In this document: positions 1 to 64,000 of the stretch, in pieces
How positions within the stretch are numbered: the first letter of the stretch is position 1
How the letters are laid out: each line of letters starts with the position of its first letter
From: Nageia nagi
Taxonomy: Eukaryota > Plantae > Pinophyta
NCBI GenBank assembly: GCA_050084985.1
Contig: JBITNC010000001.1
Span: 59,272,001 to 59,336,000, forward strand
Length of the DNA: 64,000 bases
Direction: 5' to 3'
Notes under the pieces: model-generated
Told to the model about the DNA's origin: nothing
Databases searched by the model: none
What the model saw: the letters and a program-made list of their open reading frames with translations, nothing else
Made by a program: the position numbers and the translations under genes

Positions 1-1289
1 AAAAGTTTAAATTATTTATATATGTATTATTTAATTTATAAGAAGATTTATATTTCCCTTTAAAAATCCTAGATTTAGGATTATAAAAAAAGGATAAAAG
101 TATTTGATCATATCTTTTTCAACCTTATGAGTTTACTATTAAACTTTTAAGAGTTTTTATATCTGTATTTCAAGAGTACATAGTCTAAATTTTATAATGT
201 TTGAAGTTATATTGAATATTTTGTGAGAAGAACATTAAGGTCTACTTATAAATATTCTAAGATCTAGAAAGGGTAAGAGTAAATCAACCATATATTTTTC
301 ATCCATTTGAATTTACTTCTAAAATTTTATGAATTTTTAAATATTAGTATCATACATATTTAGTAAAAATTTTAGGTTGTTTAAAAAAGAATCGTTTAAT
401 TTATGATAAAATTGGTGATTTTAATTTTGATAAACAAAGGGCCAAAGGTGAAATGTTCATAACTATTACTTATGATATCAGTTTAAAATAAAATTTTAGA
501 AATGGATGGTTATTTATGGTAATTATATATAATAAAAAGTTTAAATTTTTTACAATTGATTTGGTAGCCATTTTAATTTCTAAAAATAAATACTTTTATT
601 CCACCTTTACATACACATACATTGGAATAATATAAGAATGAAAAGGATATTAATAAACCTTAGAAAATACTTGAAAATGATAAACTTGAATTTCATGACA
701 TGGTTAATAATATGATTAATACAATAGTGACTCTTTAGAAGAACCTTATTTTTCCTTATCAATACCTTCATGGGTTTATTATTAAGGATTCAATTTCTTC
801 AAATATCAAAGAGCATGATGTAGAGTGTGAGGCCCTTCCTCTCACTTGTATTAGTATAGATTATGTGGATCTAGTTTTTTCTAGTTTATTGGAGCATGTT
901 GTAGGGTGTGAGGATATCCCTCTCACTTATATTAGCATGCAAATGGTAGAGCAACATGATTTCATAGAGTATTCACACCAAGATTTTAGAGTGTAATAGA
1001 TATACTTAAGAACATCATAAGATTACTTCAAAATATAGCAACAATGTGGTGGTTTCTTTGTTGACTCTTTTAGATCATTATTTTTATTTCCCACTCCTTA
1101 ATAACAATATTATCAATACCTTAGTGGGATTTGGATGCTCATATGGACTCCTATTAAGATTTGGCATATTGTTAGCTATTTTGGATGAGTTGGATTCCTT
1201 AGCTCTTTTCTTTTTATCTTATTTATGGAGGGATTATACTTCGTATTTTAGAATTCTTTGATGATAAAACTTTTAAAAAGGTTCGAAAA

Positions 1290-1638
1290 TGTAATGACCC
1301 TCTTTAGTAGATTAATAGGCTATTTTGTAGTGATGTGTAGTGGGATTATATTAATATTTGTAGGCTATTATATTAATATATATAGACTATTATATTAATG
1401 ACCCATAATATGTTATGTTATATTAGTATTTATCCCATATGTAATAAGTTTAGAGGGTGAAGGATCACAAAGGGCTATTTATATGAGGCCTTCCCTATTG
1501 TAATAATCAAAATATATATATAATTCATTTGAGAAGAGAAATTATTCTCTAGGAGGTTCCCCCCTCAAAGTGGTATAAGTAATTTGATTACTTTAGTAAG
1601 TGGTATTTGTAATGGTTATTTGTAGTGCATTCTTAACA
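1290..1638 (+). repeat. LTR (shared middle LTR of the tandem element)
   Basis: TG...CA termini; homologous to 3291-3743. Confidence 0.85.
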
Positions 1639-1640
1639 AG

Positions 1641-1652
1641 TGGTATTAGAGC
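1641..1652 (+). promoter_or_regulatory. Primer-binding site, tRNA-iMet type
   Basis: TGGTATTAGAGC, 2 nt after the LTR end (consensus TGGTATCAGAGC). Confidence 0.85.
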
Positions 1653-2757
1653 ATGGTCTTGGCACTTGTGGGTTTGGACAAGTTGAAGGGTTTTTATTTT
1701 GGTTGGTTTGAATTTAATTATTCAAAATGAAACATATGAATAAATTTACTTCTAAAATTTATAGGATTTGCATATAATTATGTCAAGAAGGGTTAGTAAA
1801 ATGTTCAAGTATTTTACAACTTGTTTGCATATTTTATAAGCATTTCAATTTTCATAATAAAATATTTGTATAGGATGAAATAAGAGGTTTTTGCTTCTAA
1901 AAGTTTTGGATAATTTTAGTATAGATAAGAGAATCATTCTATCAAAATTGTAAATTTTTTATATCTATAGTAATCAATTATGAGAAGATTTGTGTTTCCT
2001 CTTAAAAACCCTAGATTTAGAATTATGAAAAAAAGAAAAAAGTATTTGATCATTTTTTATCTTTATGATTTTTCTATTGAAATGTATAGGGTTTTTATAT
2101 TTGTATCTCAAAAGTACATAGTTTACATTTCAAAAAGTTTGCAATTATATTAAGCATTTTGTGAGAAGAACATTGGAGTCTCCTTATAAATGCTCTAAAG
2201 ATCTAAAAGGGGTAAGAGTAAATCAACCATATCATTTTTATTTGTTCAAATTTTCTTCTAAAATTTTATAGATTTTTAGATATTATTATCAAAAGTGTTC
2301 AATAAAAATGTTAGGTTATTTCAATAATAATTATTTTATTTATGAAAAAATTGGTGATTGTAATTTTGATAAATAAAAGGCAAAATATGAAATCTTCATA
2401 ACTATTACATATGATACCAGTTTGAGATAAATTTTAGATATGGATGGTTATTAATGGTACCTATATATAGTAAAAACTTTAGATTTTTTGCAATTTATTT
2501 TATAGCCATTTTAATTTTTGAAAAATGGATACTTTTGTTCTACCTTTACATACACATACATTGGAACAATATAAGCATAAAGAAGATATTAATAAACTTT
2601 GAAAAAACTTGAAAAAGATAAACTTGAATTTTATGATATGGTTAATGACCTTATTAATACAATAACCACTCTTTAGATGAAACTTACTTTTCTTTATCAA
2701 TACTTTCATGGGTTTATTGTTGAGGAGTTAGTTTCTTTGAATGTTGAGGAGTGTGAT

Positions 2758-2965
2758 GTAGAGTGTGAGGCCCTTCCTCTCACTTGTATCAGTGTAGATG
2801 ATGTGGATCCAATTTATTTAAGTTTATTAGACCATGTGGTAGAGTATGAGACCTTTTCTCTCGCTTGTATTAGTATAGATTATGTGGATCTAATTTCTTC
2901 AGGTTTATTAGAGCATATTGTAGTGTGAGGATATTCCTCTCACTTATATTATCATGGACATGGTA
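2758..2965 (+). repeat. 81-bp (27-codon) in-frame internal tandem repeat; ~2.5 copies here and ~1.5 copies at ~820-945
   Basis: ORF 2677-2928 reads VECEALPLTCISVDDVDPIYLSLLDHV / VEYETFSLACISIDYVDLISSGLLEHI. Confidence 0.75.
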
Positions 2966-3290
2966 GAGTAGTAGGATTTTATGGAGTATTCATATCAAGA
3001 TTTTAGAATGTAGAAGAGTGAATTTAGAGCATCATAGGAGGAATTCATGGTGGTTTCTTTGTTGACTCTTTTAGATCATTTTTTTTATTTTCCACTCCAT
3101 GATAACAAAATTATCATTACCTTGGTTGGATTTTGATACTCATATCATATCCTATTAAGATTTGGTGCATTGTTGGCTACTTTGGATGAGTTGGATTCCT
3201 TATCTTTTTTCTCTCTTTATTGTTTATGGAAGGATTGTACTTTGTATTTTAGAATACTTTGAGGATAAAGCTTATTAAAAGGGTCAAAAA

Positions 3291-3743
3291 TGTAATGACC
3301 CTCCTTAGTAGATTAGTAGGCTATTTTGTGGCAATGTGTAATGCGATTATATTAATGTGTGTAAGCTATTATATTTTGATGTGTGTGTAAAAGCTTTGAG
3401 GATAAATCTTCCTTAAGGGAGTCATAATTTTATAACCTCATAAAATGTTATTTATGTTATATTAGTATATATCCCACATGTAATAGGCTTGGAAGGTGAA
3501 AGGTCACAAAGTGTTATTTATATGAGACCTTCCCTATTGTAATAATCAAGCAAGAAATATAATGCATTTGAGGGGAGAACTTATTCTCTAGGTACCCTCT
3601 TTGAAGTGGTGCAAGCAATTCAATTACTCTAATAAGTGGTATTTTGTAATGGTTTTGCATATTTGAATGGTATTTGCATATTGAAGTGGTTTTATGTGTA
3701 TTTATAAATAATTTGATTATTATGCAATGGTGGGTTCTTAACA
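3291..3743 (+). repeat. 3' LTR of the tandem element
   Basis: TGTAATGACC...TTCTTAACA; carries indels relative to 1290-1638. Confidence 0.8.
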
Positions 3744-5050
3744 AATGATAATTGATTCCAAAGGTTCTTTAGGAAGGAACCAACTATTTGTATTATTATT
3801 CCATTACACACATGGTATGTTGATATCTACAACTACCTCAAGAAAGAAAAGATTTCAAATTCATGATGATCTAAGTTCTTCAAGAAAGGCTAAAATGCAT
3901 GGCTATAAGGTATGTCGTTATTCGTAATATTCTTTACAAAAGATCATTTGATGGTACTTTGCTTATATGTCTAAATGAACCTGAAGCAAATTAGGTCGTG
4001 GAACGAGTACATGATAGCATAAATGGAGGTCATTTTAATGGTAAAGTAATTTATCATAAGCTAATAAGACTATGATTGCATTTTGTGTATTCAAATATGT
4101 GAAAAATATCAAAAGTATACTAACTTGAAATAGGCTCCTCCAAGTGAACTAGCAATAATGAATTAACCCTAACCTTTTGCTATTTGTACCTTAGATTTAA
4201 TTAGTGTTATCAATCATAAATCTAGTGAAGGGTATAAATTTATCCTAGTTAATCTAGAATACTCCACAGAATGCATTGAAGTTGTACCTTTGACTGAAAT
4301 TATCATTACTAGATTTAATTGTAAAATTTATGACTAAAAATATCATTACTAGATTTGGTGTTCCATCTCATCTCATCATGAATAATGGAAAGAACTTCAT
4401 AAGAAAGCAAGTTAGGGAGTTTTGTAAGGGATTCAAAATCAAGCAAAGATACTCATCGACCTACTATCCATAAGGTAATGGAAAAGTTAAAGCAATCAAC
4501 AAGCTAATTGTTAACATTCTATGTAAGATAATCAAGAAAAATTAGAGAGATTAGCATTCTAAACTTATATTACCTTATGAGAATACATGATAAGCATCAT
4601 ATAAGCTACAAGATGTACTTCATTTTCACTAGTTTATGGATATGAGATACTCTTACCATTAGAGGTAAATATACCATCATTAAGGGTGTCCCTAAAAGGC
4701 ATCATTGATTGGGAAAAGTAACAAAAAGAAATACTAAGGATGTTAGAAGGATTAGATGAAAAGAGAATACATGCATTGGAGCATCTCAGAGTCTATCAAA
4801 AAATAGCAAAGAAACCACATAGCAAAAATATTATACCACGTGAGTTTCAAGTGGATGATCTAGTGTCAAGGAGAACCATCATAAGTCACAACCTTAAAAA
4901 TAAGAGAAAGGTAAATTTGAGACCAACTAGATAGATCCATACATCATCAAGACCAAGTATCCAAATAATGCCTACAAGTTGGTAATAGTTAAAAGAAACA
5001 TTGATAAATTCTCAACCAATGTAAAGCATCTCAAACCCTTCTATGTATGA
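3744..5050 (+). pseudogene. Degenerate Ty3/Gypsy (Tat/Ogre-like) integrase
   Basis: Hand translation: WYVDIYNYLK...NILYKRSFDGTLLICLNEPEA...GGHFNGK; ITRFGVPSHLIMNNG; YYP*GNG; ORF 4740 LDEKRIHALEHLRVYQK...REFQVDDLV; ends KHLKPFYV*. Many stops and frameshifts. Confidence 0.9.
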
Positions 5051-6495
5051 GGTACGCTTGTCACACATGTTTTATAGGTCATCCTTTGGTTAGTCATCAA
5101 TTCAAAAGTTAGGTATTAGGATCTTAGCTTTGTTCTCAATCTATTGAGCTAGCACTCATGCTAGCTTTCTGTGTAAAACTCCTAAGTCATACTAGCACCC
5201 GCATTGGTGTTTTTAGCATATTTTAAGATATAGTTAAAATTATAGGGTTCAATAACCTTAGTCAGATCAACTAACTAATACATCACCTTCAAAACCCTAT
5301 TAGAAATTGTAATGTAATATTGTGTAATATTTCTCTTTAATGTAAATTCACTTAATATTTAAATTATCTTTAGATACCTTAAAGCATTAAAAGAATAAAT
5401 ATAGAGACATCTTTAACCATATCATTGGGTTAAAGGAAAGTTAAAGGGTGGATTTCTTCATATAAATAGAGAGGTACCCCTATAATTATGTAACTTGATG
5501 AAGCATGGTAATACTTGTATTGAGAATTTGTAGGAGAGTTATCTTGTGAAAAAGTAATAGAAAGGATAGTTCAAAGTAGATGTACTCTTAAGAGATTGAT
5601 GAACCATTATACATAATGTGTTATCTTTTGTGTGATTGTTTCTTGTTTACTTAGATGGTTGAATGCTAGATTTGGTAGAAAAACTTCAAAGTGATCTTGG
5701 TTATATAGAATCTTTCAATTCCATTAAGTGGTATCAGAGAATAGTTCCTTATTATGGTCTCCTCAAATTTCTACTTGATGATTTTGAGGTAACCCTCCTC
5801 AAATTTAAGGTATACCTATCTCCTAGTCTTGTTTCAATTTTTTGAAACTTCATTGGTTAATCAATTTCAATTTCTTATTTTGAAGTTGAAAGTTGATATT
5901 TATACTAACATGTTTTTATCTTGAGAATAATGGGTTTAAATTTAAGATAAAAGTTTACCTTAATTACATGTTAGTGGTAGTTGAAGTTAAATCTAGCATA
6001 TGAAATATGGTTAGAATCTAAGATCTTACTAAGTTGTAAGCTTACAAAAATCTAATTTATGATTTTTTGTAACAAAAGTTTTTTTTAACAATAAAGTTAA
6101 AATATCATCTTTCTCTATTTAACAAAGGTTACAAAAATGTTTTTTGTCATAAGTATAGTTACAAAAGCTTGCAAATTTTTTATGAAAATTTTGATGAATT
6201 TTTTATATATATAAAAATGGGAGGTTTATATATATATATATGAAAAATGAATTTTCTTTTTATATTTTTAATATTTAAAAAAAAATAGAATTTTTTGTTT
6301 TTTATTATTTAAAAAAAATAGATTTCTTTGTTTTTTATTTTTTAAATAATAAAAATTAAAAGTTTTTTTCCTATATTTTATATAGATTTTTTTTAATTTC
6401 TTTTATTTTTATTTTTTTAAATTCTTTTGTTTTTTTTCAAACAGATTTTTATTTTAAAAAGTTTTTAAATAAAATCTTTTTTTATTTTAAAAACA

Positions 6496-6684
6496 AAAAA
6501 AGGGGCCGCACGCTGAGCGTTGGCCATCCTTGGGTGCCTGCGGACCCTTCAGGGATGTCGCCACCTTCTCATTGACACCATCTAAAACAAGTACTCTGTT
6601 TCTCCACACAGGTCTAGTGGATATGTGTCTCTTATTGCATTATTCTTGGATGTGTCTGCTTGATGCTTGCAGAGCACCTAACAA
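6496..6684 (-). mobile_element. GC-rich ~190-bp insert ending (minus strand) in a hairpin plus oligo-T; SINE-like or truncated non-LTR retroposon
   Basis: CpG-retaining island in near-pure AT; minus strand ends ...GCGTGCGGCCCCTTTTTTT; possible 12-bp TSD ATTTTAAAAACA / A|TTTTTAAAACA once the Helitron is removed. Confidence 0.35.
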
Positions 6685-7221
6685 TCTAAAAACTAGGGAA
6701 TGTTATTAAGGAAAAAGGCAACGATATTGTTAAAAACTTGAGGAATAAAAAAATTAAAAAATCCATCAATAATTGGGTTAAAGTTAATATCCCACCCAAT
6801 ATTTCTATTTCAAACATTATTTTTAGAAAGTTGTGATATTAACCCTTTTTTTTATTAAAAAAACAAGGGGAATCCTATGCCAAGATTCTTATTGCTCAAA
6901 AGTTTTTTTAAAAAGAGGGAAAGTGTATTTTTTCTCAAAATATTATGTTTTAATTTGAGAAAGATATTAATTTTTATTTTTTGAACAAGGCATTAATATT
7001 TTAAAAAAAAATTATTTGAAGGATCTTAATTGTTTTTATTAAATGGGTATTTTATATGAAAAAAGACCTTGATTTTTAAGGCATTATAAAATAATTATTT
7101 TTTAATGGGTAATAATGAGGATTAAGTCCACCATTTATTACGTCGAGAGGCGATTCTACAGCTGCAATATGGGGTGGAGTGGGGGAGCAAAATGTAGCAT
7201 GTGAGTCCGTCCGTTAAAAAA

Positions 7222-7232
7222 TTGGCGGGAAA
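7222..7232 (-). promoter_or_regulatory. E2F-type site (TTTCCCGCCAA) in a GC-rich promoter-like patch
   Basis: Exact TTTSSCGS match upstream of TATATAAATG (~7300) and a GTAAG splice-donor-like site (~7432). Confidence 0.45.
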
Positions 7233-7586
7233 ATATTTTTTTAAAATTAAAATTATATAGCCGACTGAAATATTAAAAGACACATCTTTTCAAAAATTAT
7301 TATATAAATGGAAGGAAGAATATCAAACATCATAAAAATTCATTCCCAAATCAATCGAGAGATGCAGTGAATTCGAACAAGCAAAGTTGGAACAAAAGAT
7401 TGTAAAAACAGAAGAGAACTTTAATTTTATTGTAAGTTAATTCTTTGCTATTGTAAATATATTTTTACTGTAATATTTCTTATTTCTTATTTTACATACA
7501 ATTTATACTCTGAATTCTTTTGCGCTTCTTATCTTGCTGTTCGCATAAAACTTTATTAAAAAATGCTCTGAATTCATAAAGTTTTA

Positions 7587-7798
7587 CATAAATCACAAGG
7601 TTTGACACTTAATAAAGCAACAATAGATATTGGAGAAAGGGAAAGGCAAGGTTTAACATTTGTTGCTATATCTCGCATCAAAGCATGGATGGACTTAGAA
7701 TTTTAGCACCGTTTCCATATCGTTATGCAAAATTGAAATCAGGAAAAGGAGTTGTGCAAAGGAAAGCTGAAGAAGAAAGACTCAAATCTTTGGAGTAG
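7587..7798 (+). pseudogene. Pif1-family (SF1B) helicase C-terminal fragment, motifs V-VI
   Basis: HKSQGLTLNKATIDIGERERQGLTFVAISRIKA, one frameshift, then GLRILAPFPYRYAKLKSGKGVVQRKAEEERLKSLE*. Confidence 0.88.
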
Positions 7799-7980
7799 CC
7801 AAAAATCAATATTACTATGATTAATTTTGAATTTTTTTAAATCTTACTCAATATTATTTGTCAATGACTCCTTATGTATGAGTCATATTCATTTGTTAAA
7901 CATTATTTTTAAAATAATATTTGCATTTGTATTGTATCTCTTAATATTATAATTCAATAATCACGTGATAATGGATGCCA

Positions 7981-8136
7981 CTAGCTTTGATATAACCCCT
8001 TATATATCAAAAAACGTCGAAAGATATCATTTCGAGGCACCTATCTTGGATATAGCAATACCAAGAAATGAGATAGGCACCTCGAAATGATATCTCTCGA
8101 CGTTTTTTGATATATAAGGGGTTATATCAAAGCTAG
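7981..8136. mobile_element. Fold-back MITE with 66-bp arms, inserted in the Helitron terminal CTAG (TSD either TA or CTAG)
   Basis: 7981-8046 is the reverse complement of 8071-8136 with 3 mismatches, two of them from CpG decay of GGCGCC. Confidence 0.88.
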
Positions 8137-9245
8137 TTTTTAAAACATGGCCATTAAAAATAATTTTATGATCTTGGTCAATTATAGTTAGTCCCATAAT
8201 TTTTTTGCAATTAAAAAAAAATGCTATAATTTTTTTCAAGTATAAAAAACTTTCAAGGTAAAATTGGACTAATTTATCAAGTAAGATAAATTTTTGAAGG
8301 CAATAATTATTATTTTTATATATTATCCAATATCTTGCAAACCACTTTAATTGCACACTTCTTTTAATATAATTTTTTTTTCTTATGTTGTTTTATAACA
8401 TTTTGTTGTTATAATGACAAAGAAAAAAAATGAGAAGTTGCATTATATTATAAAAATTTATACTTAGTTATGTACATTATATTGCTATTATGTTGCTATT
8501 GTATTTGGATGGTTAATTTGTGCACATGGTTCGAAAAAATCATATAATGCTTGGATGTGCATAACATAAAAATTTAGGTAAAAAAAAATTTCAAACTTTA
8601 ATATGCACTATCCTTATTGGTTTCATTAATTTTATATTGCAAAAGTTTTATTATGCTTAATATGCATTGGATTATAAAATTGATGGTTAATATGAAAATT
8701 TATTGTATGCACTTTATTTGAAGTAAATGTTTATGCTACTTTTTCATCTTCATTACTTTTTAATCCTATGTTAGATGAAATTTTTTTTGGTTGAGCACAA
8801 ATTCTTGTTGGAGTAAAGTTTGTAAACTTTCTCAACATTAGAATTGTTATGTATTAATCGATAATATACTTGATAGAGTGCAAAGTTTTAAAATTATTTT
8901 CATAAAATTTATTAAGGATAATTCACTATTGATTACTTTTGTATAAGAAAAATTTTTGCTTTAAAATAAAAGTATACGAGTACCTTTGGGAAGTGTACGT
9001 TCCTTTTTATGTTTATAGAGATTAGTAATTACAATAATTTTTTAATGAAATTTATTCTTGAAGAAAAGTATAAAATCTAAGCATATTTCTATGTTTGAGA
9101 ATATTTATAGATTATTACCACTATACTTTCATAATTTAGAAGTTTATCCATATTTATGAATTAATGCCACTATACTTCTATATTTAAAAAGTTTTATCCA
9201 TGTTGATGGATTATTTTTCATATTACTACTTATTAGCAAGTTATA

Positions 9246-9492
9246 GTGGTTAAAAAAATTTATCCTCCATGACTACATTGTTGGAGTGGTTAAAAAGGTT
9301 TACCCTTCTCCATGACTACATTATTGTAATGGTTAAAAAAGTTTATCCTTCTCCATAACTACATTGTTGTAATGGTTAAAAAGGTTTATCCTTTTCATAA
9401 ATACATTGTTGGAGTGGTTACAAAAGTTTGCTCTTCTCTATGATTGCATATTGTTGGAGTGGTTAAAAAGGTTTATCCTTCTTCAAAATTAC
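9246..9492 (+). repeat. ~43-bp minisatellite, ~6 copies (GTGGTTAAAAAGGTTTATCCTTCTCCATGACTACATTGTTGGA)
   Basis: Direct inspection. Shorter ~48-bp and ~56-bp duplications flank it at ~9110-9215 and ~9578-9710. Confidence 0.85.
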
Positions 9493-12217
9493 AATTTTAT
9501 TTGATAAAATTTGAATCTATATTGATGGATTAATGCTATCAAATTTTATCATATGTATCTTGACTAGTAGCATAATCAAATTAGCATTTGTAATTTATAC
9601 TTTACCTTATAAATCTTAGCTTTGTGTTTAATCAAGTTAGCATTAATGGCTTATGCTTTTCTTTATAAATCTTAGCTTTATATTTTATTAAGTTGGCATT
9701 TGTAGCTTAAAAATTTTAACTTGGTGATTTAGTTAAGTTATTTTTTGATTGTTTGTGATATGGTTAAGGTAACATGGTCATATATGTATTTTTTTGGTGA
9801 AGTTTTTATCAAAATGAAGAATTAAAATTATGAAATATCATGATGTAATGACATCTTCATATACCTTCAACAACAAATATAGAATAATAATCTAAAACAC
9901 ACAAACATAAAAAATCAAAATTCATATTTTTTTTATAAACTATTGATGATATTTTTTATATCCTTGGTTGAGAATGTATTTATATTACTTGATTGATTAT
10001 GCATTTGATAATGTTATGTACATATAATATTGTTGATATCATGTTATGGATGATACATTTTATTTAGTATGCACATGTGATATTTAGTTGATGATGTATA
10101 TCATCTTTGATGTTGTGTATATATGATAATTTGGTATATTTGATTAATTTATAGATACAATCTATCTTATATGATTGTATATGATATATCTAATTAATCT
10201 TATTTATGAGCTTCTTGTAGCTTGTAGATTTCTTCTTAAAGTTGTAGGTTACTTTGGGTATGCAGGCTTATAAAAGCTCATCATATCAACATGTTGTTGA
10301 ATAACAACACTTGTATAATGAAACTTTTTTTGGTTAATGATTGTATTGTAAAATTATTTGTTAAAATGGTTAAGTAGTTGAACCATTGTAGAACCATCTA
10401 TATTCTATTACTTTATGAACTATATAAATATTTTCATCTCTATTTTTATTTCTATAGAGGAGAACTTTCTCTCTTATTCTTTTTCTATCTTTTTAACTCT
10501 TTACCTAATATTACATTAAAAAAAGTATTAAAAATTGTAATGTAATATTGTGTAATATTTTTTTATCAATATAAATTTACTTAATGCTTAAAGTATCTTT
10601 AGATACCTTAAAGTATTAAGAAAATAAATATAGAAATACATTTAACCATATCTTTAAGTTAAAAAGAGGTTAAAAGATTGGCTTTTTTTATAAATAGATA
10701 AGTACCCCTCTCATTATGTAACTTGATGAAGAATGGTAATGCTTATCTTGAGAATTTATAGGAGAGTTATCTTATGAGAAATGAATAAAAAGGATGGTTT
10801 GAAGTGGATGAACTCCCAAGATATCGAAGAAGCACTATACATGATGTGTTATCTTTTTTTTTTATTGTTTCTTGTTTACTTAAATGGTTGAATGTTAAAT
10901 TTGTTGAAGAAAATTCAAGGTGATCTTGGTTATATGGAATCCTTCAATTCCATTAGTCAGTTATTATTTTTAGAACCATATAAAATTCATGTGAAAGATA
11001 CCATTGGTAATCTTATGCAGATTTAATTCATCACACATAGGCCATTCATATCAGCTCTATGATACCTCATTATAAGAAAAGTTGTAAGGCATGATTCAAT
11101 GTGAGGCTTAGCACCCATGCTACCTTATGGGCTTGCAATAATATTAGCACCTGCAATAACATTAGCACCTACACTAGCATTTTTGCATTCAATCAAATCA
11201 TTTATCAAAGGTAAATGTAGGTATTGTTCTCTACTCTTTTACCTTTATGATTGTAATCATCATTTAATCATTTCATGCTTAGCACATCATGTCCTTATTG
11301 AGTGAACAATAAATAACCATCACTATTTTCATCATTTGGTTAAGACTAAACCTATCATATTTCTTGGATTATCCTAGAGATTAGGATTAAACTAAACTTC
11401 AATATAATGGACACATTATCATTGGTACTATAATCATGCATAATTGAAAAATATTCAAACCAATCAATCTTTAATCACACCTAAGAATAGGGTATGTACC
11501 TCACAAAGGTTAGCATATCATCTAGCTTGGATGGGAAATATTCAAACCATCTATGTATCTGAGTCACCTTTATTGGTTGTGTCTTAACTAACCTTCATCA
11601 TTAATTTACCTTTGTTGATTGGATCTCAGCTACCATCATCATATTTTTCTTACTTAATTCATATATTGCATCTAAGAATGGGACATGTACCTCATGATAA
11701 TGTTAATATATATGGTTTTAATTACATGTGTTCCATATAAAAATGGGGCATGTATCCCATGATGATATGGACACACTATTATCATGATTCTCTTATGTAT
11801 GCATATAAGAATGAAAAATTGATTATTTCTATATTTAGTATTCTCAAGATGATGTATTCATATTATATTAATTTCATCCTTGCTCTATTATTACTATATC
11901 ATTTGATCATATGCTATGATGTTCTCTTTCATTATTGAATACTATATCTTTTATGAGTTAACAATCATATATATACTTGAAAGTGTTTTCCTCTCATTTT
12001 TAGATTCATTCTTTGCTCTTGGTTGATTCTATTGCATTCAAGCCATTACATATCCCAACCAAAGGAAAGAGGAAGTAGTATACATCATTAAATTCTTGAT
12101 GATCTAGATAGCTAAACCAAGGAAGTATCAATTTTTTCTTCTCTTAACTTTTACTTTCTTTGCAAGTATAATTTCATTTCAAGATTCAATTTAATTATAC
12201 TTACAAAGGGGGGCATT

Positions 12218-12770
12218 TGTTGACACTTAAATGTAGTCCTCTTAACATGGTCCCACTTAGGTGCAACTTACATATATGTCTTAATCATATTTAGTCATAT
12301 TTAATCATATTTTATCTTATTATCACATATTTCTCAGGTTGTATTCTTATATTTTATGTTAGGTACATCGATTCGGCTACTACTTTCATGCAAGGGATCA
12401 AATGGTGAATCACACCTAATATATATGTAATTATATCTAACCTAAGGAAGCATTAAGCTCCATGCTTGCATTGAGGATGCTAGTATCAAAGATCTCAATT
12501 ATATCCTTCGATAAGTTCATCAATTATATCTTTGACATTGACACATGTAAGAATACACATGTATTTATATTTCAATAGATTCTTTTCTCTTTAGTGAGTG
12601 TAGTTATGTTTCATAATCTTGATATCACTGTAATTTATACTATTACTGCATATTTCAAATCTCTTATTCATGTATGTTTATCTAAGTTAATTAGCTTAGG
12701 TTTATCATACAATTAAATGTATATGTGCTTCTAGTTCATTTAGAGATAATCATACATGTACCAATACACA
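12218..12770 (+). repeat. 3' LTR of the Tat-like element
   Basis: Starts TGTTGACAC right after the PPT; ends ...ATACACA where RT-coding sequence resumes. Confidence 0.65.
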
Positions 12771-14236
12771 TATAAAAAGATCCTAAGAAATTTTTAACCA
12801 TTGTTACCTTACCATATCCTAATAATTTGAAGGATTTAAGGATCCTTCAAGGTAAGTTTTAAGTTGTAATAAAGTTCATTGCTCAACTAGTAGATATGAC
12901 TTCTCCATTTTCTCATTTATTGAAGAAAGATGAGAAATTTGTTTGGGATGAAAAGTATCAAAAAAATTTGGAAAATATAAAAAGGTACCTAAATAATGCT
13001 CTAATTTTAACCCTTTATGATTTAAATAAGAGTTTATTACTTTATATTTCAGTAATATTAAGTGCAGTAGGGTTAATGTTAGCTCAAAAAGATGATAACA
13101 ATAAAGAAAGAGCAATTTATTATATTAGCAAAATCTTACTTGATTATGAGAAAAGGTATATTCCAGTAGAAAACATATATTTTACAATTATCTTTTCAAC
13201 CAAAAATTTAAGATATTGCATTATTGAAAATACAACATATATCATAGCTCGGTATGATCCTTTCAAATATCTCATGTCCAAATCTTATTTATTTGGAAGT
13301 GCTGCAAAATGGGTAATGTTGCTTCAAAATTTTGATTTGGTATTTAACACTCAGAAATCAATTAAGGGATAGGATATAATATATTTCATTACAAATCATC
13401 TAAGAAATAAAATATCAATGACTTAGGAGGAATTTCTAGATGAATTGGATGACCAAATAGTTTGTGATCATAGTGACGTTGCTCTGCTACATAGACTAGA
13501 TATTCGTAAGTTTTTAATGGTTTTATGGAAAATGATGAATGGACACTATTTTTTATGGTTCTAAATTCATTTATGGAGAAGGAGTAAAAATTTTCTTAAT
13601 CAATCCTCATAATTATTTTATTCCTATATTTTATCATTTAAGTTTTGATTACACTAACAATATGGCAGAATATGAAGCTCTTATTTTAGGTCTAAAGGAT
13701 GAGATATTTTTGAAAGTAAAAAGGATAAAAATCTTTAGTGATTCTCAAATAATTATGAAATAAGTTTATAGCATATACAATACAAAGGACACTAAATTGC
13801 AACCATACAAAGAAATGGTGACAAGTCTCCTCATATACTTTCATGTGTATGAAATTGGCATCATTCCAAGAGACAACAATAGGTATGTTGATGCTATGGT
13901 AAATGTATCTTCCTTGTTCCTATTAATATATAAGATGATGAAACTATCCTTATAATAAAAAATATAGGTAAACCATTACATGAGCATATTATTGAAGATC
14001 AATGGTTTTCAACTACATGCATCAACATGTGTGAATGGTATCAAGATATTTTTTAGTATCTTAAAGATGGAGTAATTCCTATTTCCTTTGATTATAATTC
14101 TATAATTATACTTAAAAGGCTAGATATAAAATATGTCATCATTTATTATTTGTTATAAAGAAGGTATTTTGATGGTGCTCTTCTTAAATGTTTAATGAAG
14201 CAAACTTACATCGAAGAAAAAAGAATAGTTTTTATA
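12771..14236 (+). pseudogene. Degenerate Tat-clade pol fragment: RT end, RNase H, additional archaeal-type RNase H (aRH), integrase start
   Basis: DPKKFLTIV..LKDLRILQGK; ORF 12896 FSHLLKKDEKFVWDEK...AVGLMLAQ...ERAIYYISK; ORF 13539 FYGS...TNNMAEYEALILGL...SDSQ (aRH); WYQDIF*YL, LYRRYFDGALLKCL. Domain order RT-RH-aRH-INT as in Ogre/Retand. Confidence 0.9.
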
Positions 14237-17200
14237 TATTAAGTTTAAGAGGTAAAGGAGATGAAATAAAAAATTTCTTAATTATGGTTCCTCTTATTTG
14301 AAAAAATAAAGTAATGATAAAAATAGTAATCAAATGATCACACAACAATTTGATACAAGTATTAATGTGTTTTACCCAATATAGGCTACATCCATGGAGA
14401 TTTGTTCAATCCTTATTGCAATCATCTCCATAAGACAAGAGATTACAACCTACAACCCACCATTTTACTTATCTCTTTGGCTCATAAGGAAATCTCTCAT
14501 AAAAAAATCAATCTCTTCTTTGTTATTACAATTAATCATGTAAATTCAATGCTACTTTCTAGATTTATAATTTATAATTACATTCATATTTTTAGTTCAA
14601 AATGAAGTTAAAAATTCATGCAAAAATATACCACAAACTTGGAAATTTTATACTCAAAATTACAATACATCAAGAGTGAGTTTAATAGCTCAAAATAGTA
14701 CTTTACATCTCCAAATTTGTAATTTGATCTAATTAGACCAATCTTGATTAACTGACCAATTCCATTACATCCAATCAACTTATTTGCTACTTTTTATAAT
14801 CCTTAACCTAACCAACTGACCAATTTCATGATTGGCTTCCTTAGCGAAACTTCACTCAATCAATTTCTAGTTAAAAATCAGCCCTATACATATTGATTAG
14901 AAAACTAAAGAGCAAATTTCTCCTTCTTCGATTGAGAATTAGGATCCATTCATAACAATATCCCACTTTAATATAAATCCTTATAAAACATACTATAGTA
15001 AGGCCTTAAAAACTTCTCATCATGACCTATTACTCCTTAAGGTCAACTAAGTTTTACCAAAACCTAAAATTCTCCCTTATTATAACTTAAGTTAGAATAT
15101 TTGTAGGATATTGAGATGTATGTATTTTACCTAATTTCAAACATCCACCCTTAATTACTAAATGTATGAAGTGATATATTAATTACATATGTCTGGTTAT
15201 AGAGCAAAAGGTTTAGTTCTTATAAGCTAAATAGAACTTTGGTTATCATTCCATAATCTAGAATCTTCTTTCTCCTTACCCACCTTCTTGATCTAACTAA
15301 CAGTTTCTCCACCCATGGTAAAGATATAGCTTGTAGTACTCCTTCCACCATCAAGATCAATTAGCATATCTAAGTCAATAATAACCTTGCAAACAAGTAT
15401 TAGAACCTCTAAAGTTTGAAGATTAATTGAAACTATTTCTCAAATACCTGATAATCTATTTAATTTCTTCTTAGTGATCCTTTCTAAGATTGTTCATGTA
15501 TCTTCTCATAACTCTCACTAATTATAGAGTATTTGAACTTATGCAAACCATGACATAAATCAAACTCCCAATTACTAAAGAATAAGGAACCTTGGCCATG
15601 TACTCTTATTCCTATTGTATCTTGGGATACAAGTCTTTTGAAAGTTGTATATGATTTTCCAAAGGTGTTGTTATAACCTTAATAATAAATTATTAGGAAT
15701 AAATATAATGTTCAATTACAATCAATAATATTTGAATTCAAAAATATCAATCCTATTATTGACTAAAGCAATTCAATATGAAAGATGATAATGATCAAAA
15801 GATTTTCAATTATCCTTAACCTATCAAACTTGGATGCTAATGAACTTAAAAACCTATTACTTTACCTTTTGTAGAGATTGTAGTTAAAACCCAACTCATA
15901 AAGGTCAATGAAAAATTGTTCCTACAAATGGGATCACTAAAATTATCCTCCATAGAGAATCATCACTTGAGGTTGAGCATTTTCACTTATCATCCTTCAT
16001 AGTAACTATTAAATCCTTCAATCATCATAAAGGAGTCCTCTTCCAAGCTAGGTTTATTATGTACAATGAATCCTTAGGAATGCAATATTCAAAGTATAAC
16101 AAAATCTATATATGATAAGTGTTGTTAATAAATAGTGATCAATAGGACTAAATGTGTTTACCACCTATCAATGATTCCAAATCATATATGCATAATTTCT
16201 CATGCATAATCCTTCCATCTTTATAGTTATCAGTTCTAGTGCCAAGGCTCCTCCTTGGGCTTATGTTCTAATGCCAATACTCCTTCTTGGACTTATCTAT
16301 GAGCTTACCTATTACCATAAAACATAAAGGTATTGAGTGTGCACATTAAAAAAAGCATTAAACCATTTAAATATATAAAATATGTATTTTAATTAAATAA
16401 AAATTTTATTTTAGTTATTAACAAATTCCCCACTTTTAATATGATTTGATAGTTTTTGGAAGAAGGACTTCAAAGCCTAATTCAAATTATAACAAAGGTG
16501 AAGTAAGAAAATACTCTCTGAATCATGTCCTCATACCGGTAGCATGGATGCCCTAGCTTTTGCAATATCTTCCCCCTATTTAGCTTGGATGCATCATGAT
16601 AAACCTCTCATCATAGAAGAAATCTAAGACAAATACAAAGGAACCTACAATCAACTTAAAATAATATTTTTTTCTATAAATAATATCTTAAATATTGGCA
16701 TTAATCATTATATAATATATTAATATCATATGTGTATCATGAAAATATAAGAATATCAAACCTATCATTGGTGGCTTACCTAACAAGATTGTCTCAAAAG
16801 ACTACCCCTAATTAAGGACTTATTGCCTCAACTTATTGTTGAGGGCTTACTAATTAATGTTAGGTGTAAGATTAGTGGCTTTCATAAAAAATTCTAAGAT
16901 AACAGTGGGTTTCATACTTTTTTTAGTAAGATCAATGGATTTCTTAACAACAAATCATCAAAAAAGTGGTACATGACTAATTTGATGGCCGATGGACCTC
17001 TCATCACTACTCTCATAAATCACCAAGAAATAACATTGTGAATGGGCCTAAAAAGGAGTTTAACTTCATGTGTTGGAAAAGATCAACCTTTATTATCATA
17101 TCATTAACAAGGTTATCTTTATCACCTAAAAGCATAATAGGAATTGAGATAACTCTCATCAATCCCCCATATCAAATATCTCATCATCATAATATCTCAA

Positions 17201-17592
17201 AGAAAAATTCAACATCATCATATTACCCCAATTAAGAGGAGTTATCCCAAAGTAATATCAATATCAAATAATTACTAAAATAGCATCATATCCCAAGTGG
17301 TCTCACCCATGAATTCTTAATAAAATTATTTGAATTATGAACTCAATATTCTAAAAATTGAATTCTCATTCTACAATATCATTAATCTTTCTTAAATTCT
17401 TATGATCAATAACTGAAGATTAGTCCAACCTACCCTAGCTTGCATTGTTTTGATAAATACTAACTTTTCTACAACCAACCACCAATTTTTATGAGATCAT
17501 CACTGGCACTAACTTCTATATATAAATTTTTTTTAAAACCTTTCAAATCACTTCTCAACACCATTAATATCACTAAATAATACAATGATAAA
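14237..17592 (-). mobile_element. Old LTR element B: 3' LTR ~14237-14957, PPT 14958-14971, heavily decayed internal region with faint integrase/chromodomain remnants (~15600-16100)
   Basis: Minus strand ATTAAAGTGGGATAT|TGTTATG junction; weak PFVG and ..ENHIQLSKDLYP remnants. The partner LTR is not in the window. Confidence 0.45.
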
Positions 17593-20500
17593 TGTTAGGA
17601 CCTAATTTTTACACCTTAAAAATTGGCTCTAAACTTAACTTCAATCCCAATAAACACATATGAAATGAGTAGAATTTGTTTTTGAACTAATATACAATTC
17701 ACAAGGATATTCAATAATGAAATTTTGGAAGCTACTTTTGAGCCATGAGATTGAGATCACATAGTGGTTCCAAGTATCATAATTTTTGAGTTGTAATCTC
17801 ATCATTAGATAATAACACCATTTATATCTTGATATTTAATCTTATGATTAAATATCCTAAATGACTTACCTAGAATGTTCATATTAGAAGAAAATAACAT
17901 TTTTTTCTTGTTGATGGTATCATAAATTACCCAAAACATCGCCATCATCAACTTTAGAAATTTAAGTACTTTGGGAACCTTCATGACCAAACTTGAGAAT
18001 TCCTCAATTATCCTTCTTGATAATCCTTATTCTCATCTTGAAGTTAAGTGTGTTGATAACTCTTTGAATTATCCTTATTCAGTAATTCCCTTTTTCTATT
18101 GATATCTCCTTGAATTATCCTAACTTGATAATTCATTGATCTCCTTACAATTTTCTAGAATTATCCTAGCTTGATAATTCCTTAATCTCATAAAATTATG
18201 CTCAAGACTAACCTAGGGTTTATCTAGGGTTCAATACTATTTCCTAGGATTAACCACATACTAGGTCATGACTATATGTTCCATCCTAGTTGGTTATTAT
18301 TAACTTGGTATGTATATTATAGATAAAAACACCAATATAGTTTTCCTTGTTTATACAATTATTTATGACTTTAATAATCATTCATCACTTCTACTCATGC
18401 AATAATGACTCCTATGTTTACATATCACCATTTATATGTATTTCACAATAGTAATGACACATTTCATCATCCATGCAATTCATACAATAACATATAATAA
18501 TATTATTTATAATGTCATTCAATAGCAAACATGGGTATCATCATGTAATATCATATAACCTTAAATTTCCCAATAAATCAATTCATATGAATATAATTTT
18601 AAGCTATTATCAATGACTAAGAAAATCATTAAATATTTAGCACATAAATAATGGATCTTGAATATCATTAACATATCATCCATATGTCATAAGGGTATTC
18701 CATACATGGGTCCAACTTACATATTGTATATATATATAATACATAATAATTTATCATTTTCCAATAATGTATAGTAACACAAGGTTATACAAATCATCTT
18801 ATTATTACATTAATACATATCCAAAATCTTGATACAAGTATCCTTTATCAAGTATGAAGTTACATCCTCAATCAATTGAACAAGCAAGGATCCCTCATAA
18901 GTAGGAACTAATATGAAGTCCTTGGATATAGTAGCTCATGGTGGTTATTTGGATCATGAAAATTTTTACTTATTATGCATCTACTCATGCAAAAATGTCA
19001 AAAAATACCTACAATACTACATTCCTAGGTTGCTCAATTCACTTATAAAACACACTTTTCCATCTTAGAAGAGAGTAATAAGAGAAATTAATCAATCAAA
19101 TCTAGATTCTTAAAAATGTTAAAATCACTTTAAAATTAGATAATAAAAATATTTTCTTTTTTTCATCAATTTAAAGATGCCATTTTAAAATTTATGACCT
19201 AATATAACATAATTTAAATTATTTCTTCAATTTTCTTCATTCTAATTGCCAAGGAATAATAATAAGATATTATTTCAATCAATTATTAAATTATTAAAAT
19301 AATTCAATACTACTCAATTCCTATTACTAAAATTCACATTTTCCATAATATAGAATAGAACATTCATAATAGTTACTCTTTAGAATATAACTACTTATGC
19401 AGACTTCTCTCAAATAGCAGACATAGTTCACAACATCTAGGTCTACTTAATTCATTTTAAGAAAATGATATTTTGACTATATTAAAACAAAGTGAAATAA
19501 ATATATTTAATTCTTAATTACAAAGAATAAATTTCTCTTTTCTCAAATGGCTATGCCATTGTTTCCATAAGAATTATCCTTAATTTTCTACCAAATTATT
19601 TCTTAAGAACTCTTAGTAATTCATGATCTCTTTCTTCATAATTAATCTATTTATTAATTATTTTATAATTTATTCTAAATTAATTATCCTTTCCATAATA
19701 TCTTCTAAATATTAACTCATTTCCAAAATATCCTCTTAGAGTATTAGTTTCAACACTTTAAATTATTGGTAGACTTATGGCTAAAATTAGCCTTTGAGAA
19801 TGCTATAGTATTTTGGCCATAACTATTGACTCGAGTGTTCATTTGAATATATACAACTTTGTAATACCTCCTTAGGATACAATGTTTTCAAGGCTAAAAA
19901 TATCATATTACAACCTGAATTTTTATTTTAATGTTGTTTTAGATTTCCAACAATATGGATTCAAACATTAATCATCCAAGATTTTTATCAAGTTTGAAAT
20001 TTAATTCACTTTCATTCTAAAATCATTGATTCCAAAAATAAAATCAATCAATCAATCTAGAATAAACCACATACAATTAGATCTTTTTTTTTAAGTACAC
20101 ACTATGATTGAAGATTTTACACTTATCTCTAAAATCACCATGGCCTTATGCATTCTAGTTAGATTTTTCTAAAACTGTAAATCAAACTTTACCAATTAGA
20201 ATTTAGATTTAAAATAAATCAAAATTTATAACTAGTACTATTTTTAAATTAGGTAGATCAAAACTCATAATAGAAAACTATAGTGAGTGTTTTTATCACA
20301 ACCAAAATAATTAAGCATGAATCTAATCAAATAATTCTTTTCACAAATCCTTTCTATTTTCATAAGATTAAATTTTAGAAATAATTTATTATAATCAATT
20401 ACTCATATTTTATTTTGGATAGCCCCAAAATCAAATCCTAAAATCCTTTTTCTCTATAAAAAGAATTTATGGCATTGCATACAGAGAAAATCAGGTTGGA

Positions 20501-23500
20501 AAACATGGAGAGAACTAACTTGATTTAACACCAAGACTTTAACTCTTCAGCCTAGATTAAACCCTCATTATTAATAAAACCCTAAGGTTAAATTATAACC
20601 CTTACCTTCACTCATAGTTTCTCCAAAGCTTCACTATGGCTTGCAATTTCCCCAAAATGTGAGCTCTAAGGGTATATTTATAACTTTTTAAAGGATTAGG
20701 ATTTTTAATAAAATAATAATATTTTATGTTCATGACATCTAATTATTAGCTTTCACTTAACCCTATTTGACCATGTTTCAAGATTATATTTTCTTTATGA
20801 TTATCCTTTAATTATTTTTTTTGTTAATATTAAAGGTGATTTTTAAAGAACCGATAATTATTGTTCAATTTTTGAAAGGCCCCTGATACCATTTACAATA
20901 AAAGTGGTTTCATAGTTGTCCCTCAACCTCCCTAGGGAATAAATAACAATCCCTCAACTTGTAAAGGGCCCAAACAATTCAAAACTTGGAAGTATTAGCC
21001 CATTTTTGAAATGTTATACATATCTTAAAATATACATTGAAGACCTTGTATGCTTTGAAGCTATTACAAATCCCTAAGGAAATTTGAATTTTACAACTTC
21101 TCGCTTAGATGAAACTTATGGTTGAGCCATGGAATTTTAATTTCTAGATTTCAAATATAAATTCAAAAACATGTACAGATAAGCTAAAAAGAACCTAACT
21201 ATTGCTTGCTTGAGATAGGTGAACCGATCCAATCATGTAGCATTCCAACTTCTGGTTCTAAACCAACTCCACCAACCCTCCACCAAGAACCAAAACCCCC
21301 ATAGCATCAATGAAGGAGGGGAAAAAATATCATATAACAAAAAATCCTCAAAAATATCCTTCATGAAAACTATGTGGTGAGAAAGTAATCCTATTCCCAT
21401 GGGCTCCAAACCCATCGAAACATAGAAGAAAAGCTTCCATAGATGCAATAGTTTTGGTACACAAGTGTATGAAAAATCAAAGCTTATATAGATAGCAACC
21501 ACAACCTCTACAATTATTCTCCCCATAGAAGTTAACTCCTCCCTATTTTTAAACTTAACTTAACACCCTTTAGCCAAGCTAGGCTTCAACACCTTTTTAG
21601 CCATAGGCTTAAACCACTCCTCCTCTAAGAGCGATGCCCTATCCTTTGAAGAAGGTAACAAGATGCCAATACAAAACAAATCCTCAATCTCTTTAGGTGA
21701 GAATCTTAATTCCAAAGAAAATTCCTTTGTACTTTTAGGAGCCACATCTAGATAATCATTGAATAGTGTTTCCTCTTTCATAAAAGAAAAATGAGATATG
21801 AGGGAGAATTCAAAGGCCCTCATAACCCTTGCTAGAATCAGACTACTAGCACCTTCCTCTACACATTACATGCTACCAGCCATGAATAAAACACAACCCT
21901 TAATTATTTTTATTTTATTACTTTATTTTAATTTATTATACTATATTATTATTATTAGTTTTTTTTAATTATATATTATTTCAATAAAGTTATTAATTTT
22001 ATTGATCACATTAATTAAATTAATCCTTCATCAATAATATTATTAACTTAATTAATCTTTTAATTAATTAAATTAATAGTCTACATGTAATGAAAGTGCA
22101 ATAAATTGCCTACCCCTACTACCGTTCCTGTCAACAAGTCCTTGGTAGCATTTCATAATAGATAACCAAAAGTATGAATCCTAGGAGGCTCTTTTGATCC
22201 TTGCCTCATGCAACTACATGATATAATAACTATGGTCATTAGAGGTATCTTGATTTTGGATTCTAAGATAATAACTACAACCTTATGAAATCATCTTCTT
22301 AACCACACATAAGCATTCCACCCTCATACATGTCATCTACACACATAGACATGCACACCTCGATAGTATCTTATATAAAAAATGATAGATAATATCATAT
22401 TATCATAAGAGAATTTTTCAAATCATTTTCATCATAAAAAATGTAATAAGTAAAATAAAACATCATAATGTCTTCTTATTTCACACCAAACAAATGCCAC
22501 ATAGTCCTGAATCTAGCAAGGGAATGTACAACAAGAAATTGAACTATGACATCCTCCCCTATTGGATTAACACAATTTCTTGTGTTAACTACCATAGTTT
22601 AGAGTTATCTTATTTCATTTTACGCATACAATAATGAAATAAATTTTATTATAACATAAGGTATTCATACCATAACATGATGGAACACATCACACCTTCT
22701 TCACAAGGTTTCAAATTTAAAATAAAATACCTTAGATAAATTAGGTGAAAAGTTCAAATTTTTGACTAATTTATCATAGGTTCAATAAATTCTTGTATTT
22801 CCTTCAATTCCCATGCCATCATTACTAGATTTGTATCACTAATAGAAGAATCATTTACACAATTTTTTTTTCTAACATGAATTTCTAGTTAAGCTATTCC
22901 TTTCTTTTTTCACATATCTTTTTTTATCCTAACCTAGTCCTTAAGATATCATATGAAGAGGAATTCTCATACCCTTAACCCTACTTATTTTCAAAGGGTA
23001 TTAATTCTTATCCTTTGTTATGTGCAAATTAACTAGATTGAGTTGTCTTAGATTGTTACATATATAATTAAATCTCCTAAACATAGCTCACTTAGTCCCA
23101 AATTTTACTCTAAAAGTATTCTTGGATGTAATTCTTCTTTTCCTACTATCCAACTAACTATTTTATTTTGATAGTTGAAATAATTTTTTGTTTCTTTGAA
23201 AATATTTTAATCCAAGTCGCATGTCCTTTCATAAAACTTCACAACCATTATGATCTTCTCGTATACATATTTAACCCTAACTTGATCTTCATGCTTTAAT
23301 AATTTTGAGTTCACTATGTATTTGATCCATTATGAACCATCCTTGTATTTTTCTTCAATATATCTTTCTTATCTTTCCTTTTCCTAGTTTTCATTGTTAT
23401 CTTCAAGTATTTAACTAACTTCCTCAGATGGAAAATCTCCTTTCCTTGACATGTACATTGATGGTTAGATTCCTAAAGAATATTGCAGTAGTAATAATTC

Positions 23501-26500
23501 CTTATTTTCAAAAGAATCTTCCTTGAAAAATTCCTTCCTATACTGGGTGATCATGTGGTATTAGATGCTCTTCATTTTATCATGCAATGAACTTTTAAAT
23601 TTTATCTTAAACCCTAAGTTATTCTCAACATGTTTGGCTAATACATATACTTTTTTTCTTTGAAGTGTATTTTGGAGCATGCATGTTAGCCATCACATGA
23701 ATATCATTGTGTAAACTACTAATAAACTTATGGAATTTCTTGAATTGTACTTTTTAGAGACCTCTAGAACATATTTTATTAATCTCATATATTTCCTATG
23801 ATATTTTTCAACTAGCTTGTTTCTTTTCCCAATTCTATTAATTTCATCAAACATTTCCATGATGAACTTGTTTGACACAAAATTTTTCCTAAATCTACTA
23901 AGGAAATTCTTCGATGGCACATCCTTAGTCTCCATTTCTCTATCCTCTAGAAGGTTTTCCCACTATTCTAAGGTTAAATATTCAAGTAGCATTACAACCC
24001 ACTAATCTTTTTGATAGGTTTATAGATTTCTAGTCTCAAAATGGGTCTTATGTTCTTTCATCCAAGCTTTGACAATGTCACCTAATTTTTCCCCTATAAA
24101 TTCCATGGCTGAAATTATTTTCTTGAGATTATGGATCATATTCATTAGTTCATAACTTTTACCATTCTTAAGTTTCTTAAAATTTTCTTACTATTGTTGA
24201 ATCATATTGAACTATATCTTAGGAATCATAATAAACCCATGATAATGGATTTTCTTTTTAAGGTCCTCCACATGTGTCTTGAATTCTTCTAAAATTCACA
24301 ACCTTTAAAAATCTAGATATTGCTTTCTTGGTTGAGTTTCCTTAAGATCATTATTCTTCAATTTTATTAATTGGTATCCTCAAGTATGGACATAACTCTT
24401 TCAATTTTTGACAAATCCATCCTTTTTATTCAAAACTAGGAGATTGATCCTTCAATTATATGTGTTTATTTTTATCAAAATATATGACTTATCCATTTCA
24501 TATCACATATGGAATAGACTTAAAAGAATCTTCCAATAAACTCAAGTTTATTAAAATACCTTATTTAAAGGTCTTATTTACATGCCATAACCATTATAAA
24601 TACATAATTATCCTCAATAAAATTATAATGACCCAAATCTTTAACCCAATATTGGATCTTCACTTTTGCACACTTCTCATAACTTAAGCATTGAGCACAA
24701 AATCATTTATTTCCTTGAAAAAATACTTATTAATATCTATATATCCTATTTTCATGAATCAATACATAATTTATTTCAAGGAAAATCCAATACATATTGG
24801 AGACCTTCAATGTTCTTGATATCTTCAGTGTTTATATTAGCACCATTTTCCTTCAACCTTTCAACAATTGTGTGAAGTTTCAATTCCTCAATGCTTAGTG
24901 GAATTCCTTATTCTGGATATGCTTTAATAGGTAGCAAGAATCTAGACTTGTACTTTATTATCTCTTTAATTTTTAACTCATTGTATAATTTAAAATGATA
25001 ATCTACATTCCATTCTAGGAGATATTCATCAAATATGACTTCTTTAACTTAGATATTGTGGCTTACTTCATCCCTTGATTCATAGCCTATATTTTGCAAA
25101 TATATGTTTCTTCAAGCAAGTTGATTTCTTGTTTCTTCTTTAGGAGGAAAGTGTCTTCCCCTATATATTCTTGACATTCTTGCTCTTGTTCTTCCAACAT
25201 ATGGAAAATCTCTTATTCTTGAGGCAAAACTCCATTGACCAATGTTGATGAAATATCTCGTTGATTTTATGGTTCATAAAGTTAACTTTTTTAACAAATC
25301 ACCATGATAGTTTACTTGACTATTCATATTACCTTATTCTTTACAAGAATAATAAAAATAAATTACAATTAACACTTGAAATCATAAATATTTATTCTTA
25401 ATAATGCTCTATTTCTTATTTAAGAAAAAATAAATCTTAAGATATCTCATAACCTTATCAAGGTTATCCATTCTTAATTTTCTTATAATTACTAGTAAAA
25501 TCTTTTAACCAAGATGTTTATAATAGCTACTTTCATAACCTCTCTAGGGTTACAATTTTTTTATCAAACATATTTGGCAATAAGTATGAAGGTTTTTTCA
25601 AAAACATCCCTTAGAACTAGTCTAATTAAGAGAATTATTCTTTCATACCAACTTATTAAGGTTTCATCCTTTTTTGAGTGGCTAGCTCCTTAGATGTATA
25701 TTGGTAGATCTTACCAATAGTTTCCTCTTCTTGAGGGTACCACATACCTTATTATAGTTTTTTACCATCATCATGTATAGGTAGGTTAATTACTTTAGGA
25801 TTCTTCCTTTCCCTAACAAGACTATGTTTGATAGTCATACCTCTCTTATATTTTTGTGTAGATTCATATTTGTTAGGGTTTTCATGGAATACTCTTCCCA
25901 AGGTTATAAATTTAATTTGATGACTTAATACTAAGTCATGTTATGTATTTTAAGGATACTACTACATTTGATAAGTTACCTTGGTATTACTAAGATGTCA
26001 TCTTTTCCCAATAATAAAAGTTATTGGTTAAAAAATTCATATTACTTATGTAAACCTACACACCTAGGATCTAATACTGAATGTTAGGACTTGATTTTTA
26101 AACCTTAAAAATTGGCTTTGAACTTAATTCCAATCCCAAAAAACACATATGAAATGAGCATAATTATTTTTTGGACCAATATACAAATACACATTTACAT
26201 TCAATAATAAAATTTTATGGGCTACTTTTGAAGCATGAGATTGAGATCACATAATGGTTCCAAGTATTGTCATTCTTGAGTCATGATCTCATAATTAGAT
26301 GATCACACCATTTATCTCTTGATATTTAACCTTCTCATTAAATATCCTAAATGTCTTTCCAAGAATTTTCATCTTAGGAGATAATAGCCTTCTAGTCTCC
26401 TTGTCAACCCATCTTGAAGCATTATTTCTTACTGATGGTATCTTAACTTACCTGGATCATAACCATGATCAAGTTTGGAAATTTAAGTACTTTAGGGTCC

Positions 26501-28743
26501 TTCATGACCAATCTTGATAATTCTTCAACTATCCTTCTTGATAATCCTTATTCTCATCTTGAAGTCATGTGTGTTGAGAATGCCTTGAATTATCCTTATT
26601 TGACAATTCCTTGTTCTATTGAGATCTTCTTGAATTATCCTAACTTGATAATTCCTTGATCTCCATACAATTTTCTCAAATTATCCTAGCTTTATAATTC
26701 TTAGACCTCATAAAAGTATGCTCAAGACTTACCTAGGTTTTATCTAAGGTTTAATACCATTTCCTATGATTAATGACATATAAGGTCATGAATATATTTT
26801 CCATCCTATTTGGTTATGCTTAAATCAATATGCGTATTATAGATCAAAACACCAAATATGGTTTTCTTTATCTATACAATTATTCATACCTTTAATAAAC
26901 ATTCATCCCTTCTACTTATGCAATAATGAATTATATTTATATATCACCATTAATGTGTATTGCATAATAATAATGAAATGTTTCATCATCCATGCAATTC
27001 ATCCAATAACATATAATAATATTCTTTTTAATGTCATTCAATAGCCATCATGGTTATCATCACATAATGTCATCTAACCTTCAATTTCCCAGTAAATCAA
27101 TTCATATGAATATAATTCCAAGCTCTTATTATTGAATAGGAAAATCATCAAATATTTATCATATAAATAATGGATCTTGAATACCATTAACATATCATCC
27201 ATATATCATAAGGGTATTCCATACATGGATCCAACTTACACATTGTATATATGTAAAATACATCATAATTTCTCATTGTCTATTAATGTATAGTAACACA
27301 AGATTATACAAATAATCTTGTTATTACATTAATACATATCCAAAATCTTCATACAAGCATCCTTTATTAAATATGAAGTTACATCCTCAATTAATTAAAC
27401 TAGCAAGAATCCCTCATAAGCATGAACTAACCTTCCTTGGACATGTTAGCTCATAGTGGTTATTTGGATCATGAAAAATTTTATTTATTATGCATCTACT
27501 CATGCAACAATCTCAAAAGATGCCTAGAATGCTACTTCATTCCTAGGTTACTCAATTCACTTAGAAAACAAACTTTTCAATCTTAGAAAAAAGTAATAAG
27601 AGAAATCAATCAATCAAATATAGATTCTTAAAAGTGTTAAAATCACTTCATAACTAGATAATAAAAATAGTCTCTCTTGTCCTCAATTTTAAGATCCCAT
27701 TTTAAAATTGATGACCTAAGATCACATAATTTAAATTTATTCCCTTTGTTCAATTTTTTCATTCTAATTGCTAAGGAATAATAATAACATAATATTTCAA
27801 TAATTAACTAAATTATCAAAATAATTCAACACTACTTAATTCCTCATACGAAAATTCATATTGTACATACTATAGAATAGAGCATTCATAATAGTTATTC
27901 TTTAGAATATAACTACTTATGCAAAATTCTCTCAAATAGCAAACCTACTTCACAACATCTAGGACTACTCAACTCATCTTAAGAAAAATGGCAGTTTTAC
28001 TATCTTAAAACAAAGTGAAATAAATACCTTTAATTCTTAATTTCAAAGAATAAATTTCTCTTTTCTCAAATGACTATGCCATTGGTTCCATAAATTTGAG
28101 AATGTCATAGTATTTTGGCCATAATTTTTTACTTGGATATTCATTTAAGCCTTTTTTTAAATGTGCAAATTTTGAAGATCTACAACTTTGTAATGTCTCC
28201 TTTAGAATACAACATGTTCAAGGCTACAAATGTCATATTACAGATTGAAATTTCATTTTAATGTTTGACTAGATTTTCAACAATATGGCTTCAAACATTA
28301 ATTATCTAAGAATTTTATCAATTTAATAATTTAATTCACTTTCATCCTAAAATCATGGATTCCAAAAAAAATCAATCAATCAAGCCAAACTAAAACACAT
28401 ACAATTAGATTTTTTTTAAGGACACACTATGATTGAATATTTTACAATTATTTCTAAAATCACTATGATCTTGTGGATTCTAGTTAGATTTTTCTGAAAC
28501 CATAAATTAAACCTTACCAATTAGAATTTAGATTTAAACTAAATTAAAATTTGTAACCATATCTATTTTTAAATTAGGTATATCAAAACTCAGTAGAAAT
28601 CTATAGCAAGGGTTTTTTATCACAACCAAAATAATCAAGAATAAATCAAATCAATAAATCTTTTCACAAATCTTCTCTATTTTCATAGATCAAATTTTTA
28701 GAAATAATTTCTTAGAATCAATTACTCAAACTTTATTGTGGAC
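17593..28743 (-). mobile_element. Gag-only non-autonomous LTR element C: 3' LTR 17593-~22551, internal 22552-26067, 5' LTR from 26082 interrupted by Copia at ~28744
   Basis: 17593-~20420 aligns with 26082-~28743 (both start TGTTAGGAC); decayed PBS GGATCTAATACTG at ~26067-26080; PPT junction ATGACA|TCCTCCCCT at 22551. Confidence 0.8.
23600..24130 (-). pseudogene. Retrotransposon gag remnant (element C)
   Basis: ORF 23693-23935 NFLSRFRKNFVSNKFIMEMFDEINRIGKRNKLVEKYHRKYMRLIKYV fits the Retrotrans_gag pattern; upstream EFIGEKLGDIVKAWMKE. Confidence 0.65.
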
Positions 28744-28959
28744 TACAAGGCTATGATCAAACTCTATGATTAATTATTAAATCAGAATGGTGTAATATAT
28801 ATATTTGATCATTATAGTTTTATAACTATAATACAGTTGAATAACTATGCAACTAATTTAACTTCCTAATGACACATGTAAATGCATGACTTATTATAAT
28901 ATAAATTTAAATTAATAACCCATGAGGATTATAACTTAATATTCCCCCCTTAATCCATA

Positions 28960-31047
28960 GGGGTAGGTTGAATTCCAAGCATCTGCCTAAACTTCTCTCT
29001 TCAAAGCACCTTGATGAAGTTGTCTATATTTTGTTCTTTAGTGGAACAATATTTCAACCAAATTATCTTTACCTCTACATGATGTCAAATCAAATGATAC
29101 TTCATGTTGATGTGCTTAGTTCGATCATGAAACTTTGGATTCTTTTCCAATTTCATGGAAGAATTATTATCAATTAGAAGCAAAGTGGGAAAACCTTGTT
29201 TCTCTTGTAAATATTCAAGAAGTTTCTTGAGCCACATAATCTCCTTTTTGCCTCTATAGCAGCCAAATACTTTGCCTCGGTAGTAGAATTTGTTGGCATA
29301 GATTATTTTCATGATCTCCAAGAAACAGCTACTAGTCTAAGATTCATAAGATAACCTAAAGTAGAAACTCCATTTTCTTTATCACCATTAAAGTATAAGT
29401 TAGAATATACAATCAATTTGAAGTCTCCTACCTTGTATTATTTGATACCAAAATATTAATTCCCCTTCAAATATCAAAGAACTCTCTTCACTGCTATCCA
29501 ATTGCCTTCACATGGTTTGTGCATAAATTGAGATATAATAGCAACCATAAATGAATTATTGGGTTTGGTAGTGGTTAGATAAATGAGATTTCCAACTAGT
29601 TTCCTATATTTTATAGAATATTGAAATTTATTCCCTTCAACTGATGTCAACTTTAAATTATATTATGTTGGAGTAGAATGTATCTTATAATCAATCATGC
29701 CAAACTTACTCAATAATTCTCCAATGTACTTTTTTTGGGAAATAAATATATATTATGATGCTTGAGTTACCTCAACACCTAAGTAATAATTAATATTCTC
29801 CATATCAATCTTTTCAAATCCCTTTTTGAAATCTTATTTCACAAATGTAATGAATCCTTCATTATTCCTTGTCATCAAAAGATCATCTACATACACCATA
29901 AGATATACAACTATTTTTCAACTTTCTTGACAAATAAAGTTGCATCATAGAGGTTAAAGTGTTGGAAATTAGTCTTAAAAATATGTTCAATAAGCTTGTC
30001 ATACCATGTGTAAGGTGCTTTCTTTACACCATACAAAGATTTTATGAGTTTACAAACCTTATATTCATATCCCTTTTCAATAAAGTTAGAAAAATAGTTG
30101 TATATCTTATGGTGTATGTAGATGATATTTTGAAAATGGGGAATAATGAAAGATTCATTACAAATCCTTCAGATTGAAGAATGTACACATTTTCCTTCAA
30201 AAAACCATTCAAAAATGTTATTTTTTCATCCATTTGATGCACTTTCCATCCATGTTGAGATGACATAACCAACAAAGAATGAATGATCACCTATTTTTCT
30301 ATAGAAGAAAATATCTCATCATAATCAATGCCTTTTTTTATACATAGCCCTTAGAAATTAGCCTTGCTTTATGTTTATCAAGTGAGTCATCTGATTTGTA
30401 CTTATTTCTATAAACCCACTTGCAACCTATTGGTTTGGTTCCATAGGGAGGATCAACCAACTTCCAAGTCCCAATCATGATTAGAGCATCATACTCTTTC
30501 CTCATGGCTTTTTTCCAAGCATCTTGGAAAGAACCTCCTTAAAGGAAGTTGGCTCAAAATCAATACAAAAATTCAATTCCATGTCAAAATAATAATCCTT
30601 ACCATCATCTAAAAAATATCAACATGAATTGAACTTAAACCTCCTACTACTCTATTTTCTTATCATGCTCAATAGGAACTCCAAGTTCTTATCTTCTTGA
30701 ATTCATCAAGATGAACATTTTCAAGTGTTTTTGATGCCCATTTTGGAATATTCTATGATGTTATTGGTTCATCACTAGGTTGATTTGGTGCTTCACTTCT
30801 ACCAAGACTCAATTTCCCAATCCCTTCAATCACATCATCTAACTAGCTCACCAATGCAAGCACTAAAGAATTGGAGAAACTATTGAAGAAGGTATCTATT
30901 CATATGAAATAAGTGGTGTAGATTACAAACTATGATCCAATATTAGTATCCCCCCTCAAATTTTGGAATCTCATAATTTTATTTAATATAAGGCTTCCCA
31001 TGGGTAAATTGGTCAAGGTGATCAAGCTACCACTTTACAACATCATT
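28960..31047 (-). pseudogene. Copia RT-RNase H plus linker
   Basis: WKKAMRKEYDAL..GTWKLVDPP..KPIGCKWVY; WKVHQMD..FLNGFLKENVY; YVDDLL; IMWLKKLL...DNNSSMKLEKNPKFHDRTKHI. Confidence 0.92.
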
Positions 31048-33789
31048 TGTAATGCTCCACCTATTCTTGACTTCACAAAACCCTAAAATTACAAACCTAT
31101 TTTTTATTATTTAATTTCAACACTCGAATGTGTAGGATGGACAAGTAATCCATATGAGCATATTAATGTTGCTAGCTAGTTAGCACTCACATGGAAAATT
31201 AGTTAAATTTAAATTAACCAACCCTAATCAAAATCCTTTTGGTGTTCACTTCTTAATGCTGATCCCATTGGAAGACACCTCATAGGTGACTCCACCATTT
31301 CTATTCACAAAATGTGCAATAGATATTCTTATCATGGCATAGTGGTTTCCTACTCATGGTCCATATCACCAAAGAGAATGCTCTTCCATAAGGTTATGCA
31401 TCTTTTTAGATGATAACCTTTGATTGACATGTGCAGATAGATTTTCCTAGGAAATCTTCATATGAAATGGGTAAGCATCATCACCTATGGAATAATCATC
31501 ATACTCCCATTTACTAAATTGCAAGTAGTATGAATACTAGTTACCTTCACCTAGTAACTATATTTTTATTGATTTCTATCCTCATCTGACAAATTATCAA
31601 GGATATGAGACACTAACTTACCCATATCTATCTGCTAGGCTCACCATGAAATTCGATAGCCTCATGCCCATATCTTGGGGAGCCATGGGTATTGGAATAA
31701 TACCCTTGAGTGGTTTGTATAGTATAATTATTTTTTAAGCAAGATTATAAAGAAAAACCATCCCCTCTAACATTCCTAGAAATAATTGATTCTCAGATCA
31801 ATTATTGGGTTTTCTAAGTTTTATGCTTGTATCGAGTAGTAGGATGTTCCTCTAATCTAATTTCTTGCAAATAAACCATTTTTTACATTAATAATTATGT
31901 TTGATAAATAAGAACAATAAATTCATCAAATGTGTACAAGATATTTCAAAACAAGCTTTTTTATGAATTCATTAAAGAATATTCAACAATACTTTACTAT
32001 AAATATCTCATATGCATGATGTGACATGCTAAATATTACTTTAAAAGTACATCACATACCAAAGAATAATAACAAGCTTTGAGATATTGCTAAATATGGC
32101 TACTTCTAACAAGGAAGTGTTGCATAGAGTATATCATACTCAAGGGGTATTCTTTTTATATATCATTTAGTGAATTTATGACAACAAAGGTTTGACTAAG
32201 TTATCTTCTATAGGATTGAGGTCTACATTATCTTCTAGGGTTTTAGCACCTTGATTAATCTTTCTTATAAGATCATATATAAGCTTTAGGTTTCATCTAA
32301 GATTGTATCAAGTCATTATTAATTTAACTACTTCAAGGTAATTCATGCAAATAGCTTCATTGTTTCTTCAATGTTTTAAATTTAAGAAATTCATATCCTT
32401 ATTGAAGGATATGATACCATTATTTCTTTAATGTTGATTTTCATTATGAGATACTTATTATTTTTATCCACATACCCTTTATTGTTTATCATAAGAGAGT
32501 TTCCTTTGTAACATTAGACTATCCATAAGTCACATTAGGATTATATCATAATCAATTCAAGTTGGGGAATGTAGAAATTATGTTTTTTACCAAATAATTA
32601 ACTTCATATTAGTATATTTAAGGTCCTTATAGTGCTGTTTATTTATCTTTCCAAAAGATTATTTGTATTCTCACAAGCCATCTAAATACATTTAGGAGTA
32701 TAACATAGGGTGAACAAATTGAACTTGAATTCTAGTTTATCATTAACACCTACTTACATTCCTTTGCAAATGACTATACAGTCAATGGGCAATGTCTTCA
32801 CTTCATACCCTAATTTGTTACATGATGATAATATTCTATAATGAGCTAGGGAACCCTTTTTATACCTCACAATATATAAGCCATTCAATTACATAAGGGT
32901 CCCCATACAACTATCAAAGAGGGTTTTTATCATATCCTTATCAAATTTATCTTATAAGGTATTCAATAGATCTTTATCCTCTTGATGTAGCTTATTGTCA
33001 TCTTCACCTTCTACATTCCTCCAAGGATCCAATATTCATTGGATATTGATACTAAGAAAGGATCTTGATTTTTGAGGATCAAGACAACTCTTTTGACCAA
33101 AATGCATCCTATATTAACTACATCATATTTCATTCCTTCACATGTAGTTTATTGACAATTCAACAATTAATACACTATTCTTGGACCTCATGAGGTTTTA
33201 TTTTATTTCTAGAACTACTTGCCTTCCTTGGTAATAGGGTAGATTTTCATATATAGTCATTTTACATACATCAAATCTACTTCAAAATAATATTATTTAC
33301 TCAAATGAACATATCACTATTCCATAAGAATCATCTTTAAAATAGTTCTAACATTATTTATCTTCAATTTGGTACTACTATTTAATTACATGATTCGTAC
33401 TCAAATATTAACATTCAATAAATTACTTTGACATAGTTGTTATTCGAAGTAATACTATTAATAAAATACCATCATCATGGTTCACCCATTATCTTATAAG
33501 TATCTATTCATACTTATAAACATTGTTTATGAGTATACATCCATTCTCAACTAAACATCATTCAATCATATTTTCACCTTTTTAAACTCTCCTAAAATTC
33601 AATATAATTTTTTTCCATTTTAAAAATTTTGTAATCCCTCTATACAAAATTATTTCAATATATTTATTGTAATCTCTTTATAAACTACAAAATATTAAAA
33701 ATAAATATTAATGGTAGCTTTGCATAGTAACTATATATAGCAAGTTTCAACCTACACACCACATGTTTTGTAGAGGTACTCATTTATTA

Positions 33790-34620
33790 GAATGGCTATG
33801 TGAATTGTTTGACAAAATGCCAATTCGAAATGTTGTCTCATGAACCATATGATTTGCAAGATATACACACAATGGTTATGGTAAAAGAACCTATAATTTG
33901 TTAGATGAAACATCGATGCAATCTCATGGTTTGCAATGATTGCGAGATATACTTAAAAGGCTTACATTAAAAAGGGTTTGCAAATTGTTTGAAAAAATAC
34001 CTCATCAAAAATTAGTTTGAAGGATCTTAATAATTATGCATTATGCACAAGATAGATACATTGGAATGGATGGTGAATTGTTTGACAAAACCACTCCAAA
34101 ATGCTGCCTCTTGAACTGTAATGATCAGATATGAATAAATGGATAAGTTGGAAAAGTATGCAAATTTATTTTATGGGATACCTCATCGGAATGTCGCCTC
34201 ATGGATCGTAGATTGATAAAATTGATATAATAAAAAATCCTATGAATGGTTGATAAAGTGTTTCATCATAATTCACTATCAAGGGTCAAAATGATGTACA
34301 ATAAGAATATGTTGGAGAAATCTATGAATGGTTTAATATAATGCGCTATTGAAAGGTAGTCTCATGGTTCGCATTGCACAAAGAGACATTATGAGAGGGC
34401 CTAAAAATGGCTTAACAAAAAGGTTTTACCAAAATGAACTTTCATGGGTTGTAATGATCATAGATAAGAACAAATGAATGTGTTAGAAAGGCCTACGATT
34501 GGTTTGGCCACATGCTTCATTGAAATGTAGTATGAAGGATGTTAGTGTTCATACGATATGCAAAAGTATGGATAAAAAATATCTACAAAGGATTTGGTAA
34601 AAGCCTCTTTGAAATGTTGA
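33790..34620 (+). pseudogene. Degenerate PLS-class PPR motif array inside the Tekay 3' LTR
   Basis: CELFDKMPIRNVVS*..ARYTHNG; DAISWFAMIARY; KLFEKIPHQ; LFYGIPHRNVASW; YEWFNIMRY*KVVSWFA; YQNELSWVVMII; ~80-93-nt spacing. Confidence 0.88.
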
Positions 34621-36744
34621 GCCAAAATAGAGGAGAGCCAATGGTCGAGAAGCAATCAAGATTAAACTCAAAAAAATATTTTTTCATAGTAAAGCTTTCA
34701 AAAAAAAACTTCCCTAGTACACATCACCCTTTCAAATAGTCTTAAGTGAAATCAAACAAAATGGAAGGGTACCAAAAGATGTCTCAATGTAATTTTTGTT
34801 TTTAATTTTTCTTTCAAGTACTATGTTCAAATAAATGGTTGACATGAATTCACAAGATCATGAATTTTTCTTTAATTTAATCTTTCCTATCTCTTCTTTA
34901 AATACTTGCATACATGTATGGATATGTAATGCTACCCTACTCTATACTTATACTAAAATCCAAAAATATTCGCCCTTTTTTTTGAATGTATCTTACAATA
35001 CTTATATCCCATATCGATGATAATTTGTTGTTCTCTATGCTATATCTAGGCATCACCATCTCTTGTCAAGTATTAGGGCACATTCACTATGCAACCCACC
35101 TTACTTGCATGTGGTATCTCATGATGAGCATGCTCTAATTTTATTTGGAGACCTCTATCACATGAGTGTATTATCTCACATAAAGAACTTATTCTATCTT
35201 TATTCTTATCTAGGTTTGATAGTTTCTTTTGAATGCCAAATCTTAAAATCCATGATTTCTAGACCTAATTATTTCGATAGATTACTAAAATACTTGTATC
35301 ATCTTTTTACACATGTATTGTAACTGGTGTTCCTTAAATGCTAGAAAGGGTTGTTTAGATCCACTTCCCATATCAATTTCTTAGGTCTATCCTCATATGA
35401 AGTACTTATTCATATACTTATTTAAAATCCTAATAATTGAGTAAGTTAGGTTTGGTATTTATTAAATGTAAGACATGAACATGACCCATTATTATTTCAA
35501 TAGTATAGTGCAAACCATATATACAATGAACACATTGAAATATTTGTATTGAAATAAAAGTATAAATATAGGATTAAACCATACTTAGTGTGATGCTTGC
35601 CATGACAATATCTTAGGTCAACTTTAATCCTAATTTTTAAGTTCTTACATGCATCATAAAATGTTTTCACTTAGACTCACTTAATAAAAATTATTTTGGT
35701 AATAATTATACACTTTGACATCCTTATTATTTGTTAGGTGGGAGATATCTACACCTAGGATAAAATTTATTCTTTTAATGATCAAATGGTCACTTTCTAT
35801 GGTAAGTCCATTTATAACAATGATGTATATATATTTGTACCATAATTTGGTGTAAAATAAAACAAAATCTAGTTAATGTAACTTGCCATGACATGTCGGC
35901 TACATTCCTTGATATCCCTTTTGATGTTCGATTACGTACAATTCTTCTTATGCCCTATCTTACAAATAAAATATTAACTTCAAAAGTAATTTGTCAATGG
36001 TTTCATACAATACATCAATTATGTTTATTACATCCAATGAATGCAATCGTACGAAAAGTCTTCATCTTCATCCATGGAATCTTCATGCCATCTTCTTCTC
36101 GTGATCATCCCAAAGTTACAATAATAAGTGGTTGTGAGTACTAGGAGAGTTTTTTAGCATTATGAGGATCAAGAAAGCTCTTTGTATGACCATTTTGACT
36201 TCTACTATGCACTATGCACAACTTCATTCAATAAATTCTGTACACCATTTAATTAAGTTATACTCTATATATGATCTCAGGAGGTTTTATGCCTTGTAGA
36301 AGCTACCTCTCTTCCTTGACCATAGAGTATAATTTTATTCAAAAAGGGAAATACTAACATTCAAGTAAGGTCCAAATAAAAGTCGATCCTTATTGAAAAA
36401 CCTTGTTAACTATTAATTGTAGGGGCATATTCAATAAATACCATGATCTAAATAATAACAAGCTTAAATATCTTTAGTAACCTTCTCATTGTTAAGGCCT
36501 TTACAATAAATACCATGTTCCATGCATCCTCATAATTCTACTTTTATTAACAAATTCAAGTCTAATTAACTTCATAGGGTCTATGTTTTCAACCTCCTTT
36601 ATACCATAAATGGTTTAATTTAAATAATAATATCTTCCAAGACAATTTGTTAAGTCCTTATTGAATCACTTTAAGTTACTGTAAATAAACATTATCTAAG
36701 TCTAGATTAAAATCTAAATAAAGACTTATAGGAGTGTCAATCAG

Positions 36745-38230
36745 GTCTATGGAAGGTACTGTGAAATTTTTGATGAAATGCTCCATCGATATGCCACCAA
36801 AATGGATATTCTGGAAGGGTCGATGAAGGATCACAACATAGATATGAGAATGCTTCCTCTTATATTATCAAAATGGTACACATGCAGATGCGTTTAAATG
36901 GAAACTGTGAGCTATTTAGCAAAGTGCCTCATTGAGGTGGAGTCTCGTACTAGAAAAGTTTGTAGGACTTGCCCCAAAAGAAAGACAAGTTGTTACAAAG
37001 TATGCACAGGATGGATGTGTAAAAAGGGTATGTAAATCATTTGCCATTTTGCCTTACCAAGTGTAAATGGAGACCAAGAAATTGTTTGACAAAAAGCTTC
37101 CTCCATTAATAATCTCATGGAGTTCCTTACATAGGATAACAATAAGTTATACGAGGAAATGTCTCATTAAATGTAGTGTAATGTTTTGCAATGTTCGCTC
37201 GATTTGCACATACTGGATACGTTATAGAGGCCTGTTCATTGTATTGATAAATTTCCTTATTGGCGCTCATTGGATGCAACCTGAGAAATAGAAGACTTGC
37301 AATTGGTTTGACAGGATACCTCATCAATATGTGGCATTATGGGCAGCACAAGCTAGATATGTTGAGAGGTTAAAAAATAAGAAAATTGATGGACGTATCC
37401 CTGATATGTCGTCCCATGTATCAAACGATCGGTAAATCGCTTGACAAAAAAAATTAACTCAATAAATGAAGTCAACAATGATTGTGTTGAAGGAGATCAA
37501 TGGATTTGCCTGGTCTAATGCCTTGTTGACATGAATATCAACACGAATGGAAGGGTTCTATGAGTCATTTGCAATCTATTGAATGCAATGGGCAGTGGAT
37601 AGAAAAACTTATGTATTGATTGACAAGAAGTAGTCTCATGGATGGCATGGAACACATTCAGGATCTCTCGCCAAAATGCCTCACCGAAACCAATCTTACA
37701 TGGGTCGTAGGTTAGGCACAAAATGGGTAAATATTATCAAATGCAAAGTAGGATGAATATACCTATGTCTTATTTGAAATAATATTTTATCTAAAATGAA
37801 GACCCATCGCCAGTATTGATCATAGGATACGTACAAGAACGGGTCCTTTGAACGCCTTCAGTTATTGTCCATAGAACATGCACTAATCTGATACATGGGT
37901 GGGAGAATACAAAAGCTTATTAAGTGCCTTATTGAGATGGAATCTCATGAAATGCAAATGATCACACTTAAAGGACTGGTACATGGAGGTATCAATACCT
38001 CATCAATATGCCTTCTCATTAAGTGAAAAGGTCATCGAAAGTACGCCAAACAGACAGGTTTGGGAATCCCATAAATTATCCCACCTTTACCCATCAAAAT
38101 TCAACCTTATGGAATGCCAATGAGTGTAGGGTGATCATGCCAGAATGGCCTAATAGGATGCCTTATTGATTTGCAATATTTTTGGATAAAAAAAATCATA
38201 GAGATGCACAAAATGGATACCTTAAAAGTG
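36745..38230 (+). pseudogene. Degenerate PLS-class PPR motif array inside the element D 3' LTR
   Basis: CEIFDEMLHR; CELFSKVPH*GGVS; ORF 37067 KKLFDKKLPPLIISW; CNWFDRIPHQYVALW; QEVVSW; AKMPHRN..VG*AQNG; LIIGYVQ; HQNSTLWNA. Confidence 0.85.
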
Positions 38231-41200
38231 AAGACATGGCACAAAAAAATAGAGGTATTGACTAGTAATTTCCCTACTTTGGCATGTCTTTCAAAATGTT
38301 ACCCGTGACTTCCTATGCAAGTAAGATAAGTAATTTAAAATACAATGAATGTCCTTTCACTACTACAAATAATTTAACATACATGAATTGTACACTACAC
38401 TCACATGCAATATTAAGCAAGTAAAAATAAATATTATACTATTCAAAGGATACTACTCATGAAATGGTAGTAAGAAATTTTCATTTAAGCATTCAAATAG
38501 GCTATACATCCTTTAATACATTTAGAAATTTCCAAATAAGCTTCAAATTTTAATTAATCATTTTAGTATTAGAGACTAAAATAAAAGAAAGGCACCTAGA
38601 ATTTAAGAAGGTGCTTCCTCCTCTAGAGGACTTTAGACCAAGATTTTGAGAAAGAGGGAGAAGAGAATAATATGATGCCTAATTCCGAAGGGTTTCCATT
38701 TATTTATAGTTTGAAGGGTAGTCTAATCCATCCAAAACAAATACTATTTATCCAAGTTAGCTACTTTATATGTAAGGTGTGGGGATTTTATTTTTTTATG
38801 AGAAGGTTTGGGACAATTTTGTTTTTAAGTTTTCATGACTTCCAGAAATAATTTCACACCTAAAATTAGGAAATAAAAGATTTTATCAATCATGTTACAC
38901 CTAATTAAAGGAGACAAGTTGTGTGGGGTATCTTTCTCAATTATTTTGGCAAGGCACTAAAATAGCCTTATAACCCCCATGAAATGACAAGAAATCCTTT
39001 AACCTTAGAGTTTATCTTTCTCCTAAATTTATTTTTGTAAAACAAAAAAAAGTTCATTAGTAAAAATTTAAAATTTGAATGGGTGGAATATTCCTCATTT
39101 TAAAAAGTGCCAATTTTATTTTTCCAAACAAATTCAAGAATTCATACCATATTTTAACATAATATTTACCTGTGGAGGCCACTCATCCTACAAGTTAAAT
39201 TTTGTTAGTGCACATTCACACATACACAAGCATCACACACAACATAGGGATCGAATATCATACAAAATTGTTATGTAGCTATATGATCTATGAAAGGTCT
39301 TTATGATTCTATCAGCAATTGAATGTCAATCATTTCTTTCCTCTTACCAATCTATTCCTATAACCACTTATCTTGGTTCCCTATTATCTCTATTCTGATT
39401 CTCTCATTAAATCAACCCTTAACCTTTGTTACACAAAATCTTGAACCCAACATCAATTTGACACAACATAGCATATAAATAGATATCATTAGTCATCTCA
39501 TGATCTCATTCACATTAAAATTATTGAAGGTAGTCAAGAAATAATGAATTTGAATAAAGAATTCAAAATTATGAATGAAACAGGGTCATCACATACTTCC
39601 CCCCATAGGAACAACACAATCCTTTATGTTTCTTTCTTCTCTATTCATCAATTTACCTAAAAACACATATTATGAAATAATATAGTGCATCAAATTCTTA
39701 CATCGGATTCAATATTTTCAAAGGACATTAAGATGATCCAACTTGAGTCTATGTGAATGACCAGTTAACCCTCAAGTGGGTTAAGTTCATCAATAACCAA
39801 AATTGATCAACCCCTTCATTTCTAGTGTTCACCACTATAATCCTATTCAGAGTAGGTTGAATGTATTAACGTAATCCCACCATTACTATTTGCTAACCAA
39901 TCAACTACAAAATCCCATTTGATCACAGCAATAGATTTTGGTTTCATCTTGGGACCCATATCACCCATGATGGCACCAATCCAAAATAAGAGCATACAAC
40001 GTATGAGAATATCATCCATAATACTATGGGTAAAGCGCATCACCCCTAGAATAACTATCATTTTCAATCATAAAACCATGATAAAAAATACCTAAAACTT
40101 ATATCCTCACCTAATATAGTACATATTTCTTGGTTACTACCCCTTATCTTGAGGTAAGATGACTAACCTTCCCATATCTATTAGTTAGTATCCCTAGTGG
40201 TCCGAGCTTACATGCCCATATCTTGGGAATCCAAATGTCTTTTGGAAGTAACAACTTCCTTATCATGGTGTTATAAAAAATCATCATTTTTCATCAATGT
40301 TATTCAATAAATATAGCAAATATATGAATTAGTCATAAACATTATAGCTAATCTATCAATTACAATAGATCCTCACTCGATATTTCAAAATATAAAGATT
40401 ATCAATAGACAATTTTTCATTCTTAGGCATGAAACCATCATGTTCAAAAATTTATGTAATATCCATATCTTCATGTGAGATTTACTCACTATCATCATTA
40501 GGCCCTATATTTTTGGATATAATAGGCATAAAATTGGATTAATAATCCTTAAAAATCTTGATTTATATCCTTCTACTTAGTACTTAGGTTTGAATTAAAG
40601 AAAATCATCAGTTCTACTTCTACAAAGAGTTATCCTTTCAGGAGAATATTAATAATAAATGTTAATCACATCTTTATTATTGATTTAACACATTAACAAA
40701 GTATTCATCATTAAGGGATTCATCCCTATTTATGCTTACCATTGAAAGTCCAATATTACCTGAACTTCCTTCATTAGAGTTGATCAATGTATCTTGGAAA
40801 AAATTCATCCCAAACTGAGTTAAAAGTTTTTGTATCCTCGAGTTTTCTCCTTCCAAAACTCAAACTCCTTAAGAGAAGTGTTAGTACTTATTAACCCTAT
40901 TTCTTGAATAATTTGAACTTGTTCCTAAATTTCCTATTTTTGGATAAGAAACCTTTCATTTTCTATGGCCAATTGATTTTGGTCGATCATTAATATGACA
41001 TTTTCTTGATTCAAAGTGTCTCTCTGAATCCTAAGAGATTCTCTTTGTTCTCCTTCAATGATCAATTGTTATCATAAGAAAGCATTTTCATTGTCAAACA
41101 ATATTTTTCTTATTAAAATTTCTTAGTGATACATTCTTATAAATATTCTACTCATATGAAGTACTATTGGGTTCCCTAATGATTTATCATCATTTTTCTC

Positions 41201-44200
41201 ACTAAAATTTATAGCTCAAACAAGAAAGGTAAGTAAGCAACCATTGAATTTTAGAATATTTCTCTAATGTTCACACATCATATTTTGAGAGTACAAACAC
41301 AAACATTCACAAATAGGCTAATCATTTATTTAAATCAATCAATAGTTTAGGAAAAAAGGAAATTTCCCCCATTTAGGGTTCATCTTCCTTATTATCCTTA
41401 TCATTAGGTGATCTTGATGAGTTCAAAGAGACCCTAATACCATGTTGAAGTAACAATTTTTCATACCTTCCATCCCACATTCTCTATTTTTCTATTTCCT
41501 ATAAGGAGGCACTAAGATGTACGAATGCTTGTTCTTGCACACTTTGAATTTGTTGGATCAATTTACACTCCTCATTGATGAGGTCAATCATCAACTTATT
41601 ACTCTTCGAGGATATGAAATTCCAAATTCTTTCACATTCTTCTCTTTTCCTTCAAAGATGCCTTATTTATTCTTTGGTGTTCTTCAACTATTATCATAAA
41701 ATTCATTCTCCATGATAGCTTGCATATTTTCCATTATTCATTGTTAGTTATTTGACCCTATTTTTATATAAGTGGTGTAATTTCAAGAAGTTTTGACTAG
41801 TTGGATAGGATGTGGTATCATACATGCAAACTTAAATTGCAATATCATATTGCAATTTTATCAACCATAATATCCCTTAATAATATCTTTAGTATCTTAT
41901 TAGATGCTCCTTCGAGGGTACAAATACTCTCCATACATAATTTCTTGGTGGATATTTAGTGTTGGAGTCTTTTTCATCCATCCATAAGAATATTTTCATA
42001 CACCACTTGTAATTAGTATGTATTCCTTCCTAGATAGGTAATAAATTTATAGGTAGAGTTTCTATTCTATCTACACATTTTGATAACAAATCATGGTAAT
42101 TCATAAAATAAATCATTATGTAGCACATCTCTTTGTTCTCCCAAATGGGATAGAGGAAAATATTATCTATCATGGGGTACATACTTTCTTGTCGCAACAT
42201 TCCTTAGAGGTGATGGATTTCCTCCTTCGTTAGGATTTAGCTATTTTTCCTCTATATCCTTTGAATAGTTTTGGCTATTGCATGATCACTCAACTTAAAA
42301 TTTATGAGCATTTAGGCTTGTTCATTCAATTATTTTTATATCCTAATCTAACTTGGAGAGTTATTCTACATATTTCGTATAATCCAGTTCTGGTGAGACT
42401 TGTAGCATACATGGGTCCTTCCTTAATATCTCCAAGGGAGAGTTTGGTACCTCTTACTATCTCATGGATGCTTTGGAAACAAAATTTGCCTTAGGATACT
42501 ACCTATTCCTTCACAATTTGTAAGGGATAGGGAAATTGTATTCTTTCCCACCTATTCGCATCCTTCTACTATTTTTGAGCTATTTCTCGAAACATGATTA
42601 CTTTTATTTCTAATCCTCCTACATATAATACATCAGATCAAGCTTAAAAATCCTTCAATTCTAATTTATTTGTTAATATATTTTACTATGTTGACTCAAA
42701 GTTATTCGACTAGGATAACTATCCATCAATTTTTTTGATGGAATCTAATAATGATGTAAAGAAATCCTAATCTTTTGTAAGCTATCCACTTTGCTTATTA
42801 GTGGGAATTGTTTATGTACTTAGTAATGAAATAAAAAGATACTTATATTTCTCATAAAATTTACATTGTAAAAGGATTTGGTTTTATTTAGTGCATATAA
42901 AAAATTCTTCCTTTCCATTCATTCTTAATCTCTAACTAGACTCTCTTCCTCATTGATCATCTCCTTGGGTTCCTCATCGGATAATGAAATCTTATTGCTA
43001 TTTTCTCATAGATATTTAATGATTTCTAGAGTGAGGGTAGGTATATTTCTACCATATAAAAGAGAAAAATCCCTATTTGCACTAGGTTTATTGATCATCT
43101 AGTAATTTCCCTTAACTTGAGTGGTTACTTCTTGTACCTTTTTCTTTCTGTAGATCTAGAAAGCTTTGCATGGTGATATCATCATTCATTTCTACAATAT
43201 TGTTAGAGATTTATTCTTTTATTTTTTTTGGTGATTATTCCCTTTTCTAGATCTCTTTCTTCCACCATATTGGAATAAATAACATATGCATTTAAGATGT
43301 ATTCTAAATTTCTAAGTTATATTGTCATACTCAAGCAAAATAAAAATTTTATTGATAACATTTTTCATTACATAACATAGTAATACATTTTATTGGGTCT
43401 ATTACATTATATATTCTAGCCCTTTGATGAAACATAATTCTTTTATATGTACATTACTACCCATTGAATTCAACATTTTAGTCACCATCCATAGATTCAT
43501 CTCATGGTTTAGGCCTAATAGCAGGTGGAGTTGTGATCTGAATAGGGTTTTCTTCTACAAGAGGAAGAATTGCACTTTTAAAAATTATAATATCTTTGAT
43601 TTTATAATATCTTTGATTTCACCTTCTCCATATAAATTTTCATGGAGAGCTCTTATTTGACTTATAATTTCTTCTATAAAGACAACTCTTGTGTGAACCT
43701 ATTTTGTTGAATCCTGATTTATCTTAGCTAGGTATTCATTCATCCTAAAGATTTGGTTCCTATTTTGTTCTGCTAGGGAAACATGTCTCTCTCTAGTTCT
43801 TTTATATAGTTCCTGAGAGATTTAATTTGTTGTAATTCATCTATTTCCCTCTCAAGCCTCATAGTATCATTTAATGAAGTATCACATAATCCATAGAATA
43901 AAAGTGCATCATCAATGTTGGATAGGATATCAAATTCTATAGGCAACCAAGTCCAATACCATCCCATCTTGATATGTTCTAAAGTTTCTTACAAGATGAA
44001 AAATAATAAGTTAGGCGTATTTCTTGTGCACTACTTCACCCTAGTTCCTAGTAGACACTTGCTTTGATACCAATGTAACACTACCCTACTCTATACTTAT
44101 AATAAACCCCAAAATTTTCAACCCTTTTTTTTAAATGTATCCTGTGATACTTATATCCCACATTGATGATAATTTATTGTTCTATATGCTATATCTAGGC

Positions 44201-45824
44201 ATCACCATCTCTTTTCAAGTATTAGGATACATTCACCACAAAATACCACCTCACTTGTGTGTCATATCTCATGATGAGTGTGCTCTAATTTTATTTGGCA
44301 GACTCTATCACATGAGTGTATTATATCACATAAAGAACTTATTCTATCTTTATTCTAATCTAGGTTATATAGTTTTTTTTTGGATACTAAATCTTAAAAT
44401 CTATGATTGCTAGACCTAATTATTTCGATAGATTACTAAAATACTTGTATCATCTTTTTACACATGTATTGTAAGTGATATGCCTTAAATGCTAGAAAGG
44501 TTTATTTAGATTCACTTTCCATATCAATATCTTAGGTCTATCCTCATATGAACTACTTATTCCTATACTTATTTAAAGTCTTAATAATTTATTGAGTTAG
44601 GTTTGATATTTATTGAATGTAATACATGAACACACCCCAATATTATTTCAATAGTCTAATGCAAATCATATATACAATAAACACATTGAAATATTTGTAT
44701 TCAAACAAAAGTATAAATATAGGATTAAAACATACTTAGAGTGATGCTTTTTTCACTTAGACTCACTAAAAATTCTTTTGGTAATAATTATACACTTTGA
44801 CATCCTTATTATTTGTTAGGTGGGATATATCTACACCTAGGACATAATACATTCCTTCAATGATCTAGTGGTCACTTTCTATGGTAATTCCACTTATACA
44901 AATTATGTATATATATTTCTACTATAATTTGGTGCAACAAAAATAAAATCTAGTTAATGTAACTTGCCATAACATGTTGGCTACCTTCCTTGATATCCCT
45001 TTTGATTTTGGTTACATAAAATTCTTCTTATGTCCTATCTTACAACTAAAATATTGACTTCAAAAGTAATTTTTCAATGGTTTCATACAATACATCAATT
45101 GTGTATATTACATCCAATGAGTGCAATGGTATGGAAAGTCTTCATCTTCATCCATCATATCTTCATGCCATCTTCTTCTCATGATCATCCCAAGGTTCCA
45201 AGAATAAGTGGTCATGAGTACTAGGAGGTATTTTTTAGCATTATAAGGATCAATACAACTCTTTGTATGACCACAATGACTTCTACTATGCACTATGCAT
45301 AAATTCATCCAATAAATTTCGTACACCATTTGATTAAGTTATACTCTATATATGATCTCAGGAGGTTTTACACCTTGTAGAAGCTACCTCCCTTTCTTGA
45401 ACATAGAGTATAATTTTATTCAAAAATGAAATACTAACATTCAACTAAGATCCAAACAAAAGTCTATCCTTATTGAAACACCTTATTAACTATTAATTAT
45501 AGGGGTATATTCAATAAATACCATGATCTAAATAGTAACAAGCTTAAATATCTTAAGCTTCTCATTTTAAAGGCATTTCCAATAAATACCATGTTCCATG
45601 CATCCTCATAATTTTACTTTTATTAACAAATCCAAGTCTAATTAACTTCATAGGGTTTATGCTTTCAACCTCCTTTATACCACAAATGGTTTAATTTTAA
45701 TAATAATATCTTCCAAGATAATTTGTTAAGTCCTTATTGAGTCACTTTAAGTTACTATAAATAAACATTACCTAAGTCTAGATTAAAATATAAATAAACA
45801 CTTAGAGGATAATCATTAATCGGT

Positions 45825-47290
45825 CTATGGAAAGATCATCTGAAATGTTTGATGAAATGCTCCATCAATATATCACAAAAATGGATATGCTAAAAGGGTT
45901 AATGAAGGGTCACAACATGGATATGAGAATGCCTCCTCTTATATTATTGAAATGGTGCATAGGAAGATGCATTTAAAAGGAAACTATGAGCTATTTAGCA
46001 AAGTACCTCATTGAGATGGAGTCTTGTGCTAGAAAATTTTGTAGGACTCACCCAAAAAAAAAAGACATGTTTTTACCAAGTATGCATAGTATGGATATGT
46101 AAAAAGGGATTTTTATCATTTAACATATTTCCTTTCAAGTGTAAATGGATACCAATGAATCTCCATTAATAATCTCATGGAGTTCCTTACATAGGATATC
46201 CAAAAATTATATGAAGGAATGCCTCATTAAATGTAGTGTAATGTTCTATAATGTTCACCCAATTTGCATACATTGAACACATTATATAGGCATATTCATT
46301 GTATTAAAAACTTTCCTTGTTAGTTCTCATCAGATACAATCTAAGAAATAGAAGACTTGCAATTGGTTTGATAGGGTACCTCATCAATATGTGGCCTTAT
46401 GGGTAGCATAAGCTAGATACATTGAGAGGTAAAAAATAATAAAAATGATAGATAGCTCCCTAATATGTATTCCCATGTATCAAATTATAGGTGAATCTTT
46501 TGAAAAAATAATACCTCACTAAATGAAGTCAATAATGATTGTGTTGAAGGACATTGATGGATTTGCTCGATGTAATACCTCATCGACATGAATATCAATG
46601 TGGATGGAAGGGTTCTATGAGTCATTTGTAGTCTATTGAATTCTATGCACACTAGAAAAAAAAATTATGTATTAATTGATAAGAAGTAGTATCATGGATG
46701 GTATTGAAAACATTGAGGATCACTCTCCAAAATGCCTTAGCAAAACCAATCTTACATGGGTTGCAGGTTAGGCATAGAATGGGTAAATCTTATCAAATAC
46801 GAAGTAGGATGAAGAGAATTATGCATTATTTAAAATAATTCTTTTTCTAAAATGAAGACCCATCACCAATATTGATCATAGTATATGCACAAGAATGGGT
46901 CCTTTGAACACTCTTAGTTATTTTCCATAGAACATTAACCAATCTATGTGTGGATAGGAGAAACAAAATCCTATCAATTGCCTTATTGAGATGGAGTCTC
47001 ATGAAATGCAAATGAATGTAATCAAGAACTAGCATATGAAGGCATCAATACCTCATTGATCTGCCTTCTCATTAAGTAAAAAAGGTCATTGAAAGTATGC
47101 CAAACAAATGGGTTTGGGATTCTAAAAAATTATCCAAATCTTTACCCATCAAAATGCAACCTTATGGAATGCCAATGAGAGTAGGGTTATCATTATATAA
47201 TAGCCTAATAGTATACCTTATTGATTTGTAATCTTTTTTGATACAAAAATAATCACATAATATGCACAAAATAGATTCCTTAGGAGTGAA
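45825..47290 (+). pseudogene. PPR motif array copy in the element D 5' LTR
   Basis: Aligns with 36745-38230 and shows more CpG decay. Confidence 0.82.
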
Positions 47291-49899
47291 GATATGGTAT
47301 AGAAATAGAGGTATTCACTAGTCATTTTCCTACTTTGGCATGTCTTTCAAAATGTTACCTATGAATTCCAATGCAAGCAAGACAAGTAATTTAAAATACA
47401 ATGAATTTCCTTTCACCACTACAAATAATTTAACATACATTTATTGTTCCCTACACTCACATGCAATATTAAGCAAGTAAAAATAAATATTATACTATTC
47501 AAAGGATACTACTCATGAAATGGAATTTAGTAGTAAGAAATTTTCATTTAAGCATTCAAATAGGCTATACATCCTTCAATACATTTATAAATTTTTAAAT
47601 AAGCCTCAAATTTTAACTAATCATTTTAGTGTTAGAGAATAAAATGAAAGAAAAGGCACTTGGACTTTGAGAAGGTGCTTCCTCCTCTAGGGGAATTTAG
47701 ACCAAGATTTTGGGAAAGAGGGAGAGAGAATAATATGATGCCTAATTCCTAAGGGTTCCCATTTTGTTTATAGTTTAAAGGGTAGTCTAATGCATCCAAA
47801 ACAAATAATATTTATCCAACTCATCTACTTTATACATAAGGTGTGGGGCTTTTATTTTATTGTGAGAAGGTTTGGGATAATTTTGTTTTTAAGTTCTCAT
47901 GCCTTCCAAAAAGAATTTCACACCTAACATTAGGAAATAAAAGATTTTATCAATCACGTTACACTTAACAAAAGGAGACAAGTTTTGTGAGGTGTCTTTC
48001 TCAAATATTTTTTTCAAGGCACCAAAATAGCCTTATAACCCCTATGAAATGACAAGAAATCTTTTAACCTTAAAGTTTATCTTTATCCTAAATTTATTGT
48101 TGTAAAAAAAACAAAGTTCAATAGTAAAAAATTAAAATTTGAATAGGTGGAATATTCCTTGTTTGAAAAATTGCAATTTTATTTTTCCAAATAAATTCAA
48201 GAAATCACACCATATTTTAACACAATGTTTACCTACGGAGGTAACTTGTATTGCAAGTGAATTATTTTTAATGCAAATTCACACATACATAAGCATCACA
48301 CACATTATAGAGATCAAATATCATAAAAAATTATTATGCAGCTAAATGATCTACTAAAGGTCTTTATGATTCTATTAGTAATTCAATGCCAATCATTTCT
48401 TTTCTCTTACCAATCCATTCTTGTAACCACTCATCTTGGTTCCCTGGGATCTCCATTCTGATTCTCTTGTTAAGTTCAATTGTAACCTATGTCACATAAA
48501 ATCTCAAATCCAGCATCAATTTGACACAAAATAACATATAAATAGATATAATTAGTCATCTCATAATCTCATTCACATTAAAATTATCAAAGGTAGTCAA
48601 GACATAATGGATTTTGCATTCAAAATTGTGAGTGAAATAGGGTCATTACAAGACAAGGTGTATAAACATTCACATGCAAGGATATCAAATAATTACAAAT
48701 AATATACTTTCTCTTGGTATAATTAATGTAATACCATTAATAAAAAATAACCTCCTTAATATTATCACTAACTCTTAAACAAGCATTTTCTCCTTCAAAT
48801 ATACTAAAAAAATTATCAAATGAATTTTAAAACTTGGCTAAGCATTTTAGCACTAGTGTTTAAAATGCTAGGAAAAGCACCTAGACTTTAGAGGAGGAAG
48901 ATTATTTCCTTCACATCTTATTATACCAAGCTTGGGAGAAGAGTAGAAGTGTCATAATGATCATTCACCTAGGTATTTATAACCAAAATTTGGAATAGTC
49001 CCTCCAAAAGTATAACTATTTGTCCACTTCACATGTTTTTGTTAGTGAGGTTAAGGTTTTCATTATTTTATGGTAGGATTTTAACAATTTTATTTCTAAT
49101 TCCTGTTTCTTACAAAATAATTTTCACACCTCACATTAGGCTCCAAAGTGTATGGAAAAGGTTCATCAATAATTTCACACAACTAACATATAAGATCAAA
49201 ATGTATGGAGATGATTCCTCTATTTTTTTTTTGCAAAATACCAAGATAGACTTTCAAGTACCATAAAATATCAAAATAGTTTTTATCCCTAAATGTTTAT
49301 TTTCACTCAAACCCTAGGATTTTATTATTTGTAAAGACTAAAATGCTTTGGTAAAAATTCAAATTTAAGTATTTAGAATATTCTTTCCAACTTCAAACAT
49401 AGTCATGTAATTTAGGCATTCTCATCAAGTTTTTGGCACATAAGTTTATCTACGGAGACTACCCATCTTGCAAGATAAATTTTTGTTAATGCAAATAAAA
49501 CCATTATACACATCACAGGGATCAAATTTCATGCACAATAATTATGATATGTAGCTATATGATCTACAAAGGTCCCTATGAATGTCAATGAATCAATGAT
49601 AATCATTTCTTCACTCTTACCAATCTATTCATGTAGGCAACTCATATTTGGTTCTATGGGGTCTCTAATCTAACTCCTAGAATGAGTTAACTTGTAAACT
49701 ATGTTATAAAAATCTTATAGCTAAAATCAAACTGATACAAATATTATATATAAACTTTCACAATTAATCATCTCAATTACATTCAAATTCCTAAAGAAAT
49801 TTAGGTCATAATAAGTGCAATTGGGTGAGTTGTTACATACTACCCCCCTTAAAAGGAACATAGTCTCCTGTGTTCTAAATTATAAAAAATAAAGTTTTA

Positions 49900-52730
49900 T
49901 ATAATCACCCAAACAAATAAGGAAATTATCCTCTCATGATAAATTCAATTTTTCCAAGTGGAAGAAGATTTAGAGTACTTGTCCCACTGGACTAAACATT
50001 CATTAGTATACCAACTTCTTAATCTTTTGGTATTAAAAGTTATGATTTTAATAGGGATAACTTCAATAGCTTGAGGGTCCAACATTTGCAAGTTAGAAAA
50101 ATCTAGCACATGATAGGGATCAATAATGTCCTTTCTCAATAATGAGACATGAAAGAAATCATGAATTTTTGACCTGACAAGGCAAGTTTGTAGGCAACCA
50201 GACTCTTCTTCTTGACTATTTCATAAAGAACACCAAATTGAGGATCCAATTTGGATAGAATTTATGGCATTTTTCATGGGTCTAACTCATAAGAATATGT
50301 TGTCACTTATAGCAAATTATTGAGGAGTTTTCTTAAGGTTAGCATAACTCTTTTGTTGATCAGCAGCTTTCTTGAGCTTTTATCGTATGGACTTAAGTTT
50401 CTCCTCCATTTTCTTTAACATTTTAGGTTAGTTCATCACCTAATCATCCTGATTGTTCTAAGATAAAGGAGTTACTACATCTCCTTTAGTAAATAGCTTC
50501 AAAGGAGGTCATTCTCAAAATAAATGGTATCCATTATTATAGGCAAACTCAACTAAATAGAGATATTCCTCCCATTTAGTCTTTTGTTCCATGTAGTACA
50601 TTCTAATCATATCTTTAAGAACTTTATTCACATGTTTAGTCTATCCATCTATCTCTAAATGATATTCTAAAATTATGTTCAATTTTGTTCCGAGTGCATT
50701 ATATGATTTCCAAAAGATGGAGGTAAACTTTGAATCCCTATCTAATATGATCACCTCTAAAAATCCATACAATCTAAAAATTTCATGGGAAAACTTATTT
50801 TCCATAGTGGGAGCATCATCAATGGTATTTCTAGGTATAAAATGTGTTACCTTGGTCAATCCATCCACCACTACCAAAATTGATTCATGACGAATCTAGT
50901 TTTTGATAAACCAATAATAAAATCCATTGAAATTACTTGCTATTTTTGTGTGGGAACATCATGTGGATACAGATATCCACTTGGATGTCGATTCTCTTCT
51001 TTTACCTACTAACATTTAAGACATCTAGACATAAATTCCATCATGTATCTTTTCATACTATCCTAATAAACATTTTTGTTTCAAATCCTCTCTCATTTCC
51101 ATACCTCTAGGGTGTTCTGCATAAGGGGGATAATGGGCTTCTTGCATGATCAAATTTCTTAAATCTCCCTTCTTTGGGATAATCAATCTATCCTTAAATT
51201 AAAGAACTCCATCTTTCTCAATAATATCTTAGGATGATGGTGTACCTTTCCCTATCAATTCCCAAATAGATTTACAATATGGATATTCTTGCTATAAAAC
51301 TTTAACTTGATCAAAGAAATCAAATTCACTTTTTATCATGGAATTGATATATTATCTATGAGTTAGGGCATCTTCTACCTTATTCTTTTTCCCTTTAATG
51401 TATTCAATGCCAAATTCATACTTAGCTATGAACTCCATCCATCACCTTTGTCTAGCATTTAGATCCATTTGAGTGAACAAATACTTCAAAATTTGATGAT
51501 TTCTATAAAGTTTGAAGGGCTTTCCCAAAAGATAGTATCTCCACATCTTAAGTGCATGGACTACAGCTACTAAGTCAAGATCATGAGTTGCAAAATTCAG
51601 TCATGAGTTCTCAATTTCTTGGATTCATATGTTATAGGTTTTTCATTTTGCAATAGCACACCATCCAAACCTTCCAGTGAAGCATCTATTCGTACTAAGA
51701 AATCACCATGTGGATCATGGATGGTGAGAACAGGTGTTGTGTAAGCCTTTAATTTAGGATCATAAAAGCTTTTTCATATTTTTTTTATCCACTTGAACAC
51801 CTTATTCTTTTTCTAAAGGCTAGTGATGGGATTGGATATTTTTTAGAAATCATTGACAAACCTTCAATAATATCAAGATAACCCCATAAAACTTCTTACC
51901 TCAATTACATTTGTTGGCATAGGCCAACTCATTATCGCTTCCACTTTCTTAGGATCAAATGAGATTCCATTTGCAGATATGATATGGCTAGATACTGTAT
52001 TTGTAAAATATAAAATTCACATTTTGATAATTTTCAATATAATTGATTTCTCAATACTTATAGAGCCAATATCAAATGATGTTATGTTCCTTCTCATTTC
52101 TTGGATATATAAGGATGTCATCAAGAAATACCAACACAAACTTGTTGAGGTACTCTTGATACATGCTATTCTTTAAATTCATGAAAGTTGTAGGGGCAAT
52201 AGTTAACCCAAAAGGTAATTACATAAATTCATAGTGCCCATACATGGTTTTTAAACCTACTTTATGAGTATCTAAACTCTTGATTCTCAATTTGTGGTAT
52301 CCCAATCTTAAATCTATATTTGAGAAGATAGCAGCATCCTTAAGGTGATCAAACAAATCATCAATCCTAGGAAATGGATGCCTATTTCTTATGGTGACAT
52401 TATTTAGAATCTTGTAATCATTACACAACCTTAGGGTACTATATTTATTATTACAAATCACACTATATCATCCCATGGTAATACATTAGGATTTATCAAT
52501 TTTTTTCTAAGATATATTGTAATCGTACCTTCATCTCTTGCATCCAAATAGTGTTCATTCAATAGGGAGTTCTATAAATAGGCTCTACTCCAAGTACCAA
52601 GTATATCAAGAAATCAAATTCTCATTTTGGGGGTAATGCTAGTAGGTCATTAGGGAATCCATATTTGTATTATCTTTACAAAGGATACTTGTTCAGCAGT
52701 TCTACATCCTTATTATTTTGTTCAACCTCC
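49900..52730 (-). pseudogene. Tekay RT-RNase H-integrase-chromodomain
   Basis: ORF 52219 [31 protein letters not shown]...DLRLGYH; ORF 50641 VVVDGLTKVTHFIP...IILDRDSKFTS; ORF 49945 CLVQWDKYSKSSSTW (chromodomain). Confidence 0.93.
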
Positions 52731-52738
52731 TTAACTTT

Positions 52739-53370
52739 TGTTAGAATTTTAACCTTTACTTGGTTAGTTTAGTGGGAATAATTAAATTATTCTCATTTAC
52801 TTAGGTTAGAGGTAAATTATTTTATCCTCTATTTTTTATATATGTATTTGTGGTGTAAGGAAATATTCCAAAGGAATCCCTACATCTATCTTTTACTCTT
52901 ATGGACTTATAATTCTTCTCATAAATATGTGACAATAATTCTTTTTAATTCCTCATTTAAGATGATTATATAATGAGAGTTACACTAATTTGTACTCCTT
53001 CTATAATGGGTGTTATTTTATAACTCCCACCTTTTGTATTGCAAGGTGAAAAGTTTAGATTATAGGAGTTACTTAGTAACTCCCTCTCTTCACCTCTATT
53101 TATTGAGGTGCCTTCTCCTCTCTTCATCATCTTGGAATTCTCCTAAATCTTTGTAATGAGCTCTTTATAGCTCTCTTGTATTCTTGTTTGTTCTTTTTCC
53201 ATTCTTGCAATGTAGGAGGTTTTTTTCTTTATTTTTCCCCCTTAACAAATTTCTTGTCTCTTTGCATTTTGTGATTTCTCACTCATGATGCTATAATTTC
53301 TAACCTTGCATATTTTTTACTTTCAAGTTTTAGTAATAATTTTATTTTGATCCTCCTAAAATTTCTAACA
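52739..53370. mobile_element. Solo LTR (632 bp) in the Tekay PR-RT linker
   Basis: TGTTAGA...TCTAACA termini; perfect TSD ACTTT (52734-52738 and 53371-53375). Confidence 0.88.
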
Positions 53371-53375
53371 ACTTT

Positions 53376-54850
53376 GATTGCATATATCATTTCCCTTTTT
53401 TCTTATGTTTCTTTTAACTTGCATGGTTATGATCATGTAAGGCTCACAATGTAGATTCTATATTAGGTTTGAAACACATCAATGTATTCTACCCATCTTT
53501 CTTGAAATTCAATTAAGGCCTTATGAGCCATTAACAATCCATGCCCAAAATGATTTCATAAGAGGCTAAAGGAACCACATACAAATCCCAAATAGTAGAT
53601 CCCTTAGGTAATTATATTTCGACATCCCTAAAATACTATCTAATAGGGTACTTTTTTCTAGATCCAAACTCCACTTTCCATCCATTTGTCAAAAATTATG
53701 GTGTCTTAAACATATCTTTAACTAAGGTATTTGAAATAAAACTATTTATAGCACCACAATCTATCAAAATCCTATATAATTTATTAGAAACTTTACCAGG
53801 GATTTAAAGAGGAGTGGCTTTTCCTATAGTGTATGTTGATCCGATAGCTACAAAAATATGGTGTTTTTTTTATTGATCTACCTTCAAAGGACATTGATTT
53901 GCATAGTGAGATCTATCATAGTTCCAAAATCCATCTCTAGGACCCTTTTTTTATTCAAAAAACTTATCCTTAGTTACATTTTGATTAGTCCTTTTTTCTC
54001 AAAATCCTTGGCTATGGTTCATGAAACCTTAGCTTCCATTACCAAGGTTATATTTTTGTTTACATAACTGCTAATTTTTCCTCAAAAAACTCTTCTTCTT
54101 GCTATTTTTATTTCCAAATTTCCTTTTCTCAAACTTGGGTGGATTAACATCTTTATAACCAATATTATTATCCTTTATCTTCTTATTGCTTGGTTATTGT
54201 GCTTGATGTTTTTCACTTTTACTCTTTTGATAGATTTTCTTATCTTTTTCCTTTGGAAGGTTATAGTTCATGAAGGTTTTCTTGATACTCTAATTACCCT
54301 TTTCTCTCTTTGCAAGTTCATATGCTTCTTCAAGCATTTTGGGGCTTAATACAATCACCATAGTCTTGATCTTGGGGTCTAACCCAACAAGAAACCTATG
54401 AACCTTCATATGATTCTTATCTTCAAAAACATATTTGAGAAACATGACAAATTTTTGATGATAGCTTTGGACACTCATGGATCCTTATTGTAGGGTATAA
54501 TATTCTTCATCCTTTCTATCATAATAGAATTAGGGAATGAATCTTTTATGGAATGTTATAAAAAAATTTGTCCACTTTAGATACTATATCCCATGCTTAA
54601 TCTTGTAAGCATTACACCATTCTATTGCAATATCCATAAAATTATAAGTAGCCCACATATTTTTAGTTTTCATAGATAAGTTCTTCATAGAGAAGTATTT
54701 CTCTACTTCTTCTAACCATACTTTAGCTTACTCACCCTCTTGATTACCATTAAATATCAGGATTTGGGATTTCCTAAGATCTAAAGCAAGCTCTTGCTCA
54801 ATCCTTTGGTTGATTTGGTCATTTTTCCCTTCAAGTATTATTTGTTCTAG
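53376..54850 (-). pseudogene. Tekay gag and aspartic protease
   Basis: ORF 54290 MSVQSYHQKFVMFLKY...KVHRFLVGL (gag); ILIDCGAINSFIS and EIILGMD (protease). Confidence 0.85.
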
Positions 54851-55561
54851 AATAAATTCTTCTCATAGAGGTTCAACCTATTGATTTAGTAGATTAATTA
54901 TAATCTCATTACTTGACCACCTACTCTTATAACATTTTAATGGCTTCTTCACCTTCATTATTCCTAGTGGAACAACTTGTGGAACTCTCATTTTCATTTT
55001 TATTAGGTTCCTTTCAATTGGCACTACTCATTACCTATGTTCCTTGTATTTTGACCTATAATATTCCTTCTATTTTCCCTTGCATTAACATGCACAAGGA
55101 GACCACTCCCTACACCTTATTGTAGGTTTCCTAAAGCTCTTGTTATGCATCTTGGAATTGCCATAATCTAAGTCCACAAAATGGTGTTGTTATTAGAATC
55201 GAGCATATTCATCTCAACTTCCTTACTCTTATAGCAAAAGAGTCATGGACCATAGGCCCGAGATTTTGAACTAAATGCTTTGATACCAATGCAATGCTCC
55301 ACCTATTCCTAACTTCACAAAATCCTAAAATTTTAGACACTATTTTTTTGGTTAATTTCAATAATCAAGTGGTCTATGAATGGACAAGGTGATCCACATG
55401 AGCATATCAATGTTTCTAGCTAGTCAGTACTCACATGGCAAGATTTATTCAATCCATATTAACTAACTTTGATACAAATCCTTCTAGTGTTCACTTATCA
55501 ACACTCATCCTATTGAAAGATGCCTCATAAGTGACTTCACTATTTTTGTTCACAAATTGTG

Positions 55562-56441
55562 TGTTTACAAATAAAATTGAGCGTGTAAATAAATAAATAA
55601 GCAAATATCTACAAACTCAATATTATCTGTATTTGAGCTACGGATAGCAATTTATTCTAGATAACAAATAACAAAATAACCAATTCAGAAATGTAATTAT
55701 AATTATATCAAACAAGACTATGGTTTGTATACTTACCTTACGGAACGTACCTGACAACGAAAGATGAAGATGTTGGCGATGTACTGATGATGAACTACCT
55801 CTCAAAAATGTAGTCACCTATGAAGATGCAAAAAGAGGACCGCGGGCAGTCCGTTTCAGAGATAATAGAGCACCGGTGGTGTTCCTGGTTCATAAGGCAG
55901 CACCAACGGCCTTCTTTTGATGATTTTTGATCTCTCAATCAATTCCAGAGCTTTAATACGAATGTCTCAGATAGCAGTGTGATATCAGAATAGATCGTAG
56001 ATGTCAGGATAGCTCGCGAAAGGAAGCACACAAACCATAGCCTTGTAGGTGGTACCAAGAGATACCTTAAGGGGTAGCCACTTACAAGGCCATACGCGGG
56101 ATCATGTGTATCCTTATTATTGTGGACTTACTATTAGATCCCTTATTTATATAGATAATAGATAATACCGCCCATGGGTCGGCGTGCATCCACATAAATA
56201 AGGTTAATTCACAAGATTTAAGATAAACACATCAATAAACAAGATAATTCATGCAATACTCAAGATAATTCATGTAATATTCAAGATAACCCATGCAATA
56301 TTCAAAATAACCCATACAATATTCATATTCAAGCCAAACATTGATATTATCACTTTAATCCATTCAAGACATATAGTTGGGCCAAGCATATTTCATTAAT
56401 TTATTGATTTAAAAACATAAATTCATTTTTATGTGTTAACA
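55562..56441 (-). mobile_element. Young solo LTR (880 bp) in the Tekay 5' LTR
   Basis: TGTTTAC...GTTAACA; perfect TSD TTGTG; absent from the sister LTR (~31312); many CpGs; 21-bp tandem repeat at ~56240-56325; minus-strand CTATATAAATAAGGG. Confidence 0.9.
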
Positions 56442-58924
56442 TTGTGCAATAGATATTATGGCATAGTGTAGTGGTTTCCTAATCAAGGATCATATCACCC
56501 AAGATAATGCTCATCCACAAGGTTATGCATCTTTTCATATGATAACCCTCTAATTCATAGGTGTAGATAGATTATCCTAAAAAATCTTTATATAAAATAG
56601 TTAAGCATCATTGTCTATGGAATAATCATCACACTCCCATTTACTAAACTGCAGGTAGTATGACTACTAGTTACCTTCACCTAGTAACTACAATTTTATC
56701 AACTGCTATCCTCATCTAACAAACTATTAAGGATATGAGATACTAGCCTACCCATATCTATCAACTAGGCTCACCATGAAGTTTGGTAGCCCCATACCCA
56801 AATCTTAGGGAGCCATGGGTATTAGAATAATACCCTCGAGTGGTTTGTATAGTCTAATAAATTTTAAAGTAAGATTATAAATAAAAACCATCCCCACTCT
56901 AATGTTCCTAGAAATAATTGATCCTAGATCAATTATTAGGTTTTCTAAGTTTTATACTTGTATAAAGCAATAGGATGTTCCTCTAATCTAATTTCTTGCA
57001 AATAAACCACTTTTCACATTAATAATCATGTTTGATAAACAAGAACAATAAATTCATCAAACATGCATAAGAAGTTTCAAAACAAACTTGTTTATGAAGT
57101 CATCAAATAATATTCAATAGTACTTTACTAGAAATATCCCATATGCATGATGCAACACAAAGAATATTACTTTAAAAGCACATGAAATGCTAGAGAATAA
57201 TAACAAGCATTGAGATACACTAAAAAGATAGTTGCTTATAATAAGAAAGTATTGTATAGAGTATATCATACTCAAGAAGTATTATTTTTGTATATCATTT
57301 ATTGAATTTATGATAATAAATATTTGACCAAGTTATCATCTATAGGATTAAGGTCTACATTGTCTTCTAGGGTTTTAGGACCTTGATTAAGCTTTTTTGT
57401 AAGATCATTTATACATTTTAGGCTTCATGTAAGCTTGTATCAAGTCATTATTAATTTAACTACTTCAAAGTAATTCATGCCTATAGCTCCATCATTTCTT
57501 AAATGTTTTATCTTTAAGAAATTCATGTCCTTATTCAAGGATATGATACCATTATTTCTTTAATCTTGATTAACATTATGATATACTTATTGTTTTTATC
57601 CACATACCCTTTATTGTTTTTCATAAGAGAGTTTCCTTTTTAACATTTGACTATTCATAAGTCACATTAGGATTCTATCATAATCAATTCAAGTTGGGGA
57701 ATATAGAAATTACTTTGTTTTACCAAATAGTTAACTTCATATTAGTATGTTTAGGGTCCTTATAACAGTACTTATTTATCTTCCCAAAAGATTATTTGTA
57801 TTCTCACAAGCCATCTAAATACATTTAGGAGTATAATATAGGGTGAACAAATCGAACTTGAATTTTGATTTATCATTAACACCTACTTACATTCCTTTAT
57901 AAATGACTATACAATCAATGGGTAATGTCTTCACTTCATACCCTAATTTGTTACATGATGATAACAATCTATGATGAGGTAGGGAACCCTTTTTATAGAT
58001 CACAATATATAAGGCATTTAATTACATAAGTATCTCCATACAAATTTTGAAGAGGTTTTTTATCATAGCCTTGTCATATTTAGCATAGAAGGTCTTTAGT
58101 AAATCGTTTTCCTCTTGATATAGCTTATTGTCATCTTCAACTTCCATGTTTCTCCAAGGATCTAAGATTCATTGGATATTGGTACTAATAAAGGTTCTTG
58201 AGTTTTAAGGCTTAGGATAGCTCTTTTGACCAAAATACATCCTATATTAACTACATCATATTTCATTCCTTCACATGTAGTTTATTGACAATTCAACAAT
58301 TAATACCCTATTCTTGGACCTCAGGAGATTTTATGTTCTTTCTATAACTACCTCCCTTCCTTGGTTGTAGTGTAGATTTTCATATATAGTTATTTTACAT
58401 GCATCAAATATGATTCAAAATAATATTATGTAATCAAATGAACATATCACTATTCCACAACGTTAATCTTTAAAATAGTTCTAACATGATTTATCTTCAA
58501 CTTGGTACTACTATTTAATTACATGATTCATACTCAAATATTTACATTTAATAAATTACTTTGACATAGTTGTTATTCAAAGTAATAATATTAATAAAAT
58601 ACCATCATCATGGTTCACCCATTATCATATAAGTCTATATTAATACTTATAAACACCATTTGTAGGTATACATCCATTCTCAACTAGAGATCATTCAGTC
58701 ATATTTTCACCTTTTTAAACTCTCCTAAAATTCAATATATATATTTTTTATTTTAATAATTTTATAATCCTTCTATACAAAATTATTTCAATAAATTTAT
58801 TTCAATATTTTTTAAACTAAGGAAATATTAAAAAATAAATATTAATGGTAGCTTTGCATAGTAAACATATATAGCAAGGTTCCAACCTATTGCACCACGC
58901 AGTTTGTAAAGGGACTCATCAATA

Positions 58925-61700
58925 GGACAACTCTATGAATTGTTTGACAAAATTCCACTTCAAAATGTTGTCTCATGAATCATAATGATTTTCAAGATAT
59001 ACACATAATGGTTATGTTAAAATGGCCTATAATTTATAATATGGAACATCTCATTGAGATTTAGTCTCATGGTTTGCAATGATCATAGGATATACACAAA
59101 AAGGCTTACTTTAAAAAGGGTTAAGAATTGTTTGATAAAATATCTCATCAAAAAGAAGTCTCAGGGATCTAAATAATCATGTGATATGATAAGACAAATA
59201 TTTGGAAGGATTATGGATGGGTCTAAGAGAGTGATGATAGTTGCATGTAGGAAATACATGAGTGATGGAGCATATGCCCTAAATTGGGCATGTACAAATG
59301 GGACGGGCCCATCATTTTCACAAATCACATGAGGGAGAAGGTCCTAGTTTTTTGGAGGCATGATGAAGTGGCATGTGATGATTAGATAAGAGGGGTGGTT
59401 CCTAAGCTATCACCTTCTTAAAATCATCACATTTGAAGATTTTGGAAACTATTTTCATGCAATGAAGATGATAGGATACAAGAGACTAGAATCCCCTATG
59501 GGGAACAAATTCAAGATGGATCCTAAATTCTAGAGAATCCTATGCGTGGGATGGGTTGATGGGTTTTTATATGCCCTTGATGGAAATAATTTGACTTGGT
59601 CAAGGTAGGTTGCAATCTCATAGGATACAGGCAAAGTGGTGATCAACAACAGGTAATTTTCCATCAACATAGAGCTAATTAAAGCAACTATAGGTATGGC
59701 CAATGTGGGATGCTAGTACAAAAGGGAAATGAAGGCACCCATTTTTGAGATTCATGCCTTCTATGTGTAAGGTGTGCCACTTCTTGAAACATAAAAAATA
59801 TACCTATCACATTTCCTCCATACAACACCCTTAGGATGGGGTGGCCCAAGTAATTTTCAAGCTTTTCACAATAAAGGGTAGGTTTACATAGTTGTTTAGA
59901 GTAATTTTATCCTCCAAAATCACTTTAGGGGAAGGGAGATGATCAATTTTCCCTTTTTCTATTCTATTCTCTTAGGGAAAGCATTCAAAAGAATATATAA
60001 GTATAGCCTTTACACTAGGGTTTCATCAATATTTTGGTAAATTTTGTGCATGTGGGGGTGTGACAAGTTAGGCCCCTATACTAGCAATTATCAATAGCTC
60101 CAATGTTGCACCCAATACCTGCTAACTCAAAGAGCTTTGAAGCCTATAGGAGCCCATCACTAGTAGTAATTTCATCATACTTAGAGGCACTAGACTTAAA
60201 GGAGGTATGCCTAAAGCTAGACCCTATGTAGGAGTTAAAAAGTAAGATCAAGTTAGTGAACTATTATGATGATGAGGACTTGGAGGAGGAAGAAACTAGC
60301 AAAAGTAGGGGAGAGTCAGCTATAGACCACCCAAACTCTCTAGTAGCTATGGGTGGGGAAGGTACTTCCAAAGTAGGTGAGTCCCCTAGGAAGGGGGAGA
60401 GGAGTCAAATGAATTTCAAATAGTGTTTAAGTAAGAAGAGGAATGGGCATGGTATCCACCAAAGTATGGGTACCAAGGACCAAATTTTTTGGGTAGTAGC
60501 TAGGATGGGGAGAAGTATAAGGAGACTCCTTAGTAGGAATTTACCTCCTAGAATCATCATGCATAACCTCAAAATGGTGGCCTCTAGGCCCCATCATACT
60601 AAATACCCTCATTCCTAAGATGAAGTTCAATAAGGCTTATGGGAAAATAAGGCATTTTAAGGAATGGAGAAGGATAAGAAAAGGAGGTAAGGATTAGAGG
60701 AAAGTATGGGAGTCATACAAGTACTAAATACCATTAAATATCCTTAGTATAGTAAGTAATGATTTGGTGATAGAATATGTAAGGTCACCCTAGCTTCCTA
60801 TTAGAATAAAATCCCCATAGCCATTCCAATTCCCAATTTTGAAGGATTTAACAACATGAAAATTGAGCTGCTATAGGATTGTTTTAACATGGACTCAAAA
60901 TTTGAGGTGGAATGGAGCTCCATTATCCAACCATTTTGAGGGTGGTGTGACCTGAAGATAGCACCAAAGGATGGTACCCCATAGTTGGTGTCACAATATG
61001 ATGATGGGGCACCTAGCTATGAGAAGATTGTTTATAGTTTATTTTACTTTCAATGCAAAATATTGAATATATATATGATGTAAATACAAGTTTTAGGGCC
61101 CTATTCTTTGAAAACCTACTATAAATAGTTTTTACCATTACAAAAAAAAATATGTTGGAAGGATTGGTGAATTATTTAAAAAAACCCTCTGAAATGCCAC
61201 TTGTTTAACCATAATGATCAAATATGAACAAATGGATAAGTTGGAAAAGCCTACAAATTTATTTTATAGAATACATTCATCAAAATATCACCTCATGGAT
61301 CATAGATAATCACAAAATGGATAAAATAAAAAAACCTATGAATGGTTAACAAAATGCTTCATAATAATGCATTATCAAGGTTCAAAATGGTGTACAATAA
61401 GAATATGTTGGAGAAATCTATGTATGATTTGATAGAATGCACTAGCAAAAGGCAATCTCATGGTTTGTTTACACAAACAGATGGATAATGGCTTAACAAA
61501 TGTTTCATCAAAATGCACTTTTATGGGTCGTAATCATCATAGATAAGCACAAATAAATATGTTGGGAAGGCCTATGATTGGTTTTGCCACATGCTTCATG
61601 AAATGTAGTATTAAGGATGTTAGTGTTCATATGATATGCACAAGTTTACATAAAAAATATCTACAAAGGATTTGGTAAAATCCTCTTTGAAATGTTGAGC
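58925..61700 (+). pseudogene. PPR motif array copy in the Tekay 5' LTR, split by the retroposed insert
   Basis: YELFDKIPLQNVVS; DLVSWFAMIIGYTQKG; ELFDKISHQKEVS; resumes after 61151 and aligns with 34060-34620. Confidence 0.85.
59213..61150 (+). pseudogene. Retroposed (poly(A) plus ~15-bp TSD) copy of a putative LTR-retroelement accessory ORF ('putative plant transposon protein'-like)
   Basis: TSD TAT-TTGGAAGGATT 59199-59212 / TATGTTGGAAGGATT 61151-61165; A9 at 61142-61150; absent from the sister LTR; decayed frame GFLYALDG..FSINIELIKATIGM..P*DGVAQVIFKLFTIKGRF..NHFRGREMINFPFFL..PLH*GFI. Confidence 0.7.
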
Positions 61701-62608
61701 CAGAATAGAGGAGAGCCAATGGTTAGGAAGTAATCAAGATTAAATGCTAAAAAAATATTTTCCCATAATATAGCTTTCTAAAAAAAAAAACTTCCCTAGT
61801 ACACACCACCCTTTTAATTAGTCTTAAGTGAAATCAAACAAAATACAAGGTGGGTACCAACACATGGCCCAATGTAATTTTTATTTTTATTTTAAATTTT
61901 TATTTCAAGTATTATGCTCAAAGAAATGGTTCACTCAAATTCATAAGACCATGAATTTTTATTTAATTTAATTTTTCCTATCTCTTCTTTATATACATGC
62001 GTACATGTGTGGACAAGGTGTACAAACATTCACATGCAAGGATATCAAATAATTACAAATAATATACTTTCTCATGGTATAATTAATGTAAGACTATTAA
62101 TAATAAATAACCTCAATAATATTATCACTCTTAAACAAGCATTTCACACCTTAAAATATACTATAAAAATTATCAAATGAAATTCAAAACTTGGCTAAGC
62201 ATTTTAGCACTAGTGTCTAAAATGCTAGGAAAAGCACCTAGACTTAAGAGGAGGAAGATTTTTTCCTACACATCTTATTAAACCAAGCTTTTGAGGAGAG
62301 GATAAGTGTAATAATGATCATTCACCTAGGTATTTATAACCAAAATATGGCATGGTCCCTCCAAAAGTATAATTATTTATCCACTTCACATGTTTTTGTT
62401 CATGAGGGGTAAGGGTTTTATTATTTTCTGGTAAGATTTTGATAATTTTATTTGAAATTCTTATATCTTACAAAATAATTTGTACACCTCACATTAGGCT
62501 TCAAAGTGTGTGGAAAAGGTTCATCAATAATTTTTCACACCTAACATATAAGATCAAAATGTATGGAGATGATTCCTTTATTATTTTCTTGCAAAATACC
62601 AAGATACC

Positions 62609-62680
62609 CTTTCAACTAACATAAAATATCAAAATAGTGTTTATCTTTCAACTAACATAAAATATCAAAATAGTGTTTAT
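62609..62680 (+). repeat. 36-bp tandem duplication private to the Tekay 5' LTR
   Basis: CTTTCAACTAACATAAAATATCAAAATAGTGTTTAT twice; single copy at ~49250. Confidence 0.85.
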
Positions 62681-63247
62681 ACCTAAGTTTTTTTTTTCAT
62701 TAAATCATTAGGATTTTATTTTTTGTAAATACTAAAATGATTTTCTAAAATTTCAAATGTAAATATTTGGAATATTCTTTCCAACTTCAAACATAGTCAA
62801 GTAATTTAGGCATGCTCATCAAGTTTTTGGCACACAAGTTTACCTACAGAGACCACCCATCTTGCAAGGTAAATTTTTATCAGTACACACACAAGAATTA
62901 TATATATCATAGGGATCAAATATCATGCATAATAATTATAATATGCATCCATATGATCTATGAAGGTCCCTATGGATATCAATGAATCAAACTCTAATCA
63001 TTTCCTCACTCTTACCAATCCATTCCCATAATCAACTCATGTTGGTTCCTTGGGGTCTCCAACCTAACTCCTACACTGAGTTAACTTGTAACCTATGTCA
63101 TAAACATCTCATATCCAACATCAAACCAATACAATATTGTATTTAACCATTCACAATTAATCATATCATAACATAAATAGTCTCAATTACAATGAGATTC
63201 CTAAAAGCATTCAAGTCATAATAAGAGCAATTAGGTGGGTTGTTACA

Positions 63248-64000
63248 TTATCATGTTTGGAACATTAAAGAAAAATAACATCAATTGGTAAAGAGAAACT
63301 TCTTGTTTACCTCATCATAAAGCTTGTATCACTTGGTGGTATCTAAGTATCCCAAGAAGATACATTTATGATTCAGAGCTCCTAGCTTGTGTTGTTGTTC
63401 CTTAGGAATGAATGCATAATAGATGGAACCAAAAACATGAGATGTCACAAGGAAGAAACATGATAATACCACATTTTAAATAGATCCATGTTGTTGAGAT
63501 ATTGATAAGGAATATGTTTCTCAATTAGATAGCACATTGAAATGCATCACCCCAAAATATTAATTTCATATTTTTGAAAGATAACATAGCACAAGCCATA
63601 TTCAAATGTATCTTATTCATTCATTCTACAACACCATTATGTTAATGATTATAAGGGAAAATGGCTTGATTTTTGATCTTATATTGGTGTGGGTATGAGG
63701 TGAACTAATTAGAAGTATATTCCCCCATTATTAGAATGAAAGATACTAAGACAAGCATGGGCTTCATTCTCTACACTGTCATGAAACTCCTTAAACTTGG
63801 AAAAGGCATTAGACTTATATTTCAATAGATATACCCAATAGATACAAAAATAATCATAAATAAAGGTCAAAAGGTAGCAATTAATAGTTGCAGAATATAT
63901 GGGAAATGGACCACAAACATCAAAGTGAATGAGTTCAAATTTCCTACTAGTTCTCCATTGGGAATCTAAAAAGGGTTGCTTATGATGTTTGCCTAAAATA
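63248..64000 (-). pseudogene. Copia integrase core and SH3-like region
   Basis: LIHFDVCGPF; WVYLLKYKSNAFSKFKEF; NGGEYTSN; HNGVVE*MNK; FGSIYYAFIPKEQQHKL...KCIFLGY. Confidence 0.9.

Follow-up and report, generated by a model that had tools for sequence, protein, structure and literature searches.

How does an array of motifs typical of PLS-class PPR proteins come to lie within the long terminal repeats (LTRs) of a retrotransposon, and is it more than a passenger there? This question is raised by a locus in the 64,000-nt stretch of Nageia nagi DNA analysed here (the window), which is AT-rich, CG-depleted, and filled with plant repeats. The original prediction, made from the letters alone, had placed such an array in one LTR of a Tekay-type chromovirus, with a counterpart in the sister LTR.

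A decayed PPR motif array in both LTRs of a chromovirus

Within the 3′ LTR of the element that we call A, a frameshift-aware circular profile, built from 389 gymnosperm host units, resolved nine S/SS-type motifs (SS being the name of a PPR motif type) and the start of a tenth on the plus strand at 33795-34618, each motif being 31 residues long (array A1). The predicted run of about nine consecutive motifs was thus recovered, as was the predicted spacing of ~80-93 nt, the measured intervals being 93, 87, 93, 87, 82, 82, 79, 92, and 90 nt (range 79-93 nt). The peptides quoted with that prediction were also located, namely ELFDKMPIRNVVS* at 33802, DAISWFAMIARY at 33915, LFYGIPHRNVASW in the unit read from 34163, KVVSWFA at 34353, and, in the sister LTR, DLVSWFAMIIGYTQKG at 59058. 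A length of 31 residues is that of the S motifs of PPR proteins (PMC12733224).

The profile scored 220 on A1, against maxima of 24.6-26.8 in 12 shuffles per region, 14-21 for reversed and reverse-complemented sequence, and at most 27.3 for 34 of 36 other tiles of the window, the remaining two overlapping further arrays described below (A2 and B2). When one A1 frame (33790-34140, stops written as X) was compared using phmmer, only PPR proteins were matched among the best 16 of 149 candidates (best E-value 3.6e-19), and a comparison with 1.84 billion proteins gave 522 matches at E ≤ 0.001, these E-values being inflated by summing over repeats. The profile score and the PPR-only matches bear out the S/SS-type PLS-PPR identity of the array, which is real and beyond chance. 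A search with PPR HMMs, proposed as a check, had a split outcome: the frameshift-aware profile was positive (220 vs. ≤27), while the Pfam PPR models (PF01535, PF13041) yielded zero families above threshold on nine unshifted frames and five single units. This negative result arises because the intact motif content of each frame does not go much beyond about one motif; an intact relative (P0187) gave a strong Pfam PPR match.

No open reading frame spans the motifs of A1, nearly every unit having stops and frameshifts, several of which are common to the sister LTRs. The array is purely S/SS-type, with no P or L motifs and no E/E+ or DYW domain found in its flanks by Pfam and tblastn, and the top 14 frameshift-aware protein alignments extend at most over 33607-34531. 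Its nucleotide periodicity is weak. Around the array, a search for terminal inverted repeats, the mark of Pack-type DNA transposons, returned only short A/T-rich pairs at chance level; its borders were inspected for a poly(A) or target duplication by eye only.

The element carrying A1 is in minus-strand orientation, and a nested element (B) separates its 3′ LTR, ~5.06 kb in total, into a U5-side part (31048-34923) and a U3-side part (48652-49838, with a TATA-like box at 48974-48981). The internal region (49839-55288) has a polypurine tract (PPT) at about 49839-49857 and a primer-binding site (PBS) at 55276-55288, which we take to be of the Met type from its motif, and is followed by the 5′ LTR (55290-63247; TATA-like box at 62331), itself interrupted at 55562-56447 and 59212-61154. 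The two LTRs are 86.8% identical (K2P 0.146), and the target site duplication (TSD) is decayed, with three of five bases matching and two C/T changes. The internal region contains decayed gag, protease, RT, RNase H, and integrase sequences and a chromodomain-like stretch, so that LTRs, PBS, PPT, TSD, and the order gag-PR-RT-RH-INT of a Ty3/gypsy chromovirus were all found. By identity, the closest RT (64-68%) is that of a PITA-labelled pine protein, presumably from loblolly pine. At the end of the integrase, this chromodomain-like stretch matched Pfam Chromo at E 0.036, under the curated cut-off, and aligned with the chromodomain region of protein P0411 at E 7e-7. KRLR stands at the place corresponding to the Tekay chromodomain motif (K/R)-X-(L/T)-R (PMC3350952), and a second motif, EEXTWEXE, is partly kept; the KRLR motif supports the Tekay-type call.

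Both interruptions of the 5′ LTR are insertions of other sequences. The one at 55562-56447 is a solo LTR with TG...CA ends and an exact 5-bp TSD; its CG observed/expected ratio is 0.77, so it is younger or unmethylated. The one at 59212-61154 (plus strand, 1943 bp) carries an A-tail and a ~15-bp duplicated target, from which we infer LINE-type retroposition; coding-like stretches are present on its plus strand, and Pfam found no match in its plus-strand frames.

This later 1943-bp insertion splits the sister array, A2, into two plus-strand parts (58910-59211 and 61155-61696), which together score 180. Of five A1 stop positions tested, three hold a stop in A2 as well, and both LTRs have shortened units 4-6 (A1/A2: 87/86, 82/85, and 82/82 nt). 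Similarly, in the two arrays of the nested element B (B1 and B2, below), 14 of 15 unit intervals are equal within 3 nt, yet 11 of 15 fall outside 92-94 nt. Since these breaks are common to sister LTRs, the progenitor elements carried non-coding arrays, i.e., the array was already broken at the time of transposition. As both LTRs of a single chromovirus insertion contain it, the array was part of the element when A transposed, as had been proposed, and the PBS, PPT, decayed TSD, gag-pol remnants, and shared breaks all uphold this. The accompanying statement that the family copies host PPR sequence needs amendment: both LTRs do carry the array, but it is not confined to one family, element B having it too. 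In A, the array (plus strand) is antisense to the element (minus strand).

These observations leave almost no room for a 93-bp tandem repeat native to the LTR with a chance likeness to PPR motifs, or for a PPR pseudogene inserted into one LTR afterwards. The negative Pfam search and the weak nucleotide periodicity would fit such origins, but array scores of 119-220 against controls of ≤27, and the corresponding position of the array in both LTRs of two insertions, would not. Both candidates are refuted by the profile scores, the PPR-only matches, and the breaks common to the sisters.

Element B, host relatives, and the number of captures

Element B, also on the minus strand, consists of a 3′ LTR (34925-39593; TATA-like box at 38701), a 4.5-kb internal region with PBS and PPT (39594-44073), and a 5′ LTR (44074-48650). 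Its 4.6-kb LTRs are 87.5% identical (K2P 0.138), and its decayed TSD agrees with the empty site in A2. No Pfam family was detected in three minus-strand frames of the interior, nor was there a tblastn match from 14 gag-pol proteins, and B is likely a large non-autonomous element, whose LTR ends are shared with A. Both of its LTRs hold arrays that the original prediction did not include. B1, in the 3′ LTR (36738-38262, plus strand, score 119), has ~16 units and is longer and more decayed than A1, while B2, in the 5′ LTR (45818-47293, plus strand), reaches 35 with its best piece alone but shows ~83% identity to B1 and agrees with it in unit lengths. These arrays are antisense to B, the same orientation as in A. 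All four A and B LTRs in the window therefore carry an array, and the frameshift-aware profile found none in the LTRs of a third element (C) or in a tandem repeat at 1-3654.

The LTRs of A and B are distant relatives. Their whole-length alignment is uninformative (68% identity vs. 64% for a shuffle), and local blocks were used instead. A common U3 block of ~800 bp (64% identity) ends at the TATA-like box in the same place in both, and a second homologous block of 235 bp on the far side of the array scores 31; the highest of 100 local shuffles reached 21, as did a comparison with the LTR of element C. In both elements, the array lies between these blocks and starts ~440-625 nt downstream of the TATA-like box. 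The arrays also share a residue that is rare in host motifs: in a frameshift-permitting alignment, on which this count rests, histidine occupies motif column 8 in 4 of the 9 units of A1 and 7 of the 12 that could be scored in B1, compared with 79 of 2404 host units (p = 0.001 for A1 and 2e-6 for B1, assuming a 6% background). Conversely, array lengths differ (9 units in A vs. ~16 in B, the longest host run seen being 13), and no collinear unit-to-unit match between A and B arrays was found in a comparison in which B-B similarity is near noise and the host DNA is not traceable to gymnosperm loci. The pairing of units 1 and 4, and of 3 and 9, in A only hints at a duplication of three units.

Orientation, position, flanking blocks, and histidine thus favour one ancestral capture, while the length difference and the missing collinear unit matches make repeated capture possible, and we rate the former as clearly the likelier of the two. 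Independent captures of PPR fragments by A and B into the same part of the LTR might be expected given that PLS-PPR genes are numerous, mostly intronless, and often retroposed, and given that gene capture is very common in gymnosperms (PMC13477047). Beyond the differing lengths and non-collinear units, a further point in this direction is the depth of array-like pieces in three of three public sequencing runs, far above that of the flanks (21-130 vs. 0.4-14), although depth is a poor measure here. Independent capture is still the less likely explanation for two arrays that agree in orientation, in position between homologous blocks, in their pure S/SS type, and in the rare histidine.

Among the best 20 of 123 proteins matched by the array, all are gymnosperm PLS-PPRs (from Ginkgo or Cryptomeria), which, like the pine RT, points to a gymnosperm as the likely host. 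The search for the closest host PPR gene was thereby answered at the level of gene type but not of an individual donor, no single protein standing out among the top 14 (scores 178-198). Of 59 gymnosperm proteins examined, 15 have runs of 9-12 consecutive 31-residue units, so one gene could have supplied the A array. The donor was presumably an SS-rich gene of the At4g02750-like kind: PLS-PPRs of this kind, such as Ginkgo Gb_29028 (P0187) and Gb_04659 (P0021), have the same consensus as the array and runs of up to 12 31-residue motifs. In contrast to these proteins, the LTR array has no detected P/L triplets, no E or DYW domain, and no open frame.

Spread of the array and its CG retention

Taken together, these results probably reflect a single capture of a piece of a host PLS-PPR gene into an LTR of the common ancestor of A and B, which has since been carried along as a broken, non-coding passenger. 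Capture would have occurred at the DNA level, through repair of a break or through the insertion of a retrocopy into a master LTR, and some units would later have been duplicated inside the LTR. The antisense orientation points to such a DNA-level event or retrocopy rather than a switch of template to PPR mRNA, from which a sense insert would be expected. From its location downstream of the TATA-like box, the array is predicted to lie in R/U5, which reverse transcription would copy into both LTRs in every round. Sequence internal to an LTR is doubled to both ends at each reverse transcription, and a fragment in this position is therefore amplified without any function. At a conifer substitution rate near 2e-9 per site per year, the LTR divergences of 0.14-0.15 would mean ages of tens of millions of years, and the PPR capture is older than the insertions of A and B.

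One feature of the arrays is unaccounted for by pure passenger status. Divergence between sister arrays exceeds that of the rest of the LTR (15.6 vs. 12.7%, and 16.6 vs. 10.6%), and this excess is one-sided, the copies in 3′ LTRs keeping CG and those in 5′ LTRs having lost it. At discordant CG sites within arrays, it is the 3′ copy that kept CG in 24 of 28 cases (p = 1.8e-4), compared with 12 of 19 outside the arrays, and CHG sites in B are skewed likewise (16 vs. 2, with the 3′ array retaining). However, only 2.1 kb separates the two 3′ arrays, and the intervening DNA shows a skew as well (6 vs. 1), so that a local patch is the simpler reading: the region around ~33.8-38.3 kb, inside nested retrotransposons, was probably a long-lived patch of low methylation.

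The alternative is that the array was kept because it is useful to the element, either as gene-like sequence downstream of the promoter that lowers silencing, or through an antisense transcript whose small RNAs would cross-react with PPR genes, compelling the host to moderate its silencing. An epigenetic-conflict model of this type has been published (bioRxiv 10.1101/777037), and both the retention of the array in two families whose LTRs are just ~64% alike in their best blocks and the CG and CHG retained by the 3′ arrays would be consistent with it. Yet the CGs were lost from the arrays of the 5′ LTRs, i.e., those at the working promoter, the arrays diverge faster rather than slower than the remaining LTR, and a single low-methylation patch accounts for the CG pattern. 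In Platycladus, moreover, methylation is no lower in TEs that carry captured fragments (PMC13477047). Usefulness to the element is accordingly an unlikely explanation. The same low likelihood applies to its broader form, in which an old gymnosperm Tekay lineage and its non-autonomous partners would have kept the antisense PPR array as a working part of the LTR, serving as a methylation shield or a source of small RNAs against RNA-editing genes. The presence of arrays in sister LTRs and in a second family allows an epigenetic-conflict model to be tested at matched sites (array vs. flank, 5′ vs. 3′ LTR).

Known systems, copies elsewhere, and the rest of the window

Captures of this general kind have precedents. 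Gymnosperm TEs, including Ty3/Gypsy LTR elements, hold on average ~400,000 captured gene fragments per genome (PMC13477047), and this Platycladus survey, like A and B, deals with TEs that contain decayed host coding sequence; PPR is absent from its main text and two supplement files, where fragments within the LTR itself were not met either. In rice and sorghum, the domains that LTR elements have captured include PPR (PMC3726574), and PPR retrogenes with LTR flanks have been described (PMC13386178). As presented in the available text of these sources, the PPR sequences moved by LTR retrotransposons are annotated genes that were captured or LTR-flanked, whereas A and B contain a broken antisense array within both LTRs. 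Cassandra (bioRxiv 10.1101/2023.07.14.548913) resembles A and B in that its LTR contains sequence of host origin, in Cassandra throughout the lineage, but this is reported to be a conserved functional 5S promoter, whereas the A/B array is of protein-coding origin, decayed, and putative in any role. Foreign sequence in a retrotransposon is also described for BARE-2 and Veju, both with abnormal template switching, and for Bs1 of maize (PMC13317346), and in BARE-2 it lies in the LTR; the BARE-2 insert came from another retrotransposon, however, and an antisense PPR array would fit poorly with a switch onto mRNA. No report of PPR arrays within LTRs was found in the literature, as judged by titles and the openings of abstracts, with most subscription papers outside the coverage. 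PPR capture by LTR elements and gene capture by gymnosperm TEs are already known; an LTR with a built-in PPR array would appear to be new.

The position within the LTR has consequences of its own, since sequence placed there is doubled per insertion and persists in solo LTRs. A lineage carrying such an array would scatter PPR-like fragments over a giga-genome, inflating counts of PPR pseudogenes and of captures, and a young capture may once have supplied antisense RNA against RNA-editing genes. If the array is a mere passenger, it is a modest example of known gene capture; if the functional reading were true, it would stand beside Cassandra as a counterpart derived from a protein gene.

Copies outside the window were sought in public sequence data. 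Three sequencing runs contain a small fraction of the A LTR and, at 80% identity, cover 30, 30, and 28 of its 30 bins; no RNA run is among those listed, so these runs are uninformative on expression. Partial contigs were obtained in two of the three (X1 and X2), each with one contig over ~200 nt of units 4-5 at ~85% identity. Both contigs reproduce the shortened array length within 2 nt, which would not be expected of an intact gene. Several joints in the run contigs skip or reorder units within the array, and in three pieces between joints, inspection by eye showed PPR-like sequence carrying in-frame stops or deletions, which suggests further decayed arrays in the genomes behind these runs. 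No contig joining the array to an LTR flank was present among the 24 of 9342 pieces listed. Viral contigs gave zero pattern matches and no RT relative. Metagenome contigs gave 24 pattern matches, 23 of them within open PPR frames that are long or truncated by the contig, and one in a short broken frame; none of the 24 is a copy of the LTR, and none is LTR-like outside the array. The lone short broken frame (65 aa; L018:1813-1847) has no similarity to the LTR flanks.

Several other repeats were observed in the window. Element C (17593-28742), used as a control above, is a third LTR element with LTRs of ~2.7 kb that are 85% identical and free of any PPR array, and its sole coding remnant is gag-like, near 23768-24103. 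Element A was inserted into an RT/RNase H remnant on the minus strand (28760-31040), which we take to be Copia-type and which contains a 74-bp inverted repeat at 29846-30162. Gypsy integrase remnants are found at 4318-4799 and RT-like remnants at 12779-14194, and the tandem direct repeat at 1-3654 has a period of ~1940-2020 bp and 77-82% identity. Finally, a relatively CG-rich stretch at 7980-8137, which may be a MITE or a small-RNA precursor, forms a strong hairpin, with 67-bp arms that are 96% complementary and separated by 24 nt.

Follow-up and report, generated by a model that had tools for sequence, protein, structure and literature searches.

Antisense relics of PPR S-motif arrays in the long terminal repeats of two nested retrotransposons of Nageia nagi

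INTRODUCTION

RNAs of the TAS1/TAS2 type are linked to PPR. Gymnosperm genomes carry on average ~400,000 captured gene fragments each (PMC13477047), and in maize the capture of genes by transposable elements (TEs), with epigenetic conflict and the idea of camouflage, has been published (10.1101/777037). The locus described here lies in a 64,000-nucleotide stretch of the conifer N. nagi (GCA_050084985.1, contig JBITNC010000001.1, positions 59,272,001 to 59,336,000, forward strand), referred to as the window. Like the captures reported for maize (10.1101/777037) and gymnosperms (PMC13477047), it has a host coding fragment in an LTR retrotransposon, possible siRNA cross-talk and no clear methylation advantage. 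Unlike them, the fragment lies within the LTR itself (twice per element), antisense and behind a TATA box, and is a run of repeat motifs common to two diverged families. The term PPR is absent from the main text of PMC13477047.

Comparison was also made with the Tekay/Del chromoviruses with long LTRs, for example Retrosat2 (PMC3485330, PMC4029996, PMC6317226); the passages of these sources on such elements report no PPR-derived LTR segment, and the likeness drawn here is one of structure. The present element resembles the case of the Athila siRNA854 that acts on UBP1b (PMC3276544) in that trans-acting siRNA could come from the RNA of an LTR element; the siRNA, its loading into AGO1 and its target were demonstrated there, whereas the element here is known from sequence alone. 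The locus is likewise similar to PPR PHAS loci and TAS1/TAS2-type RNAs in that PPR-related sequence without coding capacity could give rise to siRNA directed at many paralogs (PMC4651229), but it differs in lying in the LTR of a mobile element, known in this case from its nucleotide sequence only. In our literature search, PPR arrays located within LTRs were not encountered; supplementary capture tables, outside that search, could list such cases. The arrays are best described as a further case of known gene-fragment capture, for which a regulatory role is unsupported.

RESULTS

Anatomy of the Nested Elements

The window, with a GC content of 29%, CG at 0.14 and CHG at 0.21 of the expected frequency, and no open reading frame (ORF) longer than 170 codons, would consist of old, methylated plant repeat DNA. 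Self-alignment and inspection of the ends placed one LTR element within the 3' LTR of another. Both have TG..CA ends, decayed 5-bp target-site duplications (TSDs) and LTRs of 4.6-5.1 kb. The component parts are as follows.

31048-63247, minus strand: outer Ty3/gypsy LTR retrotransposon (LTR pair; TSD TCATT/TTATC; K2P between LTRs 0.146; gag-PR-RT-RH)
31048-34924, minus strand: distal part of the outer 3' LTR, predicted R/U5 (self-alignment)
34925-48650, minus strand: inner nested LTR element (TSD GGATA/AGACA; empty site GGACA at 62011-62015; K2P between LTRs 0.139)
34925-39593, minus strand: inner 3' LTR, 4.67 kb (self-alignment and end inspection)
39594-39606, minus strand: inner polypurine tract (PPT)
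44061-44072, minus strand: inner PBS-like site TGGTATCAAAGC, which we take to be of the initiator tRNA-Met type
44074-48650, minus strand: inner 5' LTR (self-alignment)
48656-49837, minus strand: proximal part of the outer 3' LTR (U3 and start of R), with a TATA box at 48974-48982
49838-55289, minus strand: outer internal region, with PPT at 49838-49850, broken gag-pol and PBS-like TGGTATCAAAGC at 55277-55288
55290-63247, minus strand: outer 5' LTR, with a TATA box at 62331-62339 and two later inserts (55562-56442; ~59212-61157)

Pfam matches along the outer pol were obtained in the order gag, protease, RT and RNase H, followed by a weak match to Tf2-1 SH3 (E 0.067). The integrase core was recognised by eye in the translation only, and chromodomain-like residues at the end of pol were also noted by eye, a Pfam match being absent. 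The top identity of the outer RT among 120 relatives listed was 68%, to PITA_08878. From this structure we infer a Tekay/Del-like lineage for the outer element. The 4.5-kb internal region of the inner element, by contrast with the claim that PBS, PPT and pol place both elements on the minus strand, gave no Pfam match in any of its six frames and no match to the outer pol. Thus, polarity, PBS-like sites and PPTs stand for both elements, but pol applies to the outer element only, and the inner element is likely non-autonomous. The two families have U3/R in common (~63%), together with a second block beyond the array (64-66%), as judged by self-alignment. When two 21-nt words from the LTRs were scanned against metagenomes, neither gave a match.

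Identity and State of the PPR Arrays

A frameshift-aware profile of the S motif was built from 156 real 31-residue units, with mutation rates and penalties that were the analysts' choices. An array was assigned to each of the four LTRs.

33720-34620, plus strand: outer 3'-LTR array, ~10 PPR S-motif relics with a unit spacing of 79-93 nt (profile score 192.9; shuffled maximum 19.2)
36745-38220, plus strand: inner 3'-LTR array of PPR S-motif relics, heavily degenerate (profile score 40.7; the profile path crosses 24 frameshifts and 13 stop codons)
45820-47280, plus strand: inner 5'-LTR array of PPR relics (profile score 28.6 over 45818-46301; alignment to the 3' copy)
58920-61706, plus strand: outer 5'-LTR array of PPR relics, split by the 59212-61157 insert (profile score 151.9; shuffled maximum 17.4)

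For the two inner arrays, 12 shuffles each gave mean scores of ~15 (15.3 for the 3' copy) and maxima of 25.4 and 19.9. Scores on the reverse complement were at background, and the PPR signal is confined to the plus strand. The original prediction of a PPR frame on that strand therefore holds for the strand but not for the frame: Pfam searches with single frames of the arrays and of the LINE-like insert matched in none of 21 cases, and an open PPR gene frame with P and L motifs was not found, the longest ORFs of the window being located elsewhere.

Homolog searches separated the two families. One 107-residue frame of the outer array matched 558 proteins at E ≤ 0.001 (best 9e-30), and the eight of these 558 that were scanned were all PPR proteins. 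In one search the best PPR matches were to proteins of Cryptomeria, Ginkgo and Taxus, and a wider search placed fern and lycophyte proteins at the top as well. With one frame of the inner array, nothing was retrieved at E ≤ 10; in tblastn this array scored at best 28 bits, versus 27 bits for a reversed-window control. The inner array is detectable only by the frameshift-aware profile and through the resemblance of its DNA to that of the outer array. On the strength of homology, the outer array is unambiguously PPR-derived and the inner array is weakly PPR-like. The content of all arrays is restricted to S motifs, no P or L motif exceeding the strict threshold in any of them. The tandem 31-residue S motifs expected of a PLS-class PPR protein are strongly evident in the outer array and weakly so in the inner, and the host coding homology falls within TE boundaries, as in other TE-captured gene fragments.

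Given that 10 of 13 stop codons in the inner array and 6 of 12 in the outer array are stops in both sister LTRs, and that 16 of the 24 frameshifts on the inner path do not coincide with indels specific to one copy, the arrays were already broken at insertion. Of the nine unit intervals in the outer array, one departs from the frame in both copies, and the first three are compatible with intact 93-nt units. Divergence between sister arrays (0.165 and 0.162) exceeds that elsewhere in the LTRs (0.107 and 0.126), with ~2-fold more indels, which argues that the arrays have been under no constraint since insertion. The outer array also contains, at 33786-34332, a higher-order repeat of ~273 nt (three S units, 63% identity), which suggests that a duplication took place within the array, either in the donor or in the element.

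Conserved TATA Box and Antisense RNA

The word TATAAATA occurs 35 times in the window (16 on the minus strand and 19 on the plus strand) and consequently means little by itself. In the aligned U3/R part of the four LTR copies, TATAAA is the sole TATA[AT]A hexamer found at one alignment column and constitutes one of 16 invariant runs of at least 6 bases; the second aligned block has no such hexamer common to all four copies. The conserved box is separated from the LTR 5' end by 856-909 bp and is followed by a pyrimidine patch. In the inner element it takes the following forms.

38701-38709, minus strand: CTATAAATA, TATA box of the predicted inner 3'-LTR promoter, which aligns across the four LTR copies and precedes the pyrimidine patch; predicted start near 38675
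47766-47773, minus strand: CTATAAAC, homologous TATA of the inner 5' LTR, absent from the list in the original prediction

The boxes that had been proposed at 38701-38709, 48974-48982 and 62331-62339 were confirmed at those positions, and the fourth LTR proved to have its counterpart in CTATAAAC. With the nested element removed, the arrays lie downstream at a TATA-to-array distance of 524-625 bp, in agreement with the ~0.5-0.6 kb estimated earlier. The complete CTATAAATA is found in the inner 3' LTR only. Other TATA-like words are common to two copies of one family, so a different start site is possible. Candidates for a plus-strand promoter of the array were considered and rejected, the outer TATA-like word (33734) lying inside a PPR-aligned segment and the inner one (45755) having no counterpart in the sister LTR.

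A new copy obtains both of its LTRs from a single RNA, and U3, R and U5 all pass through that RNA. Given that both LTRs of each element carry the array, and that the polarity is minus, the genomic RNA of the active progenitors would have held the array antisense. The proposed presence in this RNA of 1-1.5 kb of antisense PPR-derived sequence is thereby supported more firmly than was originally argued, since it follows whatever the start site. For the same reason, the alternative of an array confined to untranscribed U3 does not apply. The narrower claim that the array occupied the 5' leader is made likely, short of certain, by the conserved TATA box, from which we infer a position in R/U5. In maize, TATA boxes peak 32 nt before LTR start sites, but only 43.9% of transcribed LTRs have one (PMC13192763). 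A 5'-proximal TATA box with a long R/U5 has also been predicted for rice Retrosat2 (PMC3485330). Antisense RNA does not in itself imply function, because capture is possible in either orientation.

Target Potential of the Arrays

The 21-mers of the arrays were compared with any synonymous coding of 166 PPR proteins, allowing at most one mismatch; these proteins are proxies from other species, the host's own genes being absent from the set. Matches were obtained for 74 of 1456 inner 21-mers, compared with 1.2% after shuffling, and for 82 of 881 outer 21-mers, compared with 1.9%. Simulated intact paralogs matched at 90 and 94 of 126 21-mers (71-75%), compared with 5-9% at best for the real arrays against these other-species proxies. 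Among 21-mers identical in both LTRs, close matches numbered 1 of 37 and 0 of 23. In the outer array, 31 of the 21-mers could match a proxy perfectly. Runs of at least five short motifs were present in 11 of the 166 sampled PPR proteins, which shows that genes of the presumed donor type occur. A search for a long inverted repeat gave a longest arm of 32 nt at 75%, and Rfam returned no match over 31000-64000. Taken as they stand, these data suggest that the arrays have little target potential.

Loss of C/G and the Record of Methylation

Sister LTRs record methylation history directly. In the 5'-LTR arrays, T/A was found at 0.191 and 0.178 of C/G sites, whereas the remainder of the same LTRs gave 0.107 and 0.122, and so the leader copies were not spared; the corresponding values for the 3'-LTR arrays were 0.084 and 0.128. 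CG observed/expected in the 5'-LTR array copies was 4/36 and 1/18. The inner 3'-LTR array keeps sites that were lost in its sister (CG 22 versus 3, CHG 16 versus 2), and C/G was kept overall at 102 versus 45 sites in the array and 101 versus 95 outside it (Fisher p 0.0009). The outer pair showed the same trend (CG 10 versus 1; overall p 0.14). The two favoured arrays are neighbours, downstream of the sole complete CTATAAATA, and the CG sites kept only in 3'-LTR copies and lost in the sister 5' copies cluster at 33.4-38.7 kb, across both PPR arrays. This asymmetry, for which read-out transcription, local chromatin and ectopic conversion are all candidate causes, is the one hint that the inner 3'-LTR locus may be transcribed.

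DISCUSSION

The reading that we favour, with a probability of roughly two in three, is that the arrays represent a decayed run of S motifs, captured once from a host PLS-class PPR gene and since carried as a non-coding passenger. Here, an ancestral Ty3/gypsy element would have taken up a run of short PPR motifs from such a gene into its long LTR, in a single event predating the split of the two families, for example by template switching or DNA repair. Template switching and the identity of LTRs have been described (PMC13317346). The array would then have been carried passively, small-RNA function not being selected, and if siRNA cross-talk with the donor gene occurred, it would have been incidental and would have weakened with the divergence of the array. 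In all four LTRs the array has the same position and orientation, and the inner and outer arrays align at 54-58% (scores of 77 and 99, compared with 34 and 37 for shuffled sequence). Given that the families also have U3/R and the block beyond the array in common, a single capture is likely; two captures are possible, because the similarity between arrays may be in part generic S-motif likeness. The segment has kept one position through ~37% LTR divergence, at a length of 1.5 kb in the inner family, and selection could be the cause. The sample comprises two elements, both old.

A selected small-RNA role would require that the antisense array be kept for trans-acting 21/22-nt siRNAs against host PPR mRNAs, or as input to a PPR phasiRNA network, to the benefit of the element. 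Such a role is distinctly unlikely. Antisense RNA necessarily existed, and it would have covered the S motif, a conserved and repeated part of the PPR family; spruce PPR transcripts are miRNA targets and PHAS loci (PMC4651229), an siRNA from an LTR element can regulate a host gene in trans (PMC3276544), and residual 21-mer matches are ~4-5-fold above shuffles with the other-species proxies. These points are outweighed by arrays that were degenerate before insertion, the inner version being barely recognisable as PPR, by the lack of excess close matches among 21-mers unchanged since insertion, and by the finding of neither a long inverted repeat nor an Rfam match; nor does lowering organellar RNA-editing factors offer the element an evident benefit. 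The trans-siRNA and decoy roles originally proposed are unsupported and in part contradicted. It is extremely unlikely that the array was instead a sense protein-coding PPR gene of the element, that is, an extra ORF in reverse orientation under a plus-strand promoter of its own. Plant Ty3/gypsy elements can have reverse extra ORFs (PMC6317226), and the first three outer intervals, being compatible with 93-nt units, would suit one, but the stops common to sister LTRs and the interval out of frame in both outer copies argue against it.

Two further explanations concern the C/G record. Under a published model of camouflage (10.1101/777037; PMC13317346), silencing the element would silence host PPR genes too, and the host would moderate methylation of the array or the element. 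The CG sites kept in both 3'-LTR arrays are in keeping with this proposal, which is nevertheless very unlikely: reduced silencing wherever the fragment occurs was not observed, since protection is not tied to the sequence and, judged from the mutation record, the 5'-LTR arrays have the highest C/G loss. Moreover, as reported in the sources, the capture of fragments is not accompanied by lower methylation of the carrier TEs in Platycladus (PMC13477047), and maize carriers are only slightly less methylated, with no gain in copy number (10.1101/777037). Alternatively, the locus may be a persistent transcription unit in which an lncRNA antisense to PPR starts at the inner 3'-LTR promoter and runs across the inner array, and possibly across the adjacent outer array as well. 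We consider this unlikely, even with the sole complete CTATAAATA in the inner 3' LTR and the clustering of CG sites unique to 3' LTRs at 33.4-38.7 kb, and with the reports that active Wollemia TEs lose CG/CHG methylation (PMC10473749) and that maize has both LTR-contained and read-out transcripts (PMC13192763). These points are indirect. The CG domain was drawn post hoc and has loose limits, since few CG sites probably existed beyond the arrays; the pattern could equally arise from local chromatin or through ectopic conversion by a younger copy, and the outer LTRs keep TATAAATA too. Persistent transcription would be compatible with a passive origin of the array.

As a passenger, the array adds one more gene capture in gymnosperms, in which an antisense PPR relic, through its placement in the LTR, is both doubled and spread. 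Were young copies found to be conserved and siRNA-producing, retrotransposon RNA would be linked to the PPR phasiRNA network and would provide an origin for TAS-like loci. The strongest form of that idea appears distinctly improbable: a gymnosperm lineage would keep the antisense S-motif leader array as a generic small-RNA source against the PLS-PPR family, with the inner 3' LTR still driving RNA across two arrays as a domesticated TAS-like locus.

Other Features of the Window

Several additional features were noted in and around the two elements. A block of the outer LTR (31467-31748) is 63% like part of the inner internal region near the PPT (40026-40303), which suggests mosaic exchange between the families. 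A block of predicted U5 (32958-33250, 36058-36338, 45128-45456 and 58106-58419) is 63-66% identical between families and may be a cis element or a decayed ORF; in the outer U5, a search for such an ORF gave no Pfam match and no translated match between families. The plus-strand insert at 59212-61157, which splits the outer 5'-LTR array, has an A-tail and a target duplication of ~17 bp and is LINE-like by structure, with no Pfam match. The insert at 55562-56442 is an 880-bp CG-rich TG..CA sequence with a TTGTG target duplication and is probably a younger solo LTR.

Outside the two elements, a diverged repeat pair (17520-20419 and 26014-28742; 13.7%) surrounds gag-like sequence at ~23760-25160 and likely marks a third LTR element. 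Copia-like RT relics were recognised by eye at 29000-31000, the outer element being inserted beside them, and a 317-bp imperfect palindrome lies within that stretch at 29846-30162. A 158-bp near-palindrome (86%) at 7980-8137 is possibly a MITE.

Follow-up and report, generated by a model that had tools for sequence, protein, structure and literature searches.

In a 64,000-nucleotide stretch of Nageia nagi DNA (contig JBITNC010000001.1; hereafter the window), an old, LARD-like LTR retrotransposon, element D, is nested in an LTR of a Ty3/gypsy element, T. Both elements appear to carry a fragment of a PPR gene that was captured once and has since been passive, fast-decaying cargo, and we give this reading as a whole a probability of about three in four. 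The features on which it is based are listed in Table 1.

Table 1. Coordinates in the window of elements D and T, their parts, and the PPR-like arrays in their LTRs
Feature	Position	Strand	Basis or detail
Element T, old Ty3/gypsy LTR retrotransposon hosting D	31048-63247	-	Self-alignment; termini, PBS, and PPT read directly
T left LTR, split by D	31048-34924 plus 48656-49837	-	Self-alignment
T left LTR array, ~10 tandem 31-residue S-type PPR motifs	33736-34630	+	PSSM, tblastn, nhmmer, autocorrelation
D target-site duplication, left copy GGATA	34920-34924		5 bp
Element D, LARD-like non-autonomous LTR retrotransposon	34925-48650	-	LTR pair, termini, PBS, PPT
D left LTR (3' LTR in element orientation)	34925-39593	-	4669 bp
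D left LTR, core of decayed PPR-like S-motif array	36697-37360	+	PSSM, clustered tblastn, nhmmer against T array
D left LTR, possible continuation of array, marginal	37361-37780	+	AKMPHRN / VVG*AQNG site
D left LTR, remainder of interval first annotated, no detectable PPR signal	37781-38230	+	PSSM, HMM
LTR block common to D and T	38353-39547		First 1.2 kb of LTR in element orientation; nhmmer
D internal region, no recognisable gag/pol	39594-44073	-	4.5 kb; Pfam, tblastn, nhmmer
D PPT	39594-39609	-	Reverse complement CCTATGGGGGGAAGTA, read directly
D PBS	44061-44072	-	Reverse complement TGGTATCAAAGC, 1 nt from LTR, read directly
D right LTR (5' LTR in element orientation)	44074-48650	-	4577 bp
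D right LTR, array copy, more decayed	45776-46840	+	
D target-site duplication, right copy AGACA	48651-48655		5 bp
T internal region	49838-55289	-	
T Integrase_H2C2 (zinc-finger)	51061-51198	-	Pfam, weak
T RT_RNaseH	51445-51773	-	Pfam
T RVT_1	52075-52467	-	Pfam
T Ty3_capsid	54293-54484	-	Pfam
T right LTR	55290-63247	-	Self-alignment
T right LTR array copy	58871-59210 plus 61156 to about 61700	+	

Structure of the nested elements and relationship of their LTRs

The two LTRs of D were 87% identical, and their ends, read directly, were of the TG..CA type (TGTAA...TCACA / TTACA). The empty site of the insertion, GGACA, is intact in the other LTR of T (62011-62015), and each of the two target-site duplications of D differs from it by one transition. 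The PBS of D presumably corresponds to a tRNA-iMet PBS, a type common to most plant LTR retrotransposons. Inside D, Pfam detected zero gag/pol domains in 10 minus-strand stop-free pieces (of 19 of at least 35 aa), tblastn with the gag-pol pieces of T as query returned no match, and nhmmer found no DNA similarity to the internal region of T. With its long LTRs (4.6 kb), non-coding interior of ~4.5 kb, PBS, and PPT, D, an old and non-coding LTR retrotransposon, is like the LARDs (large retrotransposon derivatives), which were reportedly described by Kalendar et al. in 2004.

Element T is about as old as D. Retrotransposon-domain matches were obtained for six of its 10 pieces (Pfam, E from 8e-12 to 0.06), four of them clear (E below 1e-4), in the order gag, RT, RNase H, integrase; the copy in the window is dead. 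The minus-strand piece at 49948-50220 reads ...FHVSLLRK...ECLVQWDKYSKSSSTWKN and is chromodomain-like by eye; Pfam matched no Chromo domain in it at E up to 0.1, and a PDB search with it gave nothing except an unrelated agglutinin. The placement of T in the Tekay clade of chromoviruses, taken from the first-pass annotation, is putative. Separately, one match to the PPR PSSM described below (55714-55857, DELPLKNVVTY) fell in an unrelated 0.9-kb extra segment; isolated and outside the arrays, it was put down to chance.

The LTRs of D and T, examined in four pairwise copy comparisons, both begin with TGTAATGCT on the + strand, as the first-pass annotation had stated. The homology that it had claimed outside the arrays also extended beyond the termini. 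The D block at 38353-39547 aligned with the final 1.2 kb of the LTR of T (E from 1e-51 to 1e-56 in nhmmer, ~63-69% identity, K2P about 0.5), and a second, weaker block paired 36086-36337 with 58129-58382 (nhmmer E 4e-7). These alignments indicate that the two LTRs have a common ancestry over roughly two-thirds of their length, on the side of the window's right end, and the leftmost + strand parts (D 34925-36085, T 31048-32986) did not align past the first dozen or so bases.

This mosaic, in which all sequence to the right of the unalignable parts aligns, would also be produced if the D LTR were a chimera generated by reverse transcriptase switching between co-packaged T-like and unrelated RNAs, so that the cassette would be common to D and T through recombination. 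The internal regions, which share nothing, are in keeping with such an exchange, and template switching is documented to yield chimeric LTRs, as in BARE-2 and Veju (PMC13317346). We nevertheless regard this explanation as improbable, though worth bearing in mind: the common part is so diverged that any exchange must be ancient, one copy per family cannot separate recombination from ordinary divergence combined with turnover of the left part, and the capture would be a single event under either reading.

The first-pass annotation had further proposed that T and D form a pair of autonomous and non-autonomous elements, which is plausible. D has no gag/pol, its PBS is identical to that of T, the PPT core GGGGGG[A/T]AGTA occurs in both elements, and both share their LTR ends and the 1.2-kb LTR block. 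Against a partnership, the T copy is dead, and nhmmer showed that the interiors and the sequence adjoining the PBS share nothing. D resembles BARE-2 in its relation to BARE-1 (PMC13317346), since a coding element carries an LTR related to its own, but it differs from that system in that the best LTR block reaches only about 65% identity and no leader or internal sequence is in common, and the partnership is putative.

PPR-like arrays and their probable common origin

PPR-like sites were scored with a PSSM of 48 residues, built from 30 real PPR motif junctions of PLS-class genes and tested against 1000 dinucleotide shuffles. The array of T, which lies antisense to the element, scored up to 32 bits, a value reached by none of the 1000 shuffles. 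Matches from tblastn piled up on its two copies (185 and 140; best E=3.7e-4), and autocorrelation revealed lags of 91 and 180 nt (z 3.2 and 4.5). With nhmmer, the array had a match in real PPR gene DNA (E=1e-6), the comparison genes being flowering-plant-like genes from metagenome contigs and not host genes, and it aligned with residues about 84-180 of the real PLS/E-class proteins L023 and L001. In the five T pieces, no Pfam PPR family was matched at E up to 10, and a PDB search with a T array piece ranked a synthetic PPR-DYW protein first, at an E of only 0.18. Judged by its matches, the T array is clearly PPR-derived.

In the PPR motif nomenclature attributed to Cheng et al. in 2016, tandem 31-residue S ('SS') motifs are said to belong to the PLS class. 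Units of the hallmark form ...LFD.MP.RNVVSW..MI.GY... recur in the T array every ~93 nt, and D keeps recognisable remnants of T-type units. Unlike PLS-class genes, both arrays are fragments with every frame broken, not a gene or pseudogene locus, and neither has a detectable L2-S2-E or DYW part. An HMM of the C-terminal block (L2-S2-E1-E2), made from eight real PPR proteins and run on six-frame chunks, gave no signal in D or T; as this HMM was silent, a tblastn match at 37957-38118 (E=8.4), considered as an extension of the cargo to the E domain, was rejected. Tandem Repeats Finder reported tandem arrays in neither D nor T, and units have therefore not been amplified recently within the LTR.

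The array of D, likewise antisense to its element, had been described in the first-pass annotation as 1.5 kb of PPR-like remnants, longer than the array of T. The strings quoted there were found on the + strand in mixed frames (EIFDEM at 36763, ELFSKVPH at 36909, KLFDKKLPPLIISW at 37079, WFDRIPHQ at 37301, AKMPHRN at 37667, and G*AQNG at 37710), and the second copy reported, at 45825-47290, corresponds to this stretch in the other LTR of D. For the + strand of 36700-38250, 0/1000 shuffles matched the PSSM top-10 score sum. Nine PSSM matches were found where 1.15 were expected, with match thresholds that were set after the scan had been viewed; the top-10 and top-4 sums are threshold-free and unaffected by this choice. 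The minus strand of the same interval showed no enrichment. The fraction of 1000 shuffles reaching the observed scores was 0.003-0.007 for 36697-37015, at most 0.004 for 37016-37360, and 0.07-0.10 for 37361-37780; it was 0.3-0.8 for 37781-38230, which had no PPR signal. The best single site in 37361-37780 was 37638-37730 (score 7.9), and nhmmer gave a weak collinear match between this segment and T 34351-34453 / 61449-61580. The signal hence spans 0.7 kb, or perhaps 1.1 kb, instead of 1.5 kb, and with about 8 recognisable sites the D array does not exceed that of T (0.9 kb, about 10 units).

Searches with real PPR proteins (tblastn) yielded 46 and 23 matches per kb in the two D arrays where the background did not exceed 17, each match having an E of at least 0.34. 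Among the 20 stop-free + strand pieces submitted to Pfam (15 from D, five from T), the 15 D pieces matched no PPR family (PF01535, PF13041, PF12854, PF13812) at E up to 10. The D arrays had no nhmmer match to real PPR gene DNA, and their autocorrelation had no lag near 93 nt and no clear period. The D piece at 37067-37288, at 74 residues the longest, was compared with 1.84 billion representatives by phmmer; the lone match, to an Ig-repeat protein, was multiplied because that protein has repeats, and it was judged a chance match and rejected as spurious. A PDB search with the same piece returned tombusvirus p19 and a taste receptor at E above 0.4, which were taken as noise. Because no D piece reaches a standard PPR threshold, the PPR origin of the D array rests on the purpose-built PSSM and on transitivity via T, and its PPR-like signal exceeds chance, though weakly.

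Direct comparison of the arrays by nhmmer connected D 46076-46418, in the right copy, to T 33857-34217 (E=1.2e-6) and D 46681-46765 to T 34351-34453 (E=0.02), and the left array copy of D to the right copy of T (E=0.003). These matches were collinear, and 0/150 shuffles gave any match. Paired units could be recognised in the translations of D and T (IISW/AISW, NVV*CFAMFARFAHTGY/KLV*RILIIMHYAQDRY, and WFDRIPHQYVALW/LFYGIPHRNVASW), and homologous LTR blocks are present on either side of both arrays. Because the collinear arrays sit between homologous LTR blocks, the one ancestral capture that the first-pass annotation had postulated for both LTR families is supported, and we infer a single capture. 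The change in motif number postulated along with it comes down to about 330 nt of indels between shared anchors (2016 versus 1690 nt). Less probably, the arrays of D and T were captured independently from two related host paralogues, for which the metagenomic, flowering-plant-like origin of the comparison PPR genes leaves room.

That the PPR-like strings of D reflect chance or are a by-product of a G+C-richer segment, real PPR-derived sequence being confined to T, seems very unlikely to us. The negative results for D with Pfam, phmmer, PDB, and nhmmer against real PPR genes would fit such an origin, as would the weak tblastn matches, the lack of a 93-nt period, and the blank segment 37781-38230. 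However, the shuffles, none of which (0/1000) reached the PSSM sums, preserve composition, the minus strand is unenriched, the PSSM has no matches in other G+C-richer parts of the window, and D aligns in register with the PPR array of T at a syntenic position.

Since each of the four LTRs contains the array, it belonged to the LTR before D or T inserted. Under the single-capture reading, the S-motif-coding part of a PLS-class PPR gene would have entered an ancestral LTR once, antisense to the element, whether by insertion or repair or by template switching. The fragment would then have been copied passively at each retrotransposition, and indels would have set the versions of D and T apart by about 330 nt. 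D inserted into an LTR of the equally old T.

Decay of the fragment and comparison with known captures

All frames of the arrays are broken by many stops and frameshifts. Between the LTRs of D, K2P was 0.187 in the array and 0.108-0.123 in the flanks, and between those of T it was 0.30 in the array and 0.135-0.16 elsewhere, so that in both LTR pairs no other part has diverged as fast as the array; in comparisons of D with T, the array is much more poorly conserved than the terminal 1.2 kb. The G+C content of the D array was 0.367 compared with 0.29 in its flanks. The faster decay of the array is probably due to its higher G+C and CpG content relative to the surrounding LTR, and would be why it is hardly recognisable in D. 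Given the broken frames, the antisense orientation, and the rapid divergence, the earlier suggestion of a role rather than passive cargo is not supported. As its frames read, the PPR fragment is without coding capacity for a protein; the sequence decay suggests that it has no function, and the stretch in D and T looks like ordinary passive cargo.

It is extremely doubtful that the antisense PPR cassette is selected as a source of antisense RNA or siRNA against PPR transcripts, or as a decoy, to the benefit of element or host: it occurs in two diverged families, antisense in both, and captured gene fragments in maize are described as siRNA reservoirs (PMC13317346; bioRxiv 10.1101/777037), but within the common LTR region the array is conserved least, and in both LTR pairs it diverges fastest, the D version has no detectable nucleotide similarity to PPR genes, no inverted duplication able to form a hairpin was found, and persistence in the LTR requires no selection because copying of the element copies its cargo too. 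The broader proposition, that antisense PPR cassettes are recurrent and selected in the LTRs of several lineages here, with young copies making antisense RNA or siRNAs in cross-talk with PPR genes, a very large family, or diverting silencing, has in our estimation just as slight a chance of being correct; if it were true, the D/T pair would represent a cassette kept through family divergence.

The passive-cargo reading has precedents among known gene captures. One of the domains most frequent in gene captures by LTR retrotransposons of rice and sorghum is PPR, PF01535 (Jiang & Ramachandran 2013, PMC3726574). In these captures, as in maize Bs1, a non-functional piece of a cellular gene is likewise multiplied with the element, whereas the fragment in D and T lies inside the LTR instead of the internal region, is antisense, falls below Pfam detection, and is common to two diverged LTR families. 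The gene cargo of Pack-MULEs, Helitrons, and CACTA elements also consists of patchy host-gene pieces inside repeats, but when the D and T arrays were checked for a nested DNA transposon, they were not flanked by terminal inverted repeats or CACTA ends.

The PPR cargo of D and T thus appears to be an ordinary instance of known host-gene capture, and a new biological question would arise only if expression or small-RNA data revealed active cassettes. For the annotation of giant plant genomes, it calls for caution, as PPR-like strings can be LTR cargo and not PPR pseudogene loci; cargo below Pfam detection can still be traced to PPR genes via a better-preserved relative. D and T would provide a worked example of host-gene cargo that enters an LTR once and persists as neutral baggage, outlasting the divergence of two retrotransposon families to about 65% identity or less.

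Nested architecture of the two elements

Self-alignment of the window and direct reading of the junctions identified two nested LTR retrotransposons on the minus strand, an outer Ty3/gypsy element (T) and an inner element (D) inserted in an LTR of T. D is bordered by GGATA and AGACA, and the empty site in the other LTR of T is GGACA (62011–62015); the bordering sequences are a target-site duplication of 5 bp in which each copy has undergone one transition. The PBS of D (TGGTATCAAAGC on the minus strand, 1 nt from the right-hand LTR) is identical in T at 55277–55288, and the PPT of D (CCTATGGGGGGAAGTA on the minus strand, adjoining the left-hand LTR) has CCTTTTAAGGGGGGTAGTA as its counterpart in T.

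Coordinates of the elements and of the regions compared (PSSM rows, proportion of 1000 shuffles that scored at least as high as the sequence itself)
Feature	Position	Strand	Observation
T, outer element	31048–63247	−	Self-alignment, junction reading
T left LTR	31048–34924 and 48656–49837	−	Interrupted by D
T right LTR	55290–63247	−	Two extra segments, 55561–56443 and 59211–61155
T interior	49838–55289	−	Pfam: Ty3 capsid, RVT_1, RNase H, integrase zinc-binding domain (weak), in this order
D, inner element	34925–48650	−	Self-alignment, junction reading
D LTRs	34925–39593 and 44074–48650	−	Self-alignment, junction reading
T left LTR, tblastn	Bins 33–34 kb	+	185 matches
T right LTR, tblastn	Bins 58–59 kb	+	140 matches
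D left LTR, tblastn	Bin 37 kb	+	46 matches
D right LTR, tblastn	Bin 46 kb	+	23 matches
Any other bin, tblastn		+	At most 17 matches
D left LTR, PSSM	36697–37015		0.003–0.007
D left LTR, PSSM	37016–37360		At most 0.004
D left LTR, PSSM	37361–37780		0.07–0.10
D left LTR, PSSM	37781–38230		0.3–0.8
D left LTR flanks, PSSM	36300–36696; 38231–38700		0.5–0.9
D right array copy, nhmmer	46076–46418		T 33857–34217, E = 1.2e-6
D right array copy, nhmmer	46681–46765		T 34351–34453, E = 0.02
D left array copy, nhmmer	37080–37241		T right copy, E = 0.003

Of the extra segments, the 1.9-kb one is unique to the right LTR of T and interrupts the PPR array there, at a site where the left LTR is uninterrupted (34061–34922 continues 31313–34071). 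The other, of 0.9 kb and likewise found in the right LTR only, contains 5.4 tandem copies of a 21-nt unit (56212–56325) and an isolated PPR-like string, DELPLKNVVTY (55789–55821), which looks like chance. The C-terminal piece of the T integrase (49948–50220, minus strand) appeared chromodomain-like by eye and had no Chromo match in Pfam; its matches to amaranthin-type agglutinin (PDB ID: 1jly, E = 3.6e-4; Pfam Agglutinin, E = 0.03) are probably spurious. Elsewhere, two direct repeats of ~2.6 kb with ~85% identity, at 17591–20419 and 26080–28742, lie 8.5 kb apart. They probably represent the LTRs of a third old retrotransposon with no DNA-level relationship to D or T. Direct repeats in 1–3654 (offset ~1.9–2.0 kb, 77–82% identity; 1–938 with 1944–2876 and 786–1617 with 2805–3654) represent either a tandem duplication or another LTR-like structure, truncated at the edge of the window.

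Detection and extent of the PPR-like arrays

The PPR-like strings quoted in the first-pass annotation were all found in D, on the plus strand in mixed frames, and the second copy reported at 45825–47290 proved by self-alignment to be the other LTR of D. Standard searches were negative: Pfam, run to E = 10 on 20 stop-free D and T pieces, returned no PPR family, the longest D piece, of 74 residues, had a spurious Ig-repeat protein as its sole phmmer match among 1.84 billion representatives, and a PDB search with the same piece gave noise only. For comparison, we searched metagenome contigs with a degenerate pattern for FD[EK]MPER[DN]VVSWN, collected 30 loci with real PLS/E-class PPR genes, and took ORFs from them, four of which were Pfam-confirmed (PPR at E = 1e-48 to 1e-110, together with the E motif). 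When these proteins were compared with the window by tblastn at a permissive threshold and matches were counted per 1-kb bin, the matches concentrated on the plus strand in the LTRs of T and D, with best E values of 3.7e-4 and 0.34, respectively.

A 48-column PSSM built on 30 real S-motif junctions was then used for a six-frame scan of the 64 kb. The highest scores belonged to the T arrays (32 bits, ~8.7 standard deviations over the mean), and the D arrays were over-represented in the second tier. The plus strand of 36700–38250 contained nine matches against 1.15 expected from 1000 dinucleotide-preserving shuffles, and its threshold-free top-10 sum was reached by 0/1000 shuffles; enrichment was similar in the other D copy, and the minus strands of both copies showed none over shuffles.

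By sub-region, the signal in the left LTR of D was lost at 37781–38230, and an HMM built from the L2-S2-E block at the C terminus of real PPR proteins matched nowhere in the window. The detectable D array is therefore 0.7–1.1 kb, rather than the 1.5 kb initially proposed; it contains ~8 sites that can be recognised and lacks a clear period. Nor is it longer than the T array, as had been claimed. The latter (33736–34630) comprises ~10 units, and its autocorrelation peaks lie at 91 and 180 nt.

Probable common origin of the arrays

Homology of the D and T LTRs outside the array, suggested at first pass, was borne out by nhmmer on each side: D 38353–39547 matched the last 1.2 kb of the T LTR (E 1e-51 to 1e-56), and 36086–36337 matched 58129–58382 more weakly (E 4e-7). 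Both arrays are located between these two anchors, which are 2016 nt apart in D versus 1690 nt in T. The T array aligned with real PPR gene DNA (nt 250–540 of L023, one of the comparison genes; E = 1e-6), and the D arrays gave no such nhmmer alignment. The D arrays aligned collinearly with those of T, and nhmmer found no match with any of 150 shuffled versions of either D array (0/150). Unit by unit, the alignment pairs the PPR repeats one to one (D IISW with T AISW, NVV*C...FAHTGY with KLV*R...YAQDRY, and WFDRVPHQYVALW with LFYGIPHRNVASW). This evidence supports the proposed single capture in an ancestral LTR common to D and T, and, by transitivity through T, a PPR origin of the D array. The left 1.2–1.9 kb of the two LTRs did not align, which makes the LTRs mosaic; old recombination, instead of simple vertical divergence, is an alternative source of the sharing. 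Because the comparison genes are non-host, independent captures from close host paralogues are judged no more than unlikely.

Array decay and the status of D

D has no recognisable coding capacity: its 4.5-kb interior yielded no gag/pol domain by Pfam (10 minus-strand stop-free pieces scanned, of 19 of at least 35 aa), no tblastn match to the T gag-pol pieces, and no nhmmer similarity to the T interior DNA. These results indicate that D is a non-autonomous, LARD-like element. The proposed pairing of D with T as its autonomous partner is favored by the lack of gag-pol in D and by the PBS, near-identical PPT core, LTR termini, and 1.2-kb LTR block common to both; however, the PBS type is generic, leader and internal sequences are not common to the two, D–T identity is ~65%, and the T copy in the window, of putative Tekay affiliation, is dead.

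A role for the arrays, rather than passive cargo, had also been proposed. All their reading frames are broken, they lie antisense to both elements, and a search for an inverted array copy able to form a hairpin found none. In both LTR pairs, the array has diverged faster than any other part, with K2P values of 0.187 in D (other LTR parts 0.108 and 0.123; whole pair 0.139) and 0.30 in T (other LTR parts 0.135–0.16). Judged by these sequence features, nothing supports a role, and cargo in an LTR persists without need for selection. The array of D is richer in G+C (0.367 vs. 0.29) and in CpG, which may explain the faster decay in a heavily methylated genome. The excess between the T copies (33736–34071 vs. 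58871–59211) was greater than that in D and could come from CpG decay or from disturbance near the insertion at 59211. Given a K2P of ~0.5 in the best-conserved D–T block and array decay 1.5–2 times faster, the arrays are expected to be near saturation, as observed.

Gene-fragment capture by LTR retrotransposons is well documented in maize Bs1 and in rice and sorghum surveys, and D and T resemble these elements in also carrying a host-gene fragment. PPR is among the domains most often seen in such captures (PMC3726574), and chimeric LTRs and non-autonomous partners are already known, as in BARE-2 with BARE-1 and in Veju (PMC13317346). The modest addition of the present case would be a PPR cargo common by descent to two diverged LTR families.
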